A stretch of DNA of 64,000 bases from the IMG/VR virus record IMGVR_UViG_3300002170_000002, positions 1 to 64,000 of that record; one strand, 5' to 3'. Below the pieces are notes generated by a model. That model was not told the origin of the DNA. It ran no database searches and saw nothing but the letters and a program-made list of their open reading frames with translations. Every line of letters begins with the position of its first letter. Positions within the stretch are counted from its first letter, which is position 1. Both the position numbers and the translations under genes were made by a program. The stretch comes from an uncultured virus (IMG/VR IMGVR_UViG_3300002170_000002) (Duplodnaviria; Heunggongvirae; Uroviricota; Caudoviricetes). Of this stretch, positions 1 to 64,000 are shown piece by piece.

Positions 1-59
1 ACCTCCTAGAAAAAATATTCTTACTCAGCATAATTAACCTTATGTTGATTATGTGTTGA

Positions 60-203
60 CTAATCTTCTAATAATCCTACAAGTTCCTCATATTCCTCCT
101 GACTAATTCTATTATTTAGTAAAAATACATCTAATTTTACTAACATATCATCTTTATCATAGTTGCCATTTTCAATTAATTGTTTACAAAGTCTATAAGT
201 CAT
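60..203 (-). CDS. Small phage protein (47 aa) of the type found after tail-fibre/DGR modules
   Basis: Not in the ORF track (too short). Hand translation MTYRLCKQLIENGNYDKDDMLVKLDVFLLNNRISQEEYEELVGLLED; start overlaps the end of the upstream gene. Confidence 0.75.
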   Translation of the reverse strand: MTYRLCKQLIENGNYDKDDMLVKLDVFLLNNRISQEEYEELVGLLED

Positions 204-360
204 TTATAGTTACCCCCATTTCTGATAGTGATTGCCTAAAGTCCAGATCCACTAATTGACTTAGCATTAGATCTTCCATCTCTTCTTTTGCTGCCTGTAG
301 AGCTAAATTTCTTTGTCTTTCAAGATGTATTTGCTCTTCTACTGATAGTTTAATACTCAT
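193..360 (-). CDS. Hypothetical small protein (MSIKLSVEEQIHLERQRNLALQ...)
   Basis: ORF track 193..387; better start at ATG 360, preceded by the SD sequence AAGGAGTGA. Confidence 0.7.
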   Translation of the reverse strand: MSIKLSVEEQIHLERQRNLALQAAKEEMEDLMLSQLVDLDFRQSLSEMGVTINDL

Positions 361-364
361 TAAA

Positions 365-505
365 TCACTCCTTCCATAAATTTTCATAATAGGAATCCAT
401 ACGTTTTATTAACTGATAAGAGTTTCCATTCTTAGCATGGGCCTTCCAAGATACATAACACTCATCAGCTTTTTCTCTGGTCATTCTCCTCTGCCTATAC
501 AGTAT
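365..505 (-). pseudogene. C-terminal remnant of a DGR-type reverse transcriptase
   Basis: Hand translation ILYRQRRMTREKADECYVSWKAHAKNGNSYQLIKRMDSYYENLWKE*, resembling the SW.(G/A)H...(G/A)NS terminus of Firmicutes phage DGR RTs. An in-frame stop lies just upstream and no catalytic core is present. Confidence 0.7.
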
Positions 506-511
506 CTAGTC

Positions 512-527
512 GCCCCCTTGCGGGGGC
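512..527 (-). other. DGR-type GC-rich hairpin/cruciform downstream of the variable region
   Basis: GCCCCC-GCAA-GGGGGC on the minus strand, 12 nt after the stop codon of the target gene. Confidence 0.7.
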
Positions 528-539
528 TGATTCTGGATG

Positions 540-1637
540 CTAGATTATCACGCAAGCGGGAGCCAACCCGATAGCACTGGTCGCACTGCTGCTGCCCACA
601 ATACCACTACCACCAACATCACGGGTACTATAAGCATTGGAAACGTAAGGTGACCTGAGCCACCAACGCCTAGGAGCACCAGATAAGAGCTTAATCCTTC
701 CCGGTATAGCATCATCTGTAGTAGGCCCTGCTGCTAATTTCTCATAATACTCATATGGTTCTTCTCCTGTAACATCTCCTACAGATCCAGTACCTCCATA
801 GACCTCTACTTGTGATAATAGAAATACCTTGTCACTAAAAGTATCCTGTCCTCCATCATCTGTTACAGTGTTTCTACCTACCTGTTTATCTACCGCCCCT
901 AATACAGCTGCTATATCTGGGTCTATGATATTTAGGAACCCCCCACCATTATAAGCTGCAGATGTTCCGGGCATATCAAAGTTAGTCTGAGGCACCCACT
1001 GAAATGTCTCTCTATCACTATTTAGCCATTGCCTAATATTACTCTCTAGGTAATTATTAGAACCATATCTACACCTCTGTTGATGATTAACTGGGGATAG
1101 GTTAGCAGACCCTGTACTCACTGATACTGTTATATCATCCTCTAATATAGTAACCCTATCAGCTCCATAGATTCTAGCCCTAGTAGGGGTATAGGGGTCA
1201 GTCCATGCATATAAATAGACTACCCCACCTTCAGGGATCTCTACTGTAGTAGTAAATTCGTACTTACCACTATCTATTTCAAATACCTTAACACCCGGAG
1301 CCATTGCAGAACTTGCATAATAAAGAGCTTCTGGTGCATCAAACTGTACGTTTTCTAGACAATCCCTAAACTGGATGGTCAAGCTATGGGGACTCTCATC
1401 TGTAGGAGTATCATGGTTAATACCTATAACCTCTAATATTTCTTCCTTACCTCGATAGTTCGCTTTTAATAAATCTCCTATCTTAATAAACTGCTCATGT
1501 ATGCCTGTTCTAACTAAGGTTTGTAAGTGTTTCCAATTCGTTATTTCAAACACTCCATTTTCTCTATTTGCGATTGCACTCAAAAGTAAATTCATAGTAT
1601 CTAACTGGTCTGCTCTTGGTAAATTAAATACCTCCAT
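540..1637 (-). CDS. DUF6273-like / C-type-lectin-fold DGR target protein, probable receptor-binding protein
   Basis: Motifs YGSNNYLESNIRQWLNS, DKVFLLS..EV and C-terminal WWLRSP...GLAPACVI. The last ~40 codons are rich in NNY codons (AGC AGC AGT GCG ACC AGT GCT ATC), as expected for a VR derived from an AAY-rich template. Confidence 0.85.
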   Translation of the reverse strand: MEVFNLPRADQLDTMNLLLSAIANRENGVFEITNWKHLQTLVRTGIHEQFIKIGDLLKANYRGKEEILEVIGINHDTPTDESPHSLTIQFRDCLENVQFDAPEALYYASSAMAPGVKVFEIDSGKYEFTTTVEIPEGGVVYLYAWTDPYTPTRARIYGADRVTILEDDITVSVSTGSANLSPVNHQQRCRYGSNNYLESNIRQWLNSDRETFQWVPQTNFDMPGTSAAYNGGGFLNIIDPDIAAVLGAVDKQVGRNTVTDDGGQDTFSDKVFLLSQVEVYGGTGSVGDVTGEEPYEYYEKLAAGPTTDDAIPGRIKLLSGAPRRWWLRSPYVSNAYSTRDVGGSGIVGSSSATSAIGLAPACVII

Positions 1638-2032
1638 TATATCACTTCCTCGAATATTATTTGTGGACTCCCTCCATCTGACACTTGGAATCCAAATTTG
1701 TATGTTTTATTTTGCACTTTGTTCTCGAACCTATGTGGCATATAATCTAACTTATGTTGAGTGAAGTCTTGCGTCATATTATTCAACTGCGCATCAGTCG
1801 AATCCAGCCTCTCCTCCACCGTATCAAATTGAGCCTGTATACCATCGACATCAGCATCCTTGCCGTCTTTGCCATGTAAAGACAGCAACCATTCTTCTAA
1901 TGTACCATCAAACCCTCTCTCTACTGCCAAATCATAAGCAGACTTCCCTTCCATAACGACATCAATGATAATCTCTTGCGAATCTTTATCTGTAATAGGG
2001 ATTTGGGTTTCTATTTTTCCGTTGTTCTCCAC
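1637..2032 (-). CDS. Tail-fibre-associated protein
   Basis: Contains GKSAYDLAVERGFDGTLEEWLLSLHGKDG, a motif common in phage fibre/baseplate proteins; SD AGGAGG. Confidence 0.7.
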   Translation of the reverse strand: MENNGKIETQIPITDKDSQEIIIDVVMEGKSAYDLAVERGFDGTLEEWLLSLHGKDGKDADVDGIQAQFDTVEERLDSTDAQLNNMTQDFTQHKLDYMPHRFENKVQNKTYKFGFQVSDGGSPQIIFEEVI

Positions 2033-2048
2033 TATCTACACCTCCTAT

Positions 2049-2189
2049 TTATCTTGCCTTCCTTAAAGTTCCATCAACTTTTGCGTACACAGCTGTTGCC
2101 TTCCTTAAAGTTCCACCAATTTTCACATACACGGCTTTACTCTTCCTAAGAGAACCAGCAACTTTTGCCCATAAAGCAAATCCATCCAT
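2049..2189 (-). CDS. 46-aa basic protein made of three 13-aa repeats
   Basis: Not in the ORF track. MDGFALWAKVAGSLRKSKAVYVKIGGTLRKATAVYAKVDGTLRKAR; fills the gap between two genes; 39-bp DNA periodicity. Confidence 0.7.
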   Translation of the reverse strand: MDGFALWAKVAGSLRKSKAVYVKIGGTLRKATAVYAKVDGTLRKAR

Positions 2190-2207
2190 TTTTCTCTACC
2201 CCCAATC

Positions 2208-3518
2208 TTAATACTGAATATAGATATCCCCATCTTCCAAACTTGAAGCAGAGGGAACAGAAGTACCAACTTTAATAGTAGCCACATCTGCATAACCTTC
2301 ATCGCTACCCCTTTTCACCTTAAAGAATCCTGTGGTGAAAAGTGCAATTCCATTTCCTTGGCTGTCAACTATCTTGATAGGACTATTAGATGCGTCACTA
2401 TATCCGACATATCCTAAACTCGTATAATAATTATTATAAAATTCAAGATAACTTGACCCTGTAGCAGAATCACCCTGTACACGGGGGTATTTACCTAACT
2501 TTGCGTTAACAACATTATCTAAAGCATTAGGTAAGTCACTTTTCAGGGCTACTGAAGAACCATTAACTCTTACATCAGCATCATTAGTGGTTTTAAGATT
2601 AATATTACCATTGTAACCTGCTTGGATATTTACATTCTTAGTAGAACCCAATGCCTTTACCTCAACATCCCCTCCAGTACCAGACCAGCTTCTTAAAGAA
2701 GTGACTGAAGAATCTGCATAAATCAATCCGTAAGTATCCCCATTTTGTCCGTAAAACTTAAGCATAGGGTAATCAGTGCCCCCAGTTCCTTTTGCATGAA
2801 CCCCGGGCATATAGCCTAAGTTCAATTGGTCAGAACTGGTAGTTCCCGGCTTACTTAACTTATTATCCATCTGCCCTAACAGATTACCCAGATTATCATT
2901 TAACACTTTCCCTTGATTAGCTGACAATGCAGAAGTGGTGGAGGTACTGGTTAATGAGTCTGTTACAAGAGTTCTGTTAGCGTTTGCAGCAATTCCATCT
3001 AACTTAGACTTATCATCGGTAGACATAAATCCAGCAGAGGAGGTGGTTGCATTAGTGTGAGTATGATTTGAAGGAGCCTTAGCATCAATCATACCTTTCA
3101 ACAACCTACCTTGGTTAGCAGAAAGAGCTATTGTGGATGAGGTAGAGGATAATCCATCTGTTACGTAGGTTTCTGTTGCATTATTACTAATCCCATCCAA
3201 TTTTGTCTTATCTGAAGATGACATAAACCCATTACTTGCAGAGGTAGCAGGAGTATGAATATGGGATGCACTTGCTTTAGCATCTAAAGCATTCTGTAGT
3301 CCAGTAATATTAGAAATAGAGTGGCTGTGAGAAGAGCTTGCTTTTCCATTTAAAGCACTCTGTAATCCAGTTATATTAGCAATGGTATGGGTATGGCTTA
3401 AAGGGGCTTTCCCAGTATCTACATCCTTTATACCTTGCTCTATTCTATTCATATCTGCTGGTAATACAATATTATCTATTGCCCAGTTTGTCTTTGCATT
3501 ATAAGCCACTTTGTTCAC
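2208..3518 (-). CDS. Tail fibre protein
   Basis: N-terminal DMNRIEQGI; repeated H.H.I.NITGLQ.AL, GFMS..DK.KLDGI and D.L.STS...ALSANQG motifs; C-terminal GDIYIQY. Confidence 0.85.
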   Translation of the reverse strand: MNKVAYNAKTNWAIDNIVLPADMNRIEQGIKDVDTGKAPLSHTHTIANITGLQSALNGKASSSHSHSISNITGLQNALDAKASASHIHTPATSASNGFMSSSDKTKLDGISNNATETYVTDGLSSTSSTIALSANQGRLLKGMIDAKAPSNHTHTNATTSSAGFMSTDDKSKLDGIAANANRTLVTDSLTSTSTTSALSANQGKVLNDNLGNLLGQMDNKLSKPGTTSSDQLNLGYMPGVHAKGTGGTDYPMLKFYGQNGDTYGLIYADSSVTSLRSWSGTGGDVEVKALGSTKNVNIQAGYNGNINLKTTNDADVRVNGSSVALKSDLPNALDNVVNAKLGKYPRVQGDSATGSSYLEFYNNYYTSLGYVGYSDASNSPIKIVDSQGNGIALFTTGFFKVKRGSDEGYADVATIKVGTSVPSASSLEDGDIYIQY

Positions 3519-3553
3519 CCCCCAAATTAATTACTTTCATTTCTATCTTCCCC

Positions 3554-4984
3554 CTAATTAGATGTCACAGGGATTCTATGACGAATTTGAGTATCATCAG
3601 GAACAGGGATAAAGAGATTAGTCGTAGACAATACATTATTTTCATCATCCATTAACTCAATCTTCGTTACATTATCCACCGAACCAAATGCTACATCATA
3701 AATGATATTGGCTTCATTCTCATCTACAGTCTTACTCGTAAAAGTGGTGATGATATGACTGCCATTAATTCTAACTTTTGTAGTCGCCCCTATAATAAAT
3801 TGAGCAACCTTGTGATGCATAGCTGGCGTTATACTTTTAACAGCCAAACTCTTCACCTCCCCTTTATCTTCAAAACTCAGGAAGGGCTTCCTCCCTAAGA
3901 CCCATCTTGTACCCAGCCTATAATTGTACAAATATTGCGACATATGGATAGATTCATTTACATAAAGATTAGATATATCCACAGGTCGATTAATGTATAG
4001 CATACTGGCTGGTTTTACATTATTAATTGTAATAAACAACTCTTCTGCCCATGCTTGTGAAGTGGAAGTATTTTCTACAATGATTGCAGAATTTTCATAG
4101 TCAATCTCTAAAGTGTAGTTTCCTTCCCCTAATATTTCATCCAATCGATTCTGAATAAACTTTACAGTAAAAGGGGGGTTAAGAGATTGTCTATTGAGTA
4201 ATCTTTCTCTTCTGGTAGTAAAGATATCTATTTCCTTATGGTAAGATACCTTTCCTCCCCCCTCATAAACAAATAGGAGGATGCCATCTAAAAGACCACT
4301 CTTGTTAATCCCATCAATAAACTCTACATCTACACCGCCCTCAACTTCATAAACAGCCAAATCAATTAGAGAATTGGTAACAATACTATCCATAAAATCT
4401 TCTCTACTGATTTCTATTTCCCTAAGACCTTCTTGAGGAATTATATACACTTTCTTCCCATCAAAATTCCAGACCTTTACCTCATGCCCCAACGCAGTCA
4501 GTGTGGATATCTTTACTTCTTTATCTGCTGGAACCGTTAACTCCATTGAGTGTTGACGTGTGTGATTATCAAACGGTAAAACGTAATTATCTGTCTCCGA
4601 CCCACCTGCAAGGACTTCAACATACCCACCACATTCACCGATTGCTTTCATATTCAGCTGGACTTTCATCTCCGTACCCGGAACCGTCACATTGAAGTTA
4701 GGTCTCTCAATATATTCACCAATGTGAGAAACCATTTGCCTAATATCATAGTAGATAGAAGCATTTACACCAAACAGATGCTCATACATCTTTAGGACAG
4801 TATCCCCAGCACCCATTATGGTATTAGCCCCAGCTACTTGTTTCGTTTCAATTGCAGCTCTACTAAATTCTAATCTTTCCGTCTGCAATAACTCATCTAA
4901 AGGTTTCGTATATCGAAAATGATGGGGGAGAAGATATGTTAAATCTTGTGGTTTATTTAGTAAATCTCTTGTGTCCTTATTCAA
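3554..4984 (-). CDS. Baseplate protein (DUF2313/YmfQ-like), enlarged
   Basis: Follows baseplate J; motifs RRERLLNR...PPFT...L and NNVKPASM. Confidence 0.7.
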   Translation of the reverse strand: MNKDTRDLLNKPQDLTYLLPHHFRYTKPLDELLQTERLEFSRAAIETKQVAGANTIMGAGDTVLKMYEHLFGVNASIYYDIRQMVSHIGEYIERPNFNVTVPGTEMKVQLNMKAIGECGGYVEVLAGGSETDNYVLPFDNHTRQHSMELTVPADKEVKISTLTALGHEVKVWNFDGKKVYIIPQEGLREIEISREDFMDSIVTNSLIDLAVYEVEGGVDVEFIDGINKSGLLDGILLFVYEGGGKVSYHKEIDIFTTRRERLLNRQSLNPPFTVKFIQNRLDEILGEGNYTLEIDYENSAIIVENTSTSQAWAEELFITINNVKPASMLYINRPVDISNLYVNESIHMSQYLYNYRLGTRWVLGRKPFLSFEDKGEVKSLAVKSITPAMHHKVAQFIIGATTKVRINGSHIITTFTSKTVDENEANIIYDVAFGSVDNVTKIELMDDENNVLSTTNLFIPVPDDTQIRHRIPVTSN

Positions 4985-4999
4985 TTTTCCTCACCCCCA

Positions 5000-6169
5000 T
5001 TAGTTTGTCACATTAATTGAACCTAATACTGGAACCTCTTGTTTCGCAGGTGATTGCTCTAAAACAATATCTGTTTGTCCTGTGGGGTTATCAGTCCTTC
5101 CCAATCGTAAATCAGTAACACTCACAACCCCATTTACTTGGGAGATAGAAGAAAGTAATTGAGAATAATATATCTTACTTTCATACCTACCAATAGAATT
5201 AGCAGTATCCCATTGCTTCTTTATACTATCAAAATAATCATTCACTGCTTGAGTAATGGAAGATTCTATCTGCTGTAAGGTGTATCCCCCAGCCATTGAT
5301 ACCTGCACAGATATATGAATAGAGGCTTCTGAACCAGAAGTAATCCTTACTTTATGATTAATGGGAGCTAATCCAACCCCCTCTCCTTCACTATCTTCTG
5401 GGTCAATTAATTCCTTTAATGTACCGATATAGGATGCACTCACAGGTTTATAGGTATTGTCTAACACACTTACAACCACCGTACCAGCTCCATCCCCCGC
5501 AGGATAGATTTGGGCTGCCCCTACACCACTAATGGATAGAAACATCTCACGATATTGAGCAATATTCCCACCAAATGCTTGGTTCAGTGTACTTTCTATA
5601 ATTCTGTCTCTAAAAATATCATCTGATTCTTTATCCCTTCCACTGACTAACACAGAAGTTAGATTACTAATTCCTATGTTCGTAATAAAGCTAATGGGAA
5701 CCAATTCCCCTAAGTAAGTGTTACCAATCGTACCTACTGACTCAGCTTCAAATACATAGTTTCCTCCACCCCTATCTTCTACAATGACATAGGATATATC
5801 TTCTGCACTGTATTTAGCAGAGAACCTCGTACCAATCGCTACCTGCATAGGGTCTCCTGTATGGTTCGTAACGGAACCTAACAACCGAGCCTTCGTAGCA
5901 TGGAATCTGGACAACCCTTGCCCTGCCCCAATCAAGTCTAAGCTCTCAGCCTGAGCTGTCAACAGGTTATTATTTAATTTCACATCCCTAAGGGCTTCAT
6001 AGTATTCTGCCAACTTATAGCAAGCAGGAGCTAAGGCAATAAAGATTAACGACCCTTGTCTTTTATCTATTGAATCAGGTACTCTACTTAAAGCATCTGA
6101 CAATATTTCATCATACGTAGGGTAGGTTTCATTCATTAATAAATCTACTAACCATTGAAAATCAGCCAT
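5000..6169 (-). CDS. Baseplate J-like protein
   Basis: DKRQGSLI..ALAP, G.DKESDD.FRDR, FGGNIAQY and GVGLAPINHKV motifs. Confidence 0.9.
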   Translation of the reverse strand: MADFQWLVDLLMNETYPTYDEILSDALSRVPDSIDKRQGSLIFIALAPACYKLAEYYEALRDVKLNNNLLTAQAESLDLIGAGQGLSRFHATKARLLGSVTNHTGDPMQVAIGTRFSAKYSAEDISYVIVEDRGGGNYVFEAESVGTIGNTYLGELVPISFITNIGISNLTSVLVSGRDKESDDIFRDRIIESTLNQAFGGNIAQYREMFLSISGVGAAQIYPAGDGAGTVVVSVLDNTYKPVSASYIGTLKELIDPEDSEGEGVGLAPINHKVRITSGSEASIHISVQVSMAGGYTLQQIESSITQAVNDYFDSIKKQWDTANSIGRYESKIYYSQLLSSISQVNGVVSVTDLRLGRTDNPTGQTDIVLEQSPAKQEVPVLGSINVTN

Positions 6170-6181
6170 TCTCTCACCCCC

Positions 6182-6619
6182 TTAACTATAATTAAAAGAT
6201 AGATTTACTACAGATTGCTGAGTAAACACATCCTCTATGTAAATCGTAACTAACGCTACACCAGATTCAATCTCTTGCACCACCACCTCATCAACGGAAG
6301 TAATTCTATCATCCATTATTAAGGCTTCTCTAATTCTTTGGGGGAGAAGAGTTCTAACATCATCAATGGTATTGCCTATAATACCATCAAAATCAACACC
6401 ATAATCTCGATTAAAGATAGGATAGGTATATCTCTCTGTCATCAAAATAAAGAAGATACTTTGCTCCAAGGCATCTCTATCTGCTACAGTACCAACAATG
6501 GTATCCCTTTCTTTTACATATCTAAAAGTTAAATCAGAGAATGTAGAGCGTGTAAAATAATCATCTGTCATCAGATTATAATCATTTTCATTGTATCTTT
6601 CATTTAATCTTTCTTCCAT
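6182..6619 (-). CDS. Baseplate wedge protein (XkdS/DUF2634-like)
   Basis: ALEQSI..ILMTERY.YPIF..DYG and IREALIMDDRITSV motifs. Confidence 0.85.
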   Translation of the reverse strand: MEERLNERYNENDYNLMTDDYFTRSTFSDLTFRYVKERDTIVGTVADRDALEQSIFFILMTERYTYPIFNRDYGVDFDGIIGNTIDDVRTLLPQRIREALIMDDRITSVDEVVVQEIESGVALVTIYIEDVFTQQSVVNLSFNYS

Positions 6620-6637
6620 TTTAACCTCCTATTAGCT

Positions 6638-6904
6638 CTACACCTTGTTCAGTATATACTTAATCCCTGATTGCTTATCTACTAACAGGATAACCTTATC
6701 TCCCGTATCAAGAGATTCAATAGCGGGGTTGATAGTTAATTGAGAACCATCATACCCCATACCATCAGACATGAGCACATAAAGGGGAGAAGATTTCGTA
6801 ACCCTACCGTAGGATAAGTTACATGAACCACCCACCTGCCTCACTACATCTTTCATAATTTTCAGAATGACATTTGCATCACGAAATGAACTCATACCTA
6901 TCAC
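6638..6904 (-). CDS. Baseplate spike-like protein (XkdR/DUF2577-like)
   Basis: YGRV....PL.V and L..GDKVILL.....KYIL.KV motifs; synteny. Confidence 0.7.
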   Translation of the reverse strand: MIGMSSFRDANVILKIMKDVVRQVGGSCNLSYGRVTKSSPLYVLMSDGMGYDGSQLTINPAIESLDTGDKVILLVDKQSGIKYILNKV

Positions 6905-7929
6905 CGAATTGTCGTTTCAAATATATCCCCTAAGAGATTCAGGTCTACTGTATAATCCCTTGCAGTTATATTATGAGTAATACTGTCTATTAAAAAAGGT
7001 CTACCATTTAACCCAAACTTTCCTAATTTATTAAAGTTAACTAAAACCCCATCTCCAGCTCTAAGGGGAAGCAGACTACTGTGACCTACCAGACTGACAT
7101 CAAATGTATTTTTGACTACATTCTTACTATTTAGAATATTCTTAGCCTTGTCTTTAATCTGAGATAGGTTCATCTCTTCAGAAGAAGTCTCTACAGTAGT
7201 GATTCTTCCATACATCTTCTTTGCCCTATTATCTACAGCTGTAACTACGTGACGAACTTTATCTTCATTGTTTTCATGAATTAACTTTACTTCTGTTACT
7301 ACATCCTCAGCACTTCTTGTAATATTATAAGAGGTAGCCAGAGATGTATCGCCAATAATTAATACTCTTTTTGTCCGATTATATTCTAATACTACATTAA
7401 TTAACTGTACGTTCCCACTTCCATCATCTCTCATCACCCACATTCCATATCCTGCTAACAAGGCTCTGTCAAAAGCATCTTGTACCACAGAGAAGTAGGT
7501 TGAGTTTTCAGTCATAATTCTGGGTGGTACATAGGTACATTCATCCACTACGATTGTAGTAACCTCTACCATACTCCCAGTAGACTTAAAGATGTGGGAT
7601 ACATTCTTATTTTGGTAGGATAAAAGGTTACTACCTTTCCAGAAATACAAACTATCATAACAAGTGTATGAAACAGTACCGTCAGAGGAAGTGCTCTCAG
7701 CATAGACTCTACCTGTGAAGAACCTCTCTCCATTCACCCAAACTTTAATAATACTACCAATGGTAATGAAGATAGGATGATAAGCAACAACAACTTCACA
7801 TCTTCCCGGGGTACTTTCCAGTGATAAAGATTTGGTGATACTTATAACCTTTTCAGACATTGTATGCTTAGCTGTATTCATGAAATCATGTATCTCTACA
7901 ATCACTTTATTAATAGGCTTACCCATCAC
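6901..7929 (-). CDS. Baseplate hub protein (XkdQ/YqbQ-like)
   Basis: Size, position and motifs F.G.V...YTCYD.L.Y, YG.I..V and LRAGDGV. Confidence 0.8.
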   Translation of the reverse strand: MMGKPINKVIVEIHDFMNTAKHTMSEKVISITKSLSLESTPGRCEVVVAYHPIFITIGSIIKVWVNGERFFTGRVYAESTSSDGTVSYTCYDSLYFWKGSNLLSYQNKNVSHIFKSTGSMVEVTTIVVDECTYVPPRIMTENSTYFSVVQDAFDRALLAGYGMWVMRDDGSGNVQLINVVLEYNRTKRVLIIGDTSLATSYNITRSAEDVVTEVKLIHENNEDKVRHVVTAVDNRAKKMYGRITTVETSSEEMNLSQIKDKAKNILNSKNVVKNTFDVSLVGHSSLLPLRAGDGVLVNFNKLGKFGLNGRPFLIDSITHNITARDYTVDLNLLGDIFETTIR

Positions 7930-8092
7930 CCACCTCCTTATACCTATTTCGGTCTACCGTCTCTAAACTCGGCTCTACAGGGGGGTTTATTAGCACAGAA
8001 TTGATTCTGGAGCATAGCCCCTTTACCAAACACCCCCTGACAGCCTTCTAATTAAAATATACTATACGTGTCTTAATTAGTTAACAAATTAA

Positions 8093-8980
8093 CTAAGCGT
8101 GTTTTAATTGTGAAGCAGCTACCCACCCTTGCCATGTACCACCTAAGGTAGCTAAGTGATAAGGTCTGGTTGCACCTGACTTCACTCTTTCTATCTTATA
8201 TACTACACCAGCCTTTGCATTTCCCCTTGCCCCAGAACCGTCTGAGGAAGCAGTCCAAATGCCGGTTGCTGTTACTCTATCCCCCGTAGCAAACTTTCCA
8301 CTATTAGGGGGAGAAGAGGGATTAGACACAGGAGGAGCAATAATCTTACCCGTATTAGCATCAATTTTTGTGGTAATAGCACTTATAATTGCAGCTTCAT
8401 GATACTCTTTGAATGATAAACTAAAATATACATCCCCCGTACCATGTCGATAAGTGTGGGTAAATGATTGGATAGTAAAAATATCCGCTTTCCCCTTCCT
8501 TGCATCTAACCCCCAAAAGAATACACGAATTGGGAGCCCATATTCCATTGCCGTCTCAAAAAACTTAATATAGTTTTGCTGGTCTAAATACACAGCCTGC
8601 TCATTAAACTTCCCTATCTGGGAAGTCATATGAATATTCTTCTGCACACGGTCATAGGGCATTGTAAAAGGGTAATTATGATAATCTTGGGGGAAGAAAG
8701 AAACTATAGTAAATTCTTCAGGAGAATTCGTATTTAATAGTGTAACCTCCTTCCCATTAATTACCTTATGGGTTGTATGTTCTGCGGTTGTCTCAAAAGA
8801 TAATTCTTCTGGTAGTACAGGCAAAACACAGGAAGTGGAAGAAGTCTGAAAAGAAATCAATGTATGAAAGTGCTGGTCTCCTTTCTCTCTTCCAGCTAAC
8901 CAATCCTTTCCAGCTACAATATCCCATCTGTAATTTCCTCTTACACTATGCTCAGAAGCATAAGGATAGTTATATGTCAT
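8093..8980 (-). CDS. Tail tube initiator (XkdP-like) with a C-terminal SH3-like cell-wall-binding domain
   Basis: LPV.PEEL, SFFP and GD.YFSLSFKEY motifs; C-terminal F..GDRV...PYHL....GWV. Confidence 0.75.
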   Translation of the reverse strand: MTYNYPYASEHSVRGNYRWDIVAGKDWLAGREKGDQHFHTLISFQTSSTSCVLPVLPEELSFETTAEHTTHKVINGKEVTLLNTNSPEEFTIVSFFPQDYHNYPFTMPYDRVQKNIHMTSQIGKFNEQAVYLDQQNYIKFFETAMEYGLPIRVFFWGLDARKGKADIFTIQSFTHTYRHGTGDVYFSLSFKEYHEAAIISAITTKIDANTGKIIAPPVSNPSSPPNSGKFATGDRVTATGIWTASSDGSGARGNAKAGVVYKIERVKSGATRPYHLATLGGTWQGWVAASQLKHA

Positions 8981-8993
8981 CTCTCCACCTCCT

Positions 8994-11900
8994 TTATGAT
9001 AAGTCTAAGTCTGCTTGATAGGATTCCTTTAAGAATTGGGCTATCATTGCAATCATATTATCTATATCTACCGTTTCATGCACATCTCCATTCAAGTGAA
9101 TAGAGGGTGTATGATTATTAGTAATATACTGTTGAACAAATTCTCTCTTTCCTCTTGCCAACAATTCAGGAGCTACATTGGTTGACATCTCAGGCTTCTC
9201 ATCAGGGATAGTAGAACGAACGCTACTAATGGATTGATTCAAATCATACCTTGCAGCACCTTCAGCTGCTTTAATCAATCTCTGAGCTGCATTTTCTATG
9301 GTAGGTATTGTCATTAGCATACCATCTGCAATCCCTAAGCCCATCATCTTACCAACCGTATGCTTAAATAATCTGGAAGGAGAACGAATCATAGCCGTAT
9401 GTCTTGCAGCTGCATTGGCTGCTCTAATAATTTCAGAAGCTGCTGCCTGTACCTCAGGAAGAGCTGACCTCATACCTTGGGCAACCCCCAATCCTAATTG
9501 TTGCCCTGAATAATAATACGTTCCCGTGTATCTCATTACAGCTTTTTGTCCAGAAGTAGTGGTGTTTACTACAGCACTTCTATAATCTCCTCTGGTACCT
9601 TCCCAACCGGTGGTAGTGCTTTTTCCTAAATAATTACCAGCGGCATCATACAATCCAGAAGTAGATTGAGCAGATTGTACCCCAGCTAATGAGAATAGCA
9701 TAGCAGAACTTTCCATCAATCCCACAGCAGAAGTCATACCTTGAGCAGAGTCTCCACCTAAAGCATGACCTGTACTGGTAAATTGAGGAGAGGCTTGTTG
9801 CTGGGCACTAAGGGAAGCATTAATCATCTGATTTCCCATAGTGGAGGGGAGATATTGGCTAAGTTCATTCGATACCCCTTGAGTAATAGTTTGACCTGAA
9901 TTCTGCCCCACTGTAGTTCCAGCACTCTTTACAGTTCCTCCATAATTACTTGGGAGAACTGGTTCTTGCACTTGAGGTTGTATCAAATAGCTACTCGGAG
10001 AATGATCTTCCCCTAAACCCCCTAAGATGAGGTCATTCCAAAACCAACTTAATCCATCTAAGATGCTTCCACCCATAGTGCCTAAATCGTCAAGAAAACC
10101 ATTTATCAAGCTCTCGGCAATTTTACCCCCAATCCCCTTTAAGGCAGTTCCAGCAGCCGAAATAGCATCATCTACTAAGGAAGTGAGAAGAGGGTCTACA
10201 GCTTCCCATAATCCACTCTCGGATAAGCCATCTAAGAAACCTCCAATTACACTATCAGAGCCATCGTAGAGTTTAGCCTTATTATCTGTAAACCATGTAA
10301 CAATTTTAGTAAGGATAGTACCTAAATAAAATCCAATATCCCCACTCCAATTAGCCATAGCACCTAAGATAGCATCAATCATTTCAGAAGCAGAAGTTAA
10401 GATATCTTCTCTCTGTGATAAATCTCTTAGGAATGAAACTAATGTAGAGCCAACAGCATTAACTAATGTAGGAGCGTGTTCTCCAACTGTATTAAATAAT
10501 CCTACTAAAGTATCGCCAAAAGCATTGACAATTTCTGGCATTCTGGTTCTAAGGGTTTCAGCAATACCTGTAACCCCATCTACCAGATTTTCAACAAAGG
10601 TGGGATAAATCTCATCAAAATTCTTTAAGCCATCAATCATTCTGGTGATGGCATTGTCAAAGGTATCCTCACCGAATACCTGATTTAACATTCTCCAAAC
10701 CCCTACAAACTTAAAGAGATTTCCTACTAATCCACCCTTAAACACACCAAAGAGGAAAGTTAGAGCTCCTCCAAATTGGGTAATGGCTTCAGTAATCCCA
10801 GCCTTGGGGTCTGTCTTAAATATTTCTACAATCCCCGTAATGGTATCAATCAACTCAATACCCTTACTTCCTATCCATCGGAATTTTCCTTCTACTTTCT
10901 CAAAGAAGGCATCTAAATCCTGTTGATTAATTATACCTGATATCTTTTCAAACAAATCTTGGAATCCGAATAGAGCTTCTGTCCGAATCCGAGTCATAAT
11001 GTCAGACCAACGCATAGGCATTTTATCGAACATCTCGTTAATCTCATCTTCAGCAGCCAGGATACCTGCAATAACTCTATCGGTGGTTAATTCCCCTTCA
11101 CTGGCAGCAGATTTCATTGCCCCTGTAGAGTCATAACCTAAGTTTTTAGCTAACATCTTAGCCAAAAGAGGAGCACCCTCTAAGATAGACCTAAGTTCGT
11201 CACCTTGCAGTACCCCAGAACCCAATGCCTGTCTTAATTGTAGCATAGCGGAACGTTGAGACTCAGCTTTTGTACCAGCAACTTGGAATGATTTGGATAT
11301 AATAGTAGCAAACTTAATGGCTTCGTCAGTCGTACCAAAGGCATCCCCAGTAGTTAGTTTCAAGGTCGTAACGTCATCTAACATATCCCCATAGAACATT
11401 CTGGACTCTTTGGATGCTTGACGAATTCCTTCCCGAATTCCTTCTACAGTTTCTCCATCTTCTAAGATGTTCTGAATACGGGTCATGGAAGATACATAAC
11501 TATCCACATTCCCCATCATATTATTCACAACACCAACTACATTTTTACCAAAGTAGGTAGCTGCTGCTAAAGTTTGTAAGTGCCATCCAATCTTGGAGAA
11601 GATTTCTTGCAATCCTCCAAATGAGGGGAGAAGAGAAGTCGCAAAGGATTTAGAAAGATTTAACACTTCACCTCTAAGCCTCTGAACAACACCACCTAAC
11701 TTCATTACATTACCAATAACAGTAATAACAGCACCAGAGATAGGATGAACAGCTCCTACAACACCGCCAAAACGTATAATGACATTCCCTATCCCAGAGT
11801 TTAATCTAACCATAGCATTGGATACTTGGTCGATTACCCCTCTTGGATTTCCTTTTAGCCCCAAATTATCAGGAATCAAATTCATTCCCGCAATGTTCTC

Positions 11901-12404
11901 GGACAATCCTCTTAATTTTCCTACTGTCCAACTCGAAAAGGAGGATACAACACCTTTCGTTTTATTAAAAGCTCTGCTAAACTTTGATTCAAGAGGTAGG
12001 TCATCCAAAGAAGTCCATTTTGGCGCAGGTAAAGCTAATTGGGCATGGTTTGCGATTCTCGGCATGGTGTCTTGAAAAAACCTTACCTTCGCAGCCTGTC
12101 TCAATTTCCTTTCTGCTCTTACAGCAGCTCGTGCCATACCATCTAACTCCTTAGATGACAACCCTATCTCTTTTCCTATTAGTCTAAAATCAGTCCTAAG
12201 AGCTTCTGACACTCTATGAAAACTTTCTAATTCCCCAATATTTGTTCCAAATTTATCAACTTTTTGACCGACAGTATCTAAATCACCGCCAGCCTTTTTT
12301 AATCGGTTGGCAGCTTTTACTACAGCATCCATATTGTCAGCAATTCTTTTGATAGGTCTTGATACATTATCTACCAATTTCATTGCTAAACTAATTGTTT
12401 TCAC
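8994..12404 (-). CDS. Tape measure protein
   Basis: 1136 aa; AMLQLRQALGSGVLQGDELRSILEGAP tape-measure domain; IRSPSRLF near the C-terminus. Confidence 0.92.
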   Translation of the reverse strand: MKTISLAMKLVDNVSRPIKRIADNMDAVVKAANRLKKAGGDLDTVGQKVDKFGTNIGELESFHRVSEALRTDFRLIGKEIGLSSKELDGMARAAVRAERKLRQAAKVRFFQDTMPRIANHAQLALPAPKWTSLDDLPLESKFSRAFNKTKGVVSSFSSWTVGKLRGLSENIAGMNLIPDNLGLKGNPRGVIDQVSNAMVRLNSGIGNVIIRFGGVVGAVHPISGAVITVIGNVMKLGGVVQRLRGEVLNLSKSFATSLLPSFGGLQEIFSKIGWHLQTLAAATYFGKNVVGVVNNMMGNVDSYVSSMTRIQNILEDGETVEGIREGIRQASKESRMFYGDMLDDVTTLKLTTGDAFGTTDEAIKFATIISKSFQVAGTKAESQRSAMLQLRQALGSGVLQGDELRSILEGAPLLAKMLAKNLGYDSTGAMKSAASEGELTTDRVIAGILAAEDEINEMFDKMPMRWSDIMTRIRTEALFGFQDLFEKISGIINQQDLDAFFEKVEGKFRWIGSKGIELIDTITGIVEIFKTDPKAGITEAITQFGGALTFLFGVFKGGLVGNLFKFVGVWRMLNQVFGEDTFDNAITRMIDGLKNFDEIYPTFVENLVDGVTGIAETLRTRMPEIVNAFGDTLVGLFNTVGEHAPTLVNAVGSTLVSFLRDLSQREDILTSASEMIDAILGAMANWSGDIGFYLGTILTKIVTWFTDNKAKLYDGSDSVIGGFLDGLSESGLWEAVDPLLTSLVDDAISAAGTALKGIGGKIAESLINGFLDDLGTMGGSILDGLSWFWNDLILGGLGEDHSPSSYLIQPQVQEPVLPSNYGGTVKSAGTTVGQNSGQTITQGVSNELSQYLPSTMGNQMINASLSAQQQASPQFTSTGHALGGDSAQGMTSAVGLMESSAMLFSLAGVQSAQSTSGLYDAAGNYLGKSTTTGWEGTRGDYRSAVVNTTTSGQKAVMRYTGTYYYSGQQLGLGVAQGMRSALPEVQAAASEIIRAANAAARHTAMIRSPSRLFKHTVGKMMGLGIADGMLMTIPTIENAAQRLIKAAEGAARYDLNQSISSVRSTIPDEKPEMSTNVAPELLARGKREFVQQYITNNHTPSIHLNGDVHETVDIDNMIAMIAQFLKESYQADLDLS

Positions 12405-12438
12405 AGCACCAACTCCTAATTAACCCCTTCTATGGCTA

Positions 12439-12621
12439 CTACCTTTTAGCTTTACTTTTCATCTCCCTTGCTTCTTTTTCTAAGTCCTCAGAGCGACAAG
12501 TTAACATAGCCATTAAAAGAATCCTTTCTTTTCTGGGGAGGTTCATAATAACAGAGGGTAGCACTCCATGTTCAATAAAAGCATAGTATGCCACCCCCGT
12601 CAGAGAATCCTCCCGAATTAG
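12439..12621 (-). CDS. -1 frameshift extension of the tail assembly chaperone (gpGT/XkzB-like)
   Basis: Slippery heptamer A AAA AAC at 12627-12621 just before the TAA. The -1 frame is open for 60 codons (LIREDSLTGVAYYAFIEHGVLPSVIMNLPRKERILL...KAKR*) and fills the gap to the tape measure gene. Confidence 0.8.
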   Translation of the reverse strand, partial: LIREDSLTGVAYYAFIEHGVLPSVIMNLPRKERILLMAMLTCRSEDLEKEAREMKSKAKR

Positions 12622-13076
12622 TTTTTTGCTACTTCATAAAGTTCTTCGTCATCACTGTAACCAGAAACTTGGAGGATTTTATCCGCTAATCTTGATTTCT
12701 CACCAGACAAGAGGAATTTATTAATTGCTTGTTCAGGGGTAGATACTCCTGCACGAGATAGGAAATCCTCCGATTTGAAGTTAGGTTCAATAACGCATTG
12801 GGTAATGATAGAGGAGTGAAGAACTTCAGAGCTAAGCTGGCTCTTTCCACCCTTAGTAGCTTTTCGTCTTGCAAGGTCTAATTGAGCATCCGTAATGGGC
12901 TTTACCTTAAACTCTTTTCCTTCAAATCTTCCTTCCATAGTTACAGAGAACACCATATTATCCACAGGGTTATCTAAAAGGAAGTCAGCCAGAGACACTA
13001 CTTTATTGTTATCAATCACTTCTACTTCTTGTTCAGTGTTTTGTACATTCTCTTGATTCATTTCATTGTATTCCAT
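12618..13076 (-). CDS. Tail assembly chaperone (XkdN-like)
   Basis: CVIEPNFK...L....V..PE..I.K.LLSGE...L...I..VSGY...AKN; lies between tail tube and tape measure. Confidence 0.88.
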   Translation of the reverse strand: MEYNEMNQENVQNTEQEVEVIDNNKVVSLADFLLDNPVDNMVFSVTMEGRFEGKEFKVKPITDAQLDLARRKATKGGKSQLSSEVLHSSIITQCVIEPNFKSEDFLSRAGVSTPEQAINKFLLSGEKSRLADKILQVSGYSDDEELYEVAKN

Positions 13077-13104
13077 AATCTTATTTCTCCCCCTTTATTA
13101 AATA

Positions 13105-13566
13105 TTAGTTATAAGATTTGGGCAGGAGGAAGTCTGCAAACGTAAATTCAACATCCTCCTCTAAGTTATCAGCATCAACATCAATCTTAGCAATGTCCAT
13201 ACTATCAATATTACAGTCAATCAAGATAGTCTCTTGAGAGCCAATACCAGCAGTGGGGTCATTGTTAATGATTGTCAAGTTAAAGTTAAAGTCTCTACCC
13301 GTCAATGCATATTCAGCCATCATTTCCTTAAAGATAGAAGTAACAGCATAGATAGTCATAGAGCCAGAACCAGTAAATCCATTGGACTTATGTTGCTTTC
13401 CTCTACGTCTGAGCAGTTTAATTTCTTCCTTCTGTTTTTCTACAGTGGCGGTCAAAGATTTAACATAGAACAAATCTTCTACTTGTCCTCGATATGTCAT
13501 AATAGCCGTAGCTTCAGAACCACTAACTAAGTTATTAGCATTAAAGTTTTCAAAATTAAGAGCCAT
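13105..13566 (-). CDS. Tail tube protein (XkdM-like)
   Basis: K..GFTGSGSMTIY.VTS.F, NNDP...IGSQ and EEDVEFTF.D motifs. Confidence 0.92.
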   Translation of the reverse strand: MALNFENFNANNLVSGSEATAIMTYRGQVEDLFYVKSLTATVEKQKEEIKLLRRRGKQHKSNGFTGSGSMTIYAVTSIFKEMMAEYALTGRDFNFNLTIINNDPTAGIGSQETILIDCNIDSMDIAKIDVDADNLEEDVEFTFADFLLPKSYN

Positions 13567-13579
13567 TCATCATCACCCC

Positions 13580-14959
13580 TTATACTCTTGTGTTAATAGT
13601 CAAGTACAGCTTCTCAAGACTATCCATGGGTTGTACAAACAGGTCTACAATAATGGTGTCAGGCTCAGCACCCATACGAATAGAGATATCTTCAGAAATA
13701 TTAAAGTTTCTGATAGCTCCTTCATCACTCAAACGCATCATGAAGGCTACAATATCACCACTCAAGGCACTTCTTCCATGCTCATTAGCATTAACCTTCC
13801 CAATGTAACCAGTTTCAAAGAGGTCTACAATGTACTCTTGAATGTACACTAGAGTACGCATGGTACGGTTCTTAGAGTAAGCTCTTGTACGCATAGAGCT
13901 AAAGATGTGCAGGGAGTTAATATCTTGCTCCACTACTACAGCTCCATCTCTACGATAGGTCAAAAGGAAAAATCCTTTATTCAATCGAGCAACCGTTTCT
14001 TCATCATTATATGCTTTCTTCAATTCAACCACATGAGGAACAACAGCATAGGTATTTCCGCGGTTAATGGAAGTACCAGCATACAGTCCAGCAACCCAGT
14101 GAGCAACTTCCCCAGCAGTGAGAGAATGTTCAGTACCATTGGGGTAACGAGCTAATGCAGGATATTGAGCTTCGTCAATCTTAACCAGACCTTCAAAGTT
14201 ACCATCATCCGAATCACTACTATAAGTTCCAACAGCAACCCCAGTACGATATCTTCCAGCATCATGTTCTCTCTTCAGGAACTTTTCAAAATCTACCAGC
14301 TTAGACGGGTCTGTCATAACTACTACATCATAGTTCAGACCACCAATTACTTCCTCAATATCCTCAGACCATCCACCAACCGTTCCATTTGACCCACCTT
14401 CTAAAGCAGTAGCAACTTGTTCAGACAGCTCTCCAGTTCCAGTGAAGTCAACATACATATTATCCTCAATTTCTTCAGCAGTCGAACCTACGGAACGAGC
14501 AACCTCAGTACCATTCAGAGCCGTGATTACTACAAAGCTATCCCCAAAGGATTCAATCGTAACTGTAATACCATTCCCCAATACTCCGCCATATTTAGCA
14601 GTAGCAGTAAGAACAGCACCAACAGCTTCACCGTCAACCCATTGGACTATTACCGTTGCTGTTGCCTTCGTAGAACCAGCATCTCCTCTAACAATTACTA
14701 CTTCCCTTGCATTTTCTAAGGCTTTCTGAACAGATACTAATTCAGGTGCTCCCATAGCATACCCAGTTAGTTCAAGCGTTCTTCCGCCCCTAACATCATC
14801 CGCTGTCAATCGAACAATGTCATCACCCCATGCAAGGGGTAAAACAGTAGCTACAATCCCATTAGCACCCAGCATATCAGCATCTGTCCGAGTTGCCATA
14901 AACCGAACATATGCTCCGGGTCTAATTTTATCAAAATCAGTAAAACTACCTTGAGCCAT
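13580..14959 (-). CDS. Contractile tail sheath protein (XkdK-like)
   Basis: K.RPGAYVRF, ATAKYGG.LGN, VEQDINSL, SKNRTMR, YIGKV...GR and P.DSLEKLY motifs. Confidence 0.93.
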   Translation of the reverse strand: MAQGSFTDFDKIRPGAYVRFMATRTDADMLGANGIVATVLPLAWGDDIVRLTADDVRGGRTLELTGYAMGAPELVSVQKALENAREVVIVRGDAGSTKATATVIVQWVDGEAVGAVLTATAKYGGVLGNGITVTIESFGDSFVVITALNGTEVARSVGSTAEEIEDNMYVDFTGTGELSEQVATALEGGSNGTVGGWSEDIEEVIGGLNYDVVVMTDPSKLVDFEKFLKREHDAGRYRTGVAVGTYSSDSDDGNFEGLVKIDEAQYPALARYPNGTEHSLTAGEVAHWVAGLYAGTSINRGNTYAVVPHVVELKKAYNDEETVARLNKGFFLLTYRRDGAVVVEQDINSLHIFSSMRTRAYSKNRTMRTLVYIQEYIVDLFETGYIGKVNANEHGRSALSGDIVAFMMRLSDEGAIRNFNISEDISIRMGAEPDTIIVDLFVQPMDSLEKLYLTINTRV

Positions 14960-14990
14960 TTTCTACCTCCTTTTCATATTCATCACTACT

Positions 14991-15599
14991 TCAACCCAGT
15001 AATCGGTCATAGTAGTCCTTCTGCAATTTTACATACACGTTTAATCCTAACTGCCTCATTTTATCATAAATCACATTGGGGATTAAACGAACCTTATAAT
15101 CTACATACATTATCAGATTATCATTTCCTCTCGTAGAGGTTTGCCTTGTAGCTCTAACAGGTAGCATCTGTGTAATATAATCTCCTTCTGGATTTTCACT
15201 CACAGTCGGGATATAAATATACCTTGAGCATAATTGTCCTCTATGGATAAAATCATCTTTCAAATGATTGGGGATAGTAGAATTACCTAAGAAGAATCTT
15301 ACTTCATTCTGATAAGTTCTATCCATTATCTCATTCCCTCTTTCATATTGATTGACATTAAATTGACGAACAAAGATAACAGGTCTTTGCTCATCTTCTG
15401 CTTTATCCACAAAACTATCATAGGTGTAATCTTCTAAGCCTAAGGATTCAGCAGCGTGTTGATATTGTGGTTCCTTATGAATATCATATTCAGGAAACTC
15501 TTCAACCAGCTGTCGAATCAAGGCATTCTTCACTGTATGGGCTGTAAAGATTGCAGTTTCATTATGAGAGGTTCTTATGTTTTCTTGAGCTAATCCCAT
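14991..15599 (-). CDS. Putative tail terminator/completion protein
   Basis: Position directly upstream of the sheath gene; size. Confidence 0.55.
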   Translation of the reverse strand: MGLAQENIRTSHNETAIFTAHTVKNALIRQLVEEFPEYDIHKEPQYQHAAESLGLEDYTYDSFVDKAEDEQRPVIFVRQFNVNQYERGNEIMDRTYQNEVRFFLGNSTIPNHLKDDFIHRGQLCSRYIYIPTVSENPEGDYITQMLPVRATRQTSTRGNDNLIMYVDYKVRLIPNVIYDKMRQLGLNVYVKLQKDYYDRLLG

Positions 15600-15611
15600 G
15601 ATAAACCCCTC

Positions 15612-16070
15612 CTATCCTTCTAAATCCTTACGGATTTTTCGTACAGTATCTCTTCCAAATCTTCTGGCTTCATCATCTTCCATGTGAGCCACTGTCTTTT
15701 CTAAAAAGTTAAATCCATCTCTCCACCCAGCCTTAAAGAATTGTCCTGTGGGGCTGGAACGCTCATAATGAAATGTATCACCAGACCAATACCCGGGAAC
15801 AAATCTGGCTGTATGATAATACCCATCATTTAATGGCTTTGCATAGGGAGAATCTGTCTGTAGGATACGTATATACTTCCCTTGGGTGACAATATACCAC
15901 GAATCTCTAAGGTTTCCGTATTTGACAGGAGAATAATCTCTCATAGTTTGAAGTGCTATGTCTGCAAATTCATCCATCTCATCTTCTAAGTATCCAGAAA
16001 CACCTTTATGGGCTCTAAGAAACCTCTCCTGTAGTTTCCGTAGGGGTCTAAAGTCAGCAGATAATTGCAT
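15612..16070 (-). CDS. HK97 gp10-like neck protein
   Basis: SPVKYGNLRDSW, YA..LNDG and RFVPGYW motifs. Confidence 0.8.
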   Translation of the reverse strand: MQLSADFRPLRKLQERFLRAHKGVSGYLEDEMDEFADIALQTMRDYSPVKYGNLRDSWYIVTQGKYIRILQTDSPYAKPLNDGYYHTARFVPGYWSGDTFHYERSSPTGQFFKAGWRDGFNFLEKTVAHMEDDEARRFGRDTVRKIRKDLEG

Positions 16071-16081
16071 ACCACCAACCC

Positions 16082-16468
16082 CTACGCTACCCTATCTTCT
16101 ACAAATGTAACTTCAATTTTCGTTGTATAGTGCTTAGGAAGATTTAATATCCCACTATACTTCCCTAACTCATTGCCTTGATAATCAATAACATGAGCTA
16201 CAACCTTATCTCCTTTTAGGACATCAGTTCCTACAGGTAAAAATAATTTGATGGGTTGGAATCCTTCTAACATAAATCCAGTATCGTGTGCAGAGTCATC
16301 ATTTTCTCCAAAAGAAAGTTTACAGTCTATCGATTCATAGAGCAAATGAAATTCAGAAGTACCCACTGTACCATCTGGATTCTTAGTCTTAACCTTTCTA
16401 TAAATATCAACTTTATCAGTAAAAAGAAGTTCATAGAATGCTCTTGCATAATCAATATGAAGTCGCAT
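16082..16468 (-). CDS. Head-tail adaptor/stopper
   Basis: DKVDIYR, CKLSF and KLFLP...DV.KGD motifs; synteny. Confidence 0.7.
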   Translation of the reverse strand: MRLHIDYARAFYELLFTDKVDIYRKVKTKNPDGTVGTSEFHLLYESIDCKLSFGENDDSAHDTGFMLEGFQPIKLFLPVGTDVLKGDKVVAHVIDYQGNELGKYSGILNLPKHYTTKIEVTFVEDRVA

Positions 16469-16470
16469 GA

Positions 16471-16911
16471 TTATAACCTCTTACCAAAATGATTATGTGG
16501 TATCATATTCCTAAACTCCATTAAGTCATGCTTATGGTCGAATAGTAGGTCATCCCATGAAAGACTTCTTCTTCCCCCAATAAGGGAAGTACCAGTAGAT
16601 TGAAAGAACTCTACAGTAGAGTCACCATCTTTAATGGATTTGGTACCCCCAGATACATTGGGAGTAATTGCATACCCATCTCCAGTAGAGAGCTTCTCTC
16701 TCACAAACTCTAAGTAAGTGACATAATCCACAACAATATTTGCCCACGTGTAGTAGGCTTGTTTTGGCATCCTTGAGCAGTTAATATAATTCAGAATCTT
16801 TACCTCTGCTTCTTTAATGAGCAGTTCAATATGCTCTTCAGAAAAAGAGGTATGGTTCATCAGCTCCAATTTCATTTCTACAATTTCTTGGATTTCATCA
16901 TAATAATCCAT
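16471..16911 (-). CDS. Head-tail connector (gp6/gp15-like)
   Basis: ILNYIN...P, SIKDGDSTVEF and L..FR motifs. Confidence 0.78.
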   Translation of the reverse strand: MDYYDEIQEIVEMKLELMNHTSFSEEHIELLIKEAEVKILNYINCSRMPKQAYYTWANIVVDYVTYLEFVREKLSTGDGYAITPNVSGGTKSIKDGDSTVEFFQSTGTSLIGGRRSLSWDDLLFDHKHDLMEFRNMIPHNHFGKRL

Positions 16912-16928
16912 ACCTCGTCATCCTCCTA

Positions 16929-17297
16929 CTATCTAAGCAGCTTTTTCAAGTCTGCCACAGTGGCATTCTTATTGTATTCAATCCCTCTATGCTCAGCTAA
17001 TTGTTGGAGTTCAGCTTTCTTAAGTTTGTCAATGTTTACTTCCACTTCTTCAGCCAATTCACCATCTACTAACTCAACTTCTTCTTCCACTTTCTGTTTT
17101 TCTTCTTCAGCTTGTTTAGTGTCAGATTTCTGTACTTCTGCTTTCTCTTTTTTGGGTTGTCCACTAGGTTCTCCATCTTCTACCTTGAATGCACCTACCT
17201 TTAGAGCGTCAGCATATAGTTCATCAGGGATATCTACTTCACCATTGTACCATTTTCCGTTAAATTTAATATTTCTACTAAAAAATACCTTTGCCAT
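16929..17297 (-). CDS. Small head-associated protein with C-terminal HeH/Rho-N-like motif
   Basis: C-terminal LKKAELQQLAEHRGIEYNKNATVADLKKLL. Confidence 0.6.
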   Translation of the reverse strand: MAKVFFSRNIKFNGKWYNGEVDIPDELYADALKVGAFKVEDGEPSGQPKKEKAEVQKSDTKQAEEEKQKVEEEVELVDGELAEEVEVNIDKLKKAELQQLAEHRGIEYNKNATVADLKKLLR

Positions 17298-17338
17298 CTT
17301 ATCACCCCTTTAGGCAATCTCTATCTTGTGCCCTTCTA

Positions 17339-18433
17339 TTAAGCAACCTTAACGATGAACACTTCTTCCATACGGTCAAAGGAAGGGGCTCCTACCATGG
17401 AAACAATTGTTGCAATGTTAACAGGATGGGGTTCACGATACGTAGTAACAGCAATCCCGGGATTCACAATGGCAGTGTTTGCAGCGTGTCCAGAAGCACC
17501 CAACAGGTCAAGCTCTTCAGGGGTTACCCCATAGACCGAAGAACCTACAGCTCCACTCGGCAGCAGGGTAATTTGATTGTCAGGATAGTATTTAACCGTT
17601 TCCTTGTCATCATTAACAAACATCTTGTCATATACAATAAACTCCAGACCCGTTTCTTGCTGTACATAGGATTGCAGTTCAGAACGGGAGAATCGCAGGG
17701 AATCAAAGTACAGGGGATTCATACCTTTCTTCAGGCTCTCAGATTTGAGCATATTACGAAGAGTAGTGGAGTTCAACAGTACACGAGTCGGTACGTGTCC
17801 AGTTTCATCCAGAATCTGGTCTTTAATTTCTAACAGGTCAGCAACGGGGTCATTGGAATCAGCATTGGCTTCCTCCCATGTATCCGTACCAGTCAATTCA
17901 AATTGGTTGCTGGATGCCCATTCTCCATCTTGGTCGAAGTTCAGGTCATACTGTACATCTCTTCCAGTTTCAGCAGAAGCCTTAACACGAATAGCCCCAG
18001 TAGACAGAACAGACATTCTCATTTGCTCCATTCGAGCCTCAGCACCCTCAATCAAGGGAGTCAATTGGTCGTAAATCATGGGCAGGAAACGTTTGACAAA
18101 TTCTTCACCAGAGTTCATCAACTTAAAGAGTTCTTGTCGTTCTTTCTCTCCAATTTGAGCAGCCTCTCTAAAGAAGGGCATACCATATTGCAGAGAAGTG
18201 ATACCCATTTTGTCACGCAACGGTGCTTTGGTATCAAACTCACTGGGTTGCAGTACTACAGGAAGTCCTTTCGTACCTCTAATCATTTGCAGGTCAGTGT
18301 TATTACTTCTACGAGCAGGGAACAAGGATGCTCCCAGATTCGGGTTATCTTGATATCGATTAATGTTCTCCCAATAAGAAGCCAAAATTTGAGCATTAAC
18401 TAATTGGGCAATATCTACTACTCTATCAGTCAT
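17339..18433 (-). CDS. Major capsid protein (lambda E-like family)
   Basis: LGASLFP, GLPV.L.PS.FD, MPFFRE, R.EQMRM..L.TG and YG.TPEE.DL motifs; follows scaffold and decoration genes. Confidence 0.92.
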   Translation of the reverse strand: MTDRVVDIAQLVNAQILASYWENINRYQDNPNLGASLFPARRSNNTDLQMIRGTKGLPVVLQPSEFDTKAPLRDKMGITSLQYGMPFFREAAQIGEKERQELFKLMNSGEEFVKRFLPMIYDQLTPLIEGAEARMEQMRMSVLSTGAIRVKASAETGRDVQYDLNFDQDGEWASSNQFELTGTDTWEEANADSNDPVADLLEIKDQILDETGHVPTRVLLNSTTLRNMLKSESLKKGMNPLYFDSLRFSRSELQSYVQQETGLEFIVYDKMFVNDDKETVKYYPDNQITLLPSGAVGSSVYGVTPEELDLLGASGHAANTAIVNPGIAVTTYREPHPVNIATIVSMVGAPSFDRMEEVFIVKVA

Positions 18434-18451
18434 TATTTATTTCACCTCTTA

Positions 18452-18913
18452 TTAGTCGCCTTCGGGCTCTCCGCCTTCGTCTCCGCCTTCGTCTCCGCCT
18501 TCGTCTCCGCCTTCGTCTCCGCCTTCGTCTCCGCCTTCGTCTCCGCCTTCGGAGATTTCGTCAAGGATTGTGATTTGCTTCATAGCTGCTTCAGCTTCAG
18601 CAGTAATCGTAACCCCAGCGTTCTCTTCTACATTTTTACGTTGAACAAAACCGTGAATCATTACAGCAATGTTCTTATCTTCATCAGTAACATCATAATC
18701 ATTGAATACCAATCCAATTGCAGTCTCATCATTTGCGGGATAGGGAGTACCAGCACGTACCATAAATCGCCCCGTATTTTCATCTTGTGTAACCATTCCA
18801 CCAGCAGCCTTTGCTTTTTCTACCCTGAAACCAATATTGACATAGTGGTCAGGCATTGCAAGAATATGCTTTTGGGGAGCAAGAACTTTAGTAGTTCTAA
18901 TAATCATACTCAA
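18452..18913 (-). CDS. Head decoration protein with acidic (EGGD)n tail
   Basis: V.AGTPYP.ND..AIG.V..DYDVT and HGFV motifs; between scaffold and capsid genes. Confidence 0.75.
   Translation of the reverse strand: MSMIIRTTKVLAPQKHILAMPDHYVNIGFRVEKAKAAGGMVTQDENTGRFMVRAGTPYPANDETAIGLVFNDYDVTDEDKNIAVMIHGFVQRKNVEENAGVTITAEAEAAMKQITILDEISEGGDEGGDEGGDEGGDEGGDEGGDEGGEPEGD
18469..18551. repeat. 12-bp tandem repeat CTCCGCCTTCGT, about 7 copies
   Basis: Units start at 18469, 18481 ... 18541; encodes EGGD repeats. Confidence 0.95.
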
Positions 18914-18923
18914 TCAATCCTCC

Positions 18924-19571
18924 TTATTCTTGAATCTTTTTGTTTTCTAATCTCAGCTTCTCTTCTGCCATAGCCTTTCCTAAAGCAGCATATTCATTGG
19001 CATCCTCTTTCTTAGACCCGGGAGCACCAACTCCAGCGGGCAGGTTCTTACCTTTGGGAATCCATCCAGAATATTCTTTAGGTTCTTCTTGTACAGGCTT
19101 AAAAAGAAATGCTTTCTCCTCGAATAGTTTATTCTTAGCTTCTTCTAATCCACCAACAACTTCTCCATTCTCATTGAACTTCACAGGGCTCATGTCCAAA
19201 AGACTATAGACCAATTCAGCATCATTGGGAACCTTTTCAGCATCATTCATAATATTCAGCATGACATGAAACTTCTTATTGGCTTCCATGATAGCTGCCT
19301 TTGATTCTTCCTGTGCTTTCTGAATCTCTTCTGCCTTATCAGACAATTGCCTCTTTAGGGTTTCTACCTCTTCCCCTGATTCTGAGAACTTCTCAATGTC
19401 CTTTTGGAGGGTATCGATTTGCTCTTCTAAACTATTCTTCTTGTTATTGACAGTATCAAACCTCTCTTTCGGGATGTACTGCCCAGCAATCTCCTGATTA
19501 TGTAAATCGATAACTGCCTTTACAATATCATCACTTAGGTTTAATTCTGCAATCTTGTCCTTAAAACTCAT
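18924..19571 (-). CDS. Capsid scaffolding protein (Phage_GP20-like)
   Basis: YIPKERFD.VN, coiled coil, GGLEE......K.FLF; start moved to ATG 19571 after SD AAGGAGG. Confidence 0.85.
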   Translation of the reverse strand: MSFKDKIAELNLSDDIVKAVIDLHNQEIAGQYIPKERFDTVNNKKNSLEEQIDTLQKDIEKFSESGEEVETLKRQLSDKAEEIQKAQEESKAAIMEANKKFHVMLNIMNDAEKVPNDAELVYSLLDMSPVKFNENGEVVGGLEEAKNKLFEEKAFLFKPVQEEPKEYSGWIPKGKNLPAGVGAPGSKKEDANEYAALGKAMAEEKLRLENKKIQE

Positions 19572-19728
19572 TTTTACCTCCTTCAAGTTTTACATCTTTG
19601 AGGATGATTAGAGATAGAATCTGAAGTTAACTAAATAAAATAGTTAAAACTTTAACAGATGTTTACATCAACTTACATTGAATCATATAATCTGATTAAA
19701 TGCAATTTTTTAATGGTGTTAGGGGAGA

Positions 19729-20631
19729 TTAAAGAAGTAGTTCCATAATTGTTCTACAATTAAAGTGGAAGGGAGGAATATTCACCCCTACTTCACCTTC
19801 CCAAATGAAGAACTCTTTCCCATGAATATGCTTACAGAACTCAGTAGTTCTGTTATCCAATACAGCAACCACCCGAAACTTCTCCACTCCTCCTCTTTCC
19901 CCACCATTTTTCATAGCAAGGTTAAAGGCATAGTTATTTCTTAATACTAAATGAGCCTTGTGATTATTCTGGAAGGCTTTAAGAACTGCCTCTACACTGG
20001 TACGATAAGGGTAATTGGTATTCAAACTCCTGATAGTAGAGGTAACAATACTTCCAACTGCCCCATAGTACATAGTATCTAAGGCATCTTCAAAACTTCT
20101 TTTGTCATTAGGTAACACTGCATCCAAAATGACAGCATAATTCCTATCGATTTCACTTTCTAAACCATAGTATTCTACAATCTCCCCTAAAGAAGCTGTG
20201 TAGTTATCCAATATGGTTTCTTCACTCTCTCCAAAAGTTACACCTAACTCTTCAATAATGACAATGTAAATCATGACCTCAATGTATTGCTCCATTTTCA
20301 GCCTTGTCACATATTCATTAGAGCGTACCAATTGAGTTAAACCTCTCAATTCTGTTCTGGGCAAATGGCGGATTCTGGTTCGCATATCTAAAATCACATC
20401 TAAGGGAACATACTGCTCCTTAAAATTTACCTCAACATTCCCAGTGGTTGCATCCTTAGGGAAGTCAGAAATAATTCCTTTGAACTCACGATAAAGCCTA
20501 ACTAATTTATCACTACATTTCTTTACCGCTCTATCGGTAGCAGTTAAAAGAGGCTCTATTCTTTGTTCATTATTTAACATCAATTGTACAACTGGATACT
20601 TCTCAATGATTTCTCTGTAATCGGATTCCAT
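19729..20631 (-). CDS. Minor head protein (SPP1 gp7 / Mu F-like)
   Basis: AVLDNRTTEFC...HGK.F and GVNIPPFHFNCRT. Confidence 0.9.
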   Translation of the reverse strand: MESDYREIIEKYPVVQLMLNNEQRIEPLLTATDRAVKKCSDKLVRLYREFKGIISDFPKDATTGNVEVNFKEQYVPLDVILDMRTRIRHLPRTELRGLTQLVRSNEYVTRLKMEQYIEVMIYIVIIEELGVTFGESEETILDNYTASLGEIVEYYGLESEIDRNYAVILDAVLPNDKRSFEDALDTMYYGAVGSIVTSTIRSLNTNYPYRTSVEAVLKAFQNNHKAHLVLRNNYAFNLAMKNGGERGGVEKFRVVAVLDNRTTEFCKHIHGKEFFIWEGEVGVNIPPFHFNCRTIMELLL

Positions 20632-20658
20632 TGTACTCTACCTCCTCTCTATTTTATG

Positions 20659-22455
20659 CTACCTCTTATTTTCAAGACTCTTTTGGCGTGATACTTGATT
20701 TACAGTCCTACTATTCCTCTCCTTGTCAATAGCAGTTCTACTTCTGGAAGGATATTGGTCGTTTGTAAAGTTCTTCTGGGTCACACCCTTATCCCCTAAA
20801 TCATTGGGGGGAGAAAGAGATGGGTCTACCTTCTGGAATTCTTTCATCTGCTCCATCATATCTTCCAATTGTTTAATTCTCTCTTCCTCCTTATATTCCA
20901 ACTCTTCCTCTACATTTTCAACATAGGGATGGTTAGCAAGGTTGGTTCTCTCAGACAGTATTCCAGCACTTCTCTGAGCATTCAGGACAGCTACCTCTTC
21001 ATCAATAATTAAGTCTTTTCTAAACAAGATACGATATTGAATATTCGAGTAGTCATTCCCTGTTCTCCTTTTAATATCATGGAGAATAAACCAAATCACT
21101 TTATCCATGGAGGTAAGAAATTCACTAATTAAATCATCTGTGGCTGTGTCCAAGTCTGCATAACGGAACTTTAGAGCCACCCCAGAAGCATTCCCTAAGG
21201 AAGCCTCTTGTGTATCCACTGTACTTGAGCCTTCATAAATATCTTTCCTGAGTCGATTTAGGGTCTCCTCAAAAGACTTAATATCAAACTTCGTTTCTAA
21301 GGTATGGGCATCCCCATCATCTCTAATGAAGATGGTTCGATATTTAGATACAAACTCCGTAAAGGCTTCAGGGTCAGTTCCCATGTAGTTCTTAATGACC
21401 TTAATGGAGTTAGGGATATCAACTAAGATATTTACGATTGTAGAAGTAACGGCATCATATTCATCTAACAGATTTCCAATAAGAGATATCATAGGTAGTT
21501 CATACTTATTATCTCTAAAGGCAATCCAAGGGATTCTCTCCCAAGCCATATCTATTGTTTCTTGTTCTTCATTTATCACCTTAAAGTGGGGCTCAAAAAA
21601 GGATGGTTCATCGGGGTCTACCACAACTCCATCATCATTTCTTTCATAATGAAAAATCCCTTTAGGGGTAAAATAAAGAATCTTCAATACTTCTCTTTTC
21701 TCTAATTTATTTGTCTTTTGACTTCTTTCATACTTATGAACAGTATAGTAATAAATAAGAGCATCTAACGTCTTTTTCTCTTCATCTGCCCAGAAAGGAA
21801 TCACTTTCTCTGCGGGCACACTTCGTAACTGCAACTTCCCTTCTTCATTGTAATTTACATAGACCCAGCATAAACCCTTAATGACAGCTTCTCTACCGAT
21901 GTCCTTTAGGTCTCTCTTAAACTCATTAGTGAAGTAGTTATTGTTTAGTTCTGTAATCAATTCCTTGACTACTTCAGCATCCTCACCCTTTTTCTTTTGC
22001 CCAGAACTATCTAAATTAGATTCTGTCGTAATACTAAAGGGTTTAGACAAGGCATAGTTTGTTTTTTGATTCACAATCTTTCTCATCAAAGGATGGTTCA
22101 ATCTGGCATTATGCATTCTGGAATCTTCTTCTAACAAGCCATCTTGATTGATATATTTCCTTTTGAAATCTTTTGCTGGGGTATTATTTTTATAGTAATC
22201 TAAGGAACGCAGCATCTCTCCCCTTACTTCACTATTTTCCCATTCTGCAATCTCAGCTTCAATAAATTCAGTTTGGTCTTTCAACTCAACCATAACCTTC
22301 TCTACATCAGCTTCTTCTAAAGAATCTGTACCAATTACGGACTGCAAATACCGCATGGCACTTAGTTCAGACATCCCTAAGCTATGTAACCCGGGAATTT
22401 GCCCCAAATATCGTGTAATATCAGGGGCAATAGAAGAGTTATCTGAATAAGGCAT
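20659..22455 (-). CDS. Portal protein (SPP1 gp6-like)
   Basis: KIVNQK..Y, IPWI.F.DN, GNASGVALKFRYADLD and NHPYVE motifs; start at ATG 22455 after SD AGGAGG. Confidence 0.92.
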   Translation of the reverse strand: MPYSDNSSIAPDITRYLGQIPGLHSLGMSELSAMRYLQSVIGTDSLEEADVEKVMVELKDQTEFIEAEIAEWENSEVRGEMLRSLDYYKNNTPAKDFKRKYINQDGLLEEDSRMHNARLNHPLMRKIVNQKTNYALSKPFSITTESNLDSSGQKKKGEDAEVVKELITELNNNYFTNEFKRDLKDIGREAVIKGLCWVYVNYNEEGKLQLRSVPAEKVIPFWADEEKKTLDALIYYYTVHKYERSQKTNKLEKREVLKILYFTPKGIFHYERNDDGVVVDPDEPSFFEPHFKVINEEQETIDMAWERIPWIAFRDNKYELPMISLIGNLLDEYDAVTSTIVNILVDIPNSIKVIKNYMGTDPEAFTEFVSKYRTIFIRDDGDAHTLETKFDIKSFEETLNRLRKDIYEGSSTVDTQEASLGNASGVALKFRYADLDTATDDLISEFLTSMDKVIWFILHDIKRRTGNDYSNIQYRILFRKDLIIDEEVAVLNAQRSAGILSERTNLANHPYVENVEEELEYKEEERIKQLEDMMEQMKEFQKVDPSLSPPNDLGDKGVTQKNFTNDQYPSRSRTAIDKERNSRTVNQVSRQKSLENKR

Positions 22456-22529
22456 ATTCCACCTCCTATTTCTCTTGAGTGATGAATAACTCCCCTCTAT
22501 GAGGCAAGTTATTTGATACAAAAGGCTAT

Positions 22530-24488
22530 TTAGTAAGTAAATCCAGTAACCATTTTCTTAGGATTCTTAGAACCAAACAAGAAGGTATCTCTACAAACAT
22601 CTTGTGTACCATACCTTAGAGCATCCATGCTATGTGAAAAGTCATGAGCAGGTTTCTCCTTCATTTGGTCTGTCTGACTATCCTTCTGCCATGCATAGTT
22701 ACTAATCTCTAACTGTACATTATGGCACTCAGGATGAATCACTATCCGATAGTCTTGCAATTTACGAATCCCGTTGAGCACACTATCTGCACCCTTCTTT
22801 ACTGGATAAATACTACTTAAGCCTAATAAATATAATTCATTGATACTTCTACTGTCAGCACTATCTGCATAAATAGGAGCATCCTTGAATCCTAAATGAG
22901 TGATGGCATCTACAATCTGCTGGTTTGAGGCACCAGACTTATAATACTCCCAACCCACATAAAGGGTTCTGGAAGGTTCATGAGCTACCCCTGCTACAAA
23001 AGCTGTAGGGTCTACAAACCCTAAGTCTAAGCCAGCAAACAACCGATAATCTTTCTCTTCTGGATTATAAGCCAACTGTAAGTATCGATTACGGTTGTAG
23101 TTATCTACTAACCAACCAGTGTCTCCACCATCCATTCCATATTGCTGATAGATGATTCCTTCAGAAACTCCCCATTCCCCCATTCCTTCAATTCTATAAC
23201 GCATAGGGAAGTTCTTTTTCATATCTTCCATAATCTCTAAGAACTGGGGGTCATTAAATTCATTATGATAGTAGTTTCTGGTTAAGGCTGTGGTTAAATG
23301 AGGTGAGCCATCAAAGAACCTCCTCTTGCCCCACCACTTATCACTCCATGGGTTAAGGGTAAGGATGATTTGATAGAACAGAGGTTCAGGTAAAGTTCCA
23401 CGAATGGAAAGGTCAAGTTTATCAAAGTCAGTTTCTCTCTCGATTTGAAAAGCCTCTTCACAATTATGTTGCAGATATATCGTTTCCATATATCTTCTAC
23501 AAGTTTCCCTGTAGTTCAGACTATATCTTTACTAAAGTTAATTATTTAACAATCTAAGTTAAAAATTAAATATTAGTACCCCCCGTTTCAAGCATACTTA
23601 TGCCTTACTCCTTACGGATAGTCGTTACACGTTCCTATCGTAGATAGGCTTCGCTCGGTATTGCCCTCACCATTATGTGTTAGGGGGTTCACCGAATTAG
23701 AGGGGTTTAATGTGAACCATAGTATTAATCCACACCCAACATAAATGTCCAAACTCAGTAGTGACAGATGTTACGGAGTCCATGTTGTCCGCCATATATT
23801 TCGAGGTATTCTACAATGGTCGTTAAGCATTGTACGCACTTTATCTAAAGATTAACAATCAAAGATAAAATACAGCTGCATATTGCTATGCAGTTTAGAC
23901 TATATCTTCAATATCCAAATAGATACTGCTCACCGTTTCCACTCACTTGAGTGTACTCCCTTTCGGGATAGTCGTTGCACGTTCCCATTATTCATGGGCT
24001 TCGCTCAGGATTGTCTTTTTACAAAGAGTTCCCCTGAATTAGATGAGTTTTACAAGGGCACAGACAGGCTCACCCTTAAATATAATCTTGCCACCACTGG
24101 GTAAATAGGTCAACTGCATTGGGTTCATAGTGACCTTCCATTTATGAGCTACTCCAAATCGATTGATTACCTTATTTAATAGGGCAAAAGTAGAGTCTTT
24201 ATGGGTATTAAAGAATCTTCTAATCACCAATGTATTGGGAACCACATCATACTTATGATAGTAATACATCATATTATAGATAATCTTTTGAGCAGCATTA
24301 AATGACTTTTTAGAAGAACGTGAACCCTTTAACACTAAGTATCTATCTTTACTATTCCAAAAGTCAGCATAATTTCTCCCTACTGCCTTTTGTATATCTA
24401 TTTGGTTATCCTTAGTTAAGATAGTAGGGTCAGCATTCTTATTGGGTTTATTTCTTTCCAATCTTGCCAACTCCTGTTTTGCCAGCAT
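22530..24488 (-). CDS. terL: Terminase large subunit (PBSX family) in three exons: 24488-24072, 23792-23728, 23460-22530; about 470 aa after splicing
   Basis: Walker A GSRSSKKS. Spliced junctions read KIIFKG|ADNMDSVTSVTTEFGHLCWVW-I|EEAFQI, restoring Walker B. Also LNPWS, nuclease GLDLGFVDP and HSMDALRY motifs. Confidence 0.92.
23461..23727 (-). ncRNA. Group I intron 2 in terL (267 nt, no ORF)
   Basis: 5' splice after U (TGTGGAT pairs with GTTCACA, ending in U-G); P7 elements GACTA and AAGATATAGTC; terminal G at 23461; removal restores the reading frame. Confidence 0.88.
23793..24071 (-). ncRNA. Group I intron 1 in terL (279 nt, no ORF)
   Basis: Exon AAGGGT pairs with IGS GCCCTT (U-G at splice site); TGTCTGT pairs with the 3' exon GCGGACA (P10); P7 GACTA / AAGATATAGTC; terminal G at 23793. 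Confidence 0.9.
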
Positions 24489-24527
24489 TCATTCACCTCC
24501 TTTTCTAAAAATGGGGGAAAAGAAGAA

Positions 24528-25331
24528 CTAATCTTCGATTATTTCACTATCTACAAAAGTAACAGCATCAGACTGTCTTAATCCTTCCCCATCAAAACCA
24601 AACATAGCGTTCAATTCCTTAACAGATTCAGTAATGGCAGCTTGAGTATTCTTAGACAATCTTCTNCCAGCCAATAACTTAGCTGTTTCTTCCATAGCCT
24701 TTCTTTCATCCCACATTCCTTCTTCTACATTCTCTTTAATTAAGGCTAATCGCATCTCTAAAGCAGTATTATTATCTTGAATCTCTTCTTCTGCTGCCTG
24801 TATAAGGTTTCTAAGAGCTCTTGTACTATCTTCCCTACTCCACATAGCCCTTTCTACGAACATAAGGTCTAATTTAGACTCTATGTACTGTTTATAAGCT
24901 ATCATATAAGGTTTTTTCTCTAAAGTTCTGGCTCTGGCTACCATAGTAGAGGATTTAAGGGGTTTCCTTGTCTTTTTATCTGTCTTACCAAAAGCCTGAA
25001 TGTATGCATCCTCTAAAGTAAACCCAGATACCCTTAATTCACCAAACTGCTTCTCATCTTGAGAAAGGGGGAAAAGAGGAATTTGATACTCTTCCATTAA
25101 AGATTCCCCATCCATAATACTTTTCACTAAGTTCTGGTAACCAAAGCCCCTATCTACAGGGGTATCCCAAGGCTCTCCACTTTTAGTAGAATCTTTATAC
25201 ATCTCTTTATCATATTCATCCAGTCTATCCCAAGGATTGTCATCTCTATCCTTGTTATTTTCATCCCAAGGATTGTCATCTCTATCTAATTCACTGTCTA
25301 ACCTCTCCTCATCTATCCTTTCATTACTCAC
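24528..25331 (-). CDS. terS: Terminase small subunit, with acidic N-terminal extension
   Basis: Immediately upstream of terL; HTH-like LS..EKQF.......DAY.QAF...A..L...P.M.AY; A...LN.MFG near the end; N-terminal DRDDNPWD repeats. Confidence 0.7.
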   Translation of the reverse strand: MSNERIDEERLDSELDRDDNPWDENNKDRDDNPWDRLDEYDKEMYKDSTKSGEPWDTPVDRGFGYQNLVKSIMDGESLMEEYQIPLFPLSQDEKQFGELRVSGFTLEDAYIQAFGKTDKKTRKPLKSSTMVARARTLEKKPYMIAYKQYIESKLDLMFVERAMWSREDSTRALRNLIQAAEEEIQDNNTALEMRLALIKENVEEGMWDERKAMEETAKLLAXRRLSKNTQAAITESVKELNAMFGFDGEGLRQSDAVTFVDSEIIED

Positions 25332-25554
25332 TCTATTTCACCTCCCTATACTCTTCTATTCTCTCATTCCCTTCTTTTTCTAACAAAGTGGGGGAAATAT
25401 TTACCAATCACATTAGTGATTGGGGAAGAAAGAATTTAACAGAATTCCACATAGTAAGAAAAATATATTATATAATACTATACTATACAAACTAAGACCA
25501 AAGTAAAGTTCACTAAAGTGTACATTCCATTAGACATTAATACATCAACTACTA

Positions 25555-25597
25555 TTTATAGCACAGAACCTATAATTATGCAATTTTTCAATGGTGT
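25555..25597 (-). promoter_or_regulatory. Putative late promoter for the packaging operon
   Basis: ACACCATT-6bp-TTGCAT-17bp-TATAAA with extended TG. Confidence 0.55.
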
Positions 25598-26450
25598 AAA
25601 GCCCTTTAACAATTATTTAACTATTGGGGGGGAGAAGAGAATACCAAAATACATATAATAAATATACATATAGAGAAAAGAATATCATATAGTAATAATA
25701 CTATATAGTATATACATTAGAATGACAATAAATTGACAATGAGGATAAATAACCTATTAGATAATCTATATACAAAACCTTTAGTAAATTCCACGTAGAG
25801 TGTGAAAAAATATACCTTTACTATAAATTTCCACACGAGTGCATATTTATTTTCCTATGGGGCGCATCCCTGCTAAAGTACTTTGACATTGATTTAACAG
25901 AAAACTTTAACAAAGTAAAGTCCCAAAGAACAATGACAAACAAAAGACAATATAATTTAACTATATAATAGAAGAAAGTCATATAGAAGATTGTTAAATA
26001 AAACTTAATGTTTAATGTAACTAAACAGTAAAATGTCTGTATAATGTGTATATTTCAACGTTTGTTAAAGGAAAAAAATAATTAATTCACAAAATAGGAA
26101 TGGATTTATATACTCCATAATCTGTATATAACCGTATACATATACATAAACGGGACTACATTTTCCATACTACCATGCATATGGTCTAATGTTCAAATTT
26201 CAACGTTTAATGCTTATTTTACCCTATGTTACATGCCTATTATATATGCATATATATCCTATACCTTTAGTATCTATACCCTATATGATGTATATCTATT
26301 ATATAGTCTATTAGATTATTCTTTCCCCCAAATTGTTAATAGTTTATCTATTGTATATTATACTGTTTATGGTATACTTAATAGCGTGCTTTTCCCTCCC
26401 CCAATAATTAGTTATCATGGGATAAGAGAATATTATTGCATCTGGGCTAT

Positions 26451-26482
26451 AAAAAAGGATACCCGATTATGGGTATCCTTTC
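26451..26482 (-). terminator. Intrinsic terminator ending the early gene cluster
   Basis: AAAGGATACCC-6nt-GGGTATCCTTT hairpin with a T-run on the minus strand. Confidence 0.8.
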
Positions 26483-26488
26483 ATTGCA

Positions 26489-26710
26489 TTACTTGAAAAT
26501 GTGATATCTTCCACAATCTCTTACAATTGTGTAGTTCTTAAATCTGTAAACTTTCGCTCTTCGTGAAAATGTTAACAGGGTTTCCATTCCCACGATGTGA
26601 TAGGTTCTGTCACTTATTTGTACAATTTCCCTTCCACGAACTATATAGTTCGTGAAAGGTTTGCCGTTCATTACTAAACGGCTGAAGTTGCCATGATATT
26701 TTTTTATCAT
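26489..26710 (-). CDS. Hypothetical early protein
   Basis: ORF track; start moved to ATG 26710 after SD AGGAGG. Confidence 0.65.
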   Translation of the reverse strand: MIKKYHGNFSRLVMNGKPFTNYIVRGREIVQISDRTYHIVGMETLLTFSRRAKVYRFKNYTIVRDCGRYHIFK

Positions 26711-26724
26711 TTTATTTTTTCCTC

Positions 26725-26967
26725 CTACAATTGCATTAACCAATAATACACGCCGTCAACGTGTACTAAAACGCATAGACCATAGTATCCTAATAAATGT
26801 TTGAGGATCTGTTCCTGTAGTTCGTGATTTTCATAACAGTTCGCTATTTCATCGTATATCGTGGATAAATTAACATCCTGATATATAATCTCATAACCTG
26901 AGTTAATGAGTTCCCGTAACTCGTTTTCATCAGTTTCCCATACATAATCTTGTAAAATTTCTGTCAT
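26725..26967 (-). CDS. Hypothetical acidic early protein
   Basis: ORF track; SD AAGGAGG. Confidence 0.7.
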   Translation of the reverse strand: MTEILQDYVWETDENELRELINSGYEIIYQDVNLSTIYDEIANCYENHELQEQILKHLLGYYGLCVLVHVDGVYYWLMQL

Positions 26968-26989
26968 TTTACTTTACCTCCTTAAAGTA

Positions 26990-27286
26990 CTAAATAAACT
27001 TCGTGTCTGTTATTGATTTCTCAACCAACACTGACTGTTGCTTTAGGTTGGTTTTAATATTCAAAGCTAATGCCTTAATCTTTACGGATATATCATCATC
27101 TGATAAGATGATGAGCGTATACGAATCTTCCATTTCGCCGCGCCAAACACCGGCAAAATTCTTTATAAGAGTCGCGCCGTCAATACCGGCACATTCCAAC
27201 AATGCAGTTGTTAAGTTTTTAACATATCCCTCTTCTTTTTCCACGCCATTATGATTCGTGGAAAATGTAACGCTATACTTTATCAT
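26990..27286 (-). CDS. SAM-lyase-like / DUF3574-like small protein (putative anti-restriction)
   Basis: Pattern G.T......GVWRGEMEDS ... A..IK..LKQQSVLV resembles phage SAM lyases and DUF3574. Confidence 0.5.
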   Translation of the reverse strand: MIKYSVTFSTNHNGVEKEEGYVKNLTTALLECAGIDGATLIKNFAGVWRGEMEDSYTLIILSDDDISVKIKALALNIKTNLKQQSVLVEKSITDTKFI

Positions 27287-27304
27287 AGTAAACTCCTCCT
27301 TTTT

Positions 27305-27469
27305 TTACGATTCAAAGAATAAAATTAGGTCAACCATATCATTGAATTGTTGAGCTTCTAAATATTGTAATGCTTTATCATTGTCCTTGAGTTGAGAATA
27401 AAGTCGACCATATAATCCTTGTAATTGTGCTAACATTTTAATGCTGTTTAGTATTTCTTGTTTATTCAT
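27305..27469 (-). CDS. Hypothetical early protein (MNKQEILNSIKMLAQLQGLYGRL...)
   Basis: ORF track; start at ATG 27469 after SD GGAGG. Confidence 0.7.
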   Translation of the reverse strand: MNKQEILNSIKMLAQLQGLYGRLYSQLKDNDKALQYLEAQQFNDMVDLILFFES

Positions 27470-27716
27470 TGAGTCCTCCTTCTTGTACATAGTATTCAGT
27501 TAACAGATCCCATTCAATGGGATCAATTAGTTTATAGATCCGTTCCGCGGCTTTAGCTATGCGCGGATCATTGTCACTCATAAGTGATAGATCCTCGTTG
27601 TCATACTTATGAATGACAACGGCATAGCTATCAAATTTTGCCTCACCATCCCATGGTGAGGTTGCACGGATCACAATGTGATCCTTGATTAAGTTGATCT
27701 TTTCTTGTTTATTCAT
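27462..27716 (-). CDS. Hypothetical early protein, GATC-rich cassette
   Basis: ORF track; own promoter upstream; flanked by an 18-bp direct repeat. Confidence 0.7.
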   Translation of the reverse strand: MNKQEKINLIKDHIVIRATSPWDGEAKFDSYAVVIHKYDNEDLSLMSDNDPRIAKAAERIYKLIDPIEWDLLTEYYVQEGGLNE

Positions 27717-27828
27717 TGTGTTCCCCCCATTTCTTTATTTATTATAAGTATAGCAGATACCCTACCGCTTGTCAATTAAGTTTTTTTATGACCTCATTAA
27801 TTATTCCTATGACCTATAATATTTTTTA

Positions 27829-27924
27829 GGAAAACCTTTTCCTTTGGTTTAACATTCCAAAATAAATAATTATTCGTTTTTACCCTCATTTTACTTAGGG
27901 AAAACGATTTCCTTTGGATTATCA
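27829..27924. promoter_or_regulatory. Pair of GGAAAAC-NN-TTTCC palindromes (LacI-family/cre-like), each followed 6 bp later by TTRWCA
   Basis: 27829-42 and 27899-912; homologous sets at 33317/33388/33453 and 34282/34354/34416. Confidence 0.6.
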
Positions 27925-27950
27925 TTCATAATAATAAATACATGGTATGC

Positions 27951-27979
27951 TTGACTTTTAGGTTTATATCATATATAAT
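27951..27979 (+). promoter_or_regulatory. Plus-strand sigmaA promoter reading into the repeat arrays
   Basis: TTGACT-17bp-TATAAT; no credible ORF downstream. Confidence 0.6.
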
Positions 27980-28023
27980 AAATGGTGGGACAGTACGCCT
28001 ATGATTTAGTTGATAGGTAAACC

Positions 28024-28347
28024 TTGATAGTTATTTGTCAATGGTGATTAACCTGTTAGTTGTTTGTCAATGGTGATTAACCTGTTAGTTATTTGTCAAT
28101 GGTGATTAACTTGTTAAACAGTTCACAAACCCTTTTTGTGAAATGTTTCTCAGATTATGAACTTTGTGAAATGTTTCTCAGATTATGAACTTTGTGAAAT
28201 GTTTCTCAGATTATGAACTTTGTGAAATGTTTNTCAGAATTGGTCTGATAATTATTTCACAGGATATGAACTTTGTTAATTATTTCTCAAAGGTTATATC
28301 CTGTTATTAAATTATCAGAATCTTGGTTATTGACTATATATTATCAA
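28024..28347. repeat. Array of 12 imperfect palindromes at 25-29 bp spacing (29-bp repeat x3, 28-bp repeat x4, plus diverged copies), Rex-operator-like
   Basis: Cores start at 28024, 28053, 28082, 28111, 28136, 28164, 28192, 28220, 28245, 28273, 28301 and 28330; best copy TTGTTAA-ACAG-TTCACAA. Confidence 0.85.
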
Positions 28348-28404
28348 GGTTAAGAATTGTGTATATAAAGTGTCAAAGTAGATATAAAGAAAAAGTTAAG
28401 AATT

Positions 28405-28507
28405 AGCCCTTATAAAGGGTCGGATAAGTCCTTATAAAGGGTCGGATAAGCCCTTATAAAGCAAAGGTTAAGCCCTTATAAAGCAAGGGTTAAGCCCTAT
28501 ATATGTA
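28405..28507 (+). repeat. 22-bp iteron-like array, copy 1 (AGYCCTTATAAAG-N8-A x4, then AGCCCTATATATGTA)
   Basis: Read directly; same architecture at 34631-34733. Confidence 0.9.
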
Positions 28508-28530
28508 AAAAACCTAACAATTAAGTTAGG

Positions 28531-28578
28531 CTAATGTTTTTACTAATGTTTTTACTAATGTTTTTACTAATATTTTTT
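28531..28578. repeat. 12-bp tandem repeat CTAATGTTTTTA, about 3.5 copies
   Basis: Read directly, just after the hairpin CCTAAC-AATTAA-GTTAGG. Confidence 0.85.
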
Positions 28579-28657
28579 ATTCTTTATTTAGTTTTATTGA
28601 TTTCTCCTTTCTCCCAAATTTTTGATTATTCTTGATAATTTTTGATAATCTTTTTCT

Positions 28658-28918
28658 TCATTGTTTCCCCTTTAGATATTTTTCACTTGCTTTTCTTATT
28701 TCCCCCTCTTCCAATATTTCATCTTCTGCATCAAATAATAATTCTATCAAAAATAATTCATAATATTCCTCTTTATCTTTTTGTGTTGTTAGATTCTTTT
28801 CTACTTCTTTTATTTCTTCTAATTCTTCCAATATTTTTTCTTTTGCTTTTTCTAAAACTTCATCAGTGAATAACTTCTCAAACTTTTTTCGTTCTTTTTC
28901 AAAATACTCTACAATCAT
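28658..28918 (-). CDS. Hypothetical Glu/Lys-rich protein
   Basis: ORF track; SD GAGGAGG. Confidence 0.65.
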   Translation of the reverse strand: MIVEYFEKERKKFEKLFTDEVLEKAKEKILEELEEIKEVEKNLTTQKDKEEYYELFLIELLFDAEDEILEEGEIRKASEKYLKGKQ

Positions 28919-29181
28919 TTATTACCTCCTCTCTTGCCCCAAATGGGAAAACATTTCCAGAAAGTGGGAAAAACTTTCTGAATCTAAAATACAATTTCTC
29001 CCAATCTGAAATACAAACCCCCCTCCCCCTAAAATGGAAAAACTTTTCTCAATCCAGAATCCATATTTCCGCAATCTGTATTCCATTTTTTAGCGTAATC
29101 TTTTTAGCATAATCTTTATGACACTCAAGTACTTGCCCTCTTAATCTGAACATTAAATTAAGAGGGCGGGGTAAAAGCTGC

Positions 29182-29733
29182 TTAAAATCCTGACAATTTT
29201 GTTACAATATCCTTTAGAGATTTTGTATATCTGGTAAGCTTTCTCTTAAACTCTTTCTCTGTCAATTTATTCTCATAAACTTCATCTAAAAACTTTTCTC
29301 TCGTTTCTTCTGACACTTCTGGTTTCCATTGTCTAAAGGTATAGTAATTAGTACCGTCATGGTGGATATCTTTTGCTACTAAATTATAATTATCCAAACC
29401 TAAACTATACATATCGCCTTGAAATATTGACAAGACTTCATTCAATTGATTACTCATTTCTTTATACCCTTTTACTCTACCCCTCCACAATCCTAAATCT
29501 GCAAATACAATGATATCGTCTACAAGGTGGTGATACAGCATATCTTCTACATACTCAAAGTTTTCTCTTTCCAGTTCATAGATAAAATTGTATAATTCTT
29601 CATCTGTTGGTTCTGATTCATATCCAAACTTCTCAGCTTCAGCCCCGTAAAAGTCGTGATAAACTTCTCTATATTCTTCCAGTTCTTCATCTGTATAATG
29701 ACCAATATCTAACAAAGTATTTTTCAATTTCAT
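29182..29733 (-). CDS. Hypothetical acidic protein with ADLGLWRGR..GYK and HHDGTNYY motifs
   Basis: ORF track; motifs recalled from uncharacterised Firmicutes mobile-element proteins. Confidence 0.75.
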   Translation of the reverse strand: MKLKNTLLDIGHYTDEELEEYREVYHDFYGAEAEKFGYESEPTDEELYNFIYELERENFEYVEDMLYHHLVDDIIVFADLGLWRGRVKGYKEMSNQLNEVLSIFQGDMYSLGLDNYNLVAKDIHHDGTNYYTFRQWKPEVSEETREKFLDEVYENKLTEKEFKRKLTRYTKSLKDIVTKLSGF

Positions 29734-29800
29734 TTCTTTACCCCTTCCTGATTTTTGTAATTTATTTTTGTGCTGTCTTTCTGTGTATTATTTTTGTGTA

Positions 29801-30181
29801 TTATTTTTCCGTAAAAGGTTCGTGATACCCGTGTTCTTCCCAATCACTTTTATCATAGTATTGTGTTACCAAAACCGCATTGTCGGTTAACAATTCTATC
29901 AATGTTTGTAGTTCTTGCGTATAAGGTAATCCAATTGAAAACTCTCCAGAAAACTCATAAAACTCAAAACATTTCCTATCTTCATTCACTACTTCCGATT
30001 CTCCAAATATTTCAATGCTATCTTTTTTACGTTGGATTGAGATACCATAGCAAACGTCAAGGCTTCTATTTTCGTAAAGGGTGTTGACTTCTTCCCCTTT
30101 CAGTAAGGCTTTCCAGATTTCATTAATTCCATTGTAGGGTACCTCATGATAATTAAAATCCTCAAACAAAGTTCTGTCCAT
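29801..30181 (-). CDS. Hypothetical acidic protein
   Basis: ORF track; start moved to ATG 30181 to remove the overlap with the JAB gene. Confidence 0.65.
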   Translation of the reverse strand: MDRTLFEDFNYHEVPYNGINEIWKALLKGEEVNTLYENRSLDVCYGISIQRKKDSIEIFGESEVVNEDRKCFEFYEFSGEFSIGLPYTQELQTLIELLTDNAVLVTQYYDKSDWEEHGYHEPFTEK

Positions 30182-30215
30182 ATCTTTTCCCCTTCTACTT
30201 GTTTTTTTCTCCTTG

Positions 30216-30659
30216 TTATAAGTTTCCTTTTTCCTTAAAGCTATAAAAATTACCACTACCGACTATAAGGTGGTCTAACACTTCAATACCAACTAATTTA
30301 CCAACCTCTACAAGCCGTTTTGTTATCGATACATCTTCTCTTGATGGGCTTGGGTCTCCTGAGGGGTGGTTGTGCAGCAGCATAATGTTATTTGCACTTG
30401 CTACGATTGCTTTTTTAAACACTTCACGTGGGTGGACTAAAGTTTGATTTAATATGCCAATTGACACGATGTAGTTACCAATCGGTTTTAGTTTTGTATC
30501 TAAGAGGATAGCCGCAAACGCTTCTTTATCTTCTTCTATATATTCGTTTAGTATTTGTTTTCCTAATTCGTAGAGTAAGTCTGGACTATTTATATTTTTT
30601 CTTCCATCGTGATATATCCCTGTTTTTTCTTTTATGAGTTTGATTGTTGGTAAATCCAT
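30216..30659 (-). CDS. radC: RadC-like JAB-domain protein
   Basis: VHPREVFK.A, HNHPSGDPSPSREDVSIT and GIEVLDHLIVG motifs. Confidence 0.92.
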   Translation of the reverse strand: MDLPTIKLIKEKTGIYHDGRKNINSPDLLYELGKQILNEYIEEDKEAFAAILLDTKLKPIGNYIVSIGILNQTLVHPREVFKKAIVASANNIMLLHNHPSGDPSPSREDVSITKRLVEVGKLVGIEVLDHLIVGSGNFYSFKEKGNL

Positions 30660-30778
30660 TTTTCCGCCTCTTTCTGTATCTAATACTAATATATCATATT
30701 TTCAGGTGTTTGTCAAGGGTTGTCAAGGGGTATTTTCTAAATTTTCAAGTAATTCCATGTAGTAGTTAACGATTAAAT

Positions 30779-30955
30779 TTATTCTATTGTATGGTCGATA
30801 TAGTCCGTAAGCTCAATATAGTACTTGCCCTCCATGTTCCTATAGAGTACAACGTTCAGACCTTTGTAATTACCATAACATCGACCGCCAAATTCCGATA
30901 GAAAATTATTGTATGTTGCCTGTGTGACCTCCATCTTGACGTTTTTTATAATCAT
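30779..30955 (-). CDS. Hypothetical early protein
   Basis: Start at ATG 30955 after SD GAGGAGG; own promoter. Confidence 0.65.
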   Translation of the reverse strand: MIIKNVKMEVTQATYNNFLSEFGGRCYGNYKGLNVVLYRNMEGKYYIELTDYIDHTIE

Positions 30956-31092
30956 GCTATAACCTCCTCTTTCATTTGTAATACTAATATACCATATTTT
31001 TAGGTGTTTGTCAAGGGTTATCAAGAGGTATTTTCTAAATTTTCATCGGGCGGTTGGTGGAAAATAGGGTAGTCAACCGCCCGATATTTCAT

Positions 31093-31347
31093 TTAAATGT
31101 ATGGTCTCAAGTCGTGGGTATTAATTGGCACAAATTCACTTGTTACCATGTCCGCATAGCTTTTAATCCAGTTTGTTTGTTTACTTGTAGTGGGTGAATA
31201 TTTCGTGCTATTAAATAGCACTTTATCCTCAACCCATTGGACTATTACCGTATTGTATGAAAAAAGTTTATCCCCTGTCGATGTCATATTCAGCGATTTA
31301 CCTTTTTCACCTTTTAAGAATCTTTCCCCAACTTGTTGGTTTGTCAT
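31093..31347 (-). CDS. Hypothetical early protein (SYNT.I ... YS.TTSK motif family)
   Basis: ORF track; own promoter and SD; followed by a 12-bp-stem hairpin at 31045-31085. Confidence 0.75.
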   Translation of the reverse strand: MTNQQVGERFLKGEKGKSLNMTSTGDKLFSYNTVIVQWVEDKVLFNSTKYSPTTSKQTNWIKSYADMVTSEFVPINTHDLRPYI

Positions 31348-31426
31348 AGAATAGCCTCCTTCTTTATTGTAATACCATTATACCATACTTTTATTGGTTT
31401 GTCAAGTGCTTTTTCAAATAATTCAT

Positions 31427-31783
31427 CTATTCATCGTCATCTTCTTCTTCAACCCCGTACAGTTCGATTTCGTTCTCGTTTACATATTCCAAAATTTCAT
31501 CTCTAAACTGGTCGAAATAATCTTGCAAATAGTGTTCATTAGGGATTGACTCCAGATTGCCATATCCGTCAAATGAAAAATATTCATCGTTGGGATTAAA
31601 CGGGTCTTGACTAAACTTGTACCGCCCGCCATAGAATGCCGCCATGATTGCTTCCTCTACATCATGCCCGAAAGCCCCGCTCAGTTCACCCATGTAAAAA
31701 ACCTCGTTACCATAATATCCCAATTCGCCCATAATCTCGTTGAATTGTCCTAACTCAATGCCATTAATATTATTGTATTTCAT
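31427..31783 (-). CDS. Highly acidic early protein (FNPNDEYFSFDGYGNLES motif)
   Basis: ORF track; own promoter. Confidence 0.75.
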   Translation of the reverse strand: MKYNNINGIELGQFNEIMGELGYYGNEVFYMGELSGAFGHDVEEAIMAAFYGGRYKFSQDPFNPNDEYFSFDGYGNLESIPNEHYLQDYFDQFRDEILEYVNENEIELYGVEEEDDDE

Positions 31784-31855
31784 TTCTTTTCCTCCATTTG
31801 TTTATTGTAATTACATTATATCATGCTTTTACTAACTTGTCAAGTGTTTTTTATA

Positions 31856-32053
31856 TCAGTATTCAATCCGCCCAGATTCAACAGCTTTTCCCAAATTATC
31901 AGCATCATCGAAATAAAATTCTCCGATATCGTCTGGTACTGATGCACCCTTTATCCATACGACTTTACCGTTGACCTCAAACCGTAAATCCATCGTACCG
32001 TCTCCATTGGCTATGGTCTCATATAAATTTTCTTCGATTAGATGTTTTTTCAT
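31856..32053 (-). CDS. Hypothetical early protein
   Basis: ORF track. Confidence 0.65.
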   Translation of the reverse strand: MKKHLIEENLYETIANGDGTMDLRFEVNGKVVWIKGASVPDDIGEFYFDDADNLGKAVESGRIEY

Positions 32054-32073
32054 TTTTTACCCCCATTTTTTGG

Positions 32074-32283
32074 TTAAAGAGCGAACATAAATGATGCCGC
32101 TTCTCTGTCGCTACTAATGAAATCTCCTCTGTATGTTACAAACTTTTGAACTAATTCTTTGCCCTCAGCTGTTGCCAAAAACTCGTCAAACGCTTTAACA
32201 GCTTCGTCATATCCCGCTACCCTGTCGCTGTTTGAATACAAAAAATCGTATTCGTTGTTAAAATCATCAAGTAGTTTTTTCAT
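32074..32283 (-). CDS. Hypothetical early protein
   Basis: ORF track; own promoter and SD AAGGAG. Confidence 0.7.
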   Translation of the reverse strand: MKKLLDDFNNEYDFLYSNSDRVAGYDEAVKAFDEFLATAEGKELVQKFVTYRGDFISSDREAASFMFAL

Positions 32284-32389
32284 TTTTTTCTCCTTTCTCT
32301 CTATCTACTTATAGTATAGCATAAGTTAGGGCGGGTGTCAAGTCTTTTGTAAAAGTATTTTTATTGTCTTATTGCTTTAGTAGAGTAAG

Positions 32390-32830
32390 TTAACTAAATA
32401 TAGTTCTGTCAAATGTTTCATCTTCTTTCGCTAATATTTCCATTACAATCGTTTCAGGGTCGTTCTCTTCCTCAAATTCGGGTAGTCGTCTGTCAATCTC
32501 AGTCATAAGAATACCAAATGCGGTAGAGTGGATTATAAATTCGTCTAATGCCTCTGTGTCGGGAATAGATATTAATTTTTGTTCTGTCTCTACAAAGTAT
32601 TGCCCATGCGGATTAAATTCGCTATCTCTACCGTAAGGGTTAAAGTTTCCGCCATTTCTTGCCATATCTAAAACGTATGAGTGACTATAGGGTAGATTGT
32701 CAATTTCTTCCATAAACTTCAATTCATCACCCCACCCAAAAAACTTGTAGAACTTAAATTTTGAGTCAACGTCTATGCTTCGGATATATTCTTCTGCTTT
32801 AATTCTTACCGCTGTTCTTTTTTTGTACAT
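32390..32830 (-). CDS. Acidic early protein, distant paralogue of 31427-31783
   Basis: Shared FNP...YF......L.SIP....L.(D/E)(Y/F) pattern; own promoter. Confidence 0.7.
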   Translation of the reverse strand: MYKKRTAVRIKAEEYIRSIDVDSKFKFYKFFGWGDELKFMEEIDNLPYSHSYVLDMARNGGNFNPYGRDSEFNPHGQYFVETEQKLISIPDTEALDEFIIHSTAFGILMTEIDRRLPEFEEENDPETIVMEILAKEDETFDRTIFS

Positions 32831-33002
32831 ATTTTTCCTCCTTTTTCTCCTTTCTCTCTATCTACTTATAATATACCATACTTTTTCTGTTCTGTCAAGC
32901 CTTTTTTCATCTTTTTTCTAAATTCTTTTAGGGTTTTATACCCCCGCTTTTATCAATAGTAATCATTACATTTTCCAGTGGTACAATGCTAGGGTTTTTG
33001 TA

Positions 33003-33200
33003 CTATTTAATTCCTATAAATTTTTCTATCGAATCTCTGTACAAATTGTATTCGCTTGCCGTAATTAGACCACGCTTTTTTGTTTTCATATATAGAGTCA
33101 ATTTCTCTACCCCAAATTCAAACAACGGTTTGTCTTGTTCATAATACTGTTCTTTCATTACTTTTACAATTTCTTCAATCCTCTTTTGCCTTGCATTCAT
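33003..33200 (-). CDS. Hypothetical early protein
   Basis: ORF track; own promoter and SD AAGGAG. Confidence 0.65.
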   Translation of the reverse strand: MNARQKRIEEIVKVMKEQYYEQDKPLFEFGVEKLTLYMKTKKRGLITASEYNLYRDSIEKFIGIK

Positions 33201-33480
33201 TTTTTAGTCTCCTTTTCTTCCTTTTTTGTATCTAATACTAATATAGCAGATACCTTCCACCTTGTCAATACCTTTTTGCCCTTAATTCCTCATTTTATCC
33301 TCATAATATTTTTTTAGGAAAACCTTTTCCTTGCAATTATCACACTAAAGTGAGTAATTATTCATTTTTACCCTCGTTTTACCCCAAGGAAAACGATTTC
33401 CTTTGGATTATCATTCAGAGTAATAAATAATAAATCTTTTCTCTTTTTTGTATGAAAAGGCTTTCCTCTTGAGAATAAAT

Positions 33481-33512
33481 AAAAAAAAGATAACCTAAAT
33501 AATTAGGTTATC
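33481..33512 (-). terminator. Intrinsic terminator after the J-domain gene
   Basis: GATAACCTAA-ATAA-TTAGGTTATC followed by a T-run on the minus strand. Confidence 0.75.
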
Positions 33513-33993
33513 CGTTTAATGCTTTTTGTTCTTGTGTTTCTATTTTTTGGCTACCGTACCTATTTCTCAAGGTGTTAAACTTTTCTTTCTTGTAATATCC
33601 TGTTGAATCCAGTCCTATTGTACTATAGTACCATTTTTTCCGACCTTTAGACCACCTAAACCCGATTTTCTTTAAGTCCTCTCTATAGGGATAGCTGTTG
33701 CCCCCTATCCATATCCAGTAACCTATGATTTCAATTTCTAACCCTTCCATATGGACTAACTTATCAATGATTCTGGGGTAGGTTTTCGCTGTTTCTTCTG
33801 TGGCTTCTTTTGCTGAGTTCGGTTTCTGATATTTCTCTCTAAATTTCATTGCCTCAAATAAGTTTTCATATTCATCATTAAGCTTTTTCATTTCCGTATC
33901 ACTACCCCCGCAATCTGGGTGTAGTTTCATCGCCCATTTTCTATATTCTTTCTTTAGGTGTTCAAGGCTTTCAATGTTTTTAAGGTATTTCAT
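33508..33993 (-). CDS. J-domain (DnaJ-like HPD) protein
   Basis: LKKEYRKWAMKLHPDCGG...MK.LN.EYE; C-terminal IEIIGYWIWI.G......LK..GFRWS...K.WY domain. Confidence 0.85.
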   Translation of the reverse strand: MKYLKNIESLEHLKKEYRKWAMKLHPDCGGSDTEMKKLNDEYENLFEAMKFREKYQKPNSAKEATEETAKTYPRIIDKLVHMEGLEIEIIGYWIWIGGNSYPYREDLKKIGFRWSKGRKKWYYSTIGLDSTGYYKKEKFNTLRNRYGSQKIETQEQKALNG

Positions 33994-34178
33994 GTTTTCC
34001 CTTTCCTTTCTTTTTTTGGGGGGAATCTGTTTTGTGGTATTTCCTATCTGACCTTAATGTATCATATTTTTAGAATCTTGTCAACCCTTTTTGACCTTTT
34101 TTCTATCTTTTTTAGTTTCTTCCTCCCCTCCTTTATATAAGGTAGTTATTCGGATTATAAATTATTTTTCTAAAGCCC

Positions 34179-34207
34179 TTGACAACGGGAATCATATATG
34201 GTATACT
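34179..34207 (+). promoter_or_regulatory. Plus-strand sigmaA promoter with no downstream ORF
   Basis: TTGACA-17bp-TATACT with extended TG. Confidence 0.65.
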
Positions 34208-34465
34208 AAAGACAGTTAGAAGAGATAGCGAACAGATTACTCATTGGAACAATATGCGTAAAACACGCAGGGATAAAATAGGGAAAACCTTTTCATTTAG
34301 ATTGTCACAGAAAAAATGAATAAACATTCTTTTTATTATGCATTTTTCAGGTAGGAAAACGATTTCTTTTCATTTATCATTCACTTTTTTGCATAAATTC
34401 CCAATATTTTTAAGGGGAAAACGGTTTCACTCTCCTTTAACGTTAAAAAGTTATCACAAAAACCC

Positions 34466-34494
34466 TTGACTTTTGGAATGGTATCTGGTATACT
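34466..34494 (+). promoter_or_regulatory. Plus-strand sigmaA promoter upstream of 22-bp array copy 2
   Basis: TTGACT-17bp-TATACT with extended TG; positional counterpart of the promoter at 27951. Confidence 0.65.
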
Positions 34495-34630
34495 CAAGAG
34501 GGATATATTAGGAAAAAATAGCTGTATATTTCTTAACGAACTGATGTATCTATTTCCTACCCTGAAGTATGAAAGAATATAGTGAAAGATATAAAAGGGA
34601 AGAGAAGATATAGATATAAAGATAGAGAAT

Positions 34631-34733
34631 AGCTCTTATAAAGGAACAGATAAGTCCTTATAAAGGCTCGGAGAAGCCCTTATAAAGAGTTGGAGAAGCC
34701 CTTATAAAGAGTTGGAGAAGCCCTATACGTGTA
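34631..34733 (+). repeat. 22-bp iteron-like array, copy 2
   Basis: AGCTCTTATAAAG / AGTCCTTATAAAG / AGCCCTTATAAAG x2 at a 22-bp period, then AGCCCTATACGTGTA. Confidence 0.9.
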
Positions 34734-35363
34734 CAGCTCACACAACTTTCTTACGATAAAGTTTTTCAGAAGTTAAAATTTTTGTTTAGCTAAGTTTTAG
34801 CTTAGAAGTTTTTGGAATAAAGAATGAGAGAAGTTAATTTTCCTCTCCCCAAACTTTTGCAAAATATTGAGAAATTGTGAATCGAATAAAAGGCTTTATA
34901 GAGCCATTCTGATTTGATTGAAATTCTTTGACATATACTTACCTCCTTAAAAATCTCAATTCAATTAACTCGTCTTTTTATCTTTTTGTTGATGTTTTGA
35001 AGATGGCTTGATTTCAACGTCTGTGAGATGTTTTCTTATTTTCTGTTTTTACAAACTTTATTTTCAATAAATTGGCTACAAATGGCTTGATTTCAATGGT
35101 TACAGGTAGTTTTTTAATTTTTATAAAATTCAAGGTATACCCTCAATTTTACAATTTTTGCTTTTTAGGGGGTAAATCGATGTAGAAATGCTTGGGATGG
35201 GAAAACTTTTCTGACCTTGGGGGAGGTTTTTCTGAATCTAAAGTCCAATTATGGGAAATTCTTTCTGGCATTTTGGGAAAACTTTTCTGAATCTAAAGTC
35301 CACTGATTGTGAATAAAAAGTTCACAATCTAAAGTCCACTGATTATGAATCAAAAGTTCAAAT

Positions 35364-35390
35364 AAAAAGGAAGGTAATTTCCTACCCTCC
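35364..35390 (-). terminator. Intrinsic terminator downstream of iscB and the replication module
   Basis: GGAGGGTA-GGAAAT-TACCTTCC-TTTTT on the minus strand. Confidence 0.7.
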
Positions 35391-35456
35391 CCTAACTTTA
35401 GTGAATTTTTTAACGTACTGATTTTTAACTCTCCTTGGCAAGAAGTCCTCCATCCT

Positions 35457-36722
35457 CTATAGGTGGAGGATGAATTGCCAATTATTGTTATGATTTACAA
35501 ATTCTAAATGTTTGAAACTTACTTGTTTATGTGTTTTATCTGGTATTGTCATATAACTATTTTCTATATCTTTTATATAACATCCACCACTTGCAAAACC
35601 ACTTATAAAACCTACCTTACCAAAGGCTCTTACTTTGTCATTTAGATAAAAACCATTTTGATATTTAGTATTCTTACTATTCCTTTTTTGCGTTTTGTTA
35701 GGTTCTTTTCTACCTTTCCTAGCTATTGCTTCATGTAAACTACGTTTTTTCTTTCTAAACTGTTTGACTTTGAATATACCTACACTATCTATAAAATCTT
35801 TTTCTACTTGGGAAATAACTAATGCATCATTATAATGTGTTTTTTCTAAACTTAGTTCTTTTCTTCTTGGTGTAGTCCAACTCCCATAAACTATATTGGC
35901 ATTAGGATATTTCTGAAAAACCCTTTGCCTAATTGTATTCATAAAAGGTGTTTCCTTATAGCTTGGTGCTTTCTTTTTGTTTATCATCCAATCATATAGA
36001 ACACCACCTTCTTTGTGGTTTTTACTAGTATGACAATCAGTACAAACTGTAATTAGATTATCTGCTCTATTACTTCCACCCTTTGAAACATATTTGATAT
36101 GATGTGTTTGTAATGTTTTATCTTTCTTTTTACAAACTTGACAAGTGTAGCTATCTCTAGCGAACACATAATATCTTATATCATAATATCCATATGTTTG
36201 CCCTTTTTGATAATCAGTACCTTCTATTTTTGGATTAATCATTTTCTGTACATCAAATTTACCAACTTCAATATTTAGCTTAGGGTTAGGTAATAAATCT
36301 ACAAATTTGTCAATCCACATAAAAGTATTATCTATCCTACTTTGAATTGATGGTGGTAACCACCCTTTAGACTTTTTTCTATTATCATACCTAGGCTTTC
36401 TATATCTAGTCTTTCTATACCTTCTACCTCTACGATATTGCCTTCTAGTGTCTAGTAATGATTTTACATCTTGTCTTAGTTCTATCTCACCCTTTGTAAT
36501 TACTTTGTTTTCTGATTGTATAGCTATGCCTATATACTTTGCACCTAAATCAATGCCAATATTAATAGGTTGTTTAGCTTCGCCAGTTACATACAATAAT
36601 TGTATTGTAAAAGGTTTGTAGTTAATTACTTTAGCTTTATTTTGCTTTAGTAACTTTCTTGCTTTTTGAGGAGTGGTAGGCATTAAAGCCTCTCCTCTTA
36701 AATTTTTGACATATACTCTCAA
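35457..36722 (-). CDS. iscB: RNA-guided endonuclease IscB
   Basis: N-terminal ALMPT (PLMP domain), RuvC-I GIDLG, Arg-rich bridge helix RRQYRRGRR, RuvC-II IEVGKFD, HNH C..C...HHI...GGS...NL..VC..CH, RuvC-III HYNDA. Confidence 0.95.
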   Translation of the reverse strand: MRVYVKNLRGEALMPTTPQKARKLLKQNKAKVINYKPFTIQLLYVTGEAKQPINIGIDLGAKYIGIAIQSENKVITKGEIELRQDVKSLLDTRRQYRRGRRYRKTRYRKPRYDNRKKSKGWLPPSIQSRIDNTFMWIDKFVDLLPNPKLNIEVGKFDVQKMINPKIEGTDYQKGQTYGYYDIRYYVFARDSYTCQVCKKKDKTLQTHHIKYVSKGGSNRADNLITVCTDCHTSKNHKEGGVLYDWMINKKKAPSYKETPFMNTIRQRVFQKYPNANIVYGSWTTPRRKELSLEKTHYNDALVISQVEKDFIDSVGIFKVKQFRKKKRSLHEAIARKGRKEPNKTQKRNSKNTKYQNGFYLNDKVRAFGKVGFISGFASGGCYIKDIENSYMTIPDKTHKQVSFKHLEFVNHNNNWQFILHL

Positions 36723-36975
36723 GATATGTCCTCCTTTCAGAGTTGTTACCCTTCGACAATGTTATTATAGCTTATATGTGAGAACATACACATTAGGTTC
36801 ACTGTTCCTACTCATCAGAACTGTTTAGAGTGCCTACACAGAGCTTAGAACTAGGGTATCATTCTAAGGTGTGATAACTATAATAACGTAGTAAATTAAT
36901 ACTTAGTCTAGTCAATCATAGCTTTACAAGCTCCCACTTCAAGTGTCATTAGACTCTAAGTGGTGAGTTATTGAC
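36723..36975 (-). ncRNA. omegaRNA (HEARO-like) scaffold
   Basis: About 250-nt leader starting GTCAA...TTGAC and containing CTACGTT, CTAGTTCTAAGCTCT and ACATTGTCGAAGGG, features typical of IscB leaders. Confidence 0.8.
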
Positions 36976-36980
36976 TATAC

Positions 36981-37397
36981 TTATTCGTATATATCTATCT
37001 CTCCCAATTCATTTATGGATTCTAATAGTGGCAACGCTTTAATAGTGCAATATCCATACAGTCTATAGCCTAAAGGTTCCAACTCATCTGTTTCTTTATT
37101 GTAATATCTTTCCGTTGTGAAATCATGAAAATAGTACATCTTCTCCCCATCTTTATCTTTTAGTTTCAATAACTCATTCACTTCTTCTCGTGTATGAAGA
37201 GGTTGGGTATAATAGGTTATACTCTCCCCAAATTTGGGGGTGGGTGTGTCTTTTCTGGTGTATCCTTCCCTATATAGACATTCCTCTGCTGCTTCAATAG
37301 ATGTAAAAGCTACGCTCCATAGGTAGCTATGATTGTAATCATAAAGTTCTTCATCATCGTAGGTGATTGTATATACATATTTCTTCTCTTTACTCAT
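36981..37397 (-). CDS. Hypothetical protein
   Basis: ORF track; start trimmed to ATG 37397. Confidence 0.65.
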   Translation of the reverse strand: MSKEKKYVYTITYDDEELYDYNHSYLWSVAFTSIEAAEECLYREGYTRKDTPTPKFGESITYYTQPLHTREEVNELLKLKDKDGEKMYYFHDFTTERYYNKETDELEPLGYRLYGYCTIKALPLLESINELGEIDIYE

Positions 37398-37812
37398 TGA
37401 GATTCTCCTTTCCCCCATTTTTATAGTACTTCCAGTACCAATTGGCTTTGGCTACATCTTCTTCAAACTTACCTTTGAAGGGGGCACGTAAAAGATACTT
37501 TAGGATGTTGCCAAACACATACCCCTTATCTCCTTGCATATTCTTTGTAGCTTCTGTAATGATATCAATGACTTCTAAGTCTCCATACTGGTTGTAGTGT
37601 TTAGGGTGGTGCACTACACTGTCCATATGCTGTAGGGCATCTTCATAAACTTCTTGGAAGAATTCATCAGAATTAAACTCATCAGAATCAAACTCTTCAT
37701 CTTCTTTGTACAAGTCATAAAACTCTTTATAATTCTCTTCTCTCATTTTAGCTAACTTTTCTCCAGTCGTCTCTCTTTCCATAGCTTCCCTATTCATGAC
37801 ATCCCCTTCCAT
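37390..37812 (-). CDS. DUF3310 (SaV-like) domain protein
   Basis: DSVVHHPKHY...EVIDII...GNILKY..RA..KG...EDV.KA.WY. Confidence 0.88.
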   Translation of the reverse strand: MEGDVMNREAMERETTGEKLAKMREENYKEFYDLYKEDEEFDSDEFNSDEFFQEVYEDALQHMDSVVHHPKHYNQYGDLEVIDIITEATKNMQGDKGYVFGNILKYLLRAPFKGKFEEDVAKANWYWKYYKNGGKENLNE

Positions 37813-37856
37813 ATCTTCACTCCTCTACATTAGTTTGTTGATGTCAAAAACCTTTA

Positions 37857-38600
37857 CTATTTCTTTCCTAAAGCGACAAAAGACTCTGGAAAATGTTCTT
37901 TTGCAAGTGTCTCTACCGCTTTTGCGTAATCTCGAATTTCGCTTTGAGCATCGTACTTAGTCCTCTGGTCTACGAAGTGAAATACAGATTGAAGAGATGC
38001 TGTCCAATACCAACGAACATAAAGTCCATATGCAGGAAGGAAAAGCCTTGCCTGTTCAATGGCTACTCCTTGCGCAACGGCTGAATTGTAAAGATGCTTT
38101 CCTAATTCTTGATAATGCTTTAACGATTCTGTAAAAGCTCCACCTGTATCCATGTCAAAAGGCTCTCCACTTCCTTGCTTTGAGTTCTCTGGAGCAGACC
38201 GCCATTCTCCAGCCTCAGGTGTGTGGAGTTCAACTTCTTCAGTAATGTATCTGCGGCTCGACTCATTCCATGCGTTCAAACTATCGGCAATACCTTCTTG
38301 ATGATGTGAGCCAATGATGTATTTCCACCATTGTCGTGCCACCATAAGAGGAGCATATACTTCAAACTGCAACACAGCATGGCGAAAGGGAGAAGTGTGA
38401 TTTTCTCTGCCAAGGAAGTGAATTAAACGAACATCTTTATCACTAAGTTCTTTTGATTCCTTTGCATAAGACACTCTTGCCGCATTTGCAACAGTTAAAT
38501 CGCTGCCCAGTGTATCTACTAAGCGAACATATCCTGCTGTACCAACAGAAAGAAGGTTATTCACCTCTCCCCTTGTTACTACATTTTCTTTTTTCTCCAT
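37857..38600 (-). CDS. thyX: FAD-dependent thymidylate synthase
   Basis: ANAARVSY, HTSPFRH, PLMVARQW, WNESSRRY, EQARLFLP and AQSEIR.YA motifs; start at ATG 38600 after SD AAGGAG. Confidence 0.95.
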   Translation of the reverse strand: MEKKENVVTRGEVNNLLSVGTAGYVRLVDTLGSDLTVANAARVSYAKESKELSDKDVRLIHFLGRENHTSPFRHAVLQFEVYAPLMVARQWWKYIIGSHHQEGIADSLNAWNESSRRYITEEVELHTPEAGEWRSAPENSKQGSGEPFDMDTGGAFTESLKHYQELGKHLYNSAVAQGVAIEQARLFLPAYGLYVRWYWTASLQSVFHFVDQRTKYDAQSEIRDYAKAVETLAKEHFPESFVALGKK

Positions 38601-38706
38601 TTTATTCTCTCCTTTTCTTTGCATTTCTTCTGTGGTGTGTCTACATACTCTTTTTCTCCACATAAAAACACTATGTGACCTACTTTACTTGTTATATTCA
38701 GCTAAT

Positions 38707-39945
38707 CTAAATCAAATCTCTCTTGCCCACATATTTTGCCATTTTTCTGGGTCTCAACCCCCAAAGCACCCTTGAAGCTGTAATGCTATCATTTTCTATT
38801 TTTTCTTCAATCTCAGACACATCTAAATATTTACCACCGGGGCAAACTAAATGTGTTGCATTTTTAGCATATTTTGACAATAATTCTCTATTTTCTAAAG
38901 AAGTAGTAAATTCATTGCAATATGTTTTACTAAACCATTTGTCAATATCAAAATTCAACCTAAGTAGCTCCTTTTTTAAGCCTGTTGGTGGTTTAATTTG
39001 CACATCATTAACCCTATCCATTCCAGCTTTTTCAAATATTGGGTTAAATAAAGCCATTGCTGCTATTACATCCGTTTTAGGAAATGACCTTAAATATTCT
39101 CTAACTAATGCAGTACCTATACCACAACCTCTATATGATGGGTGTATTACAACTCTGGCTATTCTTCTTCCGTCATCATGCATTCTATTTGTACTAACCA
39201 ATATACCTATGCAATCATCGTCTAATAAAACTGCTAAATATTCTTTTGTTCCACCAGTATATTTGCCTTTATAATGGAGTTCTCCTAATCTAAGATTTCT
39301 ATAAAATACTTTATCTACATACTCAAATGAACATTCTTCTAATATTAAATTTTTATCATTCACCTGATTATATTTAATTTCCCACCTTGACGGAAATGCT
39401 TTCCCTTCTATAACTACATCTGGCATTAAATAACCCTCTAAATCATTGTGTGCCGTTACTAAAATAGCTTTCTTGCCAAGTTTTCTTATAGCTTTTTGAA
39501 TACAGTAAGCTACTGCTTTAGCTGTTTTTCTATCAAGGGTACTTAAAAACTCGTCAATATAAATTTCTTCTTTATCACTCAATAATTCTAATGCCACTCT
39601 GGCTCTTGCTTTCTGACTATCTGATAATTTTTCATAGGTAGATAAATACAACATAGCATCTCCCAACCCTACTAAAGTAAGTATCCCCAACGTCTCTTTC
39701 TGATTCTTACCCCATTCAAATAGTGGCTCTTTAGGGATTGTCATTTCCTCTATTTTGACAATCTCATTTAATATGGTGGTTTTCCCACTCCCACTTTCAC
39801 CTGTAATGTACATTATTTCATAATCAGTAGGTATTTCCAAGTCTGCCACTACATTTTCATATCCTGCATCTATGCCAAAAGCCTCGGTAATAAGATTAGC
39901 CTTTTCATTAGGCTCTACTATAAACTTCTTATAAACCCTCCTCAA
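38707..39945 (-). CDS. ABC-type ATPase fused to a GNAT acetyltransferase
   Basis: Walker A GESGSGKT, signature LSDSQKAR, Walker B IYIDEF, H-loop VTAH; GNAT motif A RVVIHPSYRGCGIG. Confidence 0.88.
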   Translation of the reverse strand: MRRVYKKFIVEPNEKANLITEAFGIDAGYENVVADLEIPTDYEIMYITGESGSGKTTILNEIVKIEEMTIPKEPLFEWGKNQKETLGILTLVGLGDAMLYLSTYEKLSDSQKARARVALELLSDKEEIYIDEFLSTLDRKTAKAVAYCIQKAIRKLGKKAILVTAHNDLEGYLMPDVVIEGKAFPSRWEIKYNQVNDKNLILEECSFEYVDKVFYRNLRLGELHYKGKYTGGTKEYLAVLLDDDCIGILVSTNRMHDDGRRIARVVIHPSYRGCGIGTALVREYLRSFPKTDVIAAMALFNPIFEKAGMDRVNDVQIKPPTGLKKELLRLNFDIDKWFSKTYCNEFTTSLENRELLSKYAKNATHLVCPGGKYLDVSEIEEKIENDSITASRVLWGLRPRKMAKYVGKRDLI

Positions 39946-40054
39946 TTATTTATCTCTCCCTTCTATTGCACATAAATAACACTATGTGACCTATTTTACT
40001 TGTTTTGCTGAAGCCTCTTTCTCCTCTCACTCAGCATACAATTGAGCAAGGGCT

Positions 40055-40315
40055 TCACTCCTCTATATTAGTTGGTTTCACACTAAATAACTCTGCCTCA
40101 TCTCTTTCAATAATAGTAAAGACTTCACTAAGTGCATTGATTAGTAGGTATTTATCTACAGAATCTTCTTCCTCTAAAAGAGAGATGCGTAAAGTGATGT
40201 AGTCTTTCATAGTTTCAGTAACGTGTTGGTCTACTAAGATTTCATTCAATCTTTCATTTCTACTTTCTTTGCCATCTAACTCAATATCTCTTTCTTCTTT
40301 TCTTTCTTCTATCAT
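40055..40315 (-). CDS. Hypothetical protein
   Basis: ORF track; SD AGGTGAGG. Confidence 0.6.
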   Translation of the reverse strand: MIEERKEERDIELDGKESRNERLNEILVDQHVTETMKDYITLRISLLEEEDSVDKYLLINALSEVFTIIERDEAELFSVKPTNIEE

Positions 40316-40541
40316 TTCCTCACCTAATTATACTGAGTTAATTCTATTGATTTAACTCTCCTTTCTCTTCTTTTTGTTTATTAATGTATTTTTATTTATT
40401 AATGTATTTTTATTTACTAATATAGCCGTTCTGATTCTCTCTAAAGTTCTCCCCATCACTTAGTATACCTAAATGAGTAGCACTCATTAACTCAGCTCTG
40501 GAAGGGGGTTTATTTGATTAGAGTGGATTCTGTGATTACTA

Positions 40542-41030
40542 CTAAGCTCCAGTGCTTCCAATCCCACCTTCTCCCCTTTCAGTATCTTCTAACTCATCTG
40601 CTTCTACAAATTCAACAGGTTCTGCTTTCTCTATCAGTAGTTGTGCAATCCTCTCTCCCTTCTTTAGGATAAATGACTCTGCGTTAAAGGAGCGGATGGC
40701 AACAATCACCTCTCCCCGATAATCTGAATCAATGATGCCAGTTCCATTAGCTAAGGCTAATCCTTTCCTAATCCCAATAGAGGAGCGTACATAAAGTTTT
40801 CCCACATACCCTTTAGGGATTTCCAAATATAGTCCAGTATTGATAAGGGTCACCCCAACGTGTAGCTTATTAGAAATGACAGAAGAAGGATTGATATGAA
40901 CATCCTCCAATAAGGCAATATCAAAACCAGCAGACCCATCTGTTGCTTGAAAAGGAGGACTGGCTCCTTTATCTAATTTATATTTTACAATTACTCTTGA
41001 TTCTGTATTCTGATTAAGTTTCTCTACCAT
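40542..41030 (-). CDS. dut: Trimeric dUTPase
   Basis: SAGFDI, RSSIG, GIIDSDYRGE, GERIAQL and RGEGGIGSTG motifs. Confidence 0.96.
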   Translation of the reverse strand: MVEKLNQNTESRVIVKYKLDKGASPPFQATDGSAGFDIALLEDVHINPSSVISNKLHVGVTLINTGLYLEIPKGYVGKLYVRSSIGIRKGLALANGTGIIDSDYRGEVIVAIRSFNAESFILKKGERIAQLLIEKAEPVEFVEADELEDTERGEGGIGSTGA

Positions 41031-41521
41031 CCTTCTTCCCCCCAAATATCATCTTCAAAATCTTCAGTGTCTACCCCACTCTTTGTTTCACTATTTGTCT
41101 CACCCTTTGTTTCACTATCTGTATCATACTCTGAGATAACCCTATCCTTCTGGGCTAAGTGGGAATTACTTGCCACAATGTCAATCACAAAACTCCCAAT
41201 AGACTGTCCATGGTCTAACCCAGAGAAGTAATGAGTTTGTGCTTCTGAAATCTCACCAGTCAAAACTCTTCGATTAAACTCTGCTAAAATCATATCTGCC
41301 ACATACTTACAAGTTAAGAGCATACGAACAAACTCTTTCCTGTCAATGGCAATGAGGTCATATTCTTTCTTCCCCATGTGAGCCATGATTGCTTCTTCAT
41401 CTACTGCTCTGTATGTTTCATAAATGAGTTTTCTAACGTCAAGTTTTTCCACCATTATCTCTTCCTTCACATCTTCTGAGTAGGTTTTACCTTCAAACTT
41501 GATGTCTTTTCTATTCCCCAA
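41024..41521 (-). CDS. Hypothetical protein
   Basis: ORF track; SD AAGGAGG. Confidence 0.65.
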   Translation of the reverse strand: MGNRKDIKFEGKTYSEDVKEEIMVEKLDVRKLIYETYRAVDEEAIMAHMGKKEYDLIAIDRKEFVRMLLTCKYVADMILAEFNRRVLTGEISEAQTHYFSGLDHGQSIGSFVIDIVASNSHLAQKDRVISEYDTDSETKGETNSETKSGVDTEDFEDDIWGEEGW

Positions 41522-41629
41522 TTTGCTAACCCCTCCTTTTTATTGCCCTTCTTTCCTACTATCTACAGCTTACCATAGATTATTTGGTATGTATTAATAC
41601 CTCTTTCCGCTATAATATTAACATTCTTT

Positions 41630-41869
41630 TTATTCATACAAATTCTCCTTTGCTTCTTCACCATTGGGGCTAAAGATGAAACTATCTAACTTCTCATCAT
41701 AGTGATTTAGGATTTCTTGGATGTTCCTATACGTCACTAAATCATGAGTTTTTCTTACCTGTACTCCAACCTCTGAAATTAAGTTAGTAATTAGGTAGAT
41801 GAGATAGACTTCTCCGTCTGTGTATACAGTAGTTTCTGGATTTACTTCTTTTACTTTCTCTTTTTTCAT
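41630..41869 (-). CDS. Hypothetical protein
   Basis: ORF track; abuts the upstream gene. Confidence 0.6.
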   Translation of the reverse strand: MKKEKVKEVNPETTVYTDGEVYLIYLITNLISEVGVQVRKTHDLVTYRNIQEILNHYDEKLDSFIFSPNGEEAKENLYE

Positions 41870-42649
41870 TTATCTCATTAATCTCCCGTCTATATCAGAC
41901 CATCGAAATTTCCTATCATTCGCATTTATCAGCCCTTCATCCTCAAGCGTAAAGCGCCTGTCAAAGTCGTGTACTGTTCTGCCATTGGGTTGGAATGTAA
42001 CAGGGCTGTCCTTATCCCATTTCAGCATCAGGTGCCAATATTCAGGATATTGTTTGCGAAGTAAGCGAAGCTGATTGACTCTTTGATTGTGACAAAACCA
42101 GCATCCACCTCTTTCGCTCTGCGTATAGATAGGTGAAAGCAAATCCAACTTTTCGCAAATTTCTTTGGCTTCTGCTTCGGTGACATTGTGCTCTACCAAC
42201 GGTGACCGCTTGCGGTCTGTAAGGTTGTGGAATCTATTTGGTTCATCGGCTGCGATGCCGATATATTGCGTTATGTTTTTATTTCGTTCCAACCTTCTTA
42301 ATTCTCTGACCTTTAAGTCTGAATTACACCACGCACCTCGTATCATTGGAAAACCATATATTGTTCCGCTTCTTTTCCCTTTACTCATCCGCCTGTAAAA
42401 GTGTTGTTCATAGGTTTCCTTGGCGTATAGATGTTCGACCTCAATCCCGTACCGTTCTTTGATAATCTTGTCGGCTTTGCGCTTGAACTCCATCATTGGC
42501 GGTAAGTCGGCTGGGATCTTATCGGTTGCCATGATTTCAATATGGATGATTCGGTCAAGTGGCATATTGTGTTGCTTGATAACTTCAAGCATTGCACATG
42601 AGTCTTTGCCGTAGCTCAACGAAGCTATATATTCCATCGCTGTTGTCAT
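41870..42649 (-). CDS. PAPS-reductase-family (PP-loop) protein
   Basis: SYGKDS PP-loop, WCNSDLK, YIGIAADE..R and RGGCWFC motifs. Confidence 0.88.
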   Translation of the reverse strand: MTTAMEYIASLSYGKDSCAMLEVIKQHNMPLDRIIHIEIMATDKIPADLPPMMEFKRKADKIIKERYGIEVEHLYAKETYEQHFYRRMSKGKRSGTIYGFPMIRGAWCNSDLKVRELRRLERNKNITQYIGIAADEPNRFHNLTDRKRSPLVEHNVTEAEAKEICEKLDLLSPIYTQSERGGCWFCHNQRVNQLRLLRKQYPEYWHLMLKWDKDSPVTFQPNGRTVHDFDRRFTLEDEGLINANDRKFRWSDIDGRLMR

Positions 42650-42695
42650 TTTTCACTCCTCTGCCTTGTTGTATTCCCCTTCTCCTTTCTTAGTA

Positions 42696-43127
42696 TTATA
42701 GTAAAAGCATTTGTATGAGGACTTTCATGTATATATTTCCTATCCTCATATGTATCATACCAAACCTTTGCCAGTTTGTCAAGTGGTTTTCTATAGTTTC
42801 TTTGTCATACAGCTTGGAAAGTCTTTTGTAGGTAGTTAATTCATACATTCCTATTCCTGTACTTTCTACTGTTGCTCTTCTTCCTAAATCCTTTACTTGT
42901 TTTAGTCTTACAAACGCTTCTAAGAAAAGAGAAGCATATAGGATTTCATTTCCTTCTTCATAATCATCTAACGCATTCTTTTCTTTCCCCAAAACCTTGA
43001 ATACAAACTTCTTATGGTCTTGATAGGTTGACTCTTTCCCATAAAGGTGAGAAAAGTCTTGTTTTTGATTGGTTGGTTGAAAGAACCCGTCCTTTGGTTT
43101 TTGTAAATTCATTTTAGCTAAGCTCAT
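42696..43127 (-). CDS. Hypothetical protein, possible clamp-loader accessory subunit
   Basis: ORF track; adjacent to clamp-loader genes. Function inferred from position only. Confidence 0.5.
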   Translation of the reverse strand: MSLAKMNLQKPKDGFFQPTNQKQDFSHLYGKESTYQDHKKFVFKVLGKEKNALDDYEEGNEILYASLFLEAFVRLKQVKDLGRRATVESTGIGMYELTTYKRLSKLYDKETIENHLTNWQRFGMIHMRIGNIYMKVLIQMLLL

Positions 43128-43215
43128 AATCTTTCTCCTTTCCCACCTTTACAGAAACTCCGTACGAGTAAAAAATAATTTGTGAAATTGACTTTTTCTA
43201 AATCAGAAGTCTAAA

Positions 43216-43911
43216 TCAGAATCTTAAGTAGGCATCTACAAATGAACTAAATAATGCTAAGGAATCTCCTTGTGTTTTGTAGCTCTGCTCATAGATGCTA
43301 TTGGCTTTGTGCATAGAAAGAATAACTGCTAACCGTAGGTCATCTTTTGTGGTTAGTTTCTGCACCATTTCAATTAGAGTCCTAATGTCTAAGTTCTTAT
43401 TGAGTGCTTTAACTACCCCAAATACTTTGATAGCATTTCCCACCATCAATTGTTCTCTATCTTCCACAAATATTTCTGCTAATTGCAGTAGGATTTCAAA
43501 ATCTGATTCCGATAACTCTTCTAAGGCTGTGATGTATTCCAGTTCATGTTTCTTAATGAATTCATAGGTTGTGGTGGGGTATTTATCTTTGAAGGTTTCT
43601 AACACCTTACCATAGATAGGAACATACTCACTATAACCCCCTGCTCTACTGTAGAGGGCTTCTGATACCTTCTCAATACTATCTGTGATGAAGGTAATCT
43701 CTAACAATGGGTTATCATTCTCTTCTGCCAATTTTAGTAGAGAGGATTGTGCTTTCTCTGTGTTGATAGTGATAGCTATCTTGGTTTTTAGTAGGGGATT
43801 AAACTGTATAAGTTCCTCTACCTTTACCTGTGTATCCACAATTCTGTATCCCTCCCTCCCATAATAAGAAGGGGCAAGGGGGAGTGAATCTACTACATGA
43901 ATTTTAATCAT
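43216..43911 (-). CDS. Possible clamp-loader delta-prime-like subunit
   Basis: AQSSLLKLAEE ... L.SR resembles the AQNALLK..EE and SRC region; coupled to the gamma/tau-like gene. Confidence 0.5.
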   Translation of the reverse strand: MIKIHVVDSLPLAPSYYGREGYRIVDTQVKVEELIQFNPLLKTKIAITINTEKAQSSLLKLAEENDNPLLEITFITDSIEKVSEALYSRAGGYSEYVPIYGKVLETFKDKYPTTTYEFIKKHELEYITALEELSESDFEILLQLAEIFVEDREQLMVGNAIKVFGVVKALNKNLDIRTLIEMVQKLTTKDDLRLAVILSMHKANSIYEQSYKTQGDSLALFSSFVDAYLRF

Positions 43912-44816
43912 TCTTTCTCCCCCTTGGTTGAGGCATCATCAGTTTCAATACTTGCCATGATAGCTGAATTATATTTCAGTAAAAGCATACCATTGATTAG
44001 ATATTCTTTTGGCTGTAAAACTAAACAGGACTCATAATAGAGTTGCAGTAACATATTAGCTAACATCACTGAATGTTCTGTGCCTTTCTCTAACAGGCAA
44101 GAAATCATCTGCATAAGATTGTAGGCTAAATTAGGAATCTTTTCAAGGTATTTTTGTGTGAACCCTAAGGTCAATACCTTCTCCGTAAACTCATCAATAT
44201 CTACTACATTGAAATCTCCTGTAATTGCAAACTGTTCTAAAGACTTGATAGCAGTTCTCATATTCCCGTCTGCTCTTCTTGCCATAGCTGTTAGAGTGAT
44301 GTTATCTACCTTAATTTTCTCCTTAGATGCAATGAAGGATAGGTTGTGGTAAATATCATCTATTGTGTGAGGCATAAAGTGAACAGGCATGAGTCTGGAA
44401 AGTACTGTGTCAGGAATCTTCTCTGGACTGGTAGTTAAGAAGAAGAAATATACATCTTCAGGTGGTTCTTCAATTGTCTTTAAGAATGTATCCCAGCTCT
44501 TCTTTGCATAGTGGTTAGCCTCATCAATGATAAATACTTTGGGAAGAGGGGAGTATACACTTACTAATTCATTAATACTTCTTACATCCTCTACATTAGG
44601 ATTAGCAGAAGCATCAATTTCATAGATGTTTGTGTCACCTGTTAATTGTTTAGCAGCAATCCTTGCAAGAGTAGTTTTTCCTGTACCACTTTCTCCAAAC
44701 AGTAGAAAGCATTGTGGTACCTTCCCATCCTTAGGTGGGTTAAGAAGATTTGCCATTATATCTCCTCGAATTGCTTCTGTGAATTCAGTTGGTCTGTGTT
44801 TATTTACTAAGTCCAT
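43908..44816 (-). CDS. Clamp loader AAA+ ATPase (DNA Pol III gamma/tau-like)
   Basis: KHRPTEF, GESGTGKTT, EIDAS, KVFIIDEA, LKTIEEPP and G.MR.A motifs. Confidence 0.9.
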   Translation of the reverse strand: MDLVNKHRPTEFTEAIRGDIMANLLNPPKDGKVPQCFLLFGESGTGKTTLARIAAKQLTGDTNIYEIDASANPNVEDVRSINELVSVYSPLPKVFIIDEANHYAKKSWDTFLKTIEEPPEDVYFFFLTTSPEKIPDTVLSRLMPVHFMPHTIDDIYHNLSFIASKEKIKVDNITLTAMARRADGNMRTAIKSLEQFAITGDFNVVDIDEFTEKVLTLGFTQKYLEKIPNLAYNLMQMISCLLEKGTEHSVMLANMLLQLYYESCLVLQPKEYLINGMLLLKYNSAIMASIETDDASTKGEKE

Positions 44817-44820
44817 TTCC

Positions 44821-45249
44821 TTACTCCTCTTCCCAAATTGTTTCAGCTCTATTCCCCACATAAATTTTATTCTCCCCATCTCTGTATAAGGTCTGAGCTA
44901 ATTCCTTAAAGTCCTCTAACTTCATTACAATATAGTTATCTTGTTGCAAGGGATTGTAATTGAATACTACCCCACTGTAGTTAGCGTTCATCCTAAAGCT
45001 GTCTTGTTCCACAACCTCCAACCATTCCTTTTTCACGCTAAAGGAACGAACAGGTTGGGTCTTAGTTTTACATTCTAATAGAATAGTTTCTCCATTGGGT
45101 AGGGTGGCTTCTACATCTCCTTTTTTGAATGGGGTTGCCCCACTGGCTAATACCACTCTACCGTCTAAGGTTCTGGCTACACTATCCTCTTGCAACCCAC
45201 TGTAATATTTATTAGATTTTTTACCATTCTTACCGTTTCCATTTTTCAT
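44821..45249 (-). CDS. PD-(D/E)XK nuclease, Holliday-junction-resolvase-like
   Basis: QE..VA, SGAT.F.KGDV and LLECKT motifs. Confidence 0.8.
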   Translation of the reverse strand: MKNGNGKNGKKSNKYYSGLQEDSVARTLDGRVVLASGATPFKKGDVEATLPNGETILLECKTKTQPVRSFSVKKEWLEVVEQDSFRMNANYSGVVFNYNPLQQDNYIVMKLEDFKELAQTLYRDGENKIYVGNRAETIWEEE

Positions 45250-45270
45250 TCTTACCCTTCCCCTTTCTTT

Positions 45271-45516
45271 TTAATCCTTAGTTGTAGAAAAGTCCGCAGC
45301 TGCAAAACTTACCAACAATGTCAATAGGATTGCTTGCCCTACTCCAATCTTTGGGAGATTAAAGATAACTGGCATTACATAATTCCACAAGATAGACACA
45401 ATAGCTCCTCTTAGTACCAGTAGAGAAGCAAACATAATGAGATAAACTAACGCTGTTGCAAACCCAGTTTTAACTCTTTCAGAACGGGATAGTTTCTCCT
45501 TCGTTTTCTCCTTCAA
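45271..45516 (-). CDS. Small membrane protein
   Basis: Two hydrophobic segments with LWNYVMP.IF.LP.I...QA. Confidence 0.7.
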   Translation of the reverse strand: MKEKTKEKLSRSERVKTGFATALVYLIMFASLLVLRGAIVSILWNYVMPVIFNLPKIGVGQAILLTLLVSFAAADFSTTKD

Positions 45517-46567
45517 TTTCTTCCTCCTTCACTTCATTGTTCTCTCCATCAGTGTTCTCTGCATTAAGAACAGTATACACTCTTTCAATTAGTTTGTCAA
45601 GTATTTCTGGGTTGGATTCTAAAAATGTTTTCAATTTCTCTTTCCCTTGAATTTTAGGTTCTCCTTCTGCTATGGAAGTAACATCATAGAAAGCTCCTGC
45701 TCTGCTAATCACTCCCACTATCTCTGCCATCTCGATGGCATCATTTACTTTATCTATTCCTTCATGATAGGTTAAGGTATAGGATGCCACCCTCCTATCA
45801 TTGCGAAAGGCTTTGGTCTTGAGTACAGCTACCGTTACTAAGTTCCCATAGGGATTCTCTGCACTCTTGGCAATAACCTTTCTTTTCTCATCAATGTAAT
45901 CTCCTCTCTTGGTTTGTAGTCTAATAGAACACGTATGCTTCCATGCATTTCCTCCTGTTGTTTGGACTCCACCCCCATAGGAAATTACATCTCGAACTTG
46001 GTTGATGCCGATTAAAGTTGTACCATATTTTTTGCATAAACCTACAGCTTGTTTAGAGAAATTAGTGAGGGCTTTGGCTATCCCTGCCATTGTATCCTCT
46101 TCAATGGTTTTCTCTAAAGCTTGTGCAGATACTAAAACCCCAATAGAGTCAATTACCATGAGAGATACTTCTCCTGTGTCCAACAGCTCTATTGCTTTGG
46201 AGAATATCCATTCTGCACTTTGATTGGTGGGGGATAAGAGAATTAGTTTTGATATATCTACCCCTATCTTCTCTGCCCAGTTGGCATCTAAGGTATTCTC
46301 TGCATCAATATAGACTACACTTTTATCTGGGAATTTTCTTTGTGCATTGGCTACTAAGTCTAAAGAAAGGGTAGTCTTACTGCTACCTTCTCTCCCACTT
46401 ATTTCCATTAAGATTCCGCTGGGGATACCTCCATACGTCATCCATTGAAGTTTGGGGGAAGAGAAGGGGATTTTATTTTCTGCATAATAGTTTTTAATTC
46501 CTAAGGTCGCTAACTCCTCCCCCATATCTTTATTAATCTTTGCTATTAAGTTGGTTAATTTACTCAA
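45479..46567 (-). CDS. recA: RecA-like recombinase
   Basis: GGIP.G..MEI.G....SKTT, YIDAENTLD, VIDSIG.L, INQVRD and TTGG.A.K motifs. Confidence 0.93.
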   Translation of the reverse strand: MSKLTNLIAKINKDMGEELATLGIKNYYAENKIPFSSPKLQWMTYGGIPSGILMEISGREGSSKTTLSLDLVANAQRKFPDKSVVYIDAENTLDANWAEKIGVDISKLILLSPTNQSAEWIFSKAIELLDTGEVSLMVIDSIGVLVSAQALEKTIEEDTMAGIAKALTNFSKQAVGLCKKYGTTLIGINQVRDVISYGGGVQTTGGNAWKHTCSIRLQTKRGDYIDEKRKVIAKSAENPYGNLVTVAVLKTKAFRNDRRVASYTLTYHEGIDKVNDAIEMAEIVGVISRAGAFYDVTSIAEGEPKIQGKEKLKTFLESNPEILDKLIERVYTVLNAENTDGENNEVKEEEIEGENEGETIPF

Positions 46568-46597
46568 CCTTTCTCACCTTTTCTCTCCCCCTTTGTA

Positions 46598-46855
46598 TTA
46601 CAGAAACTCCATCTCTTCAGGATTTAAGTCATACCCAACAACCTTAAACTCAGTACTTTCTCCCAACCCATAGTGGGCTTTCATATTGGCTTCTAAGTTA
46701 TTGTAATAGGTGGCGGCAATCCTTGCATTCCTTAGGCTGTCATAAACCCTTGCTTTTTTATTAATGGTGGTGTCGTAGAAAATATCTCCATCTGGTTGTC
46801 TATAAACGGCTATGACTCTGTATACCCTTCTTGGGAAGTGCTTAAACTCTTTCAT
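46598..46855 (-). CDS. Hypothetical protein
   Basis: ORF track; SD AAGGAG. Confidence 0.65.
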   Translation of the reverse strand: MKEFKHFPRRVYRVIAVYRQPDGDIFYDTTINKKARVYDSLRNARIAATYYNNLEANMKAHYGLGESTEFKVVGYDLNPEEMEFL

Positions 46856-46866
46856 ATTTTTCTCCT

Positions 46867-47391
46867 TTAATCTTCAATTTTTTCTTTGTTTAGGCTTAAC
46901 TGCTTCTCCACAATTCTGGAAGTGAGAATCTTCTTACAGCTGTTCATCATTTCCATGGCTGTATCTGCTCTGTGCTTTAGTTTCTTATGTGCATTACTAT
47001 AAGCAATATTTAATAATCTTTCTTCTGTACTCTTTGCTTCCGCTGTAGATTTCTTGACTGTGTCTGTGCCTGTAGCTTTGAGTAGAGTGTCATTGTATTT
47101 ATCTCGTACCATCTCTCTGGCTATGGCATCCTTTAGAGCCACACTCTCTGCCTTGGCTCCTGTGTAATAAACTAACATAGGAATAGTGAGAATCACTCTC
47201 TCTAATTCTGAATCCAATAGGTCTCCTTCTTCCATGAAGGAATACACTACACTCATAAAGCTATCTAACTCTTGGGCATATTCTTCTACTATCTTTTCTG
47301 TCAGTTCTTCTAATTGCTTATGAGATTCTTCTAACACAAAAGCTGTGTCTTTGTTTCTTTCTTCTGCTACTTCTTGGGATAATTTATTCAC
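46867..47391 (-). CDS. Helical protein, possible UvsY-like recombination mediator
   Basis: Predominantly helical composition; near recA. Function is inference. Confidence 0.5.
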   Translation of the reverse strand: MNKLSQEVAEERNKDTAFVLEESHKQLEELTEKIVEEYAQELDSFMSVVYSFMEEGDLLDSELERVILTIPMLVYYTGAKAESVALKDAIAREMVRDKYNDTLLKATGTDTVKKSTAEAKSTEERLLNIAYSNAHKKLKHRADTAMEMMNSCKKILTSRIVEKQLSLNKEKIED

Positions 47392-47412
47392 TTCTTTCCC
47401 TCCCCCATTATC

Positions 47413-47640
47413 TTAATCCATTAAGTCTGCTAAGGGGCTTACATAACGTACTGCATAGAATTCATCATTTCCATAAAAGTTGTCTGATTCTTCAATGGCT
47501 TCTCTGGGAATATAGTCATATTGTTCTTTCATAAAATCATACACTAATTGCTTTGCCTGTTCCCTTGAAAAACTTATCACAGGGCTTACGTTTACTAAAG
47601 AGCTATTAAGCACCCAGACTTCTTTATTCATATTGTTCAC
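47413..47640 (-). CDS. Hypothetical protein
   Basis: ORF track. Confidence 0.6.
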   Translation of the reverse strand: MNNMNKEVWVLNSSLVNVSPVISFSREQAKQLVYDFMKEQYDYIPREAIEESDNFYGNDEFYAVRYVSPLADLMD

Positions 47641-48208
47641 GCAACCACACTCCTTTCTCTAATTTTCCAAACTCTCTGGCTAAATCAAATATATTTGATA
47701 GGTCATATTTATAGTATTTCTGCTTCAAGGTTGCATTCAAGGGAATTACCTTTAACTCACCCTCCCTAACCATTTTCATAGACAAGGTTTTCCTTCCACT
47801 CAACCTATGTCTTGCTAATTCATCTACTGGTACTGCAAAATTTCCATCTTCCTGCCCAATAAACCAAAAGAAAAATAGTGAATACACCCCACCTATCTGA
47901 TGCTTATTAATTAGCCCTGCCCATTGATTGGGTCTTATGTCTCCATTGTATCTGATATGGGTTTGCTTCGTTGTCTTACATTCTACAAACAATAGAGTAG
48001 GTTCCTTGAAGGCTATAAAGTCTGCAATCTCACTGGTTTCTTGGAAGGTGGAAGAGAATCTATCTTTCGCATCCTTGATTCTATCTACACTACATCCTTC
48101 TACTTCATTAAAACCTGTACGAATTGCTTTCTCATATTGCTTCCACTCCTGTACTCCTCTTTTCCTTCCTCTCTTTCCTTGTTTTTTTGTTACCTTTTTC
48201 TCTGCCAC
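47624..48208 (-). CDS. RecU-like Holliday junction resolvase
   Basis: YE..I, RIKD, ADF, FVECKTT and IRPNQW.GL motifs. Confidence 0.75.
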   Translation of the reverse strand: MAEKKVTKKQGKRGRKRGVQEWKQYEKAIRTGFNEVEGCSVDRIKDAKDRFSSTFQETSEIADFIAFKEPTLLFVECKTTKQTHIRYNGDIRPNQWAGLINKHQIGGVYSLFFFWFIGQEDGNFAVPVDELARHRLSGRKTLSMKMVREGELKVIPLNATLKQKYYKYDLSNIFDLAREFGKLEKGVWLREQYE

Positions 48209-48232
48209 TCTCTCACCTAATTAAATATCTGA

Positions 48233-48565
48233 TTATATATCTGTTGTAATAATTCTCTCATACTCTAACCACTGGTTGGCATCTCCTTGCTCTACCTTTG
48301 CTATTTCTAAAATAGAAGAGATTAATACTACCTCATCTTTATGGGAGAAGAGGAAACTTGTATATGCTCTATGCCAATACAATAATAATATTCCTTCCCT
48401 CCCATCTTTTAGTGTAATTTTATCTCCCTCTGCCGCTGCTCTAAACGAGTTATCAGATGCACAAATACCTTGGTGAGCTTTTATTCTTGCCCTACCAAAT
48501 CCCTTGCCATGAATATGTCGAATATGAGCCTTTGCTCTCTTTTTCTTCTTCTCTTTCTGCTCCAT
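48233..48565 (-). CDS. Hypothetical protein
   Basis: ORF track; operon spacing. Confidence 0.6.
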   Translation of the reverse strand: MEQKEKKKKRAKAHIRHIHGKGFGRARIKAHQGICASDNSFRAAAEGDKITLKDGREGILLLYWHRAYTSFLFSHKDEVVLISSILEIAKVEQGDANQWLEYERIITTDI

Positions 48566-48569
48566 TCCC

Positions 48570-48938
48570 TTAGTGGATTTCTATATCAGGAGATTGAGGT
48601 GGGTCTGGAAGGAAGCTGGATTGGTGGATGTCTCTTTCATGTAGAGGGGTCTTTCTAAATCTATCAATCAAGGCTCCTACTACTCCTCTCTCTACTCTGG
48701 GAATTGTAACCCAATATCTTTCCCAACAAATGGCTTGGTTGAACCTAAGTAGGGGGATTTCATAGACTACATCTTCTTTGTATTTTATAAGGATTGTTTC
48801 TCCATCTGATTCTGTACTGAATTCATCTAAGGAACCTACCTCGGTTTCAAACTCTTCTAAGGTTAAAGTTCTAACAGTGTTGTTCATCTCTTGCATCTCC
48901 TCTGCTTCAATTCTCTTTAGTGCTCTTTTCTTATTCAT
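48570..48938 (-). CDS. Hypothetical protein
   Basis: ORF track; operon spacing. Confidence 0.6.
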   Translation of the reverse strand: MNKKRALKRIEAEEMQEMNNTVRTLTLEEFETEVGSLDEFSTESDGETILIKYKEDVVYEIPLLRFNQAICWERYWVTIPRVERGVVGALIDRFRKTPLHERDIHQSSFLPDPPQSPDIEIH

Positions 48939-49158
48939 CCTCTTCTCCTTTGGTTCCTTTCCTTGTCTTTCTTACTACTCTCTCTCCTGTGTCTCTATCC
49001 ACTTCATACCCCATTCTATAAGTCCATAGGGGGCAATCAGTTAGGATACATAACTCTACTTCTTTTCTTTGCTGGCAAGTACAATCTAAGCATTTGGCTC
49101 TAATGGCTTGACCTCTGGTTAATCTCCTGCTTTTCTTAGGGGTTGTTTTCTTTGTCAT
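48931..49158 (-). CDS. Small Cys-rich protein (AIRAKCLDC...EV.LC...CPLW.YR.G)
   Basis: Four-Cys motif common in phage hypothetical proteins. Confidence 0.75.
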   Translation of the reverse strand: MTKKTTPKKSRRLTRGQAIRAKCLDCTCQQRKEVELCILTDCPLWTYRMGYEVDRDTGERVVRKTRKGTKGEEDE

Positions 49159-49173
49159 AGTATCTCCCTTTCT

Positions 49174-49851
49174 TTATTTTGCTTCATCACAGTAAATTTT
49201 ATATCTACAGTATCTACAATTGGATGAACTGGGCTCTGCTATCGGTTCTTTGTTTAGAGCAAAAGCCTGCTCTGCAATCTGGATTCTTTTTAGGATGATA
49301 TCTTTTTGTTCCTCTGTAGGTTCAAACACATAGGCTTTCTTTAGGCATCTATCCCTGTTCTCATAGAGAAACATAACCTTAGGGATTTCAAAAGCGATAG
49401 AGTAAACGGTTGCTTGGTCATAATGGTCTGGGTCTACTGCTTTTCTCTTATCCCATTTCTTGGAGGTCTCTGTCTTTATCTCTAAAATAAATAACTCATC
49501 CATAAATTCAATGATACCATCACAACGAAAGGATAGGTGTCTTTCTTTATCAAATAATTGTAGCTCCAATCCTTCTCTGTCTCTGATTTCTAAATGGTCT
49601 AAGTTATTCTCTTCAATATACTTCTCAACATCCACCCATTTAATCTTTGTAGATTGGGCAATCTGATGTTGTAATCTATCATGTCTATCTGTGCCACTCT
49701 CTGTAATTCCAATCATATGATGCTCTCTTGGAGTGGGGTCAGTCTCATACCCACTTCTTTTGTAGAACATATTCCTTGCACATTTCATAGAGGAAGGGGC
49801 ATAGGCTGTGGAGGGTATTCTTTGTACATCCTGCTCCTGAATACTTTCCAT
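49174..49851 (-). CDS. Cas4-like PD-(D/E)XK exonuclease; may start upstream at 49983/49989
   Basis: PSS.KCAR, GT.RH, DGII, LEIKT, Q...Y and C-terminal CRYCRY..YC. Confidence 0.88.
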   Translation of the reverse strand: MESIQEQDVQRIPSTAYAPSSMKCARNMFYKRSGYETDPTPREHHMIGITESGTDRHDRLQHQIAQSTKIKWVDVEKYIEENNLDHLEIRDREGLELQLFDKERHLSFRCDGIIEFMDELFILEIKTETSKKWDKRKAVDPDHYDQATVYSIAFEIPKVMFLYENRDRCLKKAYVFEPTEEQKDIILKRIQIAEQAFALNKEPIAEPSSSNCRYCRYKIYCDEAK

Positions 49852-49998
49852 GAGGGTTGAAAGAAAACTATACGCATATCCTCCTCTGGTTTGCTTATCC
49901 TTTCTCTCTTCCCTCCATTCTTCATACCCCTCTTCAGTAGTTTTATCCTGAAGTTGTTTGATTATGTCTCTTGGTTTAGCTATGTCAATGCATCTCCT

Positions 49999-51048
49999 TT
50001 ACTTTTCTCTTACGCCCATCACAACTATCTTCACTGTCTCATCTTTATTGTAAGCAAATAACATATCTTGATGTACCAGAATATATATCTCTTCTTCTAA
50101 TTCATCTAAGAAAGAGATGAAGGTCTTTAGATGCTCTGTGGCAAATGTAGCTTGCACTTCTTCTCCCTCTCCCCTTATATCAATCTCCCTGCATCCATTT
50201 TGTGCTAATAACTCCAGTCTATAAGGCGTTCTGTTGAACGATAGGACTTCGGGAGCGTTGTAGGTCATCTCAGAAATTGCATCTTTTAACTCGGTGCTGC
50301 TGACCTCCCAGAAGCCTTCTTTAGATAAGAAAACATTCTCAATATCCTGATAAGGGTAGTCTTTGGTAGGGTAGTTCCCACAATAGATAGAAGTATCTTC
50401 ATGATTGATAGATAAAATATTCTCTGCATACTGTAAAATCTTTTCATCTCCTAAGAATGATTTCCCAATTTGATGGGGGATAAGAAAGCTCTTCGAGATA
50501 GGGTTATCCAACATCACCTTCGCAATGATGTAATTGTTCGTTGCATACACCCCCTCATTCGACACAAAAAGATTATTTAATTGGGGGATAGGAGAATCAG
50601 ATAATTGTAATAACTTAGGTAATAGTTTTTGATTCCTCCCACCCTCTAATGATAGGTCTGCAATCTCTTTTATCTCCCCCTCTTTAGGAATAGGGGTTGC
50701 GGGTACAAATTCATTCCCTGTATCTACATAAGCAGGAAATTCATGAGAGCTGCTTCCTGTCTTTAGAGTAATAAACCCTGTCTTATAACTAAGGGTAATC
50801 TCTTTGCTCTTTAGTTTTCTAAGAAGAGCTGTGAAGTCTTTGAAGTTAATTGATACGCTGGCTTCCCCTTCAAAAGGAATGTCAGCTAAGAAGATAGAAG
50901 TAACCTCTTGATTGGTTACAGAAAACTTTACTCTTCCTTCTCCCCCTTCTATCCCTAACATCTCTGCAATGGGGAGGAAAGAGAAAGTCTTAACAGAAAT
51001 ACTATCTCCTAATATCTTTAATTGTTTTACTAAATCATTTGCTTTCAT
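49999..51048 (-). CDS. Sliding clamp (DNA Pol III beta-like)
   Basis: About 350 aa; TNQE, ATN.Y.IA and YP....F features; next to the polymerase, with a clamp loader in the same module. Confidence 0.65.
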   Translation of the reverse strand: MKANDLVKQLKILGDSISVKTFSFLPIAEMLGIEGGEGRVKFSVTNQEVTSIFLADIPFEGEASVSINFKDFTALLRKLKSKEITLSYKTGFITLKTGSSSHEFPAYVDTGNEFVPATPIPKEGEIKEIADLSLEGGRNQKLLPKLLQLSDSPIPQLNNLFVSNEGVYATNNYIIAKVMLDNPISKSFLIPHQIGKSFLGDEKILQYAENILSINHEDTSIYCGNYPTKDYPYQDIENVFLSKEGFWEVSSTELKDAISEMTYNAPEVLSFNRTPYRLELLAQNGCREIDIRGEGEEVQATFATEHLKTFISFLDELEEEIYILVHQDMLFAYNKDETVKIVVMGVREK

Positions 51049-51061
51049 CTATCTTTCCTTT

Positions 51062-51325
51062 CTACGAAATAAAGTAATCAGGTTCAGAAGTCATATCCGT
51101 TATCTCTATCACTCCTATCTTAATACCTTGTCTCTCTATCTCTTTTGCCATCACAGATGTATATAGTAGAGCTTGCTCAAAATCCATACATTCTACATTT
51201 TCCCATGAGTGAGCAACATATTCATCTGTGTCATCTCCCTCATCAGCAAATACTTGTATCCAATAGTCTTTCGTGGTTTTTATCTCTTGCGCTAATCTGT
51301 TCTTTTTCAATCTTTTTTTATCCAT
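51062..51325 (-). CDS. Hypothetical protein
   Basis: ORF track; overlaps the polymerase stop. Confidence 0.6.
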   Translation of the reverse strand: MDKKRLKKNRLAQEIKTTKDYWIQVFADEGDDTDEYVAHSWENVECMDFEQALLYTSVMAKEIERQGIKIGVIEITDMTSEPDYFIS

Positions 51326-53531
51326 TTAGTTCTTCCCACAGCTCATCTGTCATTTCTCCTGTCCATCTACTTTCAATCTCTACATCCACTGAGATGTCCA
51401 TATCCATTTCTTTCCCTGAAGCTATCATACAATCTTCCAATATCTTTGCTCCTTCCTCTGCATATTCAATAGGAATCTGGGCTAAGATTTCATCATGGAT
51501 AGGAAGAATAACTCTCCCACCAATCTCTCTAAATCTTTCATTCTCATCAATGAGAAGTAAAGCAATCTTTGTCATATATGCAGCTGTTCCTTGGACAATG
51601 GAGTTAACACATTGTCTCTCTGCTTTTGCAATGTATCCAGAATTATCTTTAATTATCCACCCAGCATCACTGGCTTCTTCTATTAGTTTGTCCATCTTTA
51701 TCTTCTTTTCACTAAAGGGTTCTCTGGCATTTTGAATCCGATAATATCTCTTCTCCCAATACTGTCTGGTCTCAAAATCCGACTCCCCTTTCTTCTTTCT
51801 AATGGAAACTCTGGGTAAATTAATATCTGGCAATCTTCTCTTACTGCCCACATACGTATTAACATACCCGTATTGCTTTGCATGGTTAATAGAATCTTCC
51901 ATGAAACTCTTTAGTTCGGGAAAGGCATCCATTACCTTGTCATAAATATCTTGGGCTGTGTCTCTGCTAATCCCTAAGTCTTGTCCGATGGATGTAACTC
52001 CCTTACCAAACATAATACCCAATACTACTGCCTTTGCATTACTTCTTCTTTCCTTCCCATCTGAAGTGTCATCTAAGCAATCTTCATAAGGAACTCCGTA
52101 AGCTAAGGATGCCATGGCTGAGTAGATATCTTTCCCTTCCCTAAAAGCTTCTAACATTTTCTCATCATTCGACACATAAGCTGCAACCACCATCTCTTGC
52201 TTGGAGTAGTCTCCAGAAATGAAGATATGATTTTCATCTGGAATTAAGGTCTTTCTGATAAACTTATCATGGCTGGGAATCTGCTGTAGGTTAGGGTCTT
52301 TGGAACTAAATCGCATGGTAACAGTTCCTGTAGGGTTCAGTCTGGTATGAAGCTTCCCATCTGCGCTAATCATCTCTGGTAGCTTCTCAATGAAGTTTTG
52401 TACTAAGGTAGTGTACCTTTTATATTCTAAAAGGGCTTGGGTGAAGGGAGTGCCTAAACTCTCTAACACAAACTTATCTGTGCTTCTGGGTTTCTTTTTG
52501 GTTAAAGTATGTTCATATCCCATGATGTCATACATCAATACTGCTAACTGTTCAGATGAATTGAAGTTAATCTTCTTGTCTAATTTCCCTTCCTCTTTCT
52601 TTTTCTCTATTTCTTCCTTGAAGGGGTAAAGAGATTCTAATATCTCTTCTTCGTGTCTTTTTATATTGGCTGTGTAAACATCTAAAAGCTTTTGGTTTAA
52701 TTCATGGTCAATATTAAATCCCACATCCTCCATCTTAGATACAATATTTAATACAGGCATCTCTATATTCCAGAATACTTTTCCTACTTGCTGTAGGTCT
52801 TTTTTATTGAAGAACGGATGCTGGAACTCATACAGCTTATAGGTCATATAGGTATCGTGAGCAGCATAGTATCTCATATTCTCAATGGGAATTAAGTTTA
52901 CTGGGATGTTCTTAAATAAATCCTTAAAGTAAATTGGGTCTCCTTTTCCCTCACAAAATTCATCATACAAATCCTTTAAGCTATTGCTCTTCTGGTTCTC
53001 ATTCAGCATCCTCATGGCTGTGTAGGTGTCGTAATATGCTTCTAAATCCACACCAAATGTATGCCTAATAAATCTGGTATCGAATGTGGTGTTGTGAAAG
53101 ATGAGTTTCTCTTCCGAAATGGAAGAGAAGAAACGGGCAACCTCTTCTTCAGATAATTGCCCGTCAATTCTTTCCTGTGTAATGTAACTAATGTGATTGA
53201 CAGGGATGTAAGCTGGGGGCAAGGTTGGGGTATACACACTGAATCCTACCACCTTATCACTAATGGGGTCTAATCCTGTGGTCTCAGTATCCAATGCGGC
53301 AATTCCATTACTTTTAATTTCATCTGCATACTTTGTTAGTTCTTCTACATCTGTTATTAATCCGTAATCATACCCTTTCTCTTCTAAAATAGAATCCTTA
53401 CTTCTTAACTCATCCAATGCCTTTAGGAAAGCATTGGACTTTACTGTCGGTTGAGATTTCTTTCTCTCTTGCTTTAGTTTATCTAATACATCTTTGGAAT
53501 TTCTTCTTTCTAAGCTAAAAAATCCCGTCAA
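51318..53531 (-). CDS. polA: Family A DNA polymerase with 3'-5' exonuclease
   Basis: ExoI ALDTETTGLD, ExoIII YAAHD, RFSS.DPNLQQIP, motif A GDYSKQE, motif B RSNAKAVVLGIMFG, motif C IHDEI. Confidence 0.96.
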   Translation of the reverse strand: MTGFFSLERRNSKDVLDKLKQERKKSQPTVKSNAFLKALDELRSKDSILEEKGYDYGLITDVEELTKYADEIKSNGIAALDTETTGLDPISDKVVGFSVYTPTLPPAYIPVNHISYITQERIDGQLSEEEVARFFSSISEEKLIFHNTTFDTRFIRHTFGVDLEAYYDTYTAMRMLNENQKSNSLKDLYDEFCEGKGDPIYFKDLFKNIPVNLIPIENMRYYAAHDTYMTYKLYEFQHPFFNKKDLQQVGKVFWNIEMPVLNIVSKMEDVGFNIDHELNQKLLDVYTANIKRHEEEILESLYPFKEEIEKKKEEGKLDKKINFNSSEQLAVLMYDIMGYEHTLTKKKPRSTDKFVLESLGTPFTQALLEYKRYTTLVQNFIEKLPEMISADGKLHTRLNPTGTVTMRFSSKDPNLQQIPSHDKFIRKTLIPDENHIFISGDYSKQEMVVAAYVSNDEKMLEAFREGKDIYSAMASLAYGVPYEDCLDDTSDGKERRSNAKAVVLGIMFGKGVTSIGQDLGISRDTAQDIYDKVMDAFPELKSFMEDSINHAKQYGYVNTYVGSKRRLPDINLPRVSIRKKKGESDFETRQYWEKRYYRIQNAREPFSEKKIKMDKLIEEASDAGWIIKDNSGYIAKAERQCVNSIVQGTAAYMTKIALLLIDENERFREIGGRVILPIHDEILAQIPIEYAEEGAKILEDCMIASGKEMDMDISVDVEIESRWTGEMTDELWEELNG

Positions 53532-53567
53532 TCACATTATCCCCCTTTCCTTCTTTTGTCAATCCTG

Positions 53568-54215
53568 TTAAAATCTGGGTCTACGTGTAGATTCCTCTTC
53601 TTCCTTTTCTTTTTCCCATCTTTGTTGCTCAGGGTTTCTTTCGATAGCAGTTACCATAGCATTAGCATCCATATGCCACACAGGAGAACCTTGTTTATCT
53701 AAGGAGATAACAGAATCTTTGTGCTCTGTCATATCTTCTTTATTCTCCCCTACTTTATCAAGTACATAGGTAGTTCTCTTATTTCCCTTTCGCCCATGTC
53801 TGGTGATTTCATAAGTGACTTTGGTGAGGTCTCCTTCTTTCTTCATCTCATCAATCAAGTTCAGATACCACTCATTCATCCCTCGCTCCCATACCTCTAC
53901 CTGTTCTGTGTCATGGTTGTAAAGGTTGATGAAGATACGGTTGGTTGTAATGATTTCATCTTCACACATGGGGCATTCATCAATCGAATCTTCCCGCAAG
54001 CAATCTACTTTAGAGGGGAATTTGGACTTCTCATATTTGAATAGGTGGACTCGTCTGGTGCTTTCTCCAATCTCATCTTCATTGGAGTAGAGAAAAGTCA
54101 CTGTCGCTTTGTCTTTATCATCTACCAAACGAAAGTAATTAATCTTTGGTCTCTCATCATCTACTGCATCAGGGTCTACCATTCTTTTAAGAAATTTATC
54201 ACTAATCTTTGCCAT
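53568..54215 (-). CDS. Single-stranded DNA-binding protein (gp32-like)
   Basis: YFRL.DD.D...V.FL, H...C...CPMC zinc site, VWERG and Y.I.R.G.KG...T.Y motifs. Confidence 0.75.
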   Translation of the reverse strand: MAKISDKFLKRMVDPDAVDDERPKINYFRLVDDKDKATVTFLYSNEDEIGESTRRVHLFKYEKSKFPSKVDCLREDSIDECPMCEDEIITTNRIFINLYNHDTEQVEVWERGMNEWYLNLIDEMKKEGDLTKVTYEITRHGRKGNKRTTYVLDKVGENKEDMTEHKDSVISLDKQGSPVWHMDANAMVTAIERNPEQQRWEKEKEEEESTRRPRF

Positions 54216-54220
54216 ATGTT

Positions 54221-55120
54221 TTACACCTCTCTTTTTATAATTCTTCTTTTGGTTTCTTGATTTTCAAATCTCTGCTTCTCAAACTCTTCTTCTGTAATAC
54301 CTTTCGGTAGTTCATCTAACTCTTCATCTTCTGTTTTCTCTTCTACTACTTCATCAGGCTTAATTAATCTTGGCTGTCTTGGTATCATAGGAACAAATGT
54401 TTCCTTCTTGGGGTTCCATTCATAAAATAACCCATCAATGTAAATCTTGGTCTTTCTCTCTTCTAAGGCTTTTTTCTCCACTAACCTTTCATCATACCTC
54501 ATACGACCAGTCAACCATCTATCCCTATTGATTCGGTATAATTGTCTTTCCCTTAGTTTTTGTAATCTTTTCCTCTCTTCCGCTATTGTTAGTTCAATCA
54601 ACCTCTTCATTCTTGATGGGGAAGGTGCAAGGAATCGATAACGCATATAGTAGAAGCCCCTTTTGGTTCTCCTAAAGTTCATAACCCTTTTTCCGGAAGG
54701 GGTTTTGAAGAGCGTTCGGTATCTTTTGTCTTGCTCATTAAGCTTCTTCCATGTATCCTTATGAATCAGAACCTCTAAGTAATCTCCCTTAACAGTTCTG
54801 ATAGCAAATAGAGCTCTGGTAGATGCTGGGAATCGTACATGGACTGCTTGCTTCTCTGAGATTGTGAAGTTATCCCACAACCACGTATAGTAAACATCCT
54901 CATGTAGCCACCCTTTCCGATTTTTTAATTCATCAGGTGGTACATCATTTGTTATCCTTAATTCTAATCCGTATTCTTTACATAGTTTTACAAAATATTG
55001 TAGAGCCTCTTTTGTGTCAACTCTTTTTACATTTTTATTCCTCCTTACTGGGTCAGGGGGCACACCCTCTTCAACATCCCCCAGTAATTTTCTCAAAGAC
55101 ATAGATACAATTTTTATCAC
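54221..55120 (-). CDS. Hypothetical basic protein
   Basis: ORF track; own promoter (TTGCAA-17-TATACT, 55137-55165 region). Confidence 0.65.
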   Translation of the reverse strand: MIKIVSMSLRKLLGDVEEGVPPDPVRRNKNVKRVDTKEALQYFVKLCKEYGLELRITNDVPPDELKNRKGWLHEDVYYTWLWDNFTISEKQAVHVRFPASTRALFAIRTVKGDYLEVLIHKDTWKKLNEQDKRYRTLFKTPSGKRVMNFRRTKRGFYYMRYRFLAPSPSRMKRLIELTIAEERKRLQKLRERQLYRINRDRWLTGRMRYDERLVEKKALEERKTKIYIDGLFYEWNPKKETFVPMIPRQPRLIKPDEVVEEKTEDEELDELPKGITEEEFEKQRFENQETKRRIIKREV

Positions 55121-55195
55121 CCCCTATCTTTCCTACAGTATACCACATCTTTTATGAAATTGCAAATATTATAGTGTGATAGAGTATTTTGTTAA

Positions 55196-56098
55196 TTATT
55201 TGTTAGGGTAGATTTCATGTGCAGCAAAATGCCTATGAATATCAATGTCTAACATCTCACCCACATCTTTGAAGGGATGGGGAGCAGATAATTTCTTTAC
55301 ATACTTCTTATGGGAGATGGCTTGCTGAAGTTTTTCTGCTGCCTTACTTCCAGCTTCATCATTGTCTAAACAGATATTAATTAATCTGTGATGGGAGTTC
55401 GCAAGATACTCTTCTTGTTCTTTGCTTCCTACCCCTTGTAAAGCTATGGCTGGGTAGCCCACAGACCACAGTCTTAGGGCATCAAAATACCCTTCCACTA
55501 CAGTAATTTCTTTTTCATCCCTTACTTGGTATTCCCCAAATGAAATTTTAGGTACAGAAAAATCATAAGGTGTCCTGAAATAGAATTTCTTAGAATCGAT
55601 TCTTCTAACCCCATAGCTAATCAATTGTCCAAACTGATTGACATTGGGGAAAATAACTTCTCTATCTGTTTCCACAATATAGAATTGATTAAATACTTCT
55701 TCTGTTACTCCCCTGAGATAGCAGTAGGTTTTTTCGTAATTGAATTCTAACTTATCCCTCTCTTGAATGAACTCTTGGATAGTTTTATATTCAGGTCGGA
55801 AAAATCCTCTCTGCAATTGAGCAAAATCTTTTAGTAAGTCTAAGTTCCATCTCCCTGATTCTTGGGCTTTATAGGATTCTTTTTCTTCTACTGTTAGAAA
55901 ATCTGTGATATGTCCTTTAGCTTGACAGGTAAAGCAATGATACAGTCCTGTATCTAAATGAACTCCACAGCTGGCATTCTCTTCTTTACCCTCTGCATGA
56001 TGGGGGCATTTAATCATTGCATTATTAGATACAATCTTCTCTACAGTAAATTCCAGATGTTCAATTAAATCTAAGATGGAGTAGTTACTCAAGTTCAT
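55196..56098 (-). CDS. DNA primase (CHC2 zinc finger + TOPRIM)
   Basis: CPHH...E.N.SC...YHCFTC, VVEGYFDAL, LDNDEAG and KDVGE motifs. Confidence 0.93.
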   Translation of the reverse strand: MNLSNYSILDLIEHLEFTVEKIVSNNAMIKCPHHAEGKEENASCGVHLDTGLYHCFTCQAKGHITDFLTVEEKESYKAQESGRWNLDLLKDFAQLQRGFFRPEYKTIQEFIQERDKLEFNYEKTYCYLRGVTEEVFNQFYIVETDREVIFPNVNQFGQLISYGVRRIDSKKFYFRTPYDFSVPKISFGEYQVRDEKEITVVEGYFDALRLWSVGYPAIALQGVGSKEQEEYLANSHHRLINICLDNDEAGSKAAEKLQQAISHKKYVKKLSAPHPFKDVGEMLDIDIHRHFAAHEIYPNK

Positions 56099-56543
56099 TA
56101 TCTTGCTCTCTTTCTAATCTCTCCTTCTCTTCCAATCTTTTTTGTCTTTCTTCTTTGCCTTGATAAAATTGCTGACTTAGGTCATCAGGGATTTCTCCCC
56201 TATCTACAGCTTCTAAGAATTTATCTTCATCTCCATAGTTCTCCAATACCCATGCTTCAAATAGTAAAATTTCAAACCCACTTCTTACACAATCCCTATG
56301 GGGGCAGTGATGACAATTAAAATTGCAAGGGGGTCTTATGTCCTCTAACCCTGTAGCATAATATCTTTCTGCTTCAAATTCATTTTCAACGGTTTCAAAC
56401 TGTTCTCCACATTCTACACAGTTCATAACTCTTACATAGCCTCGCCTGACAACTCTGGTACGAATTACTTTTGTATCGGGGCTGTCACAATGAGGGCACG
56501 GCATGCTCTCCCTTCTTGTTGTTTTTTTACTCTTCTTACTCAT
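56085..56543 (-). CDS. NrdR-like zinc-ribbon protein
   Basis: CPHC.SPDTKVI.TR...R...CVECG..F.TVE; second Cys cluster CNFNCHHCPHRDC. Confidence 0.7.
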   Translation of the reverse strand: MSKKSKKTTRRESMPCPHCDSPDTKVIRTRVVRRGYVRVMNCVECGEQFETVENEFEAERYYATGLEDIRPPCNFNCHHCPHRDCVRSGFEILLFEAWVLENYGDEDKFLEAVDRGEIPDDLSQQFYQGKEERQKRLEEKERLEREQDNELE

Positions 56544-57823
56544 CAGAAAATACCATCTCCATATTTCTCCCTTAGCTCTATTAAGTCTTGCTCTTCGTTC
56601 GCTCTAATATCTTCATTGGTGCTATCCCTTTTGGGAATGAATGTAAAGATACCTTTATCTGGATTCCATGCATAGCGTACAGTCTCCCCAGAAGAGCCAT
56701 CACGATTCTTAATAGGGGTAATTTCCATTGCCCCATCTCTTTGTCTAATGGCTATTACTTTACTTGCATTAAAGGCAAGACCATCGCTATCTCTGATATC
56801 CTCTAATTCAGGATGTCCATCTTCATCCTTCTTCTTTGCCCCACCTCGATTAGTTTGTACGGCTACAAGTACTGGCACTTGTAATTCTACTGATAGAGCC
56901 ATCAAATCCTCTGAGATGTTGGTTAGAGTAATGGTTTTTGTATCCCCTCTGTTGTATCTCTCATCTCGAATATAGGAAACCCCATCCATTACAATGATGT
57001 CTAACTTGTGAAACTTTGCCCATTGCTTAATCTTGGTTACTGTTACTTTGTTTCCAAAATCTCTGGGGGTGGAAACATAGAAGTGACCTTCCTTTTCCTT
57101 CAATTCTTTGATGTATTGTTCATACCCCTCTTGTAGCTCTCCTCTAATCAATCCTGAGTTAGAGAAATTTCTATAAGCTGTATCAAATCGATATCCCACC
57201 CTCTCCCCACTCATTTCTGGAGAAATAAATCCAACTGTGTAACCCATTTCCCATGCATTGGTTAGGGTTTTGATGAGGAAGTAAGATTTCCCTTCTCCAG
57301 TTCTTGCTGTAACTACTGCATATTCTTCTCCTTTGTGCCACCCATTAATTAGATAATCTAATTCCTTAAACCCTGAAGGAATGTAGGTGGGGTTCTCTGA
57401 CCTAATCAGCAATGAGTTAAGTCTCTTCTCTGCTTCTTTAATTAGGTCATGGGAATTGATGCTGTAGGTAGGGTTAAACTTATCTAAGTTAGTTTTAAGA
57501 AAGTCTACTGCTGCATTTGAGTCATCTACAAAAAGCTTAAATGTTTTCTCTAAGACAGGTCGTAGTTCATTGTAAAGATTCTCTTCTCTAATTCTGTCTA
57601 CCAGATACTGCCTTCCCTCTTTCGTTTCTACTAAAGGAAATTCAGGGAACTTTTCTAAGAAGGTTGCTTTGTCTGGAACATTATTGTATTTTTCATTGTG
57701 TTTTACAATGAATTGGTATTCTTCGTTGTGCTTAGGGAAGTATTCAGAACTAAGGTCAAAATCTTCTATGATTGAAAAATCTTTTTCATCTAATATTTTG
57801 TTTAGAATTTGAATTTCAATCAT
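56543..57823 (-). CDS. DnaB-like replicative helicase
   Basis: SGF.ELD....G, ARTGEGKS, SPEMS, D..SY, QTNR, SD and KNRDG motifs. Confidence 0.93.
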   Translation of the reverse strand: MIEIQILNKILDEKDFSIIEDFDLSSEYFPKHNEEYQFIVKHNEKYNNVPDKATFLEKFPEFPLVETKEGRQYLVDRIREENLYNELRPVLEKTFKLFVDDSNAAVDFLKTNLDKFNPTYSINSHDLIKEAEKRLNSLLIRSENPTYIPSGFKELDYLINGWHKGEEYAVVTARTGEGKSYFLIKTLTNAWEMGYTVGFISPEMSGERVGYRFDTAYRNFSNSGLIRGELQEGYEQYIKELKEKEGHFYVSTPRDFGNKVTVTKIKQWAKFHKLDIIVMDGVSYIRDERYNRGDTKTITLTNISEDLMALSVELQVPVLVAVQTNRGGAKKKDEDGHPELEDIRDSDGLAFNASKVIAIRQRDGAMEITPIKNRDGSSGETVRYAWNPDKGIFTFIPKRDSTNEDIRANEEQDLIELREKYGDGIF

Positions 57824-58473
57824 CTTCTGTCACTTCCTTTCAGTTCAATGATTTCACAAGAGCCTAAGATTCTGCTGGCAAGTCTATCCCCTAATTCATA
57901 TTTTAATCTCTTGGGGTCTATGTTGCTGGTGTAGATAGATGTTTTTTTTGACAATACTCTGGAATCCACAATAGATAAGATTAGAGATAAATCATACCCA
58001 TCTATTTTTAATTTATTTGCCCCAATATCATCAAATACTACTACATCTAAATTAGCTAAACCTTCTTTCAACCCACTCATATCTTCTTTAGAGTTAAAGC
58101 TATCGTGGATTTGATTAATCAGAAGAGGCACATGAATGAAATACCCCCTCTTAACTAATCCATTTCCTGCCCAGATAGAATCAAAATAACGAAGGAGCAT
58201 CTTAATTGCAATGGATGTTTTCCCTGTACCTGTAGTCTTTCCCCAGATATAAATGTTATCACCATTTTTTACATGGTCTACAATATTCTCTCTCCACTCA
58301 TTAGCTTTCTTGTAAGCTTCTACATCAATCTTATCTGGGTATATGGGGTTGTTTGTGTATCTGGATTCTGGTATCCCTGAGTTATCTAAGAGATACATCA
58401 TCTCCAAATACCTTACACATCCTTGGTTGCATTCTTCTTTCTGCCCATAGAAGGGGCAAACTGATTTATACAC
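57820..58473 (-). CDS. DnaC/IstB-like helicase loader; may start upstream at ATT 58500
   Basis: SGIP..Y, GTGKTS, VFDDIG, IYTSN and GDRLASRI....GSDRR motifs. Confidence 0.9.
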   Translation of the reverse strand: MYKSVCPFYGQKEECNQGCVRYLEMMYLLDNSGIPESRYTNNPIYPDKIDVEAYKKANEWRENIVDHVKNGDNIYIWGKTTGTGKTSIAIKMLLRYFDSIWAGNGLVKRGYFIHVPLLINQIHDSFNSKEDMSGLKEGLANLDVVVFDDIGANKLKIDGYDLSLILSIVDSRVLSKKTSIYTSNIDPKRLKYELGDRLASRILGSCEIIELKGSDRR

Positions 58474-58538
58474 ACATCTTTCTCTGTCAAAAGGTTTAAT
58501 GACTCATCACTCCTTCCTTTCGTTGTGACAGAAATATC

Positions 58539-58889
58539 TTACTGGTTGCCCTCCATTTCTTCATAGGCATCCATAATATCATAAGCTATTTGAGCTATGG
58601 TGTTGATAGCATACATTGCTTCATCTCGAGTTTTACATCCCATGCTCAAGTTAATTTCAAGTTTACTTCCACATAAGAAATAAAATCTGGCTTCCCTTTG
58701 CTCTCCTTCTTCTTCCATTTGTAGAATGTGCTTCACACACTCATCAATATCTTCCACCACAGTCATCATATCCTTTACTTTGCGAAGGTTTTTGGAGTCG
58801 AAAAATTGCTCACTCGTATATATCTCTGCAAAAAAGATAACTGGGGTATCACCATTCATTCCATACAGGTGTAACTTTTGGTTGTCCAT
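58539..58889 (-). CDS. Hypothetical protein
   Basis: ORF track; SD GAGGAG. Confidence 0.65.
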   Translation of the reverse strand: MDNQKLHLYGMNGDTPVIFFAEIYTSEQFFDSKNLRKVKDMMTVVEDIDECVKHILQMEEEGEQREARFYFLCGSKLEINLSMGCKTRDEAMYAINTIAQIAYDIMDAYEEMEGNQ

Positions 58890-58902
58890 TTTTTTCTCCT
58901 CT

Positions 58903-59199
58903 CTAATAGTCTGTATCTTCTACTACGTGTCTTGGTATGCAATCATCTTCTGTGCAATAGTTTCCCGGGATTCTTTTTTCAATCTCTAAATAGGGGATAA
59001 AGAGCTGATTATTCTCCAAGATTAGTTCTTTAACTTTCGCCTGTCCATCCTCTCTTACATACATTTTCATTTGTGTATTCCATCTGTACCCTAAAGAGTA
59101 CAGATATTGACTTGCATCCATTTCTGTTAGATAGGCTCTATGCTCCACATGACCTTCTTTGTTGCCCTTCTCATAGCAAATAACTACATAGATGTTCAT
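58903..59199 (-). CDS. Hypothetical protein
   Basis: ORF track; TTGACA promoter at 59290-95. Confidence 0.65.
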   Translation of the reverse strand: MNIYVVICYEKGNKEGHVEHRAYLTEMDASQYLYSLGYRWNTQMKMYVREDGQAKVKELILENNQLFIPYLEIEKRIPGNYCTEDDCIPRHVVEDTDY

Positions 59200-59301
59200 T
59201 CCTTTTATTTTTTTTCCTCCTACATTTATTCAGCAAGGAGGGAGTCACCCTCCTCACTGTATCTATACTGTACCACATATTTTCTCTCTTGTCAAGTTTT
59301 T

Positions 59302-61650
59302 TCACCTGACAGGGCATACTCCAGATGCACATTCAGGGTCAGACTCTATATCCAGTTCTAAATCTTCAAACTCCTCTTCATTCTTTTCATACTTCTGAAT
59401 TAGGTTGGGGTTAAAAGGTTTCAGTCCTTTCTTCATCTCTTTATATTCTTCTTCTGAGATAGCTTCATAAGGCATGAGCTGGTAGAATCCTCCATCATCT
59501 GGTAAGAAGGAAATACCCACATAACTATCCCAATTATTCCATAGCCATTCCTCTACATCATCCCACTCATCTGGTTTTACAGTCACAGTGATGGATGTAT
59601 TTTGGTCTGTGTAGAAATCTTGGAACATCTTATAGGTTTCTAATTGCTCTACAGCTGTGAAGGAAGATTTGGTTCTGGTCACCCCACTTTCCACAGGGAA
59701 TTCTACTACTTTGGTATTTACATTTTCCCCTTCTTGCCCTACTTCATTCTTAACTACCCAACCCAATTCCTCACAAACTTTGACAAGAGGGTCAGCTGCG
59801 GAAATTCTGATTCTTCTGATAAAGAATGGGGCATGAGATGCATGAACTCCCGGGCTTACCCCTCCAAAAATCAAGCCTAAAGTACCATTGGGGGCTACAG
59901 TGGTTACATTGGTGGATTCATTTAGGTTGTGGGTCTTGGCAATCTCTTTGTTAGCTTTATGAGCTACTTCTCTAAGGGAAGAGAGAATCTTTTCTTGTTC
60001 CTCTTTTGTAATATTCGTTCGCTCTACAAAATCTTTCCATCCAGTGATTCCACATCCAGTGAGTCTGTGTTCTTTTTGTACCCTATCCCATGTGGGTAGT
60101 TCAAGGTCTACCAACGTCATTCTATACCCAGCTCTGGCTGATAGTTCTTGTGCCCTCTTAATCTTCTCTAAGTCATAACTTCCTTTCTCATCTACAAAAG
60201 AAGAGATATTTAGGGAGGTGAGGTTGCAGCATTGTCTGGACTTCAATAAAATTTCTCCACAAGCGTTGGTTCCAGCAAACTCAGGGAATCTTTTTCTGGC
60301 TGCTTCTCCATTAATGATTCCCGGCTCTGCTGACAGTACCATAGTTTGGATAATGTCTTTTAGTTTTTCTCTGGTAGGTTTCTCATCAAATATAATACTG
60401 TTGTTTGACATCATTCTATGCAGTAGTTCTTCATTGGCTTTCCATTCCCCTTTCTTTTCATCTACCACATAGATATTATCTTTGGCATGAATCATTTCTT
60501 CATCATCTGGGTCAATAAAAGATATGCAAGCACTTCTTCTTACTGCTCCTGATACTACATTTTCTGCAATGGAAGTACAAATATCCAGTACATCAATGGG
60601 TTTTAATTTCCCCCCACTTTTAGTAATGACTTTGTGAATCTTGTTGAACATCTTTTGGAGAGGCTCACTTCCACTGGCAAATCCACCAAACTTCATTAGT
60701 CTTTCTCCAGCAGGTCTTACATAATCATAGTCAATGATAAGGGTGTCAATAATTTTGTAAGCGTGCTGGGTATGAATTTCCATGAAGAAATCTAAGGCTT
60801 TGTGGAATCCTTCTTTGCTATCACCAATGGTTAAGGTGGCTACATTCTTATCTACAGTAAGCTGTGTGACATCTTCTCTGTCTTTCTTTTCTACAAAAGT
60901 CCATTGCTTATTCACCAAAGAAATGTCTGTGCGGAACTCTGGTAGTTTGTTTACGTATTTCTTTTGTGCCCCAATACCAATCCCCACTCCCAACATGAGA
61001 ACATAGAACATCTCTCCAAAAATATAGATATCGTCTACTGCTGTAAAAGAGCAGTTGAAGTTTTGTAAGGAAGATATTTTGGAGACTGGGCTCCCACCTG
61101 TGAATAGAGTTCTCCCACTAAGCTGTTGTCTACCATGATAAATGTTGTCAAACAATTCTTCTGCTTCTTCTTTTGTGCTGTAGGGAGAAAGGCTAATATT
61201 ATAATCGACTGCTCTGGCAATGGATTCCCAGAATCTTTCTCTTCTCCCCTCTTCAGGAAGGTATCTACTATACGTCCTGTAGAAGGTGAAGCTTGCTATT
61301 TCATTGAGGGGGTCAGGAAGATGTTTATACTTGCTAAGAAACTCTTCACTAAGAAATTTGTATTTCCTTTCCTTCCCCGCTTTTCTTAATCGATTCTTTT
61401 TAGAACGATACTCAATATAGTTCTTGGCTGTTTTGTAGAATCCTCCTGCCATTAACTTCTGCTCTACGAAGTCATGGATGTCATTAACGGAAGGTAAGCC
61501 CATTTCTTTGCAATCTTTCTCTACTTCTTTGGCAATTCCTTTTATTTTGTCGGCATCTATCTCTTCTACATCTGCTGAAATGATGGCATTTACAATTTTA
61601 TCTTTGTCAAACTTTTCGGTCTTTCCATTTCTTTTTAGTACTTCTAACAC
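59302..61650 (-). CDS. nrdJ: Class II (adenosylcobalamin-dependent) ribonucleotide reductase with N-terminal ATP cone
   Basis: V.KRNG...FD..KI ATP cone; YRTYSR, FNCSF, VRRSA, TNACGEI, CNL, PNGT and C-terminal CASGVCPVR. Confidence 0.93.
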   Translation of the reverse strand: MLEVLKRNGKTEKFDKDKIVNAIISADVEEIDADKIKGIAKEVEKDCKEMGLPSVNDIHDFVEQKLMAGGFYKTAKNYIEYRSKKNRLRKAGKERKYKFLSEEFLSKYKHLPDPLNEIASFTFYRTYSRYLPEEGRRERFWESIARAVDYNISLSPYSTKEEAEELFDNIYHGRQQLSGRTLFTGGSPVSKISSLQNFNCSFTAVDDIYIFGEMFYVLMLGVGIGIGAQKKYVNKLPEFRTDISLVNKQWTFVEKKDREDVTQLTVDKNVATLTIGDSKEGFHKALDFFMEIHTQHAYKIIDTLIIDYDYVRPAGERLMKFGGFASGSEPLQKMFNKIHKVITKSGGKLKPIDVLDICTSIAENVVSGAVRRSACISFIDPDDEEMIHAKDNIYVVDEKKGEWKANEELLHRMMSNNSIIFDEKPTREKLKDIIQTMVLSAEPGIINGEAARKRFPEFAGTNACGEILLKSRQCCNLTSLNISSFVDEKGSYDLEKIKRAQELSARAGYRMTLVDLELPTWDRVQKEHRLTGCGITGWKDFVERTNITKEEQEKILSSLREVAHKANKEIAKTHNLNESTNVTTVAPNGTLGLIFGGVSPGVHASHAPFFIRRIRISAADPLVKVCEELGWVVKNEVGQEGENVNTKVVEFPVESGVTRTKSSFTAVEQLETYKMFQDFYTDQNTSITVTVKPDEWDDVEEWLWNNWDSYVGISFLPDDGGFYQLMPYEAISEEEYKEMKKGLKPFNPNLIQKYEKNEEEFEDLELDIESDPECASGVCPVR

Positions 61651-61701
61651 CCTACCAACTCCTTTAATAATTTAGTGATAATTTTTTATTGCCCCTATTA
61701 G

Positions 61702-61740
61702 ATAGCAAAAGGAACCCCCGTTAAGGGATTCCTCTGCTAT
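61702..61740. terminator. Long hairpin upstream of nrdJ (terminator or attenuator)
   Basis: ATAGCAAAAGGAACCC-CCGTTAA-GGGATTCCTCTGCTAT imperfect inverted repeat. Confidence 0.55.
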
Positions 61741-61754
61741 TTCTACTATTCTCC

Positions 61755-62279
61755 CTACAGTTCTGGGAGACCTTCTGCTACATCACTTTCTTCTGTGTTG
61801 TTTTCTTCTTCTATGTTGTTTTCTTCTTCTGGGTTTGGAGGAAACTCCTCTTCGCCCATCATATCTCTAATTTCTTGTGCGGTATTTTCGTCTACCATCT
61901 CATCTTCTGGTTCTCCTTCCTCGTCAAACCCTTCAATCTGGTTCGCAAGTCTCTGCATCACTTCAAATCCGTTTAGACCATCTGGGAAAATTTCTTCTAC
62001 TGTCTTTTCTCCTCCCACATTCTTCTTAGCAAACTTGCATAGCTCATGGATATTGATATCTCTGGTCTGCATCTGGAGCAAGTTTCTAAAGGACATGAGG
62101 AGAACCTTGGCTACACTCTCTGTCATTCCTGAAGCCATTCTGTGGGTACCGTTCTCTGTTATTACATCCAAACAGTATCTGCCTTCATCCCTATCAACTC
62201 TGATGCAATGAATCTTTTCTGCAATAACTACAAACTCATGGTTGTAGGAAGTGATATAGGTTTTCATTTCTTCTCCCAT
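61755..62279 (-). CDS. Hypothetical protein with acidic C-terminus
   Basis: ORF track. Confidence 0.65.
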   Translation of the reverse strand: MGEEMKTYITSYNHEFVVIAEKIHCIRVDRDEGRYCLDVITENGTHRMASGMTESVAKVLLMSFRNLLQMQTRDINIHELCKFAKKNVGGEKTVEEIFPDGLNGFEVMQRLANQIEGFDEEGEPEDEMVDENTAQEIRDMMGEEEFPPNPEEENNIEEENNTEESDVAEGLPEL

Positions 62280-62281
62280 CT

Positions 62282-62476
62282 CTACACCGTTCCCAGTTTG
62301 TCAGAATGTACCTTCATGACTTCTTTTACTACTCGAGAAGTAACTTCTTCAATCACTTCTTTCAGATTGTCTTTATCTTCTACTACTACAACTTCTTTGT
62401 ATTCAGCTCCAAAATAATCCTGATTATTCTTTAGTGTAATTTTTGTGCTGAACTCTAACTCTTTTACCTTTGCCAC
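62282..62476 (-). CDS. Hypothetical protein
   Basis: Start moved to GTG 62476 after SD GAGGAG; promoter TTGACA-17-TACACT at 62549-62521. Confidence 0.65.
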   Translation of the reverse strand: MAKVKELEFSTKITLKNNQDYFGAEYKEVVVVEDKDNLKEVIEEVTSRVVKEVMKVHSDKLGTV

Positions 62477-62591
62477 TATTTTCTCTCCTCTCTTTCTTCT
62501 GTATTTCTTACGGTGTACATAGTGTATCACATATTTTATCTTTTGTCAACTTTAAGTGGTGTGCTTGTACTTTACAATATTTTACAGCTGT

Positions 62592-63074
62592 CTAATGAAT
62601 TCCTAAGCGGTTCAGTCTCTTTATCTTTTCCTCCTTCTCTGGGTCATCTGTCTTGATATCAAACACTCCTCTCTTTAACCACTTCCTAAATTTCACTATC
62701 ATGTGAACTTGGTCTCTTCTAAACCATCTTCCTTTGATTCCTTTAGCATCATAGTTCCTGTAATAGAAGGGGAGCTGGGGAGTGGTCTCAGGTTTCCAAT
62801 ACTCGGGGTTCTCGTACCAGTTATAGTAATGCTTGAACCTTGTCATAGAGATTCCTGTTAGATTGGGGATGTGCCAGTGAGCGATAATAGGGAAACCAAT
62901 TCTGGGTACTCTCTTATTCATCTCCATCCACTCAATTAGAACCTGATAATCTAAGGGTAAATCTGTATAGGGTCTTTCTAAGGATTGATTGATGACTGTA
63001 TGGCTTACTGTTTTCTTTCCCTCCACTTCATCTATCAAATTCCGTAGAAACTTCTTTACTAATTCATTCTCCAT
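62592..63074 (-). CDS. Hypothetical protein, candidate DNA-binding regulator
   Basis: ORF track; SD AAGGAGG; own promoter; first gene of the replication module. Function is inference. Confidence 0.6.
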   Translation of the reverse strand: MENELVKKFLRNLIDEVEGKKTVSHTVINQSLERPYTDLPLDYQVLIEWMEMNKRVPRIGFPIIAHWHIPNLTGISMTRFKHYYNWYENPEYWKPETTPQLPFYYRNYDAKGIKGRWFRRDQVHMIVKFRKWLKRGVFDIKTDDPEKEEKIKRLNRLGIH

Positions 63075-63206
63075 CTCCGTTCCTCCTTTTCTGCTTATAG
63101 TATACCATATCTATTTAGGAAATGCAACCCTAAAAGTGGTGGCTGAGTATTTTCTTTTACACCACTTCTAAATTGCTTTTCAGTTTATTTGTTTGTATAA
63201 TAAAGG

Positions 63207-63388
63207 CAAGGTAGCAAGGAGTGGAATGTTAAAGACCCACTAACACCTACGGGAATATTCGGAACATATTCTAAACACAACTAATCAAGGGATTTCGCAT
63301 ACTGTCCACAAACCTTAAAGAAGTTTGTGGATGAGAGGACTGCTCCTTGCTTACCTACTCTTGAGGTTCTCGATGAGCCTCTTTTTTT
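63207..63388 (+). ncRNA. Putative structured non-coding RNA, about 180 nt
   Basis: Promoter TTGCTT-17-TATAAT (63173-63201); 5' AGGTAGCAAGGAGTGG pairs with 3' CTGCTCCTTGCTTACCT; internal hairpins; terminator GAGGTTC-TCGAT-GAGCCTC followed by T-run. Confidence 0.65.
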
Positions 63389-63844
63389 ATACCTTGAATC
63401 AATTATATATTTATACATAAGTATGAATAATTATATCACTTTATTATAAGTTTTTATTTTCTTGTGTGCATCTGTGTGTACATAAGGGTAAATGTAAAAA
63501 CGTGAAGAGCTTAGATTTCAACGTTTAGTGATAAAAGCACTTTAGTCGGGTGGGGTGAATAAAATTCATTTCGCTATTTTTCAACGTTTCTTATTTTTTA
63601 GGGTATTTTTAATTGTAGATAGTGTAGTCTATACAAGTAATGATAAAAGCTCACAAATGGCTTGATTTCAATGGTTACAGCAAACACCACTATAAAATTG
63701 ACAAAACCCATTTTTGACTGTATAATAAAGACACCCCGAAGGGAAAACACCCACCCGTAGGGTGGGATATAAATCTACCGCTGTATTTAATAACTACTAA
63801 AACTATATAGCTGTTATTTACTGTGATATTTTTAGATGATAAAG

Positions 63845-63888
63845 TTATCCACAAATGTTAATGTATATGTTGATAACTTTGTGGATAA
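63845..63888. promoter_or_regulatory. DnaA-box cluster (candidate origin)
   Basis: Perfect TTATCCACA at 63845-53, perfect TGTGGATAA at 63880-88, one-mismatch TGTTGATAA at 63868-76. Confidence 0.7.
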
Positions 63889-63960
63889 CTTAGGGGAATG
63901 AAGGATAACTACTAACACCACTTGACAAATAGAAAGATATGTGGTATAGTATAGATGGGG

Positions 63961-63998
63961 AGGAAAAGAAAAAGGAGATGAGCTAGTTCTCATCTCCT
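63961..63998 (-). terminator. Intrinsic terminator for a gene beyond the right edge
   Basis: AGGAGATGAG-AACTAG-CTCATCTCCT followed by a T-rich run on the minus strand. Confidence 0.75.
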
Positions 63999-64000
63999 AA

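What the first reader, a model, noticed from the sequence alone, without database searches (positions are those of the whole stretch)
27745..35360. Two homologous non-coding blocks with the same ordered series of operator-like arrays: possible transcription-factor decoy or entry-control platform
Seen: block A (27745-29090) and block B (34140-35360, with a partial third copy at 33240-33470) have the same order: cre-like palindromes about 70 bp apart, a plus-strand TTGACTTTT promoter with no ORF, 4x22-bp repeats with the same terminal half-unit, then TGGGAAAA-N-TTTCTGAATCTAAA motifs. Block A adds the Rex-like array. Sequences between motifs have diverged while motifs and spacing are kept. Inference: selection for protein binding. 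About 3 kb of binding sites among early genes could titrate host global regulators as the genome replicates, couple early expression to carbon and redox state, or act like a staged-injection or anchoring signal. I know of no description of such a system.
Basis: partly seen in the sequence, partly recalled or inferred. Interest (0 to 1): 0.82.

Follow-up and report, generated by a model that had tools for sequence, protein, structure and literature searches.

The report
Duplicated origin-like control modules in phage
Two look-alike, mostly gene-free stretches in a new phage from biogas digesters carry the same ordered sets of protein-binding repeats and backward-facing promoters, and are most likely paired replication-origin and early-control modules, not a proven trap for host regulators.

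Summary
Block A (27745-29090) and block B (34140-35360) share three collinear homologous segments, and a partial third copy lies at 33220-33470. Every motif class is confined to these regions and far exceeds shuffled expectation. Motif cores are kept while spacers drift: palindromes 26 of 28 invariant columns against 55 of 131 elsewhere; 22-bp repeat cores 51 of 52 against spacers 19 of 36.

The window is 64 kb of a 65.8-kb virulent-looking, SPP1-like siphophage with no close relative. All its genes lie on the minus strand. The blocks flank a 5-kb cassette of small early genes that varies between metagenome variants, while the blocks persist.

Each block reads: LacI-type palindromes, a strong promoter facing against all genes, a purine-rich leader, 4.5 direct 22-bp repeats with a non-palindromic core, then T-rich repeats. 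In A these T-rich repeats are among the easiest DNA to melt in the genome.

My best reading (about 0.4) is paired iteron-type origin and early-control modules, analogous to SPP1 oriL/oriR. No initiator protein was identified, and B lacks a clear melting region. A purely transcriptional hub is the main rival. The decoy and staged-injection ideas remain untested and are not favoured. Block A is not fully non-coding: it holds a conserved 86-aa gene.

The parts
27747..27775 (-). Early host-type promoter (TTGACA, 17-nt spacer, TATACT, with TG) heading the five-gene operon 27716-26489
   Evidence: homologous to the promoter at 33240-33268 (family D9)
27829..27912 (.). Block A palindrome pair: 27829-27842 (CC centre) and 27899-27912 (CG centre), 70 bp apart. 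They lie between the divergent promoters at 27775 (minus) and 27951 (plus).
27951..27979 (+). Strong promoter facing against all genes (TTGACT, 17-nt spacer, TATAAT), with no ORF behind it
28020..28116 (.). 29-bp tandem array, 3.3 copies, found in block A only
28111..28319 (.). Rex-like array. Sites at 28111 and 28273 flank a 28-bp tandem array of 3.7 copies (28135-28238). It ends in a 32-nt inverted repeat (28244-28319). Found in block A only.
28405..28503 (.). 22-bp direct repeats, 4.5 units, with a conserved non-palindromic 13-nt core and a variable 9-nt spacer (iteron-like)
28511..28532 (.). Hairpin that can terminate transcription in both directions (it ends the 86-aa gene transcript)
28531..28597 (.). 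12-bp T-rich repeats, 3.9 copies. This is the fifth easiest 60-bp window to melt in the genome (top 0.09% of windows).
28658..28918 (-). 86-aa acidic coiled-coil gene with a strong ribosome-binding site. It lies inside block A, and its C-terminus varies among variants.
28944..29078 (.). Third motif class (TGGGAAAAC..TTTC, then TGAATCTAAA) in a unit of about 70 bp repeated twice, directly upstream of the 86-aa gene
29182..33993 (-). Variable cassette of 11 listed small early genes (including RadC-like and J-domain proteins). Eight consensus extended -10 promoters serve this stretch, most genes having their own.
33240..33468 (.). Partial third copy: minus-strand promoter 33240-33268, palindromes 33317-33330 and 33388-33401, and a degenerate third palindrome at 33455-33468
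34056..34084 (-). Early promoter of the J-domain gene (33508-33993)
34179..34207 (+). Strong promoter facing against all genes. It is 77% identical over 35 nt to the promoter at 63922.
34282..34429 (.). Block B palindromes at 34282, 34354 and 34416 (spacings 72 and 62 bp)
34466..34494 (+). TTGACT-type promoter facing against all genes, the counterpart of the one at 27951
34563..34632 (+). The most purine-rich plus-strand window of the whole genome (80% against a mean of 43%). It lies between the promoter and the 22-bp array.
34631..34728 (.). 22-bp direct repeats, about 4.5 units, paralogous to 28405-28503
34779..34814 (.). Weak T-rich repeats (period 16, 2.4 copies). This stretch is not especially easy to melt (top 4.3% of windows).
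35010..35105 (+). Two copies of the oriented motif GATTTCAAYGKTT, including the 28-nt stretch identical to 63653-63680
35197..35360 (.). Third motif class arranged as 55-bp and 36-bp repeats
35366..35393 (-). Terminator hairpin between the IscB element and block B

Best explanation
Each block is a composite control module at a boundary between gene blocks of a virulent phage. Its centre is built like an iteron-type replication origin.

Proposed mechanism:
- A strong host-type promoter faces against all genes and has no ORF behind it.
- It would transcribe a purine-rich leader into 4.5 direct 22-bp repeats. These repeats are binding sites for monomers of a phage initiator that has not been identified.
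- T-rich short repeats follow, and the duplex can open there.
- The LacI-type palindromes about 80 to 210 bp upstream set the activity of that promoter and of the divergent early promoter. They would do so through a host or phage regulator.

Block A has the full set and is the better candidate for an active origin. Block B keeps the repeats but has no clear melting region. It may therefore act as a second initiator-binding locus for control or fork arrest, as proposed for SPP1 oriR.

What is shown and what is inferred:
- Shown: the anatomy, the paralogy of the blocks, the constraint on the motifs, and the persistence of the blocks in variants.
- Inferred: protein binding, transcription from the plus strand, and any role in replication.
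For: 1. The 22-bp arrays have a conserved, non-palindromic 13-nt core and a variable spacer: 51 of 52 core positions identical against 19 of 36 spacer positions (Fisher p 2e-7). They sit at a two-turn period, and the core occurs at most 1 mismatch away nowhere else in the window.

2. In A the array is followed within 30 bp by 3.9 T-rich 12-mers. These form the fifth easiest 60-bp window to melt among about 65,700 windows.

3. Both arrays lie downstream of homologous strong plus-strand promoters with no ORF. The plus-strand window before the B array is the most purine-rich in the genome, and the one before the A array ranks tenth. This fits real plus-strand transcripts that could form RNA-DNA hybrids.

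4. The blocks are present in all three DNA metagenome variants laid. X3 covers 27289-27886 and 33869-35280. X4 covers 28203-29130 and 32991-37839. X10 covers 34896-35294 and shows depth in the A bins. The genes between the blocks are deleted or replaced.

5. The phage has its own replisome: DnaB-like helicase, DnaC-like loader, primase, SSB, PolA, clamp and clamp loader. It has SPP1-like packaging genes.

6. [quoted passage not shown] One of them lies in an intergenic segment with moron genes (PMC6316719 passages).

7. Earlier notes of this scan describe twin origin-like early modules in T1-like and rV5-like phages. These are unchecked leads only.
Against: - No initiator was found. Pfam and PHROGs give no Rep, DnaD or O-like protein.
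- The basic 299-aa protein in the replication module has only 3 relatives in 1.8 billion representatives and no family assignment.
- Block B has no strong melting region (top 4.3% of windows only).
- Better melting regions lie in two other non-coding regions, 25654-25713 and 63401-63460. The second of these also has a cluster of DnaA boxes at 63845-63888. The true origin may therefore be there.
- A primer RNA made from a plus-strand promoter would send the fork head-on into all transcription.
- The extra arrays, the palindromes and the third motif class are not needed for an origin.
- No related phage with these blocks could be fetched, so conservation is shown only between paralogues in one genome and within one lineage at 93-99% identity.
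Confidence: 0.4

Rival explanations
1. The blocks are purely transcriptional control hubs. They hold operator arrays for phage or host regulators that time the early operons. The backward-facing promoters insulate neighbouring gene blocks by convergent transcription or antisense RNA. There is no role in replication.
For: - Palindrome sets lie upstream of, or between, promoters in all three copies. Two of the three minus-strand promoters are homologous (family D9).
- An unrelated phage contig, L023, has four GGAAAACGNTTTCC sites at 40-bp spacing directly upstream of the first promoter of a similar array of small early genes.
- Each non-coding region begins, in the direction of the genes, with the terminator of the upstream gene block, followed by a promoter facing back at it.
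- The third motif class sits directly upstream of the 86-aa gene, where no host-type promoter was found.
Against: - The 22-bp arrays overlap no promoter. The nearest strong one is 137 bp away in B and about 425 bp away in A.
- Their core is not palindromic, unlike typical repressor operators.
- The T-rich repeats next to the A array are unexplained by this reading.
Confidence: 0.3
2. The blocks are a decoy platform. As the genome multiplies, the cre-like and Rex-like arrays titrate host global regulators and derepress host carbon and redox regulons.
For: - The motif cores resemble LacI-family (cre) operators.
- Six Rex-like sites with at most 2 mismatches lie in 28111-28290. The whole window holds 18 sites at up to 3 mismatches, against 6.7 expected.
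- The same palindrome occurs in unrelated phage contigs L022 and L023, which share no protein with this phage in the fetched parts (phmmer E <= 0.1 found none). That favours a host factor.
Against: - Only 1 of 7 palindromes is within 1 mismatch of the recalled cre consensus.
- 3 of 7 palindromes lack the central CG.
- All four 28-bp units deviate in the same half-site.
- The CodY consensus is not enriched: 8 found against 9.5 expected.
- The sites keep fixed positions relative to promoters.
- The host and its regulators are unknown.
- One literature search for phage decoy sites gave only synthetic or cellular decoy papers (listing only).
Confidence: 0.08
3. The blocks are non-coding RNA loci. 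The plus-strand transcripts across the repeat arrays act as RNAs, for example as sponges for a protein or small RNA, or as repeat mimics against CRISPR.
For: - Strong promoters without ORFs precede purine-rich plus-strand leaders.
- Contigs from an RNA library overlap parts of the blocks. These are contigs only, the strand is unknown, and DNA carry-over is possible.
Against: - The block B transcript region folds no better than shuffles (z -1.2; 12 of 100 shuffles fold at least as well).
- Rfam gives nothing near threshold. The best CRISPR repeat family scores 23.4 bits against a cutoff of 47, E 0.98.
- The conserved 22-nt core does not form a conserved hairpin.
Confidence: 0.08
4. The blocks are homologous flanks that serve recombination. 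Direct repeats bracket the variable early-gene cassette, so that whole cassettes can be exchanged or lost between co-infecting phages.
For: - The cassette between the blocks differs among variants by deletions and replacements.
- The blocks lie in direct orientation 6.2 kb apart.
Against: - The observed joints lie in the repeated gene promoters, not in the blocks: 30728 to 31027, 30702 to 32991, and 32058 to 32855.
- A and B share only 74-78% identity over 100-146 nt, which is poor substrate for homologous exchange.
- This reading does not explain why motifs are conserved better than spacers.
Confidence: 0.06
5. The blocks are packaging, terminal-repeat or staged-injection signals. They would mark the borders of a long terminal repeat that holds the early genes.
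For: - A cassette of small early genes with strong host-type promoters resembles the terminal-repeat regions of T5 and SPO1 (recalled, not tested).
- The recognition blocks are homologous at both borders.
Against: - TerL is of the Terminase_3/Terminase_3C type, and its only hit among solved structures is 2WBN/2WC9. The portal is of the SPP1 family, and a Mu F-like head protein follows. This is the SPP1-like module, which by recall packages by the headful from a pac site.
- A separate 1.1-kb non-coding region lies directly upstream of the putative small terminase gene.
- Only contigs, not raw reads, were available, so read depth and ends could not be examined.
Confidence: 0.05

Closest known systems
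Bacillus phage SPP1 oriL and oriR (PMC6316719, passages read)
   Same: - Both are siphophages with the same type of packaging and portal genes.
- Each has two separate regions of similar organisation, with direct repeats next to AT-rich DNA.
- One region lies in an intergenic segment together with small accessory genes.
- In SPP1 the second site is proposed to bind the initiator and stall forks rather than to fire.
   Different: - There is no sequence similarity, and no gp38-like protein was found here.
- oriL lies inside the initiator gene, whereas these blocks lie among early genes far from the replication genes.
- Here each block also carries LacI-type palindromes, backward-facing promoters and a third motif class.
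- Block A adds two further tandem arrays.
Iteron origins of lambda and of plasmids such as P1 (origin iterons plus a second control array flanking repA); recalled, not read here
   Same: - About four to five direct repeats of roughly 20 bp, next to an AT-rich region.
- Transcription towards or through the origin (lambda).
- A second iteron array that titrates or pairs with the first (P1 incA).
   Different: - No Rep gene lies between or beside the arrays.
- No DnaA box lies in the blocks. The only perfect cluster is at 63845-63888.
- This is a virulent phage, not a plasmid.
Promoter-primed origins of T7, T4 and ColE1
   Same: - A strong promoter without an ORF, followed by a leader and easily opened DNA.
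- A purine-rich transcript that could form a persistent RNA-DNA hybrid.
   Different: - Those origins have no iteron arrays.
- Here the promoters are of host type and are flanked by operator-like palindromes.
cre / LacI-family operators (CcpA sites in PMC8359418; LipR site in PMC10989752)
   Same: - A 14-bp dyad with the GAAAACG.TTTC core.
- Near-identical sequences are listed as CcpA-bound or LipR-bound sites.
   Different: - The outer positions are G and C instead of T and A.
- 3 of 7 sites have a CC centre without CG.
- Only 1 of 7 sites is within 1 mismatch of the recalled consensus.
- The binder and the host are unknown.
Rex operators: Bacillus-type consensus (recalled); Clostridiaceae consensus from a PMC8457756 passage
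   Same: - Perfect left half-site.
- Six sites in 180 bp with at most 2 mismatches.
   Different: - The right half-site of all four tandem units carries the same two mismatches.
- The array is present in block A only.
PeSL cassettes of T4-type phages (PMC2839356 abstract and outline; PMC4122927 seen in the listing only)
   Same: This applies to the cassette between the blocks, not to the blocks themselves.
- Small non-essential genes, each with a strong host-type early promoter.
- Variants differ by deletions and replacements whose joints lie in the repeated promoter sequences.
   Different: - The phage group and host phylum are different.
- Mini-circles were not looked for.

Membership tests
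Iteron-type replication origin | Three or more direct repeats of about 17-22 bp with a conserved core, phased on the helix | tested here: met
   4.5 units of 22 bp in each block. Core 51 of 52 positions identical between blocks, spacer 19 of 36.
Iteron-type replication origin | Adjacent AT-rich unwinding element | tested here: inconclusive
   Block A meets it: 28538-28597 is the fifth easiest window to melt, top 0.09%. Block B does not clearly meet it: its best window is only in the top 4.3%.
Iteron-type replication origin | A cognate initiator protein encoded by the element, usually beside the repeats | tested here: inconclusive
   No Rep, DnaD or O-like family was found in 28+27+23 ORFs scanned. 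The neighbouring J-domain protein has a C-terminal domain of unknown fold. The basic 299-aa orphan lies in the replication module.
Iteron-type replication origin | Supports initiation of DNA synthesis | not testable with these tools
   This needs marker-frequency data, 2D gels or plasmid origin assays. Only assembled contigs of public runs were available.
cre (CcpA operator) | Match to TGWAANCGNTNWCA (consensus recalled) | tested here: not met
   Only 1 of 7 palindromes (34416) is within 1 mismatch. The whole window has 8 matches against 3.28 expected. 3 of 7 have no central CG.
cre (CcpA operator) | Bound by host CcpA-HPr-Ser-P | not testable with these tools
   The host is unknown. Similar sequences are CcpA-bound in another species.
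Rex operator | Match to TTGTGAANNNNTTCACAA or TTGTTAANNNNTTAACAA | tested here: inconclusive
   Site 28111 has 1 mismatch to either form. The four tandem units and site 28273 have 2-3 mismatches. All sites with at most 2 mismatches to the Bacillus form lie in block A.
Long terminal repeat border or staged-injection signal | Terminase and packaging module of a fixed-end, long-repeat type; doubled read depth between the borders | tested here: inconclusive
   The packaging module is SPP1-like, which argues against this. Read depth and read ends could not be read from contigs.
CRISPR repeat mimic (RNA anti-CRISPR) | Repeat unit matching a CRISPR repeat family | tested here: not met
   The best Rfam CRISPR-DR match scores 23.4 bits against a cutoff of 47, E 0.98. 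Host arrays were not searched.
PeSL-like shuffling cassettes (for the genes between the blocks) | Small genes bracketed by repeated strong early promoters, with indel joints in those repeats | tested here: met
   There are 8 consensus promoters with TG between 30716 and 34084 and repeat families D2, D4, D6 and D13. Joints occur at 30728 to 31027, 30702 to 32991 and 32058 to 32855.

The most novel reading that the evidence does not exclude
A virulent phage of anaerobic Firmicutes wires sensors of host metabolic state directly into its start-up circuitry. Arrays of look-alike operators for host LacI/CcpA-type and Rex-type regulators gate backward-facing promoters. Those promoters in turn fire iteron origins and insulate early gene blocks. 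Replication and early expression would thus be licensed by the carbon and redox state of the cell. As genome copies accumulate, the same arrays would drain those regulators from the host.

The recurrence of the same palindrome in front of early-gene arrays of unrelated phages (L023, L022) would make this a general strategy.
Probability: 0.15. Interest if true: 0.8.

Novelty: new variant of a known kind. Interest (0 to 1): 0.5.

Why it matters
Replication origins and early control regions are unmapped for most virulent phages of Gram-positive anaerobes, and this phage lineage has no characterised relative.

The two blocks offer a concrete set of elements to test at the bench:
- a 13-nt iteron core
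- a palindrome pair
- three homologous backward-facing promoters

If the iteron reading holds, it extends the SPP1-type twin-origin design to a distant lineage. It would also link that design to host-type operators.

If the host-regulator reading holds, it would be a rare case of a lytic phage reading, or draining, host carbon and redox regulators through DNA sites alone.

The region is also a clean natural example of early-gene cassette shuffling at repeated promoters outside the T4 group.

Tried and rejected
Searches for relatives
- Nothing useful in the phage records. megablast and blastn of the blocks gave only a promoter-sized hit at 34179-34225 to Enterococcus phages.
- No exact matches in IMG/VR to the 22-bp pair pattern or to the third motif.
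- Protein anchors gave no syntenic relative. The putative TerS found none. The J-domain protein found one weak hit. ThyX found 20 loci, none syntenic by tblastn of 108 ORFs. The portal found one 4-kb contig at 99% identity.
- The J-domain anchor found no relative. The palindrome-pair pattern returned at least 120 loci of an unrelated repeat family, none related to the phage.

Host identification
- The IscB search found the closest copies (77% and 71%) on short phage-like contigs binned in Bacteroidota MAGs, and 55-60% matches in Bacillota. No host was assigned.

Candidate DNA-binding proteins
- Two protein atlas searches, tblastn and the representative search gave no family for the 299-aa or 160-aa basic proteins.
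- The J-domain protein folds with an N-terminal J domain: Z 7.0 to Tim14-Tim16 and 6.3 to the polyomavirus T-antigen J domain. Its C-terminal domain found no match, and I did not fold it alone.

RNA readings
- Rfam at E-value threshold found nothing in A, B or region D.
- The block B transcript is not unusually structured.
- The block A transcript could not be folded because of an N at 28233.

Host motifs
- The CodY consensus is not enriched.
- DnaA boxes are absent from the blocks apart from single-mismatch chance-level hits.

Metagenome data
- Contigs from the RNA library overlap the blocks only partly and cannot show strand or ends.
- Gaps in cover in individual runs are not interpreted.

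Full report
WHAT THE WINDOW IS

The window is 64,000 of 65,785 bases of a single virus contig. The contig is broken inside an endolysin gene, so the genome is essentially complete. All recognisable genes lie on the minus strand.

Read in the direction of the genes, the order is:
- a non-coding region, 64.0-63.1 kb
- replication and nucleotide genes: ribonucleotide reductase, DnaC-like loader, DnaB-like helicase, primase, SSB, PolA, clamp, recombinase, clamp loader, dUTPase and ThyX
- an IscB gene with its HEARO RNA
- block B
- a 5-kb run of small genes
- block A
- five more small genes
- a 1.1-kb non-coding region
- an SPP1-like packaging and head module: Terminase_3/3C split by two group I introns, an SPP1-family portal and a Mu F-like protein
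- tail genes

No close relative exists in the phage records. The sequence occurs in biogas, anaerobic-digester and wastewater metagenomes from 15 studies.

blastn finds three collinear homologous segments between A and B, at 74%, 78% and 83-92% identity. It also finds a 218-nt match (77%) between the left part of A and 33220-33429.

The 14-bp dyad GGAAAACNNTTTCC, at up to 1 mismatch, occurs at 7 places. All 7 are in A, B or the third copy, against 0.39 expected. The 13-nt core of the 22-bp units occurs 8 times at up to 1 mismatch, only in the two arrays. The third motif class is likewise confined to the blocks.

The two 22-bp arrays share the same variant second unit and the same terminal half unit. 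The array was therefore duplicated as a whole.

Corrections to the finding:
- Block A holds an 86-aa acidic gene with a strong ribosome-binding site (28658-28918). It is conserved at 83-93% in 11 metagenome proteins whose C-termini vary.
- Only the palindrome spacing (70-72 bp) is kept. The other distances differ between the blocks.

ANATOMY OF A BLOCK

Read on the plus strand, each block has the following order:
1. A minus-strand early promoter.
2. Two or three palindromes.
3. A strong plus-strand promoter of the TTGACT type (27951 and 34466). The nearest palindrome is centred about 80 bp upstream of the inferred start in both blocks. This figure is my arithmetic from the coordinates.
4. A purine-rich leader.
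5. The 22-bp array.
6. A hairpin and T-rich short repeats.
7. A small minus-strand gene in A, or only a ribosome-binding site with 12 codons in B.
8. The third motif class.

Block A adds a 29-bp array, a 28-bp array and a 32-nt inverted repeat between the promoter and the 22-bp array. Block B adds a further plus-strand promoter at 34179.

Block B also carries two copies of an oriented motif, GATTTCAAYGKTT. This motif has 7 sites, all on the plus strand, and 6 of the 7 lie in non-coding regions, against 0.49 expected. Through this motif B shares a 28-nt perfect identity with the region at 63.65 kb.

In a genome whose genes all run one way, five strong host-type promoters run the other way: 27951, 34179, 34466, 63698 and 63922. 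The plus-strand stretches just behind four of them rank 1, 2, 4 and 10 among the most purine-rich 70-nt windows of the genome.

CONSTRAINT ON THE MOTIFS

In the three-way alignment, 26 of 28 palindrome columns are invariant. This compares with 27 of 56 columns between the palindromes and 55 of 131 for all other fully occupied columns (Fisher p 4e-7). In the two-way alignment of the 22-bp arrays, 51 of 52 core positions agree, against 19 of 36 spacer positions (p 2e-7).

Two caveats apply. The motif columns were chosen from these same sequences. The copies are paralogues in one genome, so gene conversion cannot be excluded.

VARIATION IN NATURE

I laid contigs of three DNA runs and one RNA run on 24000-38000. 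Close variants (93-99% identity over the listed pieces) keep block B (X3, X4, X10) and at least parts of block A (X3, X4; depth in X10).

The genes between the blocks are deleted or replaced. The joints lie in the repeated promoter sequences: 30728 to 31027, 30702 to 32991, 32058 to 32855, and a 450-nt replacement at 31803-31847. This matches the PeSL shuffling described for T4-type phages (abstract of PMC2839356).

The IscB element is missing in X10. The tables were truncated (1,266 differences and 135 indels not shown), so motif and spacer rates across variants could not be computed.

WHO BINDS?

The palindromes are of the LacI/cre type.
- Sequences with the same core are listed as CcpA-bound sites in group A Streptococcus and as the LipR site in Bacillus thuringiensis (passages).
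- Against the recalled cre consensus, only 1 of 7 palindromes is within one mismatch.
- Three of the 7 have no central CG.

Block A holds six Rex-like sites with at most 2 mismatches to the recalled Bacillus-type box. One site (28111) has a single mismatch to that box and also to the Clostridiaceae box quoted in PMC8457756. All four tandem units share the same two mismatches in one half-site.

The CodY consensus is not enriched.

A pattern for two palindromes 48-64 bp apart found three IMG/VR loci:
- L023, an unrelated phage contig, has four such dyads at about 40-bp spacing directly upstream of the first of a series of small genes with consensus promoters. It has two more dyads further on.
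- L022 has three dyads after a tail gene.
- L024 is an unrelated repeat.

No protein is shared between this phage and the fetched parts of L022 and L023. This mildly favours a host factor, but the host is unknown.

WHY AN ORIGIN-LIKE READING IS PREFERRED

The 22-bp units are direct repeats. They have a non-palindromic core, a two-turn period and a variable spacer. That is the signature of sites for monomeric initiators rather than dimeric repressors. This last step is inference from established knowledge of iteron replicons.

In A the array is followed within 30 bp by 3.9 T-rich 12-mers. These form the fifth easiest 60-bp window to melt in the genome.

Both arrays lie downstream of homologous ORF-less promoters and purine-rich leaders. 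This layout recalls promoter-activated or RNA-primed origins (recalled: lambda, T7, T4, ColE1).

The phage encodes its own helicase, loader and primase. Its morphogenesis genes are SPP1-like. [quoted passage not shown] One origin lies in an intergenic segment with moron genes and is proposed to stall forks (PMC6316719 passages).

Earlier unchecked notes of this scan describe twin origin-like early modules in T1-like and rV5-like coliphages. I use them only as a hint that such duplication recurs.

WHAT SPEAKS AGAINST IT

- No initiator family was detected. The one sizeable basic orphan in the replication module has almost no relatives.
- The J-domain protein encoded next to block B has a confident J domain but an unassigned C-terminal domain.
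- Block B has no clear melting region.
- The two easiest regions to melt lie elsewhere, at 25654-25713 and 63401-63460. The second sits near a cluster of three DnaA-type boxes at 63845-63888. That region is therefore an equally good or better origin candidate.
- RNA priming from the plus-strand promoters would send forks against all transcription.
- The palindromes, the third motif class and the two extra arrays in A are more naturally regulatory.

RIVALS

- Purely transcriptional hub (0.3). It explains the palindromes, the divergent promoters and the position of each non-coding region between a terminator and the next early promoter. It does not explain the promoter-free 22-bp arrays.
- Decoy idea (0.08). 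It rests only on imperfect motif resemblance.
- RNA-level function (0.08). It finds no support from folding or Rfam.
- Recombination flanks (0.06). The observed joints lie in gene promoters, not in the blocks.
- Terminal-repeat or injection signals (0.05). The SPP1-like packaging module argues against them, although read depth could not be examined.

VERDICT

This is a real and statistically solid piece of genome architecture in an uncharacterised phage lineage. It is best read as a duplicated composite module that joins an iteron-type, origin-like core to operator-controlled divergent promoters.

This is a new variant of known designs (SPP1 twin origins, iteron replicons, promoter-activated origins), not a categorically new system. 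The role of host-regulator look-alike sites remains open and testable.

Noticed in passing
window 35425-36980: An IscB gene (35457-36722, RRXRR plus HNH domains) with its HEARO/omega RNA (36742-36975, 123.9 bits) sits in this phage right beside block B. One metagenome variant (X10) has almost no depth over it while its flanks are covered, so it looks like a recent insertion. The closest copies (77% and 71%) are on short phage-like contigs.
   Followed up: partly
window 23497-23754 and 23876-24112: Two group I introns split the large terminase gene into three exons.
   Followed up: no
window 63100-64000: A fourth non-coding region. It holds a cluster of DnaA-type boxes (63845, 63868, 63880), the second easiest DNA to melt in the genome (63401-63460), and two strong promoters facing against the genes (63698, 63922). 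It also holds a candidate structured plus-strand RNA at 63150-63400 (z -2.8) and the 28-nt stretch identical to block B.
   Followed up: partly
window 25340-26480: A 1.1-kb non-coding region directly upstream of the putative small terminase gene. It contains the easiest DNA to melt in the genome (25654-25713), two copies of the oriented GATTTCAAYGKTT motif, and a weaker backward-facing promoter at 26086. It is a likely pac region or another control hub.
   Followed up: no
window 29182-33993: The early-gene cassette behaves like the PeSL regions of T4-type phages. Most of its small genes have their own consensus extended -10 promoter (8 such promoters between 30716 and 34084), and variants differ by deletions and replacements whose joints lie in the repeated promoter sequences.
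   Followed up: partly
window 37839-40080: In variant X4 the sequence after 37839 continues with the letters found at about 40080. ThyX and the 412-aa ATPase/GNAT gene therefore appear to be absent from that variant.
   Followed up: no
window 40371-40421: An intergenic 18-bp repeat of 2.8 copies resembles the T-rich 12-mers of block A. It is the third easiest DNA to melt in the genome.
   Followed up: no
window 28233 and 24666: The assembly has two N. One lies inside the 28-bp tandem array, so the copy number of that array may be uncertain.
   Followed up: no
L023 9650-18400: An unrelated IMG/VR phage contig with an early-gene array. It carries six GGAAAACGNTTTCCTA dyads, at least 14 copies of a second 29-nt intergenic motif, and repeated promoter and ribosome-binding-site cassettes. 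The design parallels this phage and is worth its own look.
   Followed up: partly
G000 contig 64950-65785: The last 800 bases or so are 50-61% GC, against 37% for the phage. They encode the C-terminal part of a glucosaminidase-type endolysin, which suggests recent acquisition of the lysin gene.
   Followed up: no
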